A DNA stretch of 61,372 bases, the filler included, from Sphacelaria rigidula (taxonomy: Eukaryota), in assembly GCA_964200075.2 (NCBI GenBank). It is 8 parts of 8 records of this genome, joined end to end, with 100 filler letters (N's around TTAATTAATTAA, not from the genome) between each part and the next. Parts side by side here need not be neighbours in the genome. Positions count along the whole stretch, not along the records: positions 15,371 to 22,954 come from CAXNAA020014217.1; 7 more parts are not named here. One strand, given 5' to 3'. The notes beneath the pieces are model-generated. The model searched no databases and was not told where the DNA came from. It saw nothing but the letters and a program-made list of their open reading frames with translations. Of this stretch, positions 1 to 61,372 are shown in pieces (the stretch's first letter is position 1; each line of letters opens with the position of its first letter). The position numbers and the translations under genes are program-made.

Positions 1-1650
1 CGATCACGCTCATATTTTTCAGGTTTTGGGTCGGGTGTGTGGGTTGTGGGTTTGGGTGTGGGGGGGTGGGGGGGGGGGGGGGGGGGGGGGGGGAGGCGTC
101 TGTGTGTCTTTGTTCTCTATACCCCGGGTGTGACTGACCTGAGGACGGTTTTCTCGGGGTACCATGCTTTTTTCATTGGTTGTTGAATAGGTGTCAGGAT
201 GTAAGGAGGTGAGATTACTCATGGATTAATTTTGCTGCTGCTCTATGCGGTGTCTTGAAATCCCCAACACGGGGTCGGAAAAAAACGGCACAGTCATGGA
301 AATGATGAAGCACTTTTGTGCGCGCCCGTCGTTGTGTTGAATCATGTAATTTGACTCATTTCACCGTTGTCTGCGGCTGAAGGGCTGCGCCAGAAAAACA
401 CAACCATTTGCACATAATGAGATCAAATCACTGCAGCACACTTTTCCTGCCTGTGATTTTTTGCAACCGCACCACCGGAACACGAGGAACCCGATCGAAT
501 CAAATCACTGGACGAATTTCCTACAGTATGAAGCCCCCTGTTCTTTTCGAATAAACGGGCATCTTCATACCAGATACAGCCCGTTACCCCACCCCACCCC
601 CCGAGCTGTGAAGAGTACCGAGTCTCATGAAATATGCAGGGCAAACAAGTACACACGTGAAAAAAAAAACAGCACATCGGGCCACGAAGTATCAGGCACG
701 AACAAGGGGAAGGACACGCCCCACACTCAAACCTCGCCAGAGTTTCGAGTTGTACCACCGGGTCTGACTTGTATATGTGTTGCATCTCTCGCGACCAAGG
801 AAACCTTGGGTCGCACCCGACAAGACTATTACCTGTGGCAAGTATCTGGGTCATCAGTTACCCAATTAGGGAGTATATACTACATGCTGTCTGTGCAGCA
901 GTGTGGACGTGTCGACTGCATCCATCATCCTGCATTGTTTGCATCTGCTTTTTCCAGGCATTTAACTGCAATGTCTGAATAAAAGGGGCTTAAAATCGCA
1001 TCTATGTGATGTACCTATCCTCTGTATCCTGATCTCTCATACTTGCAAGTTGTGAAACACATTCTTGATTCTTGTCCAGAGCCGAGCGACCCGTCAAAAT
1101 GACGAAGTACATCTCTTTCTGCCTCCGTTTTGCTACGAGAGAACGCATTTTGTTGCACCTCATGGATGTTCTTGCAAATGACGGCATCGATTGCCAGAAG
1201 CGGAAGCAGCAGCAAAAACAGCAGGGTCCATGGAACATGAAAGCAAACACCCGTACACCTCGGGCGTACGCAATAGCAGTTAGGGAGGATGGACTGCAAC
1301 GGCGGCACCCCGCCCCCCCCCCACGCCCCCCCGCCCGCCCCACTTGCCCCACAGGATTTGAACCCTTGTGTAATTCAACTCTAGCAACCACAAGAGTAAC
1401 GCAGGCCGCGTCGGGGTGTTTTTGTTTTCCTCAGGGCAACAATACGCAAGGACAACGGAGCCACTTGTCAAAAGTAACGCTTGCGGGAAAGAGAGGGCTA
1501 ACGACCCTTTGTCCCGTGCTTGTGCCAGCTGTTGAGAAAATAACGATTGAGTGCAACATCCCGATGCGTTCTGAAGCGGGCAGGCACACGGATGTTGCGT
1601 TTATGTTCTCCACCATTTCTTACCATGACTCACACAGGCCTGCCTCTCAC

Positions 1651-2344
1651 CTTTCAAGAGAACAGCGCTCGTGCTGCACCAGTCTCCGCGAAACACAACA
1701 AACACCTTGTACACGCACTTGCGGCGCTGTAATTCTCTCCCTGTCCCTTCCGCAGCTGCCCTGCCCCCCCATGGGGAATTATCGAACTCATCCCAAATGC
1801 TCCGTCCTGCCTGCTCCTCCTGCTGCTGCTTCCGCTCCGCATCTGCCACAACTACTTGATTATCAGAATCTTGCTCCTCAGCGATGGCCGCAAAACTGGG
1901 CGTATCCATCTGCTGCCGGACAGCAGACCCCCCTCCCGGCCCTAAATCTCCCGATGGTGTCGATGGCCTATCTACCGTTGCTCTCCTACTTCTTCGGCGT
2001 ACCCAGAACCCGGGGGAGGGAGCTACTCCCTCCCCCTCCCTGACTCTCGGCGATGGAGACGACGTGCGGCAAGAGGTGCTAGACGTGGTGGGCTTTGGGG
2101 TGGCGCAGAATGTAGAAGGTAGTCGCTGTTGATGCGGGGGCATGCGATCCGTTCCAGCCCCGTCGTGTTGGGCTTTCGAAGTGCTTCCGCCACCGAAAAC
2201 CCACCTGGACAGGGGAGTTTTCTTGGTGGTAGTGTGCCGGGCTGTATTCCTGCCGTTGCTATTACTTTTGGCTGCGTCGTCGTCGTCCGTGATGCTGGCC
2301 GCTGGGGTGTCTGCCGTTGTAGTTATTGGCATTCCCATATTCAT
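1651..2344 (-). CDS. Large exon of an unknown gene: low-complexity region ending in a redoxin/AhpC-TSA-like motif (VVFRGDWCSTS)
   Basis: Long GC-rich open frame ending at donor AAAG|GTGAGA (1651/1650). VFVVFRGDWCSTS resembles the redoxin motif VLVFYRGxWCPxC. 5' boundary uncertain (ATG 2344 or an acceptor near 2310). Confidence 0.5.
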
Positions 2345-3407
2345 CAGGGATAGATAAATTACGGAGCGGCAGACGCCGTACTTTAGGGCGGATGCTTCCT
2401 ACAATATTTTTTTGTCGTGCACATAGAATGTACGGACTAGGGTATTAGCTTTTTTTTATTTTTTCAATATTGTTTCGTTGGACACCACCCCGTTCCCCCG
2501 CCAAACCTTGCTATAACTTGTTTTACCATAGCTTCCGGAGACCTAGTATTCCCTCTTCATCACATTCCATAGATTACTCAATATCACGACATCAGAGCGA
2601 GCGGATAAACCTTTTGAACCTTCAAAACCTTGGGTAGCCAAGGTATAATCAAGGTATAATGGTTGGGAATTCCGCACATGCTCGGCTCTTTGGCTTCCAT
2701 TGCTTTTTCTTCGATGTTTCTTTATGTGCGTCCCGGGCTAAATCCTGATACGATCGGAGTATTTCTACCCAACATCAGCGAACACCAATGTGGGACGCGC
2801 TGACTGAACTTCTCCTCTCCTTATCCACCATATGCAGTGCTTGTGCAGACGTAAACCTGGACATACAGCAAGTACCGTAAAGTATATCAAACAGTGTGTG
2901 AGCGTGCGCAGTAGATGGTTTCGCGTTAGTCTAGGTAGAGCATGGGTGCATGTCATCGGCTTCTCAGGATCTCAGCTCTCGTATCGTTTCAAGAAGGGTA
3001 TGGCACGTGAAACCACGGAAACGAACGTGGATCCTTCTTTGGCGGCTTCCTGTACCGGAAGAGCACCGCTGCATAAACATCAAGATACACGTCCAAAACA
3101 TCACACACTATCTGTACATTCCGGCTGACCGCACGCCATGAAACACGCCATGTGGAACACTGCCTACCCCACGCAAAGGTACAATTGATACTGTACAACA
3201 AACAGAGGTCATCGAGACGCCTGAAGATTTGAATTATTAATGTCCTCGAAACGATGATATTAGGCAATTCGGCACGAACGAGAAAATGTCCTGATTTAGG
3301 TACGAACAGGTGATATTTCCCGTCTGTGGCATCCAAAAATACGTGCGCGCTGAGAGTGCGCGGCGAGAGTCGAACATAAAAAGCTCAAGCATCTTATCTG
3401 TAGTTAA

Positions 3408-3506
3408 CCCTTAGACCGCGAGGCTAGTCTTCTGTCGAATCGGCATCAATTTCAAGTGAAAAGAAAGTATGCATGATCAAGAAAGACTAATCTCGCGTTC
3501 TAAGGG
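3408..3506. mobile_element. piggyBac-like MITE (99 bp)
   Basis: TTAA at 3404-3407 and 3507-3510. TIRs CCCTTAGACCGCGAG..TAGTCTT / AAGACTAATCTCGCGTTCTAAGGG. Internal AATCGGCATCA motif. Confidence 0.8.
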
Positions 3507-3752
3507 TTAAGAGACAGACTAGAATCGAGGCCTACCGACGAGTACGAGTATCACGAATGAAAAAATGGTACCCAGGAAGATACCTGTGAATGGCGGGATG
3601 TCCAAGTACTGCCTGTTTGTATCGTCTCTGCTAGTTTATGTATCAGTTCCTGTAGTTTAGCCCCACATGATGACAGGATTGAATTATCGGATTCGACAAG
3701 GATCCCTTGTATTGTGAAAACCCCAACCCTGCCAATTGATGGCAGTACACTA

Positions 3753-4101
3753 CGCTCCGGTGGCTTTTGGTAGCCTCGAAACGTTCTGACGGTTGGGTCG
3801 TGTGTTCAATTCTCGGAGCGATCTGAGATTTTCTCTCACACCATGCCCAACAGTGGAGAGCGACTATATCGTGGGTACATAAAATTCGACTTGACGGTCG
3901 ATGAGGGAAAGGGGTAGCTGAATCCCTCTCGCGATAAAAAATAAAGGCAGCACCGCAGAAGGAACGTGGGGTACTAAAACACATAAAAAAGAAAGAGCTC
4001 CTGTGTTGAACTTCCTCCTGTGTGACCCCGGCTGATACGCCCGCACATATACCGAAAGGTGTAGACCAGGCGTCCAGAATAGATGGGACGACAACATACA
4101 C
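3753..4101 (+). mobile_element. tRNA-derived SINE (family A), full length
   Basis: Degenerate A-box and B-box head, ~350-bp body and GATGGGACGACAACA(CA)n tail shared with six other copies in the window. Confidence 0.75.
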
Positions 4102-5093
4102 TCATCGATCTATTGCAGCATCTCCAATACACACAGTCAGTAGAATTGACGAACCACGTGACAGACCTTTGAGGCGGCGCTGCGGTTTCGCTCGCGCTTA
4201 TCGCAGGGCTACCAATACATTGTTGCATCATGTTCACGTCTCGCTATACAAAAACGGCGTTAGCTTGGCGTTGATGTTAGATGCGTTTTTCATGGGGGGC
4301 AACGATGTGTGCACGGTAAGTACGGAAACACACTTGGTTGAAAGTTGGCATGTGTATGTAACACAGTACAGTAGCCTAGACTGACTCATTGTGCACAGGG
4401 GTCATCCGTGCAATCGGCATCAATTTCACTTGAAAATTATTGTTTGGCCTGGTTTGGCCCAGATGACCTACCAATGCGGCCGTGGGGTTGACCCTTTGAC
4501 CGCCAGGGTGTGGGTCTTGTGGTGAATCGGCATCATTTCCACTGGAGATGACTTCCAAGACCCGCATCACCTACCCTGGCGGCCCGGGGGTCTTGCCCCG
4601 TTGATTCGCAGAGTGGGTCATATGTTGAATCGGCATAATTTTCACGTGAACAGTGAACACCAGTCGCAGACGACCCACGAGTACTTGCTTTCTTCAGCGA
4701 ACAAGGAAGACCAGTACTATACCAAAGTGCATGGGCACATTCATGCATGTGTCTGGAATGTCAGAAGAGAGAAGGTCACAAGAGAACACAGTGGAAAGTA
4801 GGGCGAAGATCTGCAATACTGATAGTCGGCATCTGTCAACTTGTGTGCTCCTTGCGTCTCTTTGAACAACCAGATGAAGCGTACACTCTGCTTCAATTAG
4901 CTGCGTGCAAGCCGGCTGCCCTGCCGGGTGGTAGTGTGATAACACTGCTGTTGTGGTGGGTGGACCATATCGTGTGAAGTGGACAAGGATACGGGCTCAT
5001 ACCTCAAAATTTCAAGAAACTGCTCAAACCTCTGAGTGGTTCATGGTAATCTGTGAGTGTAGGATGAAACGATACTACGCGCTAGTAAAGTGC

Positions 5094-5903
5094 CGGTCGC
5101 CTCGGTGGCTCAGTTGGTGAGCTCGAAACCTTCTTCCGGCGGTACTTTTTCTGACGGTTGGGACGGGGGGCGGTTCGAATCTCGGTAGGTTACATGATCT
5201 GGATTTCTTTCTCGCGTCATGCCCAACAGTAACGGAGAGCGACTCTGTCACGGGTAGACGCAATTCAACTACGACGATAGAGAGAGACCGCTGAGCCTCT
5301 CTCTCTCAACGTAAAGAAAGGTATGCACCGCAGAAGAAGGGAGGGGGCTGCTATAATGTCATGGATCGACCCGGTCCCAAGACAGCATGGGGTCTTCCTC
5401 AAACTTCTAGGATTAGTCTAGAGATGTGTCGTGTGAACGTTTCGAGCACCAGAGGCCGCCAAGCCCATGGCATCACCTTCTCTTTAGACCTCACTTACGA
5501 TCTCGACATTAGGCACTAGGGCCAGCCATCAATACAAGACACAACGACTGCACTCCTGATATTTTTCATCCTGCCACTGCTGCCTCATCATCATTCATCA
5601 TCACTGAGCACCAGGTCAAGGATCTGCCCGCAAGCGGGAGAACACACATATACAGGTAACTCTCGATAGTCTGGGGTCCACGAGCAAGGCATTTGGAGGC
5701 AGTCATCTGTGCATCCAGCCAGCTGCTCCCACATAGCCTTGCTAGTACTCAACGCACGCAGCATATCTCGTCAAGACCCGTTGCCCTAAAACAAAGTAAA
5801 ATTTCCTGGGTTGATCTTCCTGTGTGACCCCGCCTAATGCGACCACATATATCGGAAGGTGTAGACTGGCGTCCAGAGTAGATGGGACGACAGCAACACA
5901 CAC
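5094..5903 (+). mobile_element. SINE family A copy interrupted by a ~430-bp insertion (~5357-5790)
   Basis: A-box TGGCTCAGTTGG and B-box GGTTCGAATC in the head. Similarity to 3753-4101 stops near 5355 and resumes near 5786. Confidence 0.7.
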
Positions 5904-7585
5904 TGCAGCCGGGGTCCGAGCACAGTGCGATGGGTCGCCAGGCCGGCATGACCGCACTATGCTAGGACCCAACACAATCTTGACTGATATGGTGCAATCG
6001 ATTCACCTAGTATGGAGATAATAATTACTGTACTCGATCGGAATTAATTGTGACAAGTGATTTTGACCGCCCATCGCAGCGAGACCCCGTACTTCAGGCT
6101 ATCTCACTGTGGTGGGACGCTACCGTACACGGTAAACCTCCATATATATGAACCTCGTATCATGTGAACCTTGCACGAGCAGTAGTTTTTGATCGACAGG
6201 CACTACTACGTGAAAAATGGTCATCTCGGTTCTTATACTACCTACTTCCTCTGTCCCATAAGATAAGCCCGTTTTAAGGTTTTGCCGCATTTCTTGTGCT
6301 TATCTTCGGCTTTTCCCGAGCGTTTTTTTGTTGTTGTTCTCGTGAAGTTTCGGAGCAATACTCGAAACCAAGGCTTTTGCCGAGCACCCAATAGACAAGC
6401 AGCTACTCTCACGGTGATCAGAGTGTGTCGGTCATGCACAACCGGTTGACAGCCGTCCCATCGTTTTTTGGGGAAACGATTTTTTTTCATGGTTCCCGAG
6501 GCGTTTCGGAGAACCGCCCGAAACCGTCAATTTTCAGTCTGCCGCCGCCGCCGCCGCACCATTTGAGCACGCACCAGTCCGTGCATACCGGATTCGGGGG
6601 TATACGCTCCCATCCCGGGGACAATATCATGCTGTCCCCGGGTCTGGAGGGTCTTACTGTTCTCACATATGTTCCCAACATCTCGAAACACACTGCCGTG
6701 GGTCTGAGCATCGAAAAAAAGGTTTTTGTTCCCCCTGTATCGCACACTGAGCCAAAGTTCTGCCAAAACTCTGGCTCTCCTTCGCAAAATCTCACAGCAG
6801 AAGCCCACTTTGTGATTTTTTCACGCCGGGGATGATAACATGTGATCCCCTGGGACTATGATTATTATTTTTCACATGATGGCAATCATAGCTCCATGTC
6901 GAAGACATGCTGGAGGTCCGTATGTCGAAAACAACTGTATTGGATCATTATCGCAATTTTGCACCACGGGCTTATCCAATAAAATTTTCCAAACGGGCTT
7001 ATCATGTGGGATAGAAGAGGAGGTATGAGCTGGGCCAGCCTAAAAACGGATTGAAGCTCTAAAAGTAATATATCATCGACACACACGAGTTGGGCCGTGA
7101 TCCGCATATATATCGTATTATATTGATCGTCTTATCAAGGAGAAGGTGCCCATCTGCTCAAAAGTTTGGGCCCATATTTTTTCGTTGATTAAACCCCCAT
7201 GTCTAGTAATTCCTATACCTAAGGGAGATAGGCCCAAATCTAAAATCTCTATGAAACTCCCGATCGTTGCATTCAGGGGATGGCGACGAATTTTGGTGTG
7301 GAGAACCACAAAAGAGTGCCGAAGAAAAAAAAAATGGGCATTCCATTTCTTTTTTTCTTTTTCATAGAGGTTAGGGCGTTCTCGTGAAGAAATATGGTTT
7401 TTACCATAGTAGAACGCCCTAAACCGGTGGAAAAAATTGAAAAAAAATCAACCTGACCCACTTTGTTTTGTTGAGTATGCCCTAGCCACGCCCCACACAA
7501 AGTTTCACTACACAAACACCAAACGTGGGCCGGTAAATGGCCTGCAAAATACTGTTCCGAATTTCTTCGGACCCTGTCACTAAAC

Positions 7586-7685
7586 NNNNNNNNNNNNNNN
7601 NNNNNNNNNNNNNNNNNNNNNNNNNNNNNTTAATTAATTAANNNNNNNNNNNNNNNNNNNNNNNNNNNNNNNNNNNNNNNNNNNN
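7586..7685. other. Artificial scaffold linker N44-TTAATTAATTAA-N44
   Basis: Six-frame stop linker inside an N run, identical at seven positions. Confidence 0.97.
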
Positions 7686-7869
7686 GGGGGAGGGGGGAGG
7701 AGAGGGGAAAAGCAAGGGGGTGGGTGTGGGGGTGGGGGGGGGGAGGGGGCGGGGGGGGGGGGGGGGGGGGGGGTTGTATTCATGACCATGCGATCACGAT
7801 AAAGGGTACATGCGAAGGACGCTATCGCCAGACGTCCGTTCATAAGAAAACACTCGCTCGGGGAAAAAG

Positions 7870-7903
<34 letters not shown>

Positions 7904-8171
7904 CTCTGCTCCAAATCAACCCTAAATAGAAGAGAAAACTCGAAAGTACACGATTTTTTGTGGTCGTGACAACATATGAAAACGAACGCAAAGTGGAAAC
8001 GTACAAGCACACAAAAAAACAATCAATCGATGATGACGAATGGAAGACTAAAAAGCAGCGGAAAATGACGACCGAAATAAAAGACGGGAAAATCGTGGAA
8101 AAATCACGCCAGCGGCATGGAGGGGAAATTCATCATTGTAATTTTATCGTCCATGATGCTCTAACACTCAC

Positions 8172-8246
8172 AAGTGCCACTTCCATCAGTCCAAGGAAAT
8201 CAGGCGCGTAGGTGGTTCCGATGCGGCGGGCAGCGGCTCGGCGAAT
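8172..8246 (-). CDS. ACC: Acetyl-CoA carboxylase (homomeric) exon, start of carboxyltransferase region: IRRAAARRIGTTYAPDFLGLMEVAL
   Basis: CAG acceptor, GTGAGT donor, 75 nt, phase 0. R.AAR..GTTY..DF is the characteristic ACC motif. Confidence 0.9.
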
Positions 8247-8783
8247 CTGTTGGACAAAAAACAAAAGCGAATAAAAGAGTGAGCATGCCATGTCGTGGTG
8301 AGCAGCTCGGGAGGCATATCTAGAACAGTACAGTGTGGCGATACACCGGGACGTGAGAGCGGCGATCGCTTGATATTGAACGTCAGCAACTATACCGGAT
8401 GTTGACCACACACTCACTCGAGAGAGTATCCATCGAGCGGAGATATGGTGCTCCGTCTCGCTCGCCAGGGAGGAGTGGTCGATGGAAATAGTACAAGTAA
8501 GGCGAGCAACAAATGACTCCCCCCCATCACTCACGAGACATGATATGCCAAATCGATGATGTAGCGACTTTGAAGACCCGACACTGATAATTTGATACAT
8601 CGATCGATCTGGTGTCGTACTTCGACTGCATCCGTCAATAATACAGCCACGGTCACAAGAAATGTCAACAGCAGGTGGGTCATGCTACGATAGGGGGGGG
8701 GGGGGGGGGGGGTGGGGGGGTTTTTTTTCCGCGAAATTCTGCTGCTTTTGCCTTTAAAATCAACAAAGGTTTTTNNGGAGCAA

Positions 8784-8852
<69 letters not shown>

Positions 8853-10004
8853 CTGGGGCCGTTTTTATTCCGCGAAATTCTGCTGCATTTGCCGTTGAAA
8901 TCAACAACGGTTGTTCGAACGTGCTAGTTCCCGATGAATAACGCTCATTCATACTGCTCGACACCGCTTTTTCCCGAATAGAAGCGCACCGGGAATGTTT
9001 GCGGTCGTATGACGCATTTTTGACACCATTTTTTCGTGGGATCTCCCCCATCACAAAATACGTCCTTCTTGTGGATAAGGACCGTGACTTGGGTCTCTCG
9101 GAAAGCAGTTTACCCTTTCGGAACCATCGAGGGAAAGATGATGATTTTCAATTGGCGTTTTCTTGAGCAAATATGGCTGTTTCCCTGCAAGTGCTGATGA
9201 TGTCGCCCACCCAAACGGTGCTCTGCTCCAAGTTCAAGTATTATACTAATGCGACGGATTCTTCCCGGTGACGGGTGCACTGTTTTTCGCGAGTTCCAAA
9301 GGAATGATTGATTTTCAATCATCAACCAAACAATCGCTGAGGGAAAACTAGATTGATCCGCACCAAGAGGCTCGTCGCGGGGAAGTCGAGGCGTTAAGGA
9401 TACGACGGTGGGTGGCGACAACAAAAAAAAGCGCGAGATATAGATATATCGCTGTATGTTCGCTCTGACTGTCATGTATCCCACGCTCTGCACGACAGCT
9501 CATCTTGTCCAAAAGTGTACTGCGTACAGTGTCGACTATTGCGTCCTTTACTCCATCATTTTCACCATTATTTCATTTGTCGCACGTTGGACCCCTCACT
9601 TTCCACGGGACGAGTCCGTGGTCCCAAGGCATCAATAAACCCATCCCTCCCCGGTACACGCCTTGCATTTTGGTCGCGCGGGGTGGGTCAGCACTCCCCC
9701 ACCGCCTTAACTCGTCAGACAAATTCAGTCGATTACCGGACTTTATTTTCTCACGTTCTCACGCTTTCCACAATGGAAACCAGATTTTACCGAGAAAAAG
9801 TCCAACGCATCGGTAATCGAACCTTCGTTCTCTCCACCCCAATGACGACAGTCCGACAATTACACCACCGAGGCACGCATTGCAATGGACAATAGTCTTT
9901 ATACTGTACGCAGGACACTACTCGGCAAAATGATATCTCATTGTCCAGAGTGAAAGGTATCCATCCGCGGTAGATAACCTCAAAAAAGGAACCTTCTCAG
10001 TATA

Positions 10005-10553
10005 CAGAAGTCGGCGGTTCAACTATTCATCCTGTGGCATTTCGTAATTTTTTCGTAAATGGCAATTTTCTGGGGCTCTTTTCGCTCGCCACCGCTCATG
10101 ACGTTTGGGATCTGAAGATATTTGTATCCGCTCCACATTGCAAGAAATAAAACAATTGCACTCAATGATGAGTGACTTACGGGCTGACCAGTCATGGGGG
10201 GTCCTGCCACGTTTCAGCCCAGACCCTTACTCTTCGGTGTATTCGGTCGATTGAGCCTGTCCTGATTGTATTCATGAAGAAATGTGCAGTTTTATTTTTT
10301 CGAAATTGTACCTACTCGTTGCACTAGAGCCGAAAAACTGTGTTTCACGGTCAACAACACCCTCCTGATAAATGGGGGATTTACTCGTTTTGCCCGATAA
10401 TACCAACTAGCACTGACTTGGAGTACTGTGCTTCGAGGATGGTCTGTTCACTGTACCAAAATCTACCGATGCTAGCAATTTTGAGTTTTATCAAAGAGCA
10501 GTACGCGAGGAAAACCCCAAAACACCCCTGAATAGTTGGACCGCCCACTACTG
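10005..10553. mobile_element. Tc1/mariner-like MITE (~550 bp) in an ACC intron
   Basis: TA flanks, TIR of CAGTAGTGGGCGGTC.AACTA type, colinear with the copy at 29279-29828. Confidence 0.8.
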
Positions 10554-10571
10554 TAGGTGAATCTCGAATAC

Positions 10572-10754
10572 CTGCACGGAGTTGCTGGCCGGGTAAGGGT
10601 TGAGCATGCACATGCCTTCGCCGTCGCCCTCGTCCTGGGTGAGCTTGCACCACTGCTTCGTCACTCCCGTGATGGCGTCGGGGTACTCTTCGAATCCGTC
10701 CATGCGGAGCCACTGGCCAGACATGGAACTCGCCATCAGTCGGAGAGGGGTGAC
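10572..10754 (-). CDS. ACC: Acetyl-CoA carboxylase exon (VTPLRLMASSMSGQWLRMDG...NPYPASNSVQ)
   Basis: CAG acceptor, GTATTC donor, 183 nt, phase 0, in frame with neighbours. End of the ACC central domain. Confidence 0.88.
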
Positions 10755-11448
10755 CTGACCATCAGTATCACGTGATGCACAACGAATCAGCCATGAGAGA
10801 AGGGGACGGGTGGAATATTCATGATACTGCATTGCATGCCGTAGCATACGATCATTCACCTCGGGGTTAGGGGGGGGGGGGGGGGGGGTGGGGGGGGGGA
10901 GGGCGGCAGAAAAAAGGAGAGGGAGTAGGCAAGCAGTGGGGGGGGGGNNNNNNNNNNTTCTTTTATCTGTTTGGCTTGCGTGCACATTTGTTCTTTCACG
11001 TGGGGGGGGGGGGGGGGGGGGGTTGTGGGATCAAGGTGGGACGCATAACAAAAGATATGGATTTGAAACGCCATGAGCGACGGGGCAGATCATCCGCATC
11101 ATCTTCAACAAACTGGTATTGATTGTTTGATTGAATGCCGGTTGATTGTGGTATGTCAACTGACCCCCCAGGGGTCCAGCCGTGGTCTCGTGATAAACGT
11201 ACCCAAGATGAACAAAACTGAAACACTCGCAAGAAAAAAAAGGAAAAGAAAAAAAAAAAGGTCAAAAACGACACAAGAGGCCAAGACATGACGAACAAAA
11301 TTAATGAATCAAAATAATAAATGAACAAAAGTGAAGCACAGAAAGAAATGGCCGGGCTTCAACCAAAAATATATACATATATTTAAACTTTTATAGATAC
11401 ATGACGAGTCGGGTCGTTCCAAATGGTGCCGGATCGGCTCAGTCGCAC

Positions 11449-11556
11449 CTGCCCCTTGCCGTCTTCTCCGGAAGCGATGCGCGCTTTAACTTCGATCTCG
11501 TCCACCCGCAGCTTCAACAACCGAGTAGCGTGCCTGGAGATGAGGGTATCCATCAC
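11449..11556 (-). CDS. ACC: Acetyl-CoA carboxylase exon (VMDTLISRHATRLLKLRVDEIEVKARI...)
   Basis: AAG acceptor, GTGCGA donor, 108 nt, phase 0. RL.KLRV...E.K is an ACC central-domain motif. Confidence 0.88.
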
Positions 11557-11942
11557 CTTCACAGCAGCAAAATACAAGAAAAAACAATGAGTGATGCCGA
11601 GATACCTCCCCCAGAAAAATGGCTGGTTCATGGAGGAAAAATAAATGTAAACCAAAGAGCTCAAAGCCGCGTTCACCGAGCAGCTGGGAACTTCCACGCT
11701 GGGCGCGTTATGGCCAACATCACCCATGTGCGGGGCTTTATGCAGTCTGTCACAAGGTTCGGCGTTACCAGCTGAGCTACCGTGGCGGGGCGATCAGCAT
11801 ATGTCTATACTACATAACAAAAACGCGACAAAAATTGAACTGTACACACATCCCTGTGAAGTCTACAAAAAACAATCTCCTGTGCGGGAATATTCAAATG
11901 TTTTTCTTCCGATATCAGTTCAGTATAATATTCGACACCCAC

Positions 11943-12083
11943 CGTCTTCCACTCCGCGACGACTTGCTTCGGCACAGCGGTGAGCTCGGGCATCATGTGC
12001 AGGAAGATACGGGTAGAACAAGCAGGGTTCACGCGTGTGTCCAGCATGGCCCTCTCTAGCTCATCCATTGCCATCAAAAGGGC
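11943..12083 (-). CDS. ACC: Acetyl-CoA carboxylase exon (ALLMAMDELERAMLDTRV...RIFLHMMPEL...)
   Basis: TAG acceptor, GTGGGT donor, 141 nt, phase 0. AMDELE...IFL motif. Confidence 0.88.
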
Positions 12084-13081
12084 CTATGATAAATATGCAC
12101 ACACACAAGTAGAGAGCATAAGAGAGCGCGCAGACGCGCGCGGCAAGGCAGCACACATGAAAAAAACATGAAATCCAAGACTTGAGGGGTAAAAAACGAT
12201 ACATTGACATGAACATTAACTTCATGGTGAGGGGGAGAAAAATATGAATTGGTTTCTCCCTCGACTGAGAATCCGGACGTCTTCAGAGAAGTCAGAGAAG
12301 TCAGCGGGTCAGACGAAAGTATCATGAAAAATTTGGGCTCAAAAACAAAACAGAGAGGACGTCAGACCACGAGTGCAAGAAAAAAAATCACCAAACCTGA
12401 AATGTCTTGCCAGGCTTTTTTTCAACGTGAAAAGGTTGCAACAAACCCACGAGCCGACCAACTACACTCATCTTTGTGTTTCCTGGGTGAAAAGACTTAC
12501 AAAGGATAGTACTACTTGTTCCGATCGAAGTAAATATGAGCAACACACCCATCTTCAAAACAGTGCCAGCTGAACTATTTGGTCAGAATTTTCTCTTTAT
12601 GCCGGAAAGAGGCCATCTGCGGAATCTGCGTCAACTTTCGTTGAATTATGACCGCGTATCCAGATGATTCACCGTCGCAGTCCATGAGTTGAGCAAAAAA
12701 AATGAACACACTTTTTTCATCATTATATTCATCATGTAGCACTTCGAACCCCTCCCGACGAGTCTGTGGCCTCAAGGCATCACCCCATCTCACTCCTATA
12801 GACATGAAAATGTCGAAACAAAAAAATGGAGAAAGTAAAACGAGATATGTAACATCATTACACCAACACCAAGATTTCGAACCTCCCCGCATGTCTTCAT
12901 GGACAACCACACCATGGATAATGACCATTTATGGTCAAAAAGTGCACCAGCCAGTGAGTGTATAAGGTTATGTGTAGTAGATCTATTACAACTGTTGTCC
13001 GCAGTCAATGGTCGCAATACGCTCATGATTTGTCCAGGGTGTGTAGGCAACAAAATAGAACACACCATGAGAAACACTAAC

Positions 13082-13195
13082 CTGGTTAGCGCCCTCCATG
13101 GTGTACGTCTCCGGACGGTGGGAGATGGCCCTGAGGAACAGCGTCTGAGGTGTGGACCGCGTAAGTGCGCTTCCACGCTCCACGCCAAGGTAAAT
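13082..13195 (-). CDS. ACC: Acetyl-CoA carboxylase exon (IYLGVERGSALTRSTPQTLFLRAISH...)
   Basis: CAG acceptor, GTTAGT donor, 114 nt, phase 0, bridges its neighbours in frame. Confidence 0.85.
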
Positions 13196-14116
13196 CTGAC
13201 CAGTTTCGTTTCGACGTTTACATCCATTTTTTTCATGAAGGGGAGGTTGGGTTCCATCAGCGAACAACGCCCAAGCGAAAAAAAAGGGGGGGAGGGGGGC
13301 ATGGAAAATGGAGGAATAATGAAAGCTCAAATCAAATCAAATCAAATCAAATTGAAATGTTTCAAAATTTGAACGGAAATCAAATTGACAATAAACAGCG
13401 AATGATAAAAATACAACTAAACTAGGATTAGAAACGAGAAAAGTAAAAATAAACAAGAAAACAAGAGGAATAAAAAAACAGTGACGAGCTCCAAAGCGAA
13501 TTGACGCGCTTCACCAGGTGGATATCATCACATTACATGTATCCATCAACAGGGCAGTCTTCAACCCAAGCTACAAACGAATTTACGAACGCAAGAAAGT
13601 AACCTGCACACGCACGCGAGGCCGCACCAAACTCCACAATACAATCGCTCGCTCATTCTTGCTCATACATTCATGCAAATCATGCTAAAAAACTACCGTT
13701 ATAACCAGCGGAACAAAAAAAGAGGTCAGCATTATACCCCTCCCCACCCCCCCACCTTTCCCCCCCAAGGCAACATCTTCAAACGAAAAAAGACCGAGGC
13801 GGGAACAGGAACAAGCGTCCAAACAATGCAGAGCATGTGGCTCAAGCGCCGCAAACCATGGACATCCCGCCCGCCACTCTATCGAACATTCTGCTCTTGG
13901 ACGCTCTTCCTTGTGCCGTTTTTTTTCGGTCTCGGGAAGGCGCGGCCCAAGCATGTACCGCACCGACACGTACACTTCTTGCTCCAGTAGAGTGTTCGTG
14001 TTTTCCATCATGATTACTCGTCTGCTCCCATGCCATGTACCCTCTCCCACCACCATCAGTGTCTAAGTAGATTAGCAACGACACACCAGGTCCTCTTTTA
14101 CCACTACACGCCGAAC

Positions 14117-14323
14117 CTGACTATTGCGCCCGACGGTGGGAAGGCGTTCGAGGTTGTAGTTCACAGCCAGACGCCCCAGTTCGAAGATGTAAGGGAACGA
14201 CGGTCGCATATCCCGTCGGATGGGGTCCTCCTTGTAGTCCATGCACTCGCGGAAGCTCAGATAGCGAGGCTGACGTGCGCCCTCCGAGCGGAACAGCACG
14301 CTCACCATGCGAACCCCGGCCGA
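14117..14323 (-). CDS. ACC: Acetyl-CoA carboxylase exon (SAGVRMVSVLF...EDPIRRDMRPSFPYIFELGRLAVNYNLERLP...)
   Basis: CAG acceptor, GTTCGG donor, 207 nt, phase 0. ED...R...P.....EL.RL..NY.L motif of the ACC central domain. Confidence 0.88.
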
Positions 14324-15196
14324 CTGTCGAGAAAGGGCAAGAAGCAACGACAACGCAAGAGAGACGCACAAGTGAAGAAAAGAAACGAAGAATTTAAAGA
14401 CGCAGACATGAATAGCAACGGAGGGAAGCTGAAGCGAAGTAGTACTCGGAGATTCTGCATCGAACACGGATAACACGGGAACGGGACGCACACGGGACAC
14501 GCCTTTATTCCGCTGCCTATGCATCCATATCTCTACTTATCCCGCCAACCCGCCCGCCCGCATTCGTTCCATCTCGTCAACAATTGCTGTGTAGTACGCC
14601 AGGCCACTCATCTATCGATGCAGGCTCGCGGTCGGCATAACCCAGAGAAGTTACCGCGCTTATTCGAATGTACGAACAAAAGAACAGAACACACTCTGGA
14701 CAAAATAAAGTATGGAATTTTTGTCCAATGCAATGGATGCGGTATTCGAGGTTTTACGCAGTACACTTTTTTGAGAGTGAACTATCTCGTCATCATCCGG
14801 GATGCGGAATGTAATAAAACCATGAGCGGCCAGGTAGACGCTCGTCCTGAAGACTCGCGCACTCACACACACAACACATATGCGGCAAGACATTGCGCCC
14901 TCCGCCCATGTTTTCCTTCAACCATCTCGTCGAACGAATGCTGAGTCCCCTCGGCTTAGCGATTCCCCGCCACGGAACAAAGTCATACTCCAAAACGGGT
15001 GCACACCACGACCTCCTCCATGTCATTTCAACACCCTGGACAAAATATCATGTATAAAAATTGTACTGCATACAGTATGAAATCCGTTGTTGCAGTAGGA
15101 GTAATAGTCGATACTTTACGCAGTACACTTTTTGATTTGTGTATTCTCTTGTCAACGGTGTGCATTTTTTATACTACTGTACACTCGAGGATGACT

Positions 15197-15270
15197 GTGT
15201 GTGTGCTGTGTTGTCGTCCCATTTATTCTGGGCGCCAGTCTACCCCTTTCGGGATATGTGGGCGCATCAG
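15197..15270 (-). mobile_element. SINE family A 3' end, cut by scaffold end
   Basis: Reverse complement of the family A tail. Confidence 0.65.
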
Positions 15271-15370
15271 NNNNNNNNNNNNNNNNNNNNNNNNNNNNNN
15301 NNNNNNNNNNNNNNTTAATTAATTAANNNNNNNNNNNNNNNNNNNNNNNNNNNNNNNNNNNNNNNNNNNN
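15271..15370. other. Artificial scaffold linker
   Basis: N44-TTAATTAATTAA-N44. Confidence 0.97.
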
Positions 15371-15684
15371 ATCGAAATAGTGCGATATTTCCCCGTCTAA
15401 CATCATGGCACTTTTGGCACATTCTGTCATCTTCTTCACCATATCGGGGAGGGGGGGGGGCGTACTCATTTCGGGGAGGGGGGGCGGGGATTTCGTCAAC
15501 ATTCGCCTATCAATGCGCTGGTAGTCTAGCCAACGCTACATACCTTGGTTCACCTTCAGAGGAGTTCTATGCTGTCTCTGAGGCTCATATATATACACAC
15601 ATGTTTCACGCAACGAAGTACGAAATATTTCAAGCCACGGATGAAAAAATCCGAGACAAAATATTGGTGACGAACTATGCACGC

Positions 15685-16193
15685 TGTGACGGTTTCAGAG
15701 ATATCCAACTAGACTACTGACCAGTCAGGGCTGACTGGTCAGTGGTCTAGTTAGTTGTCTCTTAAACCGTCACAAAAGTGACTCGTGGGGGTCCAATCCC
15801 CGTCGCTTTCAATACGAGCGCGACTCCCCCCACCAGCGCCCTATCGACTGCTATCAGGACCTCTAGTGTTGTCGCTTTGACCGTATCCTACAGTTACTCC
15901 TCTCCCCCACTCATTCCAAGAGTGTGTGCACTGGGGACCTTAGCAGTCAACTCCAAACATACTTCCTGTGCTGCAGCAGCTGTACGCACCAGGCTTTACC
16001 CCACCCTTTTCTCTTTGGGCCAATTTTTTACAGAGGTCTTCTCTCCTCTTTTCTTTCTTTAAAGAAAGTGCGTTCGACGGGAATCGAACCAGCGACTAAC
16101 TTTTGTGACGGTTTAGGAGACAACCAACTAGACTACTGACCAGTCAGCGCTGACTGGTCAGTAATCTAGTTGGTTGTCTCCTAAACCGCCACA
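15685..16193 (-). mobile_element. Non-coding 509-bp element with two 90-bp palindromic TG...CA terminal repeats and a tRNA-like Pol III promoter (TRIM/SINE hybrid-like)
   Basis: Palindromes at 15685-15774 and 16104-16193, which are also direct repeats of each other. Minus-strand A-box 16135-16124 and perfect B-box GGTTCGATTCC 16090-16080. Mirrored degenerate pair on the plus strand. Confidence 0.75.
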
Positions 16194-16848
16194 ACGTCTA
16201 TGTTCAAGGACATATGGATCATTGTCAGTCATGTCAACATCGTAAAACATCACGCCGCACACCACAAGTACCACCCACTGGGCATATGGTCCAGTTTCTC
16301 GCATTTTTCGATGTGTAGCGGTGGACTTAGTCGAATATTAAATCCTTCGCGAGATGTAACCGGTACATTTTGTCTCGCATTGACGCACACATTTCTATAA
16401 ATACATTTTTTATTTCTACTGCGATTTACGTTTGTCCGATCGTTACTGATCACCCTGGATGATGACCAAACCAAACACGGTTTTCCTCTAGGCGTTCCGG
16501 TGCAGCAATAGGATTGTTATGGCAGGGCGGGGCGATTTTCATCCGCTTTCCTCGATCGTCGCACTTGACCCTCAAAGCGCGATGCGGGTAGTCCATCTGG
16601 ATCACGCACATTTTTTTCAAGCGGAATTGATGCCGGTTCAGGAGGTAACCTACCCTCGCGGTCAAAGATTTCAAAGGAAACACCCCTTTCCCAGGACGAA
16701 TTCGTAGTTCCGAGCGGGGTCAACCAAGCCATCTCTCTCTTCCATCTCTACTTGCCTCATACTTGCTCTGTGCCGCAAGTATCATATTTAACGTTTACAC
16801 GGGTCCTTGACCGTGTCCAATGCCTTTGGCGATGCTTTTATTGGAATC

Positions 16849-17100
16849 TGTGACGAAAATACGCCGTCACGTTGAGTGAAGAGTGATGATATGGATGATT
16901 ACCCTTGGTAGTGATGATCTGGATAATGACCGGGGGCACTAGGTTGATACTCTGGCGTGTCTAGGTGGGTGCCCTGGTAGATTACTCCAGGACAAAAAAA
17001 GGTGTTGTGAAGGCTAACAACTGAAACCTGAGGCCGGTGGAACTGGGGAGTCCCTCAACAGTATTAGACGCCGCAGTACTAGCAACCCGCTGGCGTTACA
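16849..17100 (+). mobile_element. 5' LTR of a Ty3/Gypsy element
   Basis: Termini TGTGACG...CGTTACA, homologous to the LTR at 57647-57848, followed by gag. Confidence 0.8.
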
Positions 17101-17398
17101 ATATCGATATTAGTGATAGTCGTGCTAGTAGTGCTATCGTTAGTGACTGCTGGAAATGTTTCAGTAGAGAGGAGTCTGGACAGCTTCGGACATATGGCTT
17201 CACGGACGCGTGAGGAGGGTTCAAGCTGAGGTAGCTGCGAAGGCGGCTGGCCCGTGATTGATCCAGACTGGAGACTTGGTGGAGCTGCGTGCAGCGGGAG
17301 TTTATAGGACCCCACGGCTGTGTGGTGCGGCGACGAAGGCAGGCGTGAACTGTTGAGTTCGAGAAGGTTCAGAAGCCTTCGATAAGGTTCGCTCGGAA

Positions 17399-18330
17399 AT
17401 GTCGACTACAGAGGTACCGACCGAAGAGCCAGCGGAGACGACCGTAACCCCAGTTGTTCTGAGAGAAGAGTTGCGGCCTCCCAGTTACGGGAATTTGCAT
17501 TCTGAGTGTGCTTCTCGTTCGTTTTATACGAAATATGTGGAATACAAGAAGCGGGCGGAACATGCGAATGGGGGGGGGGGGGTGCGGTAAGGCATCAGTT
17601 GGTACCCATGGCGCAACTCGTGCCCACTCCCCTTCAACGCGTTTTTGCGAGAAGATCCCTCGAGAACACCGTAACGCCGCTGCAATCGGCTGTAGCGATC
17701 AAGAAGCATGCAGGGCATGCGGCGGGCGCTGACGTAGAGCTAACCCAGGCGTCCGCGGCCGTGGCGATGGCTGTCGCCATGAACCACAAGGGGAAGACCA
17801 CGCGTGAGAGGGTGGAGCCAATCATGGGAAAGTTGGAGACATATTTTTCGGAAAATCCCAACATCGAGATGGTTTATCGTTTCTCCGATGGGAACTTCCG
17901 TCCAGGGCCGGCTGCGGTGATCACGAAAGTGATGGTGGAGGGTCCGGCACCGGCGGAATTCAAACAGGCCGTGCTTGTGAAATTACAGCACGAAACCAGT
18001 TGGAAGTCAGACCCGTACTTACCTATGGATACCGTGGTGACTGACGCTCAAGCATGGCGGAAGATTGAAGCATTCGGGAAATCATCCACTTCGTCGTCGC
18101 AGTCTTCGAGCTCGCGTAACCGCGGATCAAAACCCGCAGGCAGTGCCGCCGCCAACATGACTTGCTTTCAGTGTGGCCACGTAGGCCACTACGCACGCAA
18201 GTGCCCAACGCCTTCCGAGGGGAAGTCTGGGCAGACGAGTGCCGCGCGCCATCGCAATCACGAGAAAGGAAAAGGTAATCGGGGTGGTGGCGGAGGCGGA
18301 TCCTCCAGCGGTGGAAGTGTGCAGTCGAGC
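17399..18330 (+). pseudogene. gag: Gypsy gag with CCHC zinc knuckle, frameshifted and 3'-truncated
   Basis: ORF 17399-17590 changes frame at a G-run into ORF 17506-18399. Knuckle CFQCGHVGHYARKC. Unrelated A-rich sequence follows after ~18330. Confidence 0.75.
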
Positions 18331-18964
18331 TGCTGCTTGAGGAAAAAAAAAGGGGGAGGGAAAGAAAAGATAGACGTACCCCAAATGAAAGCAACCTGAA
18401 ACACTCGCGAAATGAAAACTCGAAAAACGCAAAAATATATATTTTTTTTAAATGAAACCGTGGGACAAGACGATCTGAGAGTAACCTCAACAAAAACGAT
18501 AGACAATACAGGACAGATTGGCCCGTGTCCAGGGCGCTTCCAATTTCAATTTATTGCGGCGTTTGTGACGTTGCCGTCTCGAATTTCGGCGGTTAAACCG
18601 GAGTGGTCTCGGCTGGGCCCTTCTACTCAAAAATGAAGGTCTGCCCGTAACTTATTTTATATTTACACGTGGTATCCATCTCCTTACGGTGGGTAGTTGA
18701 GGGACTGGTGAACTTGGTTCAGTACCAAAATGCCCAGGTATTATAATGTTAATGCTTTATCTTGTCTCGTTCGAATCACGTGTTCCATGCTAATAATAAA
18801 AACTGCCTGTACTGCAGCATGGTTGTGTCCTTGTAATCCTCAACAAAAACTACGCTCCCCGCGCCTCTGCACAGTTCATGTCATTCCTTGACAAAAACTA
18901 ATAACAACAACTACACAGTTCATGATATCTAGAGCATGTCGGTGGCATTTGTATCACGTGTTTT

Positions 18965-19335
18965 GTGTTGTGTGTTGTCGTCCCATCTATTCTGGGCGCG
19001 GGGCCCAGTCTACACCTTCCGGTATATGTGGGCGTAGCAGCCCGGGTCACACAGGAGGAAGGTCAACAAAGGAGCTTACTCGTTTTTTTCTTCTTCCTTT
19101 GTTTTTCGTACCCCACCTTCCTTCTGCGGTGCTTGCATTTTGTTTTTATGGCGAGAGAGGTTCAGCAGTCCCTTTCCCTCGTCGACCGTTAGGTCGAATT
19201 TTGTGTACCCACGACATAATCGCTCTCCACTGTTGTGCATGGTGTGAGATAAAGTCCTAGACCGCTCCGAGAATTGAACCGACGACCCAACCGTCAGAAG
19301 GTTTCGAGATTACCAACTGAGCCACCGGGGCGACC
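18965..19335 (-). mobile_element. SINE family A, full length
   Basis: Minus-strand head GCCCCGGTGGCTCAGTTGG...GGTTCAATTC, colinear with 3753-4101. Confidence 0.8.
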
Positions 19336-20066
19336 CGCTATCATGCAAATCCGTTTTTGGATTGGTACGGTATACTATTTGGTACAGCACTAGATCGAAA
19401 AAACCGGTTCACCACACCTCCAAGTGCAACAACGATGGACTCGCTGGCATCTCTTCTGCGTGTTTCCGAATAAAGCGTGATGAAACATCAGGAGCAATAT
19501 CGTGACGGTCTGCCACAGGGGAGTACAACGCTGTAGTGCACAAGCGCGTTGGCACGATGTCGGCAACACGGAAAATCGCGCACGCGCTAGCGTGCGTGCT
19601 GCTCGAAAATAACGCGCTCCGCCCGTGTAATTTGATTCAGTGCATTTATTTAATTCAATGCAGAGGTTACCCTATGGGCCTGGAGGCGATACTGCGCACC
19701 AACCGCAGCGTGACGCCCGCGGCGGTACTACCTGCTCACTGCACAGCGGCAAGGTGCAGGGTGACAAAGCATACCGCAGGACGTGACATCCTTAGCCTAT
19801 CCCTGTCCCGCATTGATTTTGTGTTGTCCTGTACAGTTCGCCACATCTTGAATGCAGCCGCTTGCATGGCGGCCAACGTGTACGCAGGATATCACCCCTC
19901 GCTACGCGCTACAGTATATCGCTAGGTCACATTTTGCAAAGCTGTCCGTGTTGCAGCTACACCGTGCGTTTGCCCCAGGTGGCGTACGCAGGAGTGAAAG
20001 GCCGCCAGCGCCCGCTGTAATGGCAGCCTGTATCTCGGGCAAAGCTGTACGGTAACACAGCCGCGG

Positions 20067-20137
20067 CTGGTGCGCCCACATATACCGAAAGGTGGAGACC
20101 GGCGTCCAGAATAGATGGGACGACAAGACACAACACA
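20067..20137 (+). mobile_element. SINE family A 3' fragment
   Basis: CCCACATATACCGAAAGGT...GATGGGACGACAA tail. Confidence 0.6.
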
Positions 20138-20754
20138 CTGACTTTGCGCAGTACACTTTCAACATCGTGTTTGCATCGACTGTAGAAATCTTTGTGCACG
20201 GTTGGGTGCATTTCCATATATAATGCAGGGTCTGATACAGCTTCGCTCATAATGTACTAGGAGGGTCTGGTACACATTTCTACATGTAAACGTATGTAAT
20301 GTTACTCAGTGATATCGTGAAAAAACTCCGCAACATCTGGGCGAACTGCACGTGAGGCAATCGCCGGAATATTCACCTGCGAACTCTGCTCCAGTGCACT
20401 GTGAGGTGATATCGCTATAAGGACACTACCATAACCACCTTGCCGGCTGCTAGACTGTCAGGACGTAGGATCCGCTAGCATTGCTACTCTCTGTACGGGG
20501 ATGTTACCCCTTGTCGGGAACGTTTTGGAGCATGATATTAGACGTAAATCATCGTTACTTGTACATGGGCGCCAAACGCTGGGGGTTCTAACTCAAGACT
20601 TCGATGTGGAAAACAATACTAGGTAGGCAGCAGCAACGGCTGTGTGTCCAGGTGCCCCTTGGAGCAAGATGCGTTTGGTTTCTGTTTGACGAAATTATCC
20701 CCAAAAAAACGAAATCGGTAGGGGTTTTAGAGTGTAAAAATCTAGCAAAACAAA

Positions 20755-20910
20755 TGTCACAAGAATCGGGTCGCAGAAATCAGGTCGCAGAAATCAGGTC
20801 GCAGAAATCATTTCGCAGAAATCAAGTCGCAAAAATCATAGCGCAGAGATCAAAATCGCAGAAATCAAGTCGCAAAAATCCTGTCGCAAAAACGGAGTCG
20901 CAAAAATCCA
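20755..20910. repeat. Minisatellite, ~14-bp unit TCGCAGAAATCAGG, ~10 degenerate copies
   Basis: Visible tandem periodicity. Confidence 0.8.
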
Positions 20911-22233
20911 GGGAGTCGAATTTTCACCCGCAGCAGGAACCAAATACACTTTGTGAAGTTGGAACAGGACGCAACAGAACAAAAAACGAAACATGTCACG
21001 CATGTATGTACTATGGACCCGCGTATAGATAGATTGACCTCTTGATACTCAAGACCCGCCCAGAGGCAGGAGCGAGAGGATAAGAAAAAGGATGAGGGGC
21101 GACAAAAAAAAGGGAGGCTAGGTTCCAGATGTGTTTCTCTCATGTCATACTCGTAACCCCTTCCCCTTGCCTTCCTCGCGACGAGTCCATAGTCTCATAA
21201 GAATCAAGCCATCTCCCCCCCCCCCCGATACATCCCTCCCTCAGATTGTATTCTCAAGGATTGTTGGATCATGACCGCTCTCCTGCACCGCACCCCGTCG
21301 ACTTTGCATCTCGTCGAAAATTGTGTATAGCAACTCACGTACGTCCCCACCCTTTTCAATGAAAAGATAAACGTTGAAAGGTGGTGATATTATCCGCAAG
21401 CTACCACACTTACCGGATGGTGTAGTACGACAACATCGCCTTCGTACAAGCAGTCGGACTTGTACGACTCCAGCGAGCCGCCAACTTTCACGACCTTTTC
21501 GGATTGGTGAAGGGACAGCGTTTGATAGGATGGGCACGGTCGGGCAACGGGGGCGCAGCGAGCGTTACCTGACTGTTCCATTCGTCTCTTTCGTTTTGTT
21601 GTTTGTTTGCCAGTGAAGCGACTCAATATTTCCCTTTTTTTCGTAATATTATCTTCCGTTTTTTATTAATGCTATTAAAATTATCATTATTTCTGTCATG
21701 ATTTATATATTGATAATTAATACCTCTGTGTTCTCATCATCATTGGTACTATTTTAATCATAATAACTACGATCAAAATAGGGGTAGGGGTCCCGGTCAT
21801 TCGTTGTCGTGTGTTGTTCAGTACTTTCGCTCCTTTTTTTATTTTCCGCTTTTTATTCCTTGTTACTTTCTTACCGCTGTCCTTCACCACCTACGGATGA
21901 GACTGAAGAGCGTTCTTCGTCAAAGACAAGCCGATCGACACAAATCGAAGGAGGAGGGGGGGGAGAGGTACAGCGAAGATTCTTTTCTCTCGTCTATCCG
22001 CCCGTCCGTTCGTCCGTCCGTTGGTTCGCTTGATTGCGTCTCCTCTTCATACTTCCTTGTTTTCGTGTCTCTTTATGTGTTGTCTCATTTCCCCTTGTTA
22101 CCTCGCATGTCCCCCCCTTTCCCCTTCCCATTCCTCTCTCACATCTTCATTCAACAGCGTACACCCCCCCTCCCGAGTCAGTATTTAATATATTGCACAC
22201 AGGCGCCACTATCTGTCTGCAAAAATGTGTTAC

Positions 22234-22422
22234 CTGCACACCAGACGGCATACCGTTACCGCTTCGCATGACAGCGCTGCCCCCGTAGCCTTCGGTCAAG
22301 TACACCACGCTGCCGCCCTGGCACGTTCCAAGGACGTTAACACCATTAGCAGTCGCAGCAGCAGCAGCAGCAACAACACTGATGTGAGCAACCGGCTTGA
22401 GCAAGTCCACGCGCAAATCCAT
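22234..22422 (-). CDS. Possible isolated exon (MDLRVDLLKPVAHISV...GTCQGGSVVYLTEG...), product unknown
   Basis: Coding-like composition and donor CAG|GTAACA at 22234. No convincing acceptor or partner exon. Confidence 0.25.
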
Positions 22423-22954
22423 GCAAAGAGCTCAACACCTTGACCCTTTTAGCACTGGCGATGGGAAAGTGTGGACTTCCAGGTGCTGCTTTTTTAAACG
22501 GCGTACGGTTGAATTTTCACAGCTTTCACGCAAAACGATTAGCCCGAGCCTTGTTTTTCAGACCCGTTTAAAAATGTGCCCAAGTGCAGCACGGGACTCA
22601 GTATATAGAAAATAGACAGGTGGTGTCGATTTTTGTTTGTATAAAAGGTCAGGCACGCAAGTACTAATTTTGGCTGTGCGCACAGGTCGAACATGACCCG
22701 TTGCGTCTCCTCAGTGGACAAAACCAATCCGACCGCACCGGGGTGACATTTTTGGTGCGCGCATGACGTATGCTGCTGGATTGTTTTGTGGCCTTCCGCC
22801 CTGAAAATGGTTGCCGTGGGTCATTCATGTTCCCATATTTTCTTCTTTGCCAGGTCTTGAAATAATTAGGCATCTGACCCGGGCACGGAAGAGTGTACTC
22901 ATGATGATGCATGCCATAGTCATAAGACCGTTGACCTCGCATCCCTACAATGCC

Positions 22955-23054
22955 NNNNNNNNNNNNNNNNNNNNNNNNNNNNNNNNNNNNNNNNNNNNTT
23001 AATTAATTAANNNNNNNNNNNNNNNNNNNNNNNNNNNNNNNNNNNNNNNNNNNN
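22955..23054. other. Artificial scaffold linker
   Basis: N44-TTAATTAATTAA-N44. Confidence 0.97.
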
Positions 23055-24999
23055 GATACGAAGATTTTAATCCTCCGTGTTCTCATCCTCAATGAAAATC
23101 TCCATCCTCAACATAGATGATCCGCTGTTGTTGTCAAGGTTTCAGGTGTTTGGAGCACTATTATTATCTTTGCTATTTTGACCATTGCCCCAGCGTAGAT
23201 CGTAGTTTTTGTATCACTAGACAATCGCACAACAAGTAGAAACGTAGGATGTTTGGTGTGAAGATTCTCAACCAAGTAGCGGTCTTCTCAATTCAATAAC
23301 CCTTCCTTGTGGAACCCACTGACGATGTTTTCTGTTGCGAATTGGCATCCTTTTCAGTCATTTTCGAGTCAAATTTTCCTGTTTTTCTGCTAACTTTCTG
23401 CCGAAGACTAGGTTCAACACCGCCAGGTTCCAGTGGTGCAGTTTGGGCCACTCTTGATTATCATTGTTACTATTATTTTGCACATTATTAGTCCGATCTC
23501 GCGAAGCCGTGGTCACAGACGTAGGCTCGCCTTTCCTATACGGTAACCGTCCTTGCTATTCCTTACCAGACACATTACCAAAACAAAGAAAAAATAAGAA
23601 GGGAGGCGCCACGAAAACCGGTGAGAAGTAGCTCCCCCGAGTTCAACGGGGAGAGAAAATAAAGAAAGAAAGAACGAAAGAAAAACAAACAAACAAACAA
23701 ACAAACAAACAAACAAACGCCAGATCTGTCAAAAGTGTACACCGAAAGAAAGGAAGAGAGAAGATAATAATGAAGGACAAAAAACAGGAAAAGACAGGTG
23801 ACATGATGAAATCAAGTAGCTCCATAATTTTTGCCTCTTACGGTGCCTCCGCCGGGGCCTCCTCGCCAGCCGGTGGGAGTACTGCTGTAGACAACAGTGC
23901 ACTCAATCAAGTAGCACGAAACACAACAACTGTTGGTTAATGTAATCTATGGTTGATTTGAAATGATCAAAATGGGTTGTGCGAGGGTAGACAGTAGACA
24001 GTGCACAGCCAGGCTGTCTGAGTAGTCAGCTATCTCTACGGGAACAAAGGTGCTGATTTTGACGACCGTGATTGGTCAGAATGGTCACCCCGCGCCTTTC
24101 GGGCCTCTTGCACGGCTCATGATTTTCCGCGGGAAACTTTCAAACACACATGGTTTAGCCCGTGAGCGTCTCCGATGCTCTGCGGAGAGACGCCCGCCCC
24201 CCCTCAGAAACCACCCATCCCCGAGCTCTGGAAACCCCCGAATGTCTCGGGACTGTCAGCCTATACAACTGTTCCGAGGCGACGCTCGCTGTCTAAGGGT
24301 GAACTACCACTGTGCAACCTCTGCTACTGTATACTACTGCCCTGCGACGGTAGTCGGTCTGTTTCGAGAACAGTACAAAATACCACGCGCCAATATTTCC
24401 AACATGATGCAGGTGGACGTTTCCCTCTTCGCCGTCTAAGGGATACGCCGCCACCCCACTACGAAAGAGTCATGCCGAAAAGCCCCCAACTTTCTATAAT
24501 ACTAGTTTGTGCAACCACTAAAAATGCCGCCGTCTCACCAAGAATCGCCGTTTTCCCGTCAAGAATCGCCTTTCCCGGGGGGCTGGTATCGCGGCAACCT
24601 ACCAAAAACTTCTCCTCTGCTCGTTTTCCTTTCCACGGACTATATCGTGCCCAGGAACGCACACAACAAAGGGTATGATGGCCTCTGACATTTTCTAAGT
24701 TGTCATGAATTACGGTAAGTATATCATGCCATGCAAGTAAGAATGTCATACCGTTTGACACACACACCGCACGAAAGGGTCATATCGTTGGGTCAAATCG
24801 TTGAGACAAGGCGTTTCCAGGAAAATTCTTCGCGTGGGTTGCAGGGTCGTTGAAGGTCAAGAACCGTTCTCTACTATCTCTGCGTTGCTCAAGGGATTGC
24901 ATGTACCCTCCGTGTACGAAGCACACTTTGGCAGAGACACAAATCATCAGTGCACGGGCAACGCCAAACATTCAGGGGTGGAAGTAATATCATAGCATC

Positions 25000-25969
25000 A
25001 TGGATCTCACTGACATGGCTAAACTACCAAGGCTGCAGAAAGCAGCATTCACTGCTGGTGCGGCTCTGATAGCAACGTTTTCGACAGTTCGTGTGCTAGC
25101 AGCAGGAGCCGTAGATGCTGTCCTGGTTCCCCACGCATCGGCGTATCCCACCCTGGATCTCGTTGAGGCAGTTCTGGTCTCGACCGCATCGCAGGACTTC
25201 GCCGGCGACAGCAATGCCTACACAGCAGCGTCACACTGGCACAAGGAAAGGCTGCTCCTGTCAGACACAGAGAAGGCTGGACCATACTTGCTGTGCACAG
25301 AGTACGGAAGAGGGCAGGTCGCCCTTCAGTCTCTGCGCACCGCCCTGTCTCCAGACAACGTGCAAACCGTCTCTCACTCGGAACAACATGGCACATGCTT
25401 TATTGCGACGGCCTTTCCTTCGGACGCCTCACTATTGTTGAGCTATCCTACTCGATTTGAACTCGACAGCGCGGGGCCATTCTTGGCAACGCTGAAACTA
25501 GCTCCAGATTTGGTCAACCACGGCTCCTGGGATCACCGTAGCTCGGTGGAAGGCGCAGACAGCTCGGGTCGACGTATGACTACTGGCTACGGAAAGACCA
25601 TCAGTGCGGGGAACGTACGAGGTCTCACATTGAGGCTATCTCCTGGTATAATGCGTACATCTGGCGTTTCGGCAGGGGGGCTCGCCAGAGACTGGCGAGC
25701 GGCGCTGATGTCGAAGAATCTAGATATGCGCAGTACAATGTTCTGGTCTGACCCGGGCATGATGCTTCACGAGAAAGACAACCAACAACAGCAGCTGCTG
25801 CACGCTGGTATTCATAACGAGAACGGGCTTGTGCGCGTTCGCGAGTGGAGCCGAGCGGCGGAAGTGGTCCACGGACTCGCGGACGAGCAAGGGATATCGC
25901 CCGGACAGATTTGCTCTTGGAATCAGGTTGCCATTCATCACACGGATGACCATGTGCTCGAGATCACAG
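25000..25969 (+). CDS. First exon of a secreted protein, probably the N-terminal region of a brown-algal subtilisin-like (S8) protease
   Basis: 323-codon frame from ATG, hydrophobic signal-like N-terminus, donor CAG|GTAGGG. Motifs PYLLC.EYG, VSHS..HG.CF, LKLAP.L, FWSDP, REWSRAA and CSW..V..HH are recalled from brown-algal S8 proteins. The catalytic domain is not in the window. Confidence 0.65.
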
Positions 25970-26196
25970 GTAGGGAGGGAAATCACAGGTAGGGAGGGGG
26001 CTGGGGTATACCGATTGTGGGAGCTTCTTGTCTACCTGCCGACTGTCACTGAAACTACGAAATTGTCGTGAAGGGACAAACTTGAATTTGTTCCTCCGAG
26101 GCTGCTGCCTTCGAGAAGGCTTTTCCTTTCAGACAGGCTGCTTGTTGCGGGAAACAGAAATCAATTTCGAACCGTGTGCTCGAAAAAAACGTTTGA

Positions 26197-26405
26197 CCCG
26201 TAGACCGCGAGGTTAGTCTTCCGGAAACAGAGTTGAATCGGCATCAATTTCGAGTGAAAAAAAGTATGCATGATTCAGAAAGACTAATCTCGCAGTCCAA
26301 GGGTTAACCCCTAGACCGCGAGGTTAGTCTTCTGTTGAATCGGCACCAATTTCAAGTGAAAAAAAGTATGCATGATCCAGAAAGACTAATCTCGCGGTCG
26401 AAGGG
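26197..26405. mobile_element. Two tandem piggyBac-like MITEs (26197-26303, 26308-26405)
   Basis: Same family as 3408-3506. They share the TTAA at 26304-26307; outer flanks are TTGA and TTAA. Confidence 0.8.
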
Positions 26406-27404
26406 TTAACACTCATTTGTCGGCCTGATGAATTAGTATCGACATTTTATTCTTTGATCACCCCCTCCTGTAGAAACTTCTCAAAGAAAAAGAAGATGTT
26501 CAGGGTTGAGTGTGCGGCGGCTTGGACGACGGGCCTGCCAGTCCAGAAACAATGTGAGCTTTGTCATGAGCGTTTGCGACCACGTCATGACATAAGCGAC
26601 CACAACCGCCGCGCCGCCAATGCGCGGAAGAGCAGTCTATGCCGGCAGATATCGGCGTGTTGTTGGATGCTGCGGTATTTCCAGCACAGCAAGCATACAT
26701 ACCATATACATTCCTGACTCAGTTTTGTTTTTCTTGGATACGTTCACCATGTGACCACAGCTAGACCTCTGGGGGATCAGTTGAAGTGCAACAATCAATC
26801 AACCATCAATCGATTAGAATGACTGTCTGTGTTGTAACTGACCGGGGAGGGGGTGAAACTACTGACTTTACTGTTGTAACATATCTTGAAAAATTGTTGT
26901 GTACACCACGATACATACTCGTGGATCTGTCCACCTCAAGCATAATATCTGCTACATTCAACATGTGTTATAAGTGCACTGTTGATGGGGTTTCACATGT
27001 ACCTCCCCCCTCCCCCCCGGTCAGCTCCTCCCGCGTTTGTACAATGCTTCTCGTGCTCTCTACAGTCGGTATGTAGTACAGTACAGGAACACTACTACTG
27101 CGTCTGGATAGCCTGTGTATTGTACCAAGGTTGAAAAGTCGTGTGGTGCGCATCTGCGCCCACACATACCGACTTTTTGGAGGGGCTAGGGCTCCAGTAT
27201 TATTACTTGTTCCTTTCGACGTCTGTGCCACACATCTTCTGTCGGAGGCAGGAATATATGTTGTGTTTTCGCCGGCAGGCGACAAAAAGGTCGGAGAGGG
27301 TCGTTTTTTCGCGGAAGGAGGGGATGACCCAAAAAAGAACTCCTGAAGCACACTCCCCCTTCTTTTCGGCCCTCCATGATGATCTAACCTTAGGGGATGC
27401 AACT

Positions 27405-27660
27405 TAGTTCAACTGAGCGCAGGAGGTGAACCAAGTCACTTCGTCACAGACTACCTGAGGCAAGATACTTGAGTCTGGGTGAACCAAGTCACTTGATATT
27501 ATTAGACTAGCTGGGGCAGGTTACTTACTTCAGATGTTGATTATTATGGAGCAAGTTACAAGGGCTGAGTATAAAAGCTCTACCGTTGAATCAAGTCACT
27601 TGATCTTAAACCACCTGAGGCAAGTTGCTTGAACTGAGCGTAGGTGAACCAAGTCACTTA
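27405..27660. repeat. Complex tandem repeat with recurrent TGAACCAAGTCACTT and CTGAGGCAAG motifs
   Basis: Four copies of the 15-mer at ~27428, 27480, 27587 and 27646. Confidence 0.6.
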
Positions 27661-29278
27661 TTCCTGCGACAGTAACACGGGATTCTACAAAGTTGGGACG
27701 CATTATTTTTTAGATTAGGATGAATTTTGAACCTTGGGAACTTTCGCAAGCATAAAAAAACATGTTTCCGAGATAATGAAAGAAAATGTACTCTTTGGCT
27801 GTGATGTGTGGCCTGCAGTAGTAGTAGTTCATCCTCAAAATAATCCGTTCGCAACTTGTAAAATACCGTGTTTGCTCTGAACGATTCCAAACTCTGTTCA
27901 TTCCAGTCCCAAAACCGTCCTTATTTTTCAGAATCCCTTGTTGTCAACACCATTTTATATATTTTAGTTGCAGATTGACTTTTTATCGGGATAAGCGAGG
28001 CCACATGTGACGACCAGTGCATTTTTGGTATTGTTTTCGGTAAAAAAAACACCCTTGATGCGATGCTGGTAGTCTATCTGGATGCCAATTTAGCAGGTGA
28101 TCTACCGTCGCGGTCGAAGGATTAAGGCATCCGTCAGATAGTTCTTATCATTAGTAAGTGAGGCAATTTTCTTCAAGTGGGTATAGTTAGTTGCTGCAGC
28201 GAACGAGACTGGAATTTGACTCTTAGAGCTCTATATGATTGTTCTGACCATCAGCTACAGACACTTTTTACGATAATAGCAACCTCCCAAGAGTGCATGG
28301 TTTTGGATCACAAAATCTTCATATAATCGAAATGGGAAACGCCGAGCACAACGAGCAGGTAGCTGGGAATTCCCATGCTTGGGTTCGGTTTAGACAATAT
28401 TGCCAATATGAGGCGCTTCATGCGGTCTGAACTCAAGCATCAGGCGCTGTATATGGCCATTTTTTTGTGACACTTCCTTCTGGGCTGGTTTGGGGGGGGG
28501 GGGAGCTATCGTAGAAAGTGTATACATGAACATTTTGATTCATCAATCGATTCATTGTCGCACATGAATTTACTGACCCCGAGGGCCCTAGCCGTGCCCA
28601 CAGGATAGACGCACCCAACAAGGTACTACTAGTGTAGTCGCAACGAAAACGCTCAGCATGTTTTCGTGAGATGGTGAGTAGAGGATACAAATCACTGAAA
28701 AGGTGGAAAGCGATCAATTATTAGTGAATGTATCGTTTCAGGTCCGAAATGCCTCTCGACGAGGCCCGATATGCTTTCCGCAGTTGCTTGCTACTGAGAC
28801 CCTTGATATCCCTGAGTAGGATATCGACGTGTAGCTGTAAGCACACACCGCTGGTGTCGCTTCGAGCACGTCGATTGCTGGGACTTCGTACATGGCGAAA
28901 AAGTGTAATGTTGTATCGATTTGTGTGTCGTACATATATTCCGTTCTCCTTCCTCAAGTCTTCTACGTAGTGGTGCTTCCGTTTTGCTTACCTTCGCCAC
29001 ATCTTTCTTCTAACCAAGGCTGGATTTCTCGAGAATCTCTTCTGACGTGGAGCAACAACCAATCGATCAATCAGTTGTTGCATATGTAGCAACAACAACA
29101 ACAGGTGCTTGCTGTCCTGAGGGCCGCCGCCATCAAGTGGTGGGCGAGTGCTCGTGTCGCTGACGACGATACACCATCCCCGTGCGATTATTTTCAAATC
29201 GAGCAGGGGGCAGCACGGAGAACATTTTCGGACGTGTAGCCCCCCCCCCCCCGCCCCCCGGAGGGCTCTGTCATAATA

Positions 29279-29828
29279 CAGTAGTGGGCGGTCTAACTAA
29301 TCATTTTGTGGCATTTTGTGATTTGTTCGTATTTGGTGAGTTTCTTGGGCTCTTTTCGCTTGCCAACGCTCATGACATCGGGGATCTGAAGATATTTGTA
29401 TCCGCTCCACATTCCAAGAAAGAAAAATCATCTGTGCTCAATATTGCGTGACTTACGGGCCGATTGGTCATCGGGGGTCCTGTCATGTTTCAGCCCAGAT
29501 TCTTACTCTCCGGTATTTTCGGTCGGTCGAGCGTGTTCCGATCATGTTTGTGAAGAAATTTACAGTTTTATTTCTGTGAAATTCTATCTACTAATTGCAC
29601 TAGAGCCGAAAAACTGTGTTTGACGGTCAACAACACCCTCCTGATGAACGGGGTATTTACTCGTATCGGCCAATAACACCGACTAACACTGACTTGGGCA
29701 CTGTGTTTCGATGATGACCTGTTTGTTGTACCAAAATTTACCGGCGCTAGCAATTTCGAGTTCTATCGAGGAGTAGTACGCGAGGAAAACCCCCCAACAC
29801 CTCTGAATAGTTAGACCGCCCACTACTC
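29279..29828. mobile_element. Tc1/mariner-like MITE (550 bp)
   Basis: TA flanks. TIR CAGTAGTGGGCGGTCTAACTA / TAGTTAGACCGCCCACTACTC. Paralog of 10005-10553. Confidence 0.82.
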
Positions 29829-29934
29829 TATTTGTTTTTCAACTTTGTCGCAAGAAATTGATTAGTTCTAAGGAACAATGGCAAAAACAGGAAAGTTTGG
29901 TGGGCTTTGCGCGGTCCGTATACCTGCTTCCACT

Positions 29935-30066
29935 TTGTGTACCCACCACATAGTCGCTCTCCACTGTTGGGCATGGTGGGATAAAAAATCTCAGATCACT
30001 CCGAGATTTGAACCCACAACCCAACCAACAGAAGGTTTCGAGGTTACCCACTGAGCCACCCGGGCG
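29935..30066 (-). mobile_element. SINE family A 5' fragment (tRNA-like head)
   Basis: Minus strand GCCCGGGTGGCTCAGTGGG...GGTTCAAATC. Confidence 0.65.
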
Positions 30067-30175
30067 AAAACGTAAGCTAGGGTCAACATCTCTCATAGTA
30101 TTTTCGTAGCGGTATTTTTCCCTCATAACTTGTTGCAAAAAACGAGGGAGAAAAACGAACCGGAAGAGACGGCCA

Positions 30176-30548
30176 TATTGGGGATGAAAATCCGGAGAAT
30201 TAAAATCTTCGTATCCACACCAAATCTTCGAAGTTTACTTCCATTTCTCTAATTAATTGCTGGTACTGTAGCTATTGACAACTACTACACGCCATACAAA
30301 TTTGGATTTCGATGACCGAAATATCGGAATCCTAGGTGAAGAACCACCTTTGGCGTCCGATCGGACACCTGAAATCCCCCAAAATTGTTTTTTCACCTAG
30401 GATCCCGACATTTCGGTTACCGAAACTAAAAAATTGTATGGCGTGTAGTAGTCGTCGATAGCTACCAACAAGTGAAGAAATGGAAGCATACTTCGAATAT
30501 TTGGTCTGGATACGAATATTGTAATTCTCTGGGTTTTCATCCCCAATA
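30176..30548. mobile_element. Fold-back MITE with ~165-bp inverted arms; related ends at 23055-23121 and 30577-30638
   Basis: Long imperfect inverted repeat, e.g. ACTACTACACGCCATACAA / TTGTATGGCGTGTAGTAGT. Confidence 0.7.
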
Positions 30549-30638
30549 AAACATCCATCCCCCAATTTAACATCCAATCATCTATGTTGAGGATGGTGCT
30601 TTTCATTGAGGATGAGAACCCGGAGGATTAAAATCTTC

Positions 30639-30738
30639 NNNNNNNNNNNNNNNNNNNNNNNNNNNNNNNNNNNNNNNNNNNNTTAATTAATTAANNNNNN
30701 NNNNNNNNNNNNNNNNNNNNNNNNNNNNNNNNNNNNNN
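30639..30738. other. Artificial scaffold linker
   Basis: N44-TTAATTAATTAA-N44. Confidence 0.97.
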
Positions 30739-30905
30739 GGAGAAGGTTCACGTGGACATACTGTAGAGCACCAAGTAGCTCTCCGAAACAAACGTTCGTG
30801 TATATATATATATATATGTACGTATCTTCACCTGTTCGCCTCCGCCTATTTGTCTTTTTCTTGTTTTTTTCGTCATTTTTTTTTTTTGCGGGGAAACCAA
30901 AAAAG

Positions 30906-31268
30906 GACGCCCGCTCACTGAAGCTGAGCGAAGACGACCTCAAAGATCCCGATCTTCTCCGCGAACTCGGCGACGTATCTGGAGGGATGACCTTCCCGGC
31001 CGACGCCACCAATAGCGCCAGCAGCTCTGCGCTGTCGGTAGGGGGGGAAAGTCGCGGCGGCGGCATTGCATCGATGTCTGCTGGTCCACGACGAGGTAGC
31101 GGTCGTGGCGCCCACGCTGCTTACGGCGGCGGCGGATACGGGGTGGACGATAGGGGTGATGATGACATCGTTCTGCCCGACGTCATGGAAGATGAAGACA
31201 TGGATGATTTCGGAGATGAAGATTTGGATCTTGAAGAAATAGAGGACCATCTCGCCAATGATGAGGAG
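30906..31268 (+). CDS. CC2D1/Lgd-like DM14-repeat protein, exon (LSEDDLKDPDLLREL...acidic tract)
   Basis: AAG acceptor, GAG|GTATGA donor, 363 nt, phase 0. Confidence 0.7.
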
Positions 31269-32182
31269 GTATGATGGGGACCTTATTGTGTAGGGGAAGC
31301 GGAGCACAAAGAGTGGGTAATTTTTTCAGATGGATCTTTGGATCTGGGGAGTGTTCAGAGGAGATATGCGTGTCGGTTTAATTTGGTTCATCACTCCGTT
31401 AATTGCGCCCCTTGCGCATCCCAGCTAATGAACGGAACATTTGTGTGCGACATGAAGACTTCGTGCGTATGGCCCTGCGCTGCCGTCGACTTTCACGGTC
31501 TTGTCTCCTTCAGTCGTGTTACCTTTCTGAGGGGGGAAAAGGGTGGGCGGGTGGTTTTTTAATGGATCTTTGAATCTGGGGAGTCGAGGAGAAGCATGTA
31601 CTGTGTTGTCATCTGCATTACTATGAAGACTCATCACGCTGACTGGCAGCCACCGCTAAGTCCGTGCATTATGTTCTCAGGGTCGGACGATTTAATAACT
31701 CGTCTGAAAATTACTTGATTTTAGTGTGATTGATTCATACCGTACGCCTTAGGCTTTGTTTTCAGCGTTGCAACCCAGGTACGCGCAGCCCAGGCACGTG
31801 GAATGGCGCAAAAATTGCGTGGAGACCTTTTTGACCAGCAGTCAACTTTTTTCTCCTTGTTGAACAATCAGGCCTTGAAAATCGTGAATTTGGTGATTCG
31901 AACCGATTATGATTCGTCCGAACCGTGAAATGTTCTGTGCACATGTTGTCATTCAAATGTTTTTTGTCAGAGTACTCCCCTACGGCCCGGCCCCCCTGTA
32001 CAGTACGAAAGACAGTAGTACAAACGGTGGTGTTTTTTTCTCGAGTCATTTCACACGCACCCCCGGGGGTGAAATAATGGAATTAGTGAGGTTACTGGAA
32101 GAACGAATTTCAATTGTTGTCCCAACATTACCGTTATGACGCAGGATATCTTGCAAGGGTACGTACGGGTAGGGGGTGAAGC

Positions 32183-32492
32183 GGGGTGTACTCATGATCT
32201 TGCATGCCGTAGTCATAAGACCACTGACCTCGCATCCCTACAAGGTCGGCAAGGCCGGGACGGCGCACGCCTGGTTTTCGCCGGAACTGACTGGCAGTCA
32301 CCAAGCGCCAAGAGTCGTGGTGTGTTCGGCGAGTCGCATGAAGGATGACCCACACCCTGCTAACGTTGTTTGGGTCCGACTGAGGTCGTTGGGTCCGAAG
32401 TGTCCTAATTGTCTTGCATATGGATTACAGCTTGCCATGAGTTGCTTCATTTTGTGGTATCGCCACTTCCAAATACAGCCACGGGTCACACT
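32183..32492 (+). repeat. Dispersed repeat family B
   Basis: GTACTCATGATCTTGCATGCC...GCATCCCTACAA shared with 22893-22954, 41208-41596 and 52160-52579(-); the 3' part is shared with 61290-61372(-). Confidence 0.7.
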
Positions 32493-32901
32493 GGGATTGA
32501 GGGGGGGGAGGGGTACTCATTTTTTGCTTGCCTTGGTCGTTTGACCATTGACCACGCATCCCTTTCGAGACGGAGCAGGGGGGGGGGGGAGGGGGAAGAT
32601 GTGTGGACATCCGCGTTTGAAATCGAACCACTTCTTGAACACCTTTCTTTGGGTTGCAGTTTAATTTATGCCGTATCCCACGTTGCGGACAGCCCAACTG
32701 GCGCCTATGTAGCCGCCAACCAACAAAGTAGCATGCATGCCCTGCTGGGCAAGAGTGCGAAAAAATGTGTTTTTAGTATGCTGTTCATCTCTGTGTGCTG
32801 CATGATACACGCACATCGTGGAATCACGTCTCGGCTGAATGAACGACATCCCGAAGCGGGCGTCTTGTTTGTCCGCTACATCATCATATCATCGCGCGTC
32901 C

Positions 32902-32902
<1 letters not shown>

Positions 32903-32947
<45 letters not shown>
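32903..32947. repeat. (TG)n microsatellite
   Basis: Direct observation. Confidence 0.9.
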
Positions 32948-32951
<4 letters not shown>

Positions 32952-33036
32952 CTGTGTGTGATTCGTATCTTCGTTTGTATCCCCGTTGTGTCCGTGTTTT
33001 GTGTATTTTTGTGTCTGTGCGTGTGTGTTTGTTTAG

Positions 33037-33156
33037 CTTGCCGGCGGATTGGCTCCCCAACAAGCGCCGCAGCGTGTCGCGCCGAAGCAAGATGATATTT
33101 CGCGGCTGGAACAGGAGATAGCCACGCTGAAACAGCGAGCAATAACGCTACACAAG
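33037..33156 (+). CDS. CC2D1/Lgd-like protein exon (…LEQEIATLKQRAITLHK)
   Basis: TAG acceptor, GTAACC donor, 120 nt, phase 0. First half of a DM14-like repeat. Confidence 0.72.
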
Positions 33157-34392
33157 GTAACCGACAGGAAGGCTGACGTATTGAAAGCTCTTGGGAGATA
33201 TTGGGAGATGACAATAAAGGGGAGACTTGGGAGGATGCGTAAGCAGGGGGGGGGTCATAGCTCTCGTGCCTGCCCCTTACCCTGTAACATTCGCACATTG
33301 CTACAGAGTAGTGTATCGGTAACTATTTACATATTTTTCACTGGGGCAATACGTCGTGTGTATGGTCATGATCCATGAGCTTCTCGCATAAGCCGTACGG
33401 TACTGTGACTTTTCGGTAACTACTTACACATTTTCACCAGGAAAGCGCCTCGTATATATGGTCATAACCCATAAGCTTGTCGCACAAGCCGTACGGTATT
33501 GTGGCTTCATGAACCCCGTCCCCATGAGTCGGACTGACGTTTGGATCATGACCCCGGTTTGCTTCGCTTCTGTTGTACGTATCTATGGCCCCCATTATCC
33601 TGGGAGAGAAGCTGAGCTTCGAAAAAAACCTTTGAAGTTTCACCGCCACCTCATAATTCCCCCTCCCCACCCGTGTTTTGTTTCATTTTCGGCTACTTTT
33701 GTAACGATGTCGTCTCTCGGAACAGTTTCACACCCTGGATCATGACAGTCGGTTATATTGTCAAAAAGTGTACTGCGTAGGGTACATCACCCCTTATATG
33801 TAATGCACTTGGCACTGCGAGGTAAACGTACTGAAGAGAAATGTGTTTCTGCCCGATTGTGTCATACTCAACTCTGAGCATTAGACACATAAATTTCGTC
33901 GTGTTTCGATGCGCAAGGACACATTTGATATTTACATTTGCCACGTCGTGTGCGGTTATTTTGATAGCACTTTAATATATATATATGCATAATTTTTTGG
34001 TGGTATGTCCTCCCTTCCAAATAATTTACTGTATTCTTATGTTTATTCATTGATTCGGTTGATTCGGTTCATTTCATCTTGTTCCATTCAGCTAGGTGTC
34101 ATGCATTTTATATCCATTAATTCACTCATATTTTGTGTCCACTGGGGCACTTACTCCACAGTCATTTTACTTCTTCTACTTCTCGTAGTTCTCGTAGTTC
34201 TCGTAATTACCGTTTTTAGTTCTTTCACCATACATGCTCATTGTATTTTATACTATGGAGTATTTTCATGTCTTCATGATGCCATGGTGCCATGTTTTTT
34301 TTTCATGTTTCATGTATTTTAACTGTTTCATATCTTTCTGCATTCCACAATCTCTATGCTATGTCCGCTCAAACCACCATCCCTCGCGCACT

Positions 34393-34395
<3 letters not shown>

Positions 34396-34464
<69 letters not shown>
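34396..34464. repeat. (CA)n microsatellite
   Basis: Direct observation. Confidence 0.9.
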
Positions 34465-34466
<2 letters not shown>

Positions 34467-34477
34467 CACCTTAAAAG

Positions 34478-34729
34478 GCCGGAGACAAGCAAGGCGCCTT
34501 GGAGGTCATGCGCGACGCCAAATCGGCAGAGCACGAACTGTCGGTGTTCCGAACACTCGCCACAGCAAAAAAGGTGGCCACTGTCTCGACGAAGATCGTA
34601 GAGCCGCCGCCGCCACAGAAAGAGGAGCAACAGCTATCACCGGAGTCAACGCCGACGCCCTCTCCAGCCGGCGCCGGAGCGGGCGGCGGGGGTGGGAAGC
34701 CAGTATCCGCAGAGCTCCTGATGAAGCAG
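34478..34729 (+). CDS. CC2D1/Lgd-like protein exon (AGDKQGALEVMRDAKSAEHEL...)
   Basis: AAG acceptor, GTGAGA donor, 252 nt, phase 0. Completes the DM14-like pattern K.RA..L.K.GD...A...M+.AK..E..L. Confidence 0.75.
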
Positions 34730-35492
34730 GTGAGACTTTCACTGCAGATCAAGAGATATCGACCCTTTTTGCGCCCCCCGGCCTACTACCATTTTGAATC
34801 CGACCAGATTTTCGGAGAATGGCACTAGCATATAAGGGTTGATGCCGCACCAAAAGAGAACACGCGAAATCGTCAGCGCCCGAGTTCCCCGCTGTTGTAT
34901 GGTCTTCCTCTTCTACAAATATTGCCATCCTCCATGAGACTGTCAGGAGCTGCAGCAGGCCGTGAGCGCTATAATGGCTCTCACAATGTGGAAGCCCTGG
35001 GATGCTGTTCTGGGACTTGACCGTTGACAATCCCCGCTAGATTTCGGAGGATGGTTATTGTAGGCGTAGCGTAGAATGGACGCCAGAAGGACCTGGGGTG
35101 CTTGGTAGGCGTGATGCGATGTCAAATATTGATATAGCTAATCCTGTAGGCGAGCAGCAGCGTTTCACCATGTGGTTGAGCGAAGCGGGTCCACTTTAGT
35201 TTTTTTCCCCTTCCGTGTCATCATTCAGCTGTGAGTATTTTTGGAGCTAACTAGTGCAGGGTAATGGATACCCCCGCCGCATCGCTGTTACCTCGCCACA
35301 GGGGTTGGTAAGGATGATGAGCTCGCTCACCGCTGCGGTACTACGCGTGTTACTCGTGTGTGTCATACTCCAGCGTGTCATACTCCAGCGTGTGTGTGTA
35401 TGTGTTTGTGTGTCAACTTTTGCTCGTCCTGCTCAGTTCGCTTTCTGACATGTGGGAAGCTTTTCCGCCGACAAGCTCAGGTACAAAATTAA

Positions 35493-35631
35493 CCCTTGGG
35501 GAACTAGACCCCCAGGGAGTGCTGGTTTTTGTTTTTGTGAGTCGGCATCATCTTCACTCATTTTCAAGTCAAAATGATGCCGATTCAAAAAGATTAACAA
35601 AACAAAAATCACCGCCTTAGTTCTCAAAGGG
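35493..35631. mobile_element. piggyBac-like MITE variant (139 bp)
   Basis: TTAA on both sides, TIR CCCTTGGGGAACTA / TAGTTCTCAAAGGG, inverted TCGGCATCA motifs inside. Confidence 0.7.
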
Positions 35632-37157
35632 TTAAAACACCACCACCCAACCACACGCGCACGAGATGCATCTGCAGCACCCCCCCCCCCCCCCCCCCGA
35701 ACCCCCAGCGAATAACTACGTCATGGCATTGAGCTGTTGAGCAAAAAATAGTGGTTTGTGTTGACCACATACATGTGCTACTCGTATTGGCGCGATGATT
35801 TTTCTCTTGTCCTCTATACGGCAAAGTGCCGCCGGTTTTCCACAGATACCTAGTCTCACGCGCGGTATGTATATCTACATATGTGTGTGTGGCAACGGCC
35901 TTCTTTATACAGGCGTTGTGCATCCACCAGACCAACTACTACGTGGTAGTCCATCCCCCGCTTCCCCCCTCAGCGTACTGAATAGCCGCTGGGGCACGGC
36001 GGTTGCGGTACGAATCGTGGGACATATCGTGCGTTTTTTTTTGTAGACGAAGTATCTGATGTACGCCTTTTGAAAACGCGGGGACATACGTGACTAGCGA
36101 AATATGTATGTAAAAGTATGGGGAGACCCGACGCGGCGTGGGACTGCTGATCCAATCGGCGATAACAGAATATGTGAGGCAAGCACGGTGGGAAAATATA
36201 GATGGGCTGGCTCCTGGAGACCACGGACTAGTCCCGACGGAGAGAGGAGGTAGGGGTTAGAAGTGCGGCGATAAAAAATGAGAATGATGAATGATGCATC
36301 TGAAAAAGTGATGTGAGTCCTCGACATGCGTGCATTTGTGGTGATGTATGTGTACGGTTCCCGTTTGTCAGAGGGTCAGCTATAATAGTGTCCGCGTTGA
36401 CATGTGTATGTTTAGAGCATGTATTCAAGATATATCTTCTCACGTTGATTGGTCGATCGATTGTCGCACGTTCACGAAGATTCTGAAGAGACTCAGTCGT
36501 AAGGCGCAAGCTAGGCGCAACCAACCAAGGCGAATAAAACGGAATTACTCGTCGAAGAGAACTTGAGAATGTGTCGAAGAAAACGAAGGATAAGGTACAT
36601 GGGAAACTGAACAGAAACGAGAGGCGATTTCAGAACAGAAGTAACGAGGATATATGTCATCTTCACGTATTCATGGATGTTGGAATAAGCATCAACCGTT
36701 CCCATCCCGTTGTACTGCGTGTGCAGGGTATGTGCAATATAGGAAAGTGATATTCACTATGAACCCGAAAATGAAGAAATACAACGAACAAAATATATGA
36801 CTGGTGCTCCGTTCGGTTGGTTCTTGAAGAGTTATGTGTTTTATTTTGTTCTACGAGTGTACCATTTTGTCAAGGGCCGATCGGAGAGGGTATAGCCAGT
36901 ATTGTTGTGTTTTGAGAAGTGGGGATCCGACCCATGCCCGCATCAGCAGCCAGCCCAGTGCTGTTGCTTCCCTCTCACAAGCCCGTACAACTCGTTGTGA
37001 CTGACTTAAGCAGGTGATGTGCGACGTTTTGAAATACCAACAATATCGGGTATACCCCTACCCGACCTGCCGTTGCATTTTTTATTTTTCACAACAAAAC
37101 GGGAAAAAAAATACCATCGACTGTCCAAGCCAACTAACAAAGAAACAAGAATCGAAG

Positions 37158-37158
37158 C

Positions 37159-37197
<39 letters not shown>

Positions 37198-37320
37198 GAT
37201 CATGACAACAATGGATCATGACAACAATGGATCATGACAACAATGGATCATGACAACGACGGATCATGACAACGACGGATCACGACAACAATGGATCATG
37301 ACAACGACGGATCACGACAA
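37158..37320. repeat. (CAA)n followed by a 16-bp minisatellite ATGGATCATGACAACA x ~8
   Basis: Direct observation. Confidence 0.9.
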
Positions 37321-37484
37321 AAACAAATACAAGCGTGGGAAAGTCAGTACGAAATAAGAAAAATAAGGAAAAAGACGGTTGGATTGGAACACAAAGATCA
37401 AGAAAAGAGGAAGAAAACATGTTTCGTGTATGACCCACTACAAACGGTACATACCGTATATCTACCGAATTGACCTAATCTCAG

Positions 37485-37744
37485 GTGAAGGTGCTGAAGC
37501 AAAGAGCGGTGGAACTCAAGAGGGAGGGTCGTCAGGCCGAGGCTATGGCGTGCCTCAAGCGGGCGAAGAATCTCGAGGCCGATCTTCTGAGACAGGCCCA
37601 CGACAAGGGGTTGGTCTCAGGCGAGGGCGATGGGGAGCAGTTGATGAGGCGGCCATCCATGATGCGCCAAGGGAGCGTCAGGAGAGGTAGCGGGGGGCAA
37701 GAGCCGCAGGCGGCGTATGCGCCCCCTGGAAGGGGCGAGAGCAG
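37485..37744 (+). CDS. CC2D1/Lgd-like protein exon (VKVLKQRAVELKREGRQAEAMACLKRAKNLEADL...)
   Basis: CAG acceptor, GTAATG donor, in frame with the previous exon. Second DM14-like repeat. Confidence 0.75.
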
Positions 37745-38322
37745 GTAATGTACCCGATGTAAGCGTCCGTTTATCACACGTACGTCGAATGACACCCCCT
37801 GAGGAACACCTTCGAGTGACTGAGTTTTTTTCGGGGATATTTGGGTGCTATACCAGTAGTAAGAAACAAGACTGACGGAAGACGACGCGGGTCGGGGAGT
37901 GCGCTGATGTGACCCGCGATAAGAAAAGCGGTTTTCAGGCAAGTAAAGGGGGAGTGATGTGTTGTGTTATCCGTTGAGTTTTCCTCCAGACTCGCCCGCG
38001 AAGGAGGGGGGGGGGGGGGGGGGGGGCAGGTGAGGGTATGAAACAAGAATAGAAGTGTGCGCTGACTCAATCCACGCTAGTCAGGATGTCAGTCCAGCAG
38101 GTACCGGTAGAGACATGTATTTATCGCTTGTGATAGTACGGACTCGCCGCGAGGCATGGCAACGATGCTGTAAACCGCGCTACTCACTGTGTAAGCTGGG
38201 CAGCCAAGTTATCGTATTTTCAGGGTACTCCTCGGTAATTTACCGTCAACAGGCGGTAATTTTTTTAAATCGACATACTAGCCGCAAGAATTTTTTTTAC
38301 CAAAAACAAATGTGATGGCGAA

Positions 38323-38422
38323 NNNNNNNNNNNNNNNNNNNNNNNNNNNNNNNNNNNNNNNNNNNNTTAATTAATTAANNNNNNNNNNNNNNNNNNNNNN
38401 NNNNNNNNNNNNNNNNNNNNNN
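38323..38422. other. Artificial scaffold linker
   Basis: N44-TTAATTAATTAA-N44. Confidence 0.97.
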
Positions 38423-41207
38423 TGGGGGGGGAGGGGGGGGGGCAAGGAGGGGAAGGGGGGGGAGGGGAGGGGAGGGGAGGGGAGGGAAGGGCTGGAAGAG
38501 GGGACAAATAGCAAAGAGTGTGGGGCGAACAGGGAGTGGTGACGAATGCGGTCGATCGTACAACGTGTGGTGTTCGGTGGTTAAGTGCGGAAGGTATGTA
38601 GCTAGTACGGTTTCCCTGCGTTGGAAAGCAAGAGCTTGTTTTTAGTGGCGGCTGTCATTCTCTCGATCTCAAATATCTGTCTGTGTGCTTGCAGAGACGT
38701 ACACGCAGGAGCTCGCGTTTTCCTAGAAGCGTCGAAGGATGCCACGCGCGTCGGTTGGACCCTGGCTGTGCTGTGGTGCTGCGTACAACTATACACTGTA
38801 GGGTGGTAATCCGCAACAATCAAGACTTACTGGAATATGACAACCCCGAACGGCTACACGCAAGCTTGCAATCCAGCGGCACGAACCACCATCATCCCGC
38901 AGTATGTCCAGCAAGTGTCTAGCCGCCGCAGGCTGCTCATGTGTTCATGTGTTCGATGAGGATCACCAACACAAGTGCCCCCTGCAAGTCCAGACTACTG
39001 TACTTCCTTTGTTGAGCTATTCAGACGAGAGGAGGAAGTAGGAGACCCGTTGAACTGATGAGTAGCACGTGGCGGGGATAATCCAACCGATCAACAGCAG
39101 AGAGAGTACCGTAACCGCGTTTCCGAAACACATGAGACACGCATCGTCGAAGCTGGGTCAAGAAGTTGCTCATCGACCCACACGGTTTTTCGCTTCCGGC
39201 GAAGCGCGTTCCAGTAAATTGATCACACGCACCCGCATGCACTGTGAGGGCTCGTGTTACGTACAGAATGCCGGGCCCACTGTATTTTTGTTGGAGATCC
39301 CGTAGCGGTTGTGTTCGATGCCGCCGTTCCGTAACAAGTCACCAGGCGCGGCTAATTCAAAACGATATCCGATATGCCCCGGGCATGTGTTTGATCCGTT
39401 GACCGCCACGGTAGGTCATCTGTTGAATCGGCATCACTTTCAATTCAAAAGTTATTGCGTAACCCAGATCACCGATTCAAGTTCCGCGCCCCGTAAAATC
39501 TTGAGGGTCCCTCCACATCGATCCATGTGGCCTACTACGCCTGCTACGCCACGCGCATCCTACCTTCCTTGTGGCTGGAAGCCGCGACGCTTGCTCAGCT
39601 TGGTCCATATGCTGTTTTGTTGTTCCAAAAAGAGACTTCAGGCCCCGTCTTAGGGTTAACTTTCTTCACTTTTTCCGGAAAAAGAAGAAGACCCCGACTT
39701 CTCCCAAAAATAATTTGATGGGAAAATATCCTACGCTAGATTCTCGGAGAACCTGTAGTCAGTGTTGAATTCATCTATATTGCTCCATCCGCTCGAGATT
39801 TCTGTACATTTTCCGGAGTAGGAGTTCTGTATTCCGAAAAAAGAGGAGATTTCGGGGGAGAAGTAAATCCGTTGAAATATTACCCCTTTTCAAGACATTT
39901 TTTTTTCATCATCCTACTGGTTGGTTGAGGGCTGATGGGCTGGTGCTCCATTTCCACGCCCTCGAGATCGTTGTTATGAGAATGAATATTTTTTTTACTA
40001 TTTTCTTATGAGAACGGAGAAACATTCCGATGGGGGTGCGAAAGGGAGTTGACGATGGTTTGCCGCGGTGGGCTGTTCGGCTCATGATGATTCATAGGAC
40101 ACAGGACCACACACCCGGGGTGCACAGGAGAAGAGAGAAGTGACTACAGCTGAATCTTCCAGCACTTCGCCGATTCACAGAACACCGCCGATTTAGCAAG
40201 CTTGGACCCATCGGCGGGTAGTACGATCAAGGCTTCTCAGCATTGGGGCGATCACGCGCAAGGTGTATCGGTATTGTCGCAGGGTCGAGACGCGGACCGT
40301 TTCTCGCATGAGGAAATGAAGTATCCGCAGCAGCAGCAGCGGCGGCAGCAATATCGGCAACAGCTGATTTAGCCCCACCCCTGGCCGTACACAAACTGTT
40401 GCTGTTTCTCTTCCTTGAACAAGAAACGGTCCGCGCTTCGACCATGCGTAATGCTGATACACCTCGCGCCTAATCGCCGCCCTGCTGGGAATCTCTGGTT
40501 TGCATGTTACCACGTCATCATGGCGCTTTCATCGTGTTTTTCTTTTTTTAATAGAAAGTCGGTCGATTTCTCGTGATTGGGATACTATGAGTGGTCACAA
40601 TCGTCATCATTGTCACAATCTCATCCTCATTTTTTTCTCCATGAGACGGGGCCTCGGGGCTTACCAGCACGCAAATTTCGATAGCACGATGTCCAGATAC
40701 GTGCGCGTCAGGAGCACATGGGTGCGTGTATTTTGTGGAGTATTACGTGAATATCTCGAAGGTGCTCATCCTCGTAACTTTAATCCTTTAACCACGAGGA
40801 TGACTCATCTGGGTCGCGCACAATCATTGTTCAGGTGAACATGATGCTGATTCGACAGATAACCCACCTTGGTGGTCAAAGGGTGAAATCACACGATACC
40901 AACGCCTGCTCTTAGCGCTGAGTACAACACCCTTCCTGTCATGAAAAGCGTCACGTTCAGCTTGGTTCAGCGAGTGATGCCGCGAAAACCCCCTCCAAGA
41001 AAAGTGGTTGGGGTGAGGAGGCGAAATCTACATGCAAATCAAAATAATAGCAAGAAGAGCTGACTGAGCACACGAAGCAGCCGGGAACTCGCACGCTTGA
41101 GATATTTGTCACCAATTTCGCCCATACGAGGGGCTTCATGCAGTCTGAAACCAGCTATCATGCCCTGTATGGCCATTTTTTCGTGACAGTCTTGGGACTG
41201 GTTTGGG

Positions 41208-41596
41208 TGTACAAATGATCTTGGACGCCGTAGTCATTTGACCATTAAACTCGCATCCCTCCAAAGCCGGGACGGAGCACGCCGGGTTTTCGCCAGACCA
41301 GGCTCGCGATCAGTCACCAAGCGCAAAGCGCCGTGGTACGTTCGGCGAGTCGCGCGAAGCCCACTACTGATTATGTTGGATTTGGATGACAGCCTCCAAC
41401 GAATTGCTGCATTTTCTTGTATCGCCACTTCGAGATACAGCTACGCGGGTTCCACACTACCTCACGGGTGTCTCACCATACAAACACAGTGTAGTACGGT
41501 CATCCCCTTTGCGCGGAATAGAGGTTATCCACTCCGCATGATATGATCTAGCTCAACCACAATCATAATTACCGCAAAAAAAATGCAAGCGAACAG
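41208..41596 (+). mobile_element. Repeat family B copy with an apparent 14-bp target-site duplication
   Basis: Flanked by GGGACTGGTTTGGG (41194-41207) and GGGGCTGGTTTGGG (41597-41610). Confidence 0.65.
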
Positions 41597-43968
41597 GGGG
41601 CTGGTTTGGGAGGGGGCTATAGCGGTATCACTCCAGCCAAACACGGTCGTTTTCATTCAAGAAGGATCTCTTGTTAGTTGCGATTGCGCCAGCTTGGCTG
41701 GTGCGCCAAGCAAATTTTTGGATTCACAACACGAGCACACACACAGAGCTTTTTTAATGTACTGCACCGTCGCCCCGGTACAAGCGCAACTCACCTCCAC
41801 TAAGTTAGACCAATCGTATGCACATGAGATCAAGTATGTACAGTACACCACATGTTTTCTGTTCCAAAATAATGATTATGTGCACTTTCTTGACTGATTC
41901 GAAAGTACATAATACGACTTGGCCTCGCGCGTCGAGTTGGAAAGTCGCGCGCCACCCCCTGAAGTCCGAATGGCCACCTGCGGCACCGGATCTTTCAAGG
42001 TTAGAGATACATATTATCTTTCTTCTTTCTTCTTTCTTCTTTATTCCTGTTTTGCTTGTATCGCGTTGGGGTTTTTCTTTTCTGGGTCTATATTTGTTTT
42101 GTTTGATTTCCTCCTATATTATTTTAGGTAGCTAGTCTGTGACCACGGAAGGCGTCCGCATCAGATGCCCAGTACGAATGTACCGCGCAGATATCGGGAC
42201 GGTTTTTAATGTGGAGACAACAACAACAACAACAACACGATGTATGGATGGTTCAGACGCAAATCAAAACGCACGAGTATGCAATCATAACTCAAACCGT
42301 CGAAACTCTCGAAATTGGTCCATAGCTGTACTTGCAGTACGGCATAACCCGCACACGCTCGGCCGAATTGATGTCATCATGACCACGAGAGTCAGGAATA
42401 TTTCTCGCCAGGCTGCACCGTATTGCAGTACCCTTGGACGCTCCGAACCAGTAGCGTTCGAGAGATGTGGTCGCCAAAACCTTTAGTTTAGTTAGTACAT
42501 CTTCATTTTGGGGGGGAACTGAGGCGGGTTTTCATCGGAATCGAGAAATCGTTTTTTTCCAAATCATTCTGTTGACAGAACAGCCTGTGATTGGTCGCTG
42601 CGATACCACCCCCCCCCCCCCCCCCCCGCAAAACAAAACTTGCCCCCAAATCTTTCGTTTTCACTCCGAAGCGGAACATAGACGCCCCGTTGACAGGGAC
42701 ACATGCGAAGGCTTGACACACAACGCAACACAATCAAGGTTAACCTGCGGAACTCTTTGCCCCCCGTCAAAACCAAAAACGCACAGCTTGAGCAGTCAGC
42801 TGAGCCCGTTGTGCCTGACCTTGTGTAGGAAACGATGATTCGAGTGAGACGCGCGCATATCACACGCACACGAAAAGTCAGCACCTGCGTTTTTTTGGTT
42901 TGAAGTTGACACGGACGCGGCCCCGTTTCCTCTGATGCAAAACGGATTTCCCTCAAACACAGAGTGCCGTGTGTAGATGAGCATGCGCTAGCGCTGCAGT
43001 TTATGTGCGTGAGTGGTGGGTGTCTATCCGTATTTTTTCGGGGCTTTGTGTGATGGTGTTGTATTGCCTTGTTCCGTCCTGCCTGTAGCAGTACACATGT
43101 GTTGGGCGAACGGCCACTTCAAGAACCACCGCATTATTGAACCTGTGTATAGATCTGGGCTTCGATCTCGGACAAGAAATGGTCTCGATTCTCGATGGAG
43201 GTATCTCAATATCGAGGTTCCCCGTGTATTTTACTTATTGTTCAATATACCGGGAACCTCGACTGTGAGATACTTCTGATGATGAGACTGGAACGGGTCG
43301 TTGTAGGGACAATCCTGTTTCGAAAAAGATATTGAGAAAGGCGCCAGATGGTCTCCGATAGAAACCCGCATGACAGTCGTAGCTGCTCGTCAGCGTGTGC
43401 GGGACGCGTATTTGCTGAAACAGCTCCGAGTTCAGCTGTTTCAGCACACTCTTCCCAGACCACCCTCTGTACATATTGCTCGCTCGAGGCTTCTCATCAG
43501 TGATGATTTGAGTAGGAGCTGGGTTTGGGGTTAGCGTTAGGGGTAGATTTATGCAAGAAGCAAGAATCTGTCTATCAACCGAACTGGGTGCCCAACTCGC
43601 GCGAACGTACCTTCTCCTACCGATATCATGTACCAACAGCCAGCAGCCGGCAGCCGGGGAAAAGAAGAATCACAAATACCGCAGTTGTTGGTGATCATGA
43701 TGGGCAAAGAAATAGTGATTAAAAAGTACGCGAGTGAGTCAGCACACCAATATCAATAGCGTTTGCTGCATGATGATGGGACGCCTTCGAATTGTAGACT
43801 CTGCTATTCCGTAGCCGTACAGAGCCGGCTCGCTGTTGATCAAAGCAAACTGACTGGGTCGGGCTTCGCTCTCTCAGTTTTCTTTTCATCTGTTGGATGA
43901 ACGTGGCGTCATAAGCCCATTTTTTACCGGCCTCACGGACATGGTTTAGCGTACTCGTGGCTATTTCT

Positions 43969-44676
43969 TGCGAATAAGTCACAATAATTACTGAGCCACC
44001 GACTCATCCCTGACGACTCGGTGGCTCAGTAATTATTGTGGTGTCTTCACAAAAGTTGATCCAGGTGTCGTCCCCGTCAAGCCTAAAAATCGAACAACAA
44101 GGGCGTGTCGGTGGGGAATTTTTTTGGTATTTTTCAAAGTCGCACGCACACCACCTGCTTAAGTCACTCACAAATGACTTGGATGTGCTTTAGAGAGGGC
44201 AACAACAGCACTGGGCTGGCTGCTGCTGTGGGCATGGGCCAGATCTCCACTTACTTTTCAAAACACCAACAATATCGGGTGGTATACCGTACTCGACACG
44301 CCCTTACAATTGAACTCCCTCTTCGCCTTAACAAGCTAGTCCCGGGATTCGATTCTCCCCATAATATTTCTTGGCCGATTTTGTTCGTGATGAAAGAAGA
44401 GCCAGAATAAAATCAATAAGCCCTCCAGATTAGCAGCGTTGAATGCAGGGATGACAACCCTGGAGCGGAAAGGGACTTTAACCCATCCATAGGCTTGGCT
44501 TGACGGCTTGGAAGGACACCGGGATTTGGTTTGTTCGTTGGCCGATGCCACAACAATAACCACAGAGCTGCGTCAGCGCTGACTTCGCTGCCTCGCAACA
44601 ACAACCGCAGAGCCACTGAGTCAGCGCTGACGTCGCTGCCTCGGTGGCTCGGTGGTTATATCGTGACGTGTTGACA
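43969..44676. mobile_element. Diverged element with hairpin terminal repeats, same architecture as 15685-16193
   Basis: Left hairpin 43969-44051 (23-bp perfect stem) followed by AAAGT. Right degenerate hairpin with GTCAGCGCTGAC. Flanks TTTCT / TTTAT. Confidence 0.55.
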
Positions 44677-44736
44677 TTTATTTCTCAACCCGTCTCTTTA
44701 GGCCGCTCCCTTCGGCAAAAAAAAAACGAAGTCATT

Positions 44737-45137
44737 TATAAACGCTTTTTTGGTGCTTCTTGGTCGTTGTATGCCCTAAAAGAGAGCTAGGCGGAGGTTG
44801 ACACCTTAGGATGACTTGCTGTACTCGTTTGTTTAGGCGGTTCTCGGACATCTTCGCGTTGTCCGGTGACCGCAGTTCTTATTTCGACCAAACTTGGATT
44901 TATGTCCAAGAACGATCAAGAACGGTCAGATCTGGAAAACTGCCATTTTTCTCTGAACTTGACCGTCTCACGACAAAAATGCTTGTTTGGCCATAATACA
45001 AAGTGCGGCCACCGGAAAACGCGAAGATGTCCAGGAACCGCCCGAATGAGTACGGCGAGTCATACCAAGGTGTCAACCTCCGCCTAGCTCTTGGTTAGGG
45101 CATTAAAGGAACAAGAAGCACCAAAACAGAGTTTTTA
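44737..45137. mobile_element. Fold-back MITE with long TIRs
   Basis: GAGCTAGGCGGAGGTTGACACCTT / AAGGTGTCAACCTCCGCCTAGCTC plus further inverted blocks. Confidence 0.7.
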
Positions 45138-45455
45138 CAGGATTTTTTTTCTGCTTGCTATAAGGAGCTAAGTTAGCGGTACAGTATTATCAACTAGACT
45201 TATTATTTTGTCAGATGAAATCCGATTTTATTTTATTTTAATAACTTCCTCCCCGAAAAATGTGAGATGAGCGTTCTTAACCAGGTCAGGAAATAGATCA
45301 GTTCAAGACTGCAGATAATCTAGCGTCATTTTCTTTCCAGACATACATTTTTTGGAGCAAATGGGAAGAAGACTTCAAATTTTCCTAAATTGTCGGGATA
45401 TATATATATATACATGCATAAATTAAAAATCCCGTTGATGAAGACTAATACCCCT

Positions 45456-45930
45456 TAGGTCAACTCTATTGGGAGCCGTTCAAAATTCCTGTCGAAAACT
45501 GCATTTTGGGCCCTCCTCCGTTGATTTACGCCCGAAAAGAGGGCTAGGCGGATGTTGATGCCTTGGAATGACTTGCTCTACTCGTTGAGACCGTTCTAGG
45601 GCAACTGTACATTCCCGCTGGCCGCACTTTTGTTTTGGCCAAATCAGGCCAAACACGGATTTTCAGTAAAAAACGGTCAGGTGATCAGAATTTCCCCCTG
45701 TCTTTTGATCGCTTGACCGCTTTTTGTTAAAAATCCGTGTTTGGCCAGAAATGAAAGTGCGGCCAGCGGGGAATGCAAAGTTGCCCTGGAACGCCCTCAA
45801 TGTGTAGAGCAGGTCATTCCAAGGCGTCAACATCCGCCTAACCCTCTTTTCAGGCGTAAAACGACGGAGAAGGCCAAAAAGGCAGTTCTGAACAGGAATT
45901 TTGAACGGCTTCCATTAGAGTCGGTCTTAC
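45456..45930. mobile_element. Fold-back MITE, almost entirely inverted repeat, related to 44737-45137
   Basis: ~230-bp arms, e.g. GCCGTTCAAAATTCCTGT / ACAGGAATTTTGAACGGC. Confidence 0.75.
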
Positions 45931-46006
45931 TAGGTGGTTTCTAGGTGAATCCCCGACCGCACCCCCCCACGCCACCCCCGCCTCTCCTCACACACCCCCT
46001 CCAGAC

Positions 46007-46106
46007 NNNNNNNNNNNNNNNNNNNNNNNNNNNNNNNNNNNNNNNNNNNNTTAATTAATTAANNNNNNNNNNNNNNNNNNNNNNNNNNNNNNNNNNNNNN
46101 NNNNNN
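46007..46106. other. Artificial scaffold linker
   Basis: N44-TTAATTAATTAA-N44. Confidence 0.97.
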
Positions 46107-47783
46107 CCCCCCCCCCTTTTGGGGAGGGAGGGGTGAACAATATTATAATTCCGAAAGGAAGCAACAACAGAACCCCCCCCCCCCCCCCCCCCCTCCCCCA
46201 ATACTCCCCCAATACTCCCCCAGTACTCCTCTCTCTGTGGGTTGCGTCGGTGGGAGATATGCGTACTACCTGCGCTTGTGAAATGCATACGAATATACGT
46301 TAGAAATAGCAACGGCATCCCGCGGCGCGGCCGGGTTCACAATTATTACTCGCATTACTCTTATTGCGCACGTTATTCTGTATGGGAACATTTTTTATTT
46401 TAAAAGTATTAAACAAAAAAACATAGAAAAAAATAATAATGCTACCGCACAGCAGCACAAAGTCATTCACCACTAACGCGAGTATCCCCTCGCCCTTTCC
46501 CGCTTCTCCTGAATACCTACAAGCCGTCTGCCTCGTCTAGCACACGTGACCACCACCAGAGTCCTCGCAAGACTGTAGAATATTCTTCATTTCCACCCCG
46601 CTGGTGACGCCATACATCACCCTCCATTGTCGATGACTTGATCCATATATTTTTGTGTGAACTACGCGACTGCAAACACGGCTTCTTGTACCGCGAGGCT
46701 AGCTACCCACGCACCCCCAGCGCCTCGATTTTCGTGTCCCGCCAACAGAAGAGCGTCCCGCATATACGCTTTGCCAAGCAGTTGGATTCTCCGAATGCCA
46801 TTATCGGGTTGAATGAGCTTACTGCTGCCTCACGCGCCGTAGCTGTGATGAAGTGGCAAGGAAAGGGTCGCTATCGGACTAGTAACGCGCCAACGATAGC
46901 AACCACTTCAGCTGGGGTGTTCATGAGCAAACCGCGCTGATGATCACTGTGCCCGAGGGTGGCCAAACTATACATTTTTGCAAGGTACTAGGGAATATTG
47001 TAGGTACATGCTTGTTTGGCCGTTTGTTTTTAAATTAGAACGTGACACATGGGTAGGATCAAAACTAACATCTGGCTCGTCCACATTTTTTTATAAGTTA
47101 CGTTTGGGAACACAATGTTTGCGGTGCCCCGTATTGTGTGTTTATATGTTAGGTTCCATTCTGTGGCGACGGGCATGTTTCCTGGGGAAGGGGCAGATCT
47201 GGTGCACCACGTCATGGCCAAGGCGCTACACGCGGTATGTTCAGTGGCATTTTTACCCTACTGTGCTGCACGTGGCAGGATTTCACCGTAATGCCGTTTC
47301 ATTGTAGTCGTCATTCTCCAAATAAGTACCCAATGCATCTATAGGTAGTTGAAATAGTTTGCGGAATGACTTTTCCAAGAAGCCAAAAACGTTGACCATT
47401 CTGCTTGTTATCCTGACACTGCCACCAAAACCCCACCGTTATTTCTCACTGGCGTACCTCGTATATATATACATAGAGCATACTCCCAATCATCAGTTGA
47501 TGAAAAAGGCGAAAAAAAATGTTCCTAAGCTCCATCATTATCCATCCCCCAGGATTTTCCAAGACTGGGGAATGCGTGTCTTCCCCCGTTCTTTACTCGT
47601 CTCTAGCGAGTGTTTCCCTTCTCGTTGAGTTTACAGTAAGCACCTTGCCTACGTATGTCTACGTTGTGAAAACGCAGGCCGTACCCTTCGATTTGTCTGT
47701 TGATGTGCGACAATATATATATATATATATATAATGGCTTTATTTACATAGCCATCCCTGCTGCATGTATATTATCCTCCTAG

Positions 47784-47948
47784 GTGAAGAGCCTGAGCGT
47801 TGATGATGCTGACAAGGGAGATACATTGGAGAATGACAACTTCAACGCCGGTGACCGGAGGGAAGAGTCATCATCTACTGCAAGGCTGAGGGAAGGAATC
47901 AAAGCCGCGCTATTAGTAGTCGAGCCGTATAAGCCCCGCTGGTCTCAG
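47784..47948 (+). CDS. COQ9: Ubiquinone biosynthesis protein COQ9 exon (…RLREGIKAALLVVEPYKPRWSQ)
   Basis: TAG acceptor, GTGAGA donor, 165 nt, phase 0. PY...W.Q(A) motif joins the next exon in frame. Confidence 0.8.
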
Positions 47949-48324
47949 GTGAGATTCTCTAAATAAAAGTAGAACCATTTTTTCTTCAACAAAATTCCAA
48001 GCGATCGGGCGATCGTAGGTATGGATCTCCAAGGCAGGCGAGTGTATCCATCTTTGAAATCGGAGTCAAGTTTACTTGGAAAATGACTGTCGGATAGAGG
48101 ATACAATTAGCACGCAAAGGGCTGAGAGTGTCGATGAATATGTTCAACGGCGATAAAGAGCGGAAGAAGAAGTGTTGAGTCAGCGAATATATATATATGT
48201 ATATATATATACTTCCTTCATTCCATGAGTCTGCTTGTTTTTGTTTGTACGAGCCCTTCACCATCTCCCATTCTGTTTTTGCTTATTTTTTACGGAATTC
48301 TTTGACGCTTTTCTCAAATGAGCA

Positions 48325-48573
48325 ATGCTACGGTAGGGGTGCACCTATTGCGCAAAATCTTGTCTGGTCCAGGGGCTCCTAACGATTCTAGATGCACAAG
48401 AATATGGGTCAGGGCATCCCCGTGTGCAAATAATGCATTCGGCAAGTCCCTAGCACATTGGAATAGTAGTCCTGGCGTACTCTCATATTTTTCAAAAGTC
48501 GTGTTTTGGATGAGATGAAGGGCTCCTAACAATTCTAACCTCAAAAAATATATGTGCACCTCTACCGTAGCAT
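48325..48573. mobile_element. MITE with TIR ATGCTACGGTAGGGGTGCAC; partial copy at 53790-53932
   Basis: Inverted ends plus a second homologous fragment. Confidence 0.65.
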
Positions 48574-50375
48574 CACGCAAATGAAACATTCTGTTTTATA
48601 TAAGATATAATTACCGTTTTTCAGACCGGCCGAGTCGATGGCACGTGCGCAAGAGTTAGCGTGCAATAGTGCGCGCGGGCCAGGCTAGGCTTCAACTCTC
48701 TGTGGTTATATGTACCTCTATACCCATTTTAGCACGCATAGTACCGCGGCGTCCCGCCGGTTGCAGTTGTACATTACCGGCCGGGTTGGGCGGAGTAGAA
48801 GTAGTGGGTTCAAATGTCAACAGTGTAGGTTTTGATCGATTTGATTGATTGATTTTCGCACATTAGCTGATCCCCTTGATGGGAACCATGTAGACGTACG
48901 TAAAGAAGGTAAATTTAAGACGGGAATACTCGCTAAAGGAAAATCGACAAGGAGGAATTATAAAAACGAACACATACAGAGAATAAACAAAGTTTTTTTG
49001 TTTTTCTGTCAACAAAAGTAGAACAGCACAAAGGACAACAGGAAAGAAAGGAAATGGAAGGAAGAGGAAAGGAAGAGGAAAGGAAGATGAGAATAAAAGG
49101 GAAGGGAAAGAAGATGTAACGCCAAGATGAAGGTCTGCTTGCTGTTTGTCCGTTGTGAGACGCGTGAGGTCCTGTCTTGACTCAATTTGGGGGGGGGGGG
49201 GAATGATTATCTGCGTGAAGTCAGCTCGTTTTATTGTTCCGAGCGGGTCTGGGTCGACACAGACGAAATGCCCGAAAGACACAACGGTAACCTGACCGAG
49301 CGAGATTTATGTACGAGGTAGTACAGGGCCTAGCTCACATTGCACGGCGAACGATTACTTGACATTCTATCGGCCCGTGCAAATGTGGAGGTGTCTCGCC
49401 GTACAAAAGTGCTTGCCACCACGTGCGGAGCGACGAAGCACGGGCGTACTTGATCTAACGCTATGTAGCCCTCTCTCAGCTATGTAGGAGGATCTCTAGT
49501 TCACTGAAATCGGTTGAGTGGGGGGGTGAGCAATAACATTGAAGACGCGCGGGATTCAAAATTGAGGTGGGCGTATCTGCGGACCGAGTGCCTTGTGTTT
49601 GACTGTGTCAACAGCTATTCAACACATCGGTTCTCATCTCACTCAGCTCTTGCTGGATCCCCACCCCCACCCCCTGAAAGGTACTCCGTGCTGAGTCGCC
49701 CAAGAGCTACGTTTCGGTGTGCGCGATGATGCATCGATCGCGTGCTGTAGAGGTTGGCACGGTGTACGGTGTACGGTGTAGTGCTGTGTGCATACTGGCT
49801 TCATATTCTCTAGCTGCGCTACTGCGCTGCGGTACGTGGTTCCTACAAAACTGCTTCTTTTTTTCCAACCTTGAATTAAAAAAGGGTTTTTGACATGCTG
49901 ACAGATTTCAAGCAAGCACCGACAAAAGAACGAGGAAATAAAAAAACGATTTCCGGGCCCCCCAATCAACGGTCTGCCATATTTTCATTTTTTATTTTAT
50001 GATTTCCCACTAAAAAAATCATTGTCGACATTGTTATTAAAAACACGACCTAAGAGCCTAAGCGTGCAAATGTTGGATGACAGCCGACGGACTGCGGGAG
50101 GTGCTGATGGTCATGCTTGTCATCATCCAAAGCTCGATAAGAACATGTGAGGTAGGTACGGTACCGAGGGGGAGATGCGTTGATTCCCTTGCGACTGTTA
50201 TGGACTCGTCCTGAGGGAGAGCAGGGTCGAAAAAGCATGACGAAAAAATGAACAAACGATGATGAAAGGGATGGTGTCTTCCTCGTCAGCCTTCGACCAA
50301 TCAACCTATTGTTCTCTGTCGGATAATGTGGCTGGTGCACAAATCCTGCCTTCGCCCCCGTCTCGCGATAAGCAG

Positions 50376-50532
50376 GCCATGGGGATCGGCGCCTTGCCAC
50401 AGAACGCGGGTACTACCGCCACCGCACTCGCAGTTTTGGCGGATGAACTGGCGTTTTTGAGTGGGGACCGTTCCACGGATCTAGCCTGGTACGGCAAACG
50501 GGGGGTCATCGGTGGGATTCACGCCTCTACAG
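50376..50532 (+). CDS. COQ9: COQ9 exon (AMGIGALPQNA...LADELAFLSGDRSTDLAWYGKRGVIGGIHAST)
   Basis: CAG acceptor, GTGTGA donor. GD.STD..WY.KR is the COQ9 signature. Confidence 0.9.
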
Positions 50533-51787
50533 GTGTGACATGTCTACACGCTTCTCCTCTGCATGCGTTGGTTGATAAAAATTATTTAACTTGATTTGAT
50601 TGGTTCCGATTGGTTTCGATTGATTTCGATTGGCTGGTAAATGTAACCGGTTCTCTCGCATAAAAAGTGGTCCGTTACAAAATCCAGTCGCTATCATAAG
50701 AGGGGCGCCCAGTTTATTTTAGCTCTACGGGACAAGTAAAGAGGAACAAACTCGCTTGGTACCATCGGGAATATTCTAGAAACGAGGCGATAGGAAGGAG
50801 AAGTGAAGGAGAGGACAAACAGAATAATGAATAATCTGGCAAAGACGCTATACTCCGAAGTAGGCCCGAGCCGGGGTTGCAGGCAAGACTTCGTGCGAGA
50901 GGCAAGGCCACGAAGGCAGGTTGCGACTCGAGCTATGTGGAGACCGCAGTACCACTAGGCAGGAGGTTGTCAGCCAACTCTGCACAGAGGAGATACGGAC
51001 ACTGATAACACTAACACGGGCAAGCCCAGGAATTAAAATGTAAATATATGTGTATATAAGAGAGGGAAAATGGGAAAAAGAAAGAAGAACGGAAGAAAAA
51101 CAAAAGAGGAGAATGACAAACAAAACTGGGAACAAGAAATGAATAAAACAAGAAAACTAGAAAACAGCGCGAGAAGTACCAGCCATAACCCACCAGCCAT
51201 AAGTCGAGAAGATGATTGATTGATTGATTGATTGATTGATGGTCGCACGTTGACTGATCCCCGAGGAGTCGTGATCCAGCCTCGCCGTGATCATTATCCA
51301 GAAGATAGACCTACCCGAGATGAAAACAAAATGGAAACATTCGCTGAAGAAAGGTGAAGGACACAGAATGGTCGAACAGAAAGAGTAGACTGAAAAAAAA
51401 GAAGAAGAGAAGGTAGTAACCGACAAGGGTGCGTCATCAATCCCCGTGCAACCCCCACTTCCCTCATCCCCAGTCAGTTACAAAACGCGCCATTCTGACG
51501 ACCATTTCCAACGTGGATTCCTCGCCGGCTGTTGTTGCCTTTGCTGTATGAAAAGGCAGTCTCTCTCCATTTGGGGGCTCTCAACGCCACAGCCTAGTGC
51601 TCACGCTTTACGATGTGTGCGTTCCCTCCTGATTCTTGGTAGCGCGCGTATCTTTGAGTGACATTCCCTCGGCGCATAACGAGGCGAAATGCCTGGGCAT
51701 GAGAGGAAATTCGTTTAAACTTCCTGTCCGTCGTCGCGGTATGGGTGGATATAAGTAGTGCTATTTTTTTCTCTTTTTGTTTTGTAG

Positions 51788-51895
51788 GTATATGTCATGG
51801 ATATGTCATGGATATGTCGTAGATATATTAATAGTTATGTCATAGGTATGTCATAGATGTGTCATAGATATGTCATAGATGTGTAATAGATATGT
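51788..51895. repeat. Minisatellite, 12-bp unit ATGTCATAGAT(A/G)
   Basis: Direct observation. Confidence 0.75.
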
Positions 51896-52159
51896 GCAAA
51901 GAAGGATGACGAATAAGCACTCTCAAGCTCAACTCTACCGAAGCTCTAGCTGAGTTGATCGTACAGCAGTAGAGGACCGGACTGTGGAAGTACGAGGGCG
52001 GGTTCTTGTCCTCAAAACAATCGACACGCATGCGGCAACATGTCGCCCTTCGCCCCCTCCAGGATTTTCCCCCTGAAGGGTTGGCGTCGGTTAACAACGA
52101 CGCTGTGAAACACGCCACTCACCACGTAAGCTAGGCACCCGGGCTACCGTTTTTATTCC

Positions 52160-52579
52160 TCGCTCGCTTTTTTTGGCGGTGACCATGATGGTGGTCGACT
52201 TGGATCGTATTGTGCGGGGCGGAGAACCTCAACTCCGCGCAATGGGGATGATCATACTACGTAGTGTTTAGATGGTGAGATACCCATGAAGCGGTGTGTA
52301 ACCCGTGACTGTCTCTGGAGGTGGCGATACCAGAAAATGAAGAAAGTCATTCGAGGCTGTCATCCACATGTAGGATAATCAGTACTCTTCGCACCAAACA
52401 ATCTCAGCAGGGTGAAGCTCACCCCTCAAGCAACTCGCCGAACACATCTCGGCGCTTCGCGCTTAGTGATTGATTGCGAGCCTGGTCCGGCGAAATTCGG
52501 CATGCCCCGTCCCGGCTTTGTAGGGATGCAAGGTCAATGGTCTTGCGACTATGGCATGCAAGATCATGAGTACCCCCCC
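52160..52579 (-). repeat. Dispersed repeat family B, near full length, in a COQ9 intron
   Basis: Reverse complement colinear with 41208-41596; starts at GGGGGGTACTCATG. Confidence 0.7.
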
Positions 52580-52849
52580 AGGATGTTCCTTGGAGTGTTT
52601 TCGTGGAAGGAATTTTCCGTTACCTCAGGTCATCATCCATTCCCGTTACCGGAGTATCGCCTCATTCCGACAAGGGTGCACACCACGGTCTACCCTTCCA
52701 TGGGAGATGATGCCGCTCAAAAGTGCAGCCGGCTCATCCATGCATACATAATGTTGCGCGCATGTGCCGCCGCTCCTGATACCCCTCCGTGTCGTACTTC
52801 GCACTGCCGTCCCTTTTGCCCTTGTGCTGATTCGGAATTCTTTTTCAAG

Positions 52850-52895
52850 AGCTGTTCATGCTGACGGACGAGTCAGAGGGCCTTCGAGACACGTG
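52850..52895 (+). CDS. COQ9: COQ9 micro-exon (ELFMLTDESEGLRDTW)
   Basis: AAG acceptor, GTGAGC donor. Phase matches the previous exon (G|AG = E). EL.ML.D.S.....TW motif. Confidence 0.85.
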
Positions 52896-53437
52896 GTGAG
52901 CGGAATAATCAGATACACCGGAGCCATCAGGGACTCGTGACTAGATTTCGTAAATACCATACAGTTGGTGCTAAAGCGTGATTTTTGCCGAATCCCCCCT
53001 CCATCGCCTCTCCGAGGGAGGAAGAGGGGCGGGCTACTCACCTAATCGCGTCATTATTCATGGTATCACCGATATTCCATGTTCGACACTGTATAGCAAT
53101 CATACGCTGGATAACAATCCTTCAATAAGACCCCCTGGGTAATAGGTTCGTGACTATTTTTGGCACCATGTGGATACCTATATCTACAGTGCTGTGTCGA
53201 TATACGCTGAATGCCACCCCCTGAATAACGCCCTTGGGTAGAATGTCTTTGGGTCCGAAAAAAAAAAGTTCCCCCGGCTTTTTTATTTATACTTGGTCAC
53301 GTGCGGTACCATGTCATCATCCACCAAAAATAGGGTCGGGCTGAGATGAATATTAGTGGTTGTAGTACCGAGGTGATGATCCCTGCTGGTACGAGCTGGG
53401 CCAGCCGAGAACTGATTCTGTAGTTTGCAGGCCCATT

Positions 53438-53689
53438 ATACGGCCAAAACTTGGAGTTGGACCCTGAAATTTGGTATGGACAATGAGTAGGGCATAATGA
53501 AAAAAAATACTGGTGCACACAAGTTTGTTTGTTTTTTTCATGAGTTAGAAGCATTTTACCGATATCTAAAAACTGATTATTGCCCTTAACTCATGGGGAA
53601 AAAAATGTGTGCACCAGTAATTTTTTTCATTATGCCCTTGTCATTGTCCATACCAAATTTCAGGGTCCAACTCCAAGTATTGGCCGTAT
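53438..53689. repeat. Fold-back element cut by scaffold end
   Basis: ~85-bp inverted arms ACTTGGAGTTGGACCCTGAAATTTGGTATGGACAATGA and its complement. Confidence 0.7.
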
Positions 53690-53789
53690 NNNNNNNNNNN
53701 NNNNNNNNNNNNNNNNNNNNNNNNNNNNNNNNNTTAATTAATTAANNNNNNNNNNNNNNNNNNNNNNNNNNNNNNNNNNNNNNNNNNNN
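53690..53789. other. Artificial scaffold linker
   Basis: N44-TTAATTAATTAA-N44. Confidence 0.97.
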
Positions 53790-53940
53790 TATTCGGGATA
53801 TCCCCAGCACATAGGAATAGTAATCTTGGCGTACTCTCGCACATTTTTATAAGTCGTGTTTTGGATGAGATAGGGGGCTCCTAACAATTTTAATCTCAGA
53901 AATTATTTCTTTACCCCTACCGTAGCATCACTCCAACGCT

Positions 53941-56900
53941 GTGTTGGATTCCGCCACCCATTTCACGAGCGTTTCGGTGCTGATTGTGGAGATGCTGGAG
54001 CGTCTACTCCCAGGTCAGCAAATCGGCATTTTGTTCTCGCGCGGGGCGCGGCAGCCCATCACCGCATCGGGGCAACATATAAATGTCACGGGGAGTACGA
54101 TTCTCCTACAGTTGGCGTTCAGGACTACCTGGGGGCCAGCGAAATTACCCCCGATATCGTTTGCGATCATGCCGGGGACGCTTCGGGGACTTGGAGTCGA
54201 TCCGTATGATCGGCTGTTAGAGTCCCTAAAAACGCAAATGCCGTCGCCCAGTTCGAGTGTCGAGACGCCTGCTTTTTTGGCCAGTCGTCGCGTGAGCTTG
54301 TCGGTGGATGCTTTTCAGGAGGCGGGGGGGCAGGTGTCCGAGGAGCGTGATGAGGCGGTGGAACGGTTGGTGGAGCGTGGCCCCGATATGTTTATGGAGC
54401 CGGCAGAAGAGGAGTCCGCGCAAATGGCTGCGCTGGAGGAAAGCGTGACGGATGCTGTGGCAAATGGCCTCAACGTCTCAAAAGCGGAGCGCTTGCGTGG
54501 CATATTGTATCGCCACGTTAACGCGTTTCGTCGTGCGCTGAGGTGTGATCCCCCTGCGCGCGTGGAACCCATGAGGGTTACGCTGAAGCCAGGGGCGGCC
54601 GCGGTGAAGGCAAAACCGAGGAGATATGATCCGGTAAAGTCCAGTTGGTTTGCTTCTTGCATGGGAGCTCTTGTGGCGTTTGGGTTGGTGTCCAGGAATC
54701 TACAGGCGGTGTGGTCCAGTCCAGCGACGGCGATGCCGAAGAAGGCCTCTTTCCGTCTTGTCACCGATTACGGAGCCGTCAATGATCAGGTGGAGAAGTC
54801 GCCGGGTGTCATGCCCAATCAGGATTGGACATGATAGACCTGTTGAGTGCGCGATACTTCGGTAAGTTGAACCTCCTACAGGGGTACTGGCAGATGCCGT
54901 TGGCCGAAGAGGCGCAAGAGATATTCACCATCACGACTCCGTTTGGCATGTTCACCCCGCAACGAATACCGCAAGGCGTGTTGAATGCTACTTCCTATTT
55001 TCAAGGTGTCATGGTAGACGTTTGAGATGGCTTGAAATTCAAGATTTGGGTGGATGATGTCTTTTTCTTCGCGGATACGGAAGACGAACTGTTGGATATG
55101 CTTGATGCAATCTTGGCTCGCTGAGATAATGTTGATCTGTTTGCAGCTGCCCACAAGTGTACCTCTTTTGCTAGTGAACTAGTGTGGTGTGGGAAAGTAT
55201 ATTCACATGGTCGCGTCTTGCATGATTCGGTCCGCTTGCAAGGTTTATTTGACATGCGTCGTCCAGAAACAGCAGCAGAACTAATGCAATTCCTGCACGC
55301 AATGAACTGGTTGCGTACCTCGTTGCCACGTATCGTCAAAGTAGTGGCGCCCTTGCGCGTTTTCCTAGAAGAAGTCATGGTGGGGGCTGCAAGGCGCACG
55401 AAGCGGGTGGTAAAAAACCGCGTTATTCCACCCACCTCGTGGACGGAGGACAGGCTGCAGGCATGGGTGGCAGCGAAAGATCTGGTGGCTCATGCCGTGA
55501 CGATGTTTCATCCCCGCCCCGGTTGCCAGGTGCTGATGTTTCCGGATGCATCCGAGTGTCATTGGGGTAGTTTAACCAGGTGCCTGATGCAGAAATGCAA
55601 CAACGGTTGCCGGTTGAAGACATGACGCATGAACCGCTGGCTTTTCTTAGTAGTAATTTCAAGGGTTCACAGATGCGTTGGACAACCATTGACAAGGAAG
55701 GTTCTGCTACCGTGAGCATTTTTTGTCGTCTTGAGCATTTATTGTGGAATGGCGCACACATTTTCACGGATCACCGAAATCTAGCGTACATTTTTAACCC
55801 GGAGGCATGCGTGACGTCTGTGTCGAAGGCGTTGGCACAGCGATTAAAGGGGTGGAAAGGGGTATTAGACCAGTATCGGTACACGATTTGTGATATTTCG
55901 GGTGAACGTAACGCGTGGGGTGACTTGCTGTCGCGCTGGGTAAATACTCCCACTTTACCTGCGCGCGCTGTGGCTGTGTATGGTCCGTGTGAACCTGATG
56001 ACTCAATGCCGTCCAAATCTGTTGTCCGCCAAGCGCAACGAAAAGACCTTGGGGCCGAAGATGCGGATGTGCAATTTTTCGAGTCGGACGTTGATACCGC
56101 TATTTTGGACAATAAAGGTCTGTTTCGTGTGCATGTGCGTGGCTGAAACGTTTTGTGGATTCCGAGTTCTGACAAGCAGTTGCAGGTACGTCTGATGATT
56201 TGTGCGCACATGCGTGACGCCGGGCATCGTGGTGTGGCTGCGACACTCGTGGGCTTGCAAGAGTTTTGTGTCTGGCAGGGGATAGATACTAATGTGCGCG
56301 AATTTCTCCGCCAGTGTCTTCGCTGTGCTGACTCGAGGGCGGGCGATGTTGTTCCCCGCCCGCTCGGTGAAACGGTCCATGGGGCCACGCCGAATGAAGT
56401 CGTTCATTTTGACTTCTTGTACGTGGGCGAGAGTGGCCCGCTAGCTTCCCAAGGTTTGTCGGAGGATGCTGGATTCCGATACATTTTGGTAATCATGGAT
56501 GATTTCAGCAACATTGTGGCTCTGGAACCAGTAGCAGTGTGTACTGCTGAGTCGACTGCCGCGTCTTTGCTGAATTGGTGCAAAACTTTGGGGGTGCCCC
56601 GTGTGTGTGTGAGTGATACCGCCACGCATTTCAAGAATGTGATTTTGGCCCGATTGCGAGAGGCTTTGTGCGTTGATCACCAGTTTGCGGCAGCGTATTC
56701 CCCGTGGCCTAACGGTACGTGCGAACGCATGGTAAAGGGAGTAGTTCGTGCTCTTCGTTCTACTCTTCTCGAGCAGCGTCGAGAGGTGACCGAGTGGGTG
56801 GAGGTGTTGCCCGCTGTGCAATGGGCGCTAAATACAGCATACCGCCGTCGGTACGATAGTACGCCGTATCACGTCATGTTTGGTCGTGCACCTCGGACGT

Positions 56901-57567
56901 CTTTCTCGGTGTTGGCGTCCTCATCGGTGGGGGATTGGAAGTGTGATGTCCTAGAAGATGCGCAATTAAAGCGTGCGTTGCAAGGAGTTTTGGAGTTGCA
57001 GGAAAGTTTCCACGTTCAAGTGCAGGAGCGTGTTGCCGCTGAACGTGCGCGTAGACGTGAGGGGTCTTTGTCGGGGCTGAAATTGCCGAATTGCGAGGTA
57101 GGCGATTAGGTTTTGTATGCACGCGTGCGTCGCCCGGGAGTTACGCCTAAATTGATGGCGACGTGGACTGGTCCGTGGNNNNNNNNNNGGTTGGTGCTCA
57201 TCACCCGCATGTGTTTGAAATCCAAAACATTGTTTCGGGTCGTGTTCAGACCGCCCATGTAGCTCGTCTGCGTTTCTATGCAGACTCACAGCTTCATGTT
57301 ACGGCAGATGTGAAGGATATGTTTCAGCACGCTTCCATCCAGGGGCAATTTGAAATGGCTGGGATTGTTCGCGTGGTAGAGGCAGAGAACCGTTCGTTGA
57401 TCGTATCGGTCGACTGGGTAGGTTTTGAAGTCGAGGAGCGTACGTGGGGGCCTTTTGAAAATGTTTTTGAGGCCTCTCCGGAATTTCTCAAGAAAAAGTT
57501 GCGTAAGGTGCGAGTGACTCGTGCCATTGCTGCTCGAATCACGCGTGAGTTTGGGATTCAGTTGTGA
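53941..57567 (+). pseudogene. pol: Ty3/Gypsy (chromovirus-type) pol: protease-RT-RNase H-integrase-chromodomain, with stops and frameshifts
   Basis: Protease LDSA. RT GYWQ..L, PQG..NA, WVDD. RNase H FPDAS. Integrase H..GH..C..C and D,D,E (HFDF, SDTATHF, NGTCERM). Chromodomain V.W.GF...E.TW. Stops at 55023, 56144 and 57107; frameshifts near 54825 and 55575. Confidence 0.93.
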
Positions 57568-57646
57568 CTCGCTCAATCGTTTTGGCGTTCTTTTTCTGAG
57601 TGTCAAGCTTGTTGCTCGGTTCTCGTCCAACGCGCTTTGGGGGTGC

Positions 57647-57848
57647 CATGACGAAATCACGCCATCACCTTGAGTATATAGTGATGATTGAATGATGACT
57701 GGGGATCTGAAGTGATGATATGGATGATGACATGGACACAGGGGTGATACCTAGATGTGGTTTGTGGAGCCGCCTGGGAGTCACTCCGGGATAATAAAAG
57801 GTGTTGTGAAGGTGAACGCTGCAGTACTAGCAACCTGTTGGCGTCACA
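57647..57848 (+). mobile_element. 3' LTR of the Ty3/Gypsy element
   Basis: Follows pol and a short G-tract, ends GGCGTCACA, homologous to 16849-17100. Confidence 0.8.
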
Positions 57849-58152
57849 AAACTAAGCCTTAGGCAAAGGTTGAACTCTCAAAGGGAGTACAGTAGCGTTA
57901 GCATACATCCGTATCCTTCTGCGGACCACATTGCGAGGGAGATTTTCAACCTTCCCCATCGTCGGTAGAGAGACACTGCTTGGAGTTAAGCATGTTCTAG
58001 TCGACACGTGGTAGCGATTTATCATCGTATTTGGGCAGGCAGGCCACGACGCTACGTTTGTGGTAATATATTGTGCTCCTTCATGAGGGTAGCTGCTGGA
58101 ATGTATGCTACAGACATGTCTCGCCCGTGCTTCCTTTGGCTCGTGCCAGTAG

Positions 58153-58352
58153 GTCAAAATGGTTCTGGACCGTTTGAGCAAGTTCTCCACTCCAGTTTCC
58201 ATGCGGCCCACCATCAGAACTGCCGGTGTAAAACCTCTCCCAAATCTGCCCCAAAGGATCACCAAACCGCAGTTCGATCGGGCAACGCATGCCATATTCG
58301 AGAGTACGGTGCGCGACATGGTGCAGGGCCAGAAGGAAATCAGTCTCAAAAG
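58153..58352 (+). CDS. Uncharacterised gene exon (VKMVLDRLSKFSTPVSMR...PLPNLPQRITKPQFD...); weak recalled resemblance to SPEF2/CPC1-like flagellar proteins
   Basis: TAG acceptor, GTGAAG donor, phase 2 end joins 59228 in frame. Confidence 0.6.
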
Positions 58353-58534
58353 GTGAAGTGAACCGGCCGCGCACTACCTTTTGACAAGATCTATTGTCGT
58401 CTGTTTCCTCCCCTCTTTTGAAGCACGAGACAACGGGACAATGGGCTCGAACAAGCAGCACTTTCTACAGTAGTTCGCTTGCATTGCGGCATGCGCTTTG
58501 ATGTATTGTGCGTATGTGTGCAAACACTTCGACA

Positions 58535-58733
58535 CAATGGTCGACAAGGGAAAGGGACCGCTGGACCCCTCTCGCGATGAAAAACAAAGGCAAGCACCGC
58601 AGAAGGAAGGTGGAGAACTGAACAAATAAAAAAAATCTTGTGTTGGCCTCCCTCCTGTGTAACCCGGGCTGGTGCGCCCACATATACCGAAAGGTGTATA
58701 CCGGCGTCGAGAATAGATGGGACGACAACACAC
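58535..58733 (+). mobile_element. SINE family A, 5'-truncated, intronic
   Basis: Colinear with the 3' part of 3753-4101. Confidence 0.7.
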
Positions 58734-59227
58734 AGTGTGCGTATGTGTGGGTTGATGCGCAGTCCAATCATGATGTGATGTCACTCGCTGTAGTCGGGAA
58801 TAGCTTGCTTGATTCGGGTGCAAGCGATGAGTTAGCGCGGTACGGCGATCAACATCAACATAACTTCTCTTCTTGTGTACCTGTCATGAACCGAAAGATC
58901 ACTTCGACGCTTCGAGGAAGAAGGTGTCAGGCAAAAAGAGCTGGTTGCCGTCGAAAAGGAGAGGTGAGCTGCGTGCGCCTTGTGTCGAACAATATCGTAG
59001 GGTGCTTGCTGCCCTTGACGATGGAGATTTTTACCCCTCAGCAATCGTCTCTCTGCGGTCGGGCGTTCGGGGTAGAACGCAATCGCGTTTACCTTCGATC
59101 GATTTACAACAGTCGAAGCGGAGGCTGCGCGGTCGATTAACCCTCAGAACAATTCTAACAGAGGGGGCTGGTTCAGCCGCCAGGACACGCAACATACTTC
59201 GTGTGTTCTCGCCTCTGCTCGTGGCAG

Positions 59228-59294
59228 GTCGCTCCTTGCCGAGGAATTACACACCGAAGCCATCCGAATGCAGGGGCTTCACGATCTGGCACAG
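59228..59294 (+). CDS. Uncharacterised gene exon (SLLAEELHTEAIRMQGLHDLAQ)
   Basis: CAG acceptor, GTAAAG donor, phase-compatible on both sides. Confidence 0.55.
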
Positions 59295-59610
59295 GTAAAG
59301 CACCGTGGACGCCGCCATCAAGGTGAAAAACCAACGGTCAATTGTGTATCGCATGAATAGGTAACTACAACGACAACATGCTACAGTACATGAGTGACCG
59401 TGGCCCGTGGCAGGCTGGGAAGTGGTCCTGCGCTTTGACATCTATATGCAATGGTGGCAATTGAGGTGAATACCCCGGCCACAACCGTGTCGTGATGTGC
59501 GCCAGAGACGAGAATTTTAGGGTTCTGTGACACCACGGAGATACTGCAAGCAATCGCTCATGAGCTGCCCGGTGGTACTCGCGCCTTACCTTGCGTTGAC
59601 GTCTGATCAG

Positions 59611-59687
59611 AGAAAAGCACTCTGCAGCTCGTGGGAGGAGAACAATTTAGACGACTGGATGGATAACATGAAGCGCAAACGAGACAG
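59611..59687 (+). CDS. Uncharacterised gene exon (RKALCSSWEENNLDDWMDNMKRKRD)
   Basis: CAG acceptor, GTGTGT donor, phase-compatible. Confidence 0.55.
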
Positions 59688-59982
59688 GTGTGTCACGTGG
59701 CACGTTTTCGAAAGCCAAGCATGCCTTCGACGATCACCTTTATGACGATTTGCCTACTTAATTCGAAATGCTCCCAAACCCAGGGTTGCCGATAGACGAG
59801 TGTTCTGCATGTAGCGCTTCCTCAATAGTCTTATGATTACGTCAGGCGGGCTAGAACCTGCCAATTGTCTCCTGCTGCAGAAGGCCTCGGTGGGGCACAT
59901 CCGATGTCCCGGAAATCCTGAAGCTATCCCTATCGTCACACGTTAAGCACAGTGACGCCCTCATCATTTTGTACTGTGACAG

Positions 59983-60125
59983 GGAAGTGCGCAATCGTCT
60001 GTTCCTTCGCAAGGTGGAGAAGTCCCGTCTGTCTCGGCTGCAAAGAGCCCGCATGATCGGGAGGAGGGCTGTTGCGAATGATCTGCCACAGTTCGAAGCA
60101 CGGTCAAGAGATGCATTGCGCACAG
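59983..60125 (+). CDS. Uncharacterised gene exon (EVRNRLFLRKVEKSRLSRLQRAR...DLPQFEARSRDALRT)
   Basis: CAG acceptor, GTGCGG donor, phase-compatible. Confidence 0.55.
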
Positions 60126-60449
60126 GTGCGGAAGAACGGGCTGACAGCAGTCTTGTCTCTAAACTACCGCACACGGGATATTCGGCACTAGTTGCAAAGT
60201 ATACCGCAATGTGTATGTGGCGACGGCAACCGAGTCTTTTGTCCCTAATCCCCGCATGGTCAGTAGTAGCTCATTCGATCCTTATTTTGGTCGCCTGTCA
60301 AGGTTGCTGTGTTGTTCTGCACCCGCACACTGACATGATACCAAAATGTTATCTCGTTTTCCCCATATCTTCTGCCTTTTAGTCGCATTAGACCAAGACT
60401 TCGTGTAATCCTGGTATCATGTGTGCTCGTGTGACCTGCGTGATAATAG

Positions 60450-60609
60450 CTAGCAATCAGGAGGAGCAGGAGTCTACCCCTTGGGCTGTGACTGCGTCAA
60501 ACCGGGGATACTTGGAAGCGAGAGCACTCGACAAGGGCTACCAATGGCAGATGACGAAATTCAAAGAGAAGAAGTCTGGCGAGCGTACCAGTGCTAGAGA
60601 GAAGCGACG
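60450..60609 (+). CDS. Uncharacterised gene exon (SNQEEQESTPW...YQWQMTKFKEKKSGERTSAREKR)
   Basis: TAG acceptor at 60447-60449 preserves frame; GTGAGA donor. Acceptor choice ambiguous. Confidence 0.45.
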
Positions 60610-61372
60610 GTGAGACAATTCACCAACTTAACTTTGCTCTACACACCCTCAGTATTCCATCGTACTGATCGGTTAGCGACATCAATTCCACTTGGAACAC
60701 CTAAACACGAATATTCAGGATTTGATCCCTGCATGCATCTCACAGGCGACTGCATCCGAATAGGCCATGCACCCTGCAGGGCGTAGTGGGGAAAACTGCA
60801 GATTATTCGAAATTTTGAATTCATTCGGATATCGGAATCGAACCTCGTTACACTCATCTCCTCAACAAAGGAGGCGTATCCACACCCTAGCGAAGGAAGT
60901 AAGTACTCACTCCCTAGCGTTCGTCTACGAGTCCCGCTTCGCACTGCCCGCTTTTGTGATCGCCGAGGCATGCTTCCTGCCGGATCCAGCGAAGGGCGCG
61001 ATATTCCCCCGTCGCCCACGACGAAGCTACTCACTCTGAACCATTCACCTAGACAGTAAATCGACACTATGACGGAGTCATACTACGATAGGGCGCGCGG
61101 AGGGGTGCTTCGGGCCATTTATTCCACGAAATTCCTCTTCAAATCGTTGTTGGAAGCAGCAACGACAGTTCGAACTATACGTGGAATCCAATCCCCCCTC
61201 CCGTGCGCGCTCCGTCACGAAAGGGATGCGTGGTCAAAGGTCAAAAGACTGAGCCAAGCAACAAATGAGTACGCCCACCCCCCCTATCGATGATCGTACC
61301 ACGTAGTATTGAAATGGTGAGGCACCCATGAGGCAGTGGATAAGCTGTGGCTGTCTATGGAAGTGGCGATAC

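Follow-up and report, generated by a model that had tools for sequence, protein, structure and literature searches.

A short, multi-copy non-coding element with palindromic, tRNA-like terminal inverted repeats in Sphacelaria rigidula

The 509-bp stretch of DNA at positions 15685-16193 is best read as one copy of a short, non-coding mobile family, which is present in thousands of copies in the nuclear genome of the alga Sphacelaria rigidula. Its layout is [arm' arm X] - core - [X' arm' arm], in which arm and X together make up a tRNA-like unit reading inward from either side. Each end of the element is a terminal inverted repeat (TIR) of about 121-128 bp, composed of a 90-bp palindrome and of the ~35 bp that follow it inward. 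At roughly even confidence, we take the element for a non-autonomous DNA transposon of the miniature inverted-repeat (MITE) or foldback type, the inverted repeats of which acquired a head similar to that of a tRNA-SINE.

The window, that is, the whole stretch of 61,372 nucleotides that was analysed, is composed of 8 pieces of ~7.58 kb, connected by linkers of the form N44-TTAATTAATTAA-N44, and does not represent one continuous locus. The element lies within the piece 15371-22954. The DNA of the window is eukaryotic and contains Gypsy-type RNase H and integrase ORFs and tRNA-derived SINEs; comparison with a protein atlas returned only integrase clusters of eukaryotic origin. Contigs from 4 public runs were mapped onto positions 15371-16900 at a likeness of at least 80%. 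The runs X1, X2, and X3 are of the DNA type and originate from two studies; in X3, the left flank 15524-15676 was without cover. Run X6, whose RNA nature is only a guess, displayed low depth over the element and left the flanks uncovered. One public run containing the stretch carries the label 'algae metagenome'. The survey of viral, metagenome, and prokaryote contig collections with two exact patterns returned only L001 and L002, chance 20-21-mers without extension.

Two 90-bp repeats, 15685-15774 and 16104-16193, enclose the non-coding core. Compared with its own reverse complement, the left repeat is mismatched in 6 of 45 pairs and the right one in 2 of 45. This recount agrees with the by-eye figures of the original prediction for palindromes at these positions, and the starts, ends, centres, and ACGC / ACGT flanks read from the sequence were also as it had described them. 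Namely, both palindromes begin with TGTGACG, end with CGTCACA (left) or CGCCACA (right), and are centred on GTCAGGGCTGAC and GTCAGCGCTGAC, respectively. The outer termini of the element are TGTGA...CCACA, with TCACA in the other three arms. The identity between the two 90-bp repeats is 80/90 and is the same in direct and in reverse-complement comparison. When up to 3 mismatches were allowed, a 24-mer taken from the arm was counted 4 times in the window, the expected number being 0. The positions of all features are listed in Table 1.

Table 1. Features of the element and of its immediate flanks (positions count along the window).
Feature	Position	Strand	Remarks
Left flank ACGC	15681..15684	.	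Possible 4-bp target-site duplication, 3/4 identical to right flank; single site
Left outer arm	15685..15729	-	tRNA-like 5' part, reverse-complemented; outer terminus 5'-TGTGACGG
Left inner arm	15730..15774	+	tRNA-like 5' part; A-box variant TGGTCTAGTTAG; reads inward
Left tRNA-like 3' part (X)	15775..15812	+	Degenerate B box GGTCCAATCCC at 15790-15800; inner part of left TIR
Core	15813..16065	.	Non-coding; pyrimidine-rich on + strand (C+T 161/253); no Pfam match at E <= 0.01
T runs of the core	16007-16010, 16024-16029, 16049-16052	+	
Right tRNA-like 3' part (X')	16066..16103	-	Perfect B box GGTTCGATTCC at 16080-16090; inner part of right TIR
Right inner arm	16104..16148	-	tRNA-like 5' part; A box TAGTCTAGTTGG at 16124-16135; reads inward
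Right outer arm	16149..16193	+	Outer terminus ...CCGCCACA-3'
Right flank ACGT	16194..16197	.	Possible 4-bp target-site duplication

Folding of the palindromes as single-stranded DNA gave -35.2 kcal/mol (z = -12.0) for 15685-15774 and -44.8 kcal/mol (z = -15.1) for 16104-16193, and each of these values was equalled by 0 of 200 shuffles. Both palindromes formed plain hairpins in DNA folds; a T-shaped hairpin similar to that of adeno-associated virus (AAV) was therefore rejected. The palindromes also attract Rfam matches to miRNA precursors, with E-values down to 1e-7, all of which are below the gathering scores.

Palindromes that occupy both ends of an element read as direct and as inverted repeats at once and therefore cannot, taken alone, separate long terminal repeats (LTRs) from TIRs. 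Beyond the palindromes, the similarity continues inward in inverted orientation only: the alignment of 15685-15805 with the reverse-complemented region 16075-16193 covers 121 nt at 84%. Since the symmetry runs inward for 121 bp as an inverted repeat, the ends are terminal inverted repeats. With ~121 bp each, they constitute 48% of the 509-bp element. The whole element, folded as single-stranded DNA, pairs end against end (-129 kcal/mol, z = -13.7). In each TIR, the palindrome consists of the first 45 nt of the tRNA-like unit and of their mirror image on the outer side.

The depth summed over contigs was 32-43 in the left flank 15524-15676 (X1, X2) and 22-127 in the right flank 16289-16543 (X1-X3). 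In the bins spanning 15677-16186, core included, it amounted to between 1.3 x 10^4 and 2.2 x 10^6 (X1-X3). Summed contig depths do not equal copy numbers, and the core/flank ratio of a few thousand is given as an order of magnitude. The core is repeated as highly as the ends, and up to 118-126 distinct contigs, counted up to 128, were placed on one position. The palindromic arms share words and contigs pile onto the best-fitting arm, so that differences in depth between the arms are meaningless. No Pfam match at E <= 0.01 was obtained for the 3 ORFs of the element that were tested. The contig depths of 10^4-10^6 inside the element, as opposed to about 20-65 in the flanks, and the lack of a Pfam match bear out the expectation of the original prediction that it is multi-copy, non-coding, and presumably non-autonomous. 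Within the 61-kb window, sensitive blastn with the element as a query revealed no second copy.

The depth steps up and down at the ends of the element. Contigs of 750-800 nt derived from other loci lose their match to the stretch at 16193 (records 4, 12, and 21) or at 16194 (record 6). The outer end ...CACA / TGTG... is thus common to other copies; the left end is marked by the depth step only. Fixed outer boundaries of the TG...CA type, as had been proposed, are consistent with both the contig ends at 16193/16194 and the depth steps on the two sides. Three runs each contained one contig in which the arm end at 16104 is fused to an unrelated repeat, a copy of which begins there. The element might instead be a dispersed duplicated segment or a satellite-like unit that was spread by recombination and in which the palindromes are a by-product. 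This explanation is highly improbable, because the element stands between flanks of unique depth and because other loci share its exact right end and then pass into unrelated sequence.

Several positions of this copy deviate from the majority of contigs. In the arms, the majority changes are 15729 G>C, 16116 G>A, and 16164 A>G; another one, 15744 G>A, is supported by a clear majority in X2 and X3 and by about half of the depth in X1. The majority changes in three arms each give the letter that is found in the other arms. In the left X part, the majority changes 15780 G>T, 15782 C>G, and 15793 C>T shift the sequence toward the right X part, and the last of these turns the left B box into GGTTCAATCCC.

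The majority centre of the palindrome, CAGCGCTG, is without a spacer, as would be produced by replication through closed hairpin ends. This feature would suit a hairpin-ended replicating or self-priming element, the palindromes of which would act as replication origins or resolved hairpin ends, or would be regenerated by fold-back priming. By analogy, the presence of a palindrome and of ~35 bp of inverted repeat at both ends may be compared to a parvovirus-like layout; the terminal repeats of AAV consist of a terminal palindrome and an inner non-palindromic part. However, no linked Rep/HUH or resolvase gene was detected within the window. Furthermore, the hypothetical Pol III transcript running from 16150 to 15775 folds with a z of -2.4, a value equalled by 3 of 100 shuffles, and is devoid of the end-to-end pairing required for self-priming. 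An element of this sort is therefore very unlikely.

Both B boxes that the original prediction had reported were located at its positions, GGTTCGATTCC on the minus strand and the degenerate GGTCCAATCCC on the plus strand (Table 1). The A box, which had been attributed to each arm, is present as an exact TAGTCTAGTTGG in 2 of the 4 arms (15705-15716 and 16124-16135, both on the minus strand); the remaining two arms contain variants that are one or two bases off. A pattern that combines the A box TRGYNNAGTNGG with the B box GGTTCRANYCC 28-40 nt behind it, i.e., at the spacing of tRNA genes, had a single match in the 61-kb window, namely the right unit, and 0 matches in 200 mononucleotide shuffles. 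Judged from their sequence, the boxes may be capable of directing Pol III transcription.

A detectable tRNA, as opposed to these boxes, was not recovered from the element. ARAGORN reported 0 tRNAs at its default threshold, and the best Rfam match was to tRNA-Sec with 16.6 bits versus a gathering score of 47 (E = 1.7-9.6). With the threshold lowered to 80%, ARAGORN drew a Lys-CTT cloverleaf at 15728-15810 and, on the minus strand, an Arg-CCT cloverleaf at 16068-16150. Such relaxed matches are no more frequent than background (shuffles, 0.36 per 700 nt; window, 34) and therefore carry little weight.

The window contains 4 copies of a tRNA-derived SINE family, at 3750-3960, 5090-5250, 19120-19340, and 29920-30080. 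The head of this SINE is co-linear with the unit of the element in three places, namely the A box, CTC..AAACC, and the T arm. Its anticodon loop, TTCTGAC, aligns opposite GTCACAA, the last bases of the arm, and canonical A-box numbering also places the loop at GTCACAA. The view of the arm as a tRNA 5' half that ends in the anticodon loop is plausible on these two grounds, but the relaxed ARAGORN cloverleaf does not agree with it, setting the loop 8 nt upstream, as CTT/CCT. In the register of the original prediction, the anticodon stem is paired in only 2 of 5 positions (manual count); for this reason, the unit is viewed here as a degenerate tRNA or SINE head.

The presence of A and B boxes in the tRNA-like units and their co-linearity with the head of the four-copy SINE family would also be expected for an inverted dimer of a tRNA-derived SINE, with convergent heads and foldback-duplicated 5' ends, which arose once by rearrangement and was spread by LINE machinery or recombination. 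On the minus strand, the sole T run of at least 4 past the right unit occurs 376 nt downstream, which would correspond to a Pol III transcript of SINE size. However, a transcript initiated at the tRNA-like 5' end would include neither the outer arm nor the far palindrome, and the boundaries of the family coincide with the outer palindrome ends. Nor were an A-rich or simple-repeat tail and a long target-site duplication of variable length found at this site. We consider a SINE dimer quite unlikely. The element thus resembles tRNA-derived SINEs (SINE2, the family of the window included) in possessing A and B boxes at tRNA spacing and a co-linear head, but differs from them by the lack of a SINE tail, the two convergent heads, the mirrored 5' parts, and family ends located outside the Pol III unit.

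The original prediction had interpreted the element as a retroelement with palindromic LTRs and had not been able to assign the combination of these with a tRNA promoter to any class familiar to it. This view of the known classes is out of date. The group TRIMp3, which includes Cassandra (5S), Helenus (tRNA), and Ajax (5S), is characterized by small-RNA promoters in the LTRs, and in Helenus this promoter is of tRNA type (Kojima, 2024, PMC10886601). According to that account, Helenus elements are 311-1263 bp long, contain the entire tRNA-like sequence inside a direct LTR, and have, in the region enclosed by the LTRs, a primer-binding site as well as a polypurine tract; their target-site duplications are of 4-5 bp, those of animal Helenus being of 4 bp (PMC10886601). 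In a TRIM-like LTR retroelement of this kind, the palindromes would function as LTRs, the template RNA would be made by Pol III, and the cDNA would be inserted by the integrase of an LTR retrotransposon. The 90-bp repeats are formally direct and have TG...CA ends, the length of 509 bp is inside the range given for Helenus, and the 4-bp flanks suit the duplications reported for its animal members (PMC10886601). Also, Gypsy-type pol genes are present in the window.

Several features of the element argue against this interpretation. The repeat that extends inward is inverted rather than direct. The A box is inside the 90-bp repeat; the B box, as a consequence of this inverted symmetry, falls outside it, by 16-17 nt on the left and by 14 nt on the right. 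The 15 nt that precede the 3' repeat, CCAGCGACTAACTTT in the plus reading and CCCACGAGTCACTTT in the minus reading, are not purine-rich and thus do not form a polypurine tract. No primer-binding site of the TGG type is present within 10 nt of either repeat; the first TGG appears 11-13 nt past the 5' repeat, within the sense-strand T-arm-like sequence. The plus strand has, in addition to the T runs of the core (Table 1), one at 16101-16104, and the only T run of the minus strand is at 15777-15774, so that, whichever strand is read, a T run borders the far palindrome on its inner side. Transcription by Pol III would consequently stop short of the 3' repeat, and the transcript could not regenerate an LTR. 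A TRIM-like origin is, in our opinion, improbable. We conclude that the element is not a member of TRIMp3, although the Pol III-type motif in the terminal repeats is alike. The shared features are the miniature size, a Pol III motif that comes from a small-RNA gene in the terminal repeats, TG...CA ends, and, possibly, duplications of 4-5 bp as published for TRIMp3; the features that set the element apart from TRIMp3 and Helenus as described there are its palindromic repeats, the inverted symmetry, the location of the B box outside the direct repeat, and the lack of a polypurine tract.

The interpretation as a MITE or foldback-type DNA transposon accommodates the size of 509 bp, the non-coding nature, the high copy number, the long TIRs (~121 bp each), and the unique flanks, all of which are shared with such elements. 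An element of this type would be mobilized in trans by a DDE transposase, and its inverted repeats would have acquired the head of a tRNA-derived SINE or of a tRNA pseudogene. Its mobility as DNA is presumed, as is the kind of transposase considered below. The element differs from MITEs and foldback elements in that the outer 90 bp of each TIR form a full palindrome containing an A box of the tRNA type, and the B box is located a short distance further inward. To our knowledge, a perfect 90-bp terminal palindrome is unusual for MITEs, nor is any transposase requiring such a palindrome known to us. That a SINE module may be contained in a non-autonomous DNA transposon has been described before, for MER6, a mariner-type MITE carrying a SINE V-domain (PMC6887750). 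In the description given there, however, this module is not a promoter-bearing tRNA head located in inverted repeats, and palindromic ends are not among the features named.

The TGTGA...CCACA ends, the length of the TIRs, and the ACGC/ACGT flanks would fit a Ginger1-like enzyme of the retroviral integrase type, an assignment that we make tentatively and consider rather doubtful. For Ginger1 elements, the inverted repeats were described as 40-270 bp long, the termini as TGTNR, and the duplications as 4 bp with the sequence CCGG or CCGT/ACGG (Bao, Kapitonov & Jurka, 2010, PMC2836005). The TIRs of ~121 bp are within this length range, and the termini agree with the TGTNR rule, reading TGTGA on the left and TGTGG on the right when the outer end there is reverse-complemented (PMC2836005). 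The flanks ACGC and ACGT, available from one site only, are identical in 3 of 4 positions and share a central CG; a 3/4 match of flanks is expected by chance in ~5% of cases. Going by the published duplications, ACGT would be the remaining combination of Ginger1 half-sites. The target site can also be read as a 5-bp direct repeat, CTATG, at distances of 5 and 4 nt from the palindromes on their outer sides; as TATG, separated from them by 5 nt in both flanks; or as ACG, of 3 bp, if a shift of 1 nt is allowed. The outer readings are disfavoured by the contigs of at least two other loci, which stop matching at 16193 or 16194.

Thus, the likeness to Ginger1 concerns the TIR length, the TGTNR terminus (here TGTGA), and, tentatively, the 4-bp flanks with a central CG. 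The differences are that a single site with flanks deviating at one base is at hand, that no Ginger transposase is present in the window, and that Ginger1 is, in the account cited, reported from animals only (PMC2836005). No transposase with matching ends was found anywhere in the 61-kb window. An autonomous Ginger1 copy would be expected to encode a transposase resembling the Gypsy integrase, and no reverse transcriptase. The window has a single rve ORF, at 56147-57109, which lies next to an ORF for RNase H and is therefore part of a Gypsy-type retrotransposon.

The full-text literature searched yielded neither an element with palindromic tRNA-half termini nor a repeat description of this family. 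The family is probably present, as an unclassified entry, in the repeat library of the source genome. A more far-reaching proposal, for which the chances appear slim, is that the element represents an inverted-repeat counterpart of TRIMp3. This would be a class with a functional Pol III promoter of the tRNA type in each hairpin TIR, with insertion by a retroviral-type integrase into a 4-bp MCGK-like target, and with termini cut exactly in the tRNA-like anticodon loop. Its members might, in addition, be replicated or regenerated via their hairpin ends, or be a source of Pol III-driven hairpin RNA. If true, such elements, at thousands of copies, would be a major unrecognized component of an algal genome and would link SINEs, MITEs, and integrase-type transposons. 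On the MITE-type reading preferred above, the occurrence of small-RNA promoters in the terminal repeats of non-autonomous elements, as described by Kojima for LTRs (PMC10886601), would be extended to an inverted-repeat element.

If our reading is right, the element mixes features of separate classes, i.e., a SINE-type Pol III promoter, MITE-type TIRs, integrase-type TG...CA ends, and 90-bp terminal hairpins. Finders of tRNAs, miRNA hairpins, and LTRs would all miscall such elements. Elements of this kind could also give rise, genome-wide, to Pol III sites, small RNAs from hairpins, and sites prone to cruciform formation. Provided that the stretch has been read correctly, the genome of this alga is shaped by a family numbering several thousand copies.

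The 90-bp palindromes that end the 509-bp high-copy element (16103-16193 and 15684-15777 in the Rfam search) matched models of plant miRNA precursors, all below the threshold of the respective model. Scores were 51.8 bits for MIR4208 and 45.2 bits for MIR774, against gathering scores of 140 and 80. These matches show only that the palindromes form long hairpins.

The tRNA-like unit of the element, in which an A-box part and a B-box part read inward from each end, was compared with a family of tRNA-derived SINEs found at several sites of the window. The SINE head carries the A box TGGCTCAGTTGG, the B box GGTTCAATTCTC, and an anticodon-like loop, TTCTGAC; the body of the SINE is common to the copies.

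The window was built of eight pieces of ~7.58 kb separated by linkers of the form N44-TTAATTAATTAA-N44; features located on different pieces are not genomic neighbours. Another short repeat, unrelated to the element, was also present in high copy, with a depth of 10^4-10^5 in the runs. Its ends are of the form GTTAACCCTTAGACCGCGAGG; TTAA followed by CCCTTAG may be reminiscent of piggyBac-type termini. Several pieces contained long G or C homopolymers and G-rich stretches of tens of bases, and two minisatellites were found. Open reading frames included those of a Gypsy-type LTR retrotransposon and, 1.3 kb downstream of the element, a CCHC zinc-knuckle frame, possibly a gag remnant.

Repeats, open frames, and linkers located in the window
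Feature	Positions	Strand	Details
Linkers	7586-7685, 15271-15370, 22955-23054, 30639-30738, 38323-38422, 46007-46106, 53690-53789		
tRNA-derived SINE copies	3750-3960, 5090-5250	+	
tRNA-derived SINE copies	19120-19340, 29920-30080	-	
Probable 3' part of tRNA-derived SINE	~58535-58600		
Second short repeat	16544-16696, 3403-3511, 4593-4655, 26232-26410, 39391-39453		
G/C homopolymer or G-rich stretches	33-114, 7709-7799, 8693-8876, 10863-11061, 38416-38523, and others		
Minisatellite	37157-37348		16-bp
Minisatellite	20743-20922		14-bp
Gypsy-type LTR retrotransposon ORFs	55571-57109	+	RNase H (RT_RNaseH), integrase (Integrase_H2C2, rve)
Open frame with CCHC zinc knuckle	17506-18399	+	297 aa

The first ~100 bp of the right flank of the element (16187-16288) had a depth of 500-2,250 in the DNA runs, summed over matching contigs and not equivalent to copy number, which is well over the unique level and far under that of the element. 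About three contigs carried A>T at position 16231. This segment may represent a low-copy repeat or belong to a longer subfamily of the element.
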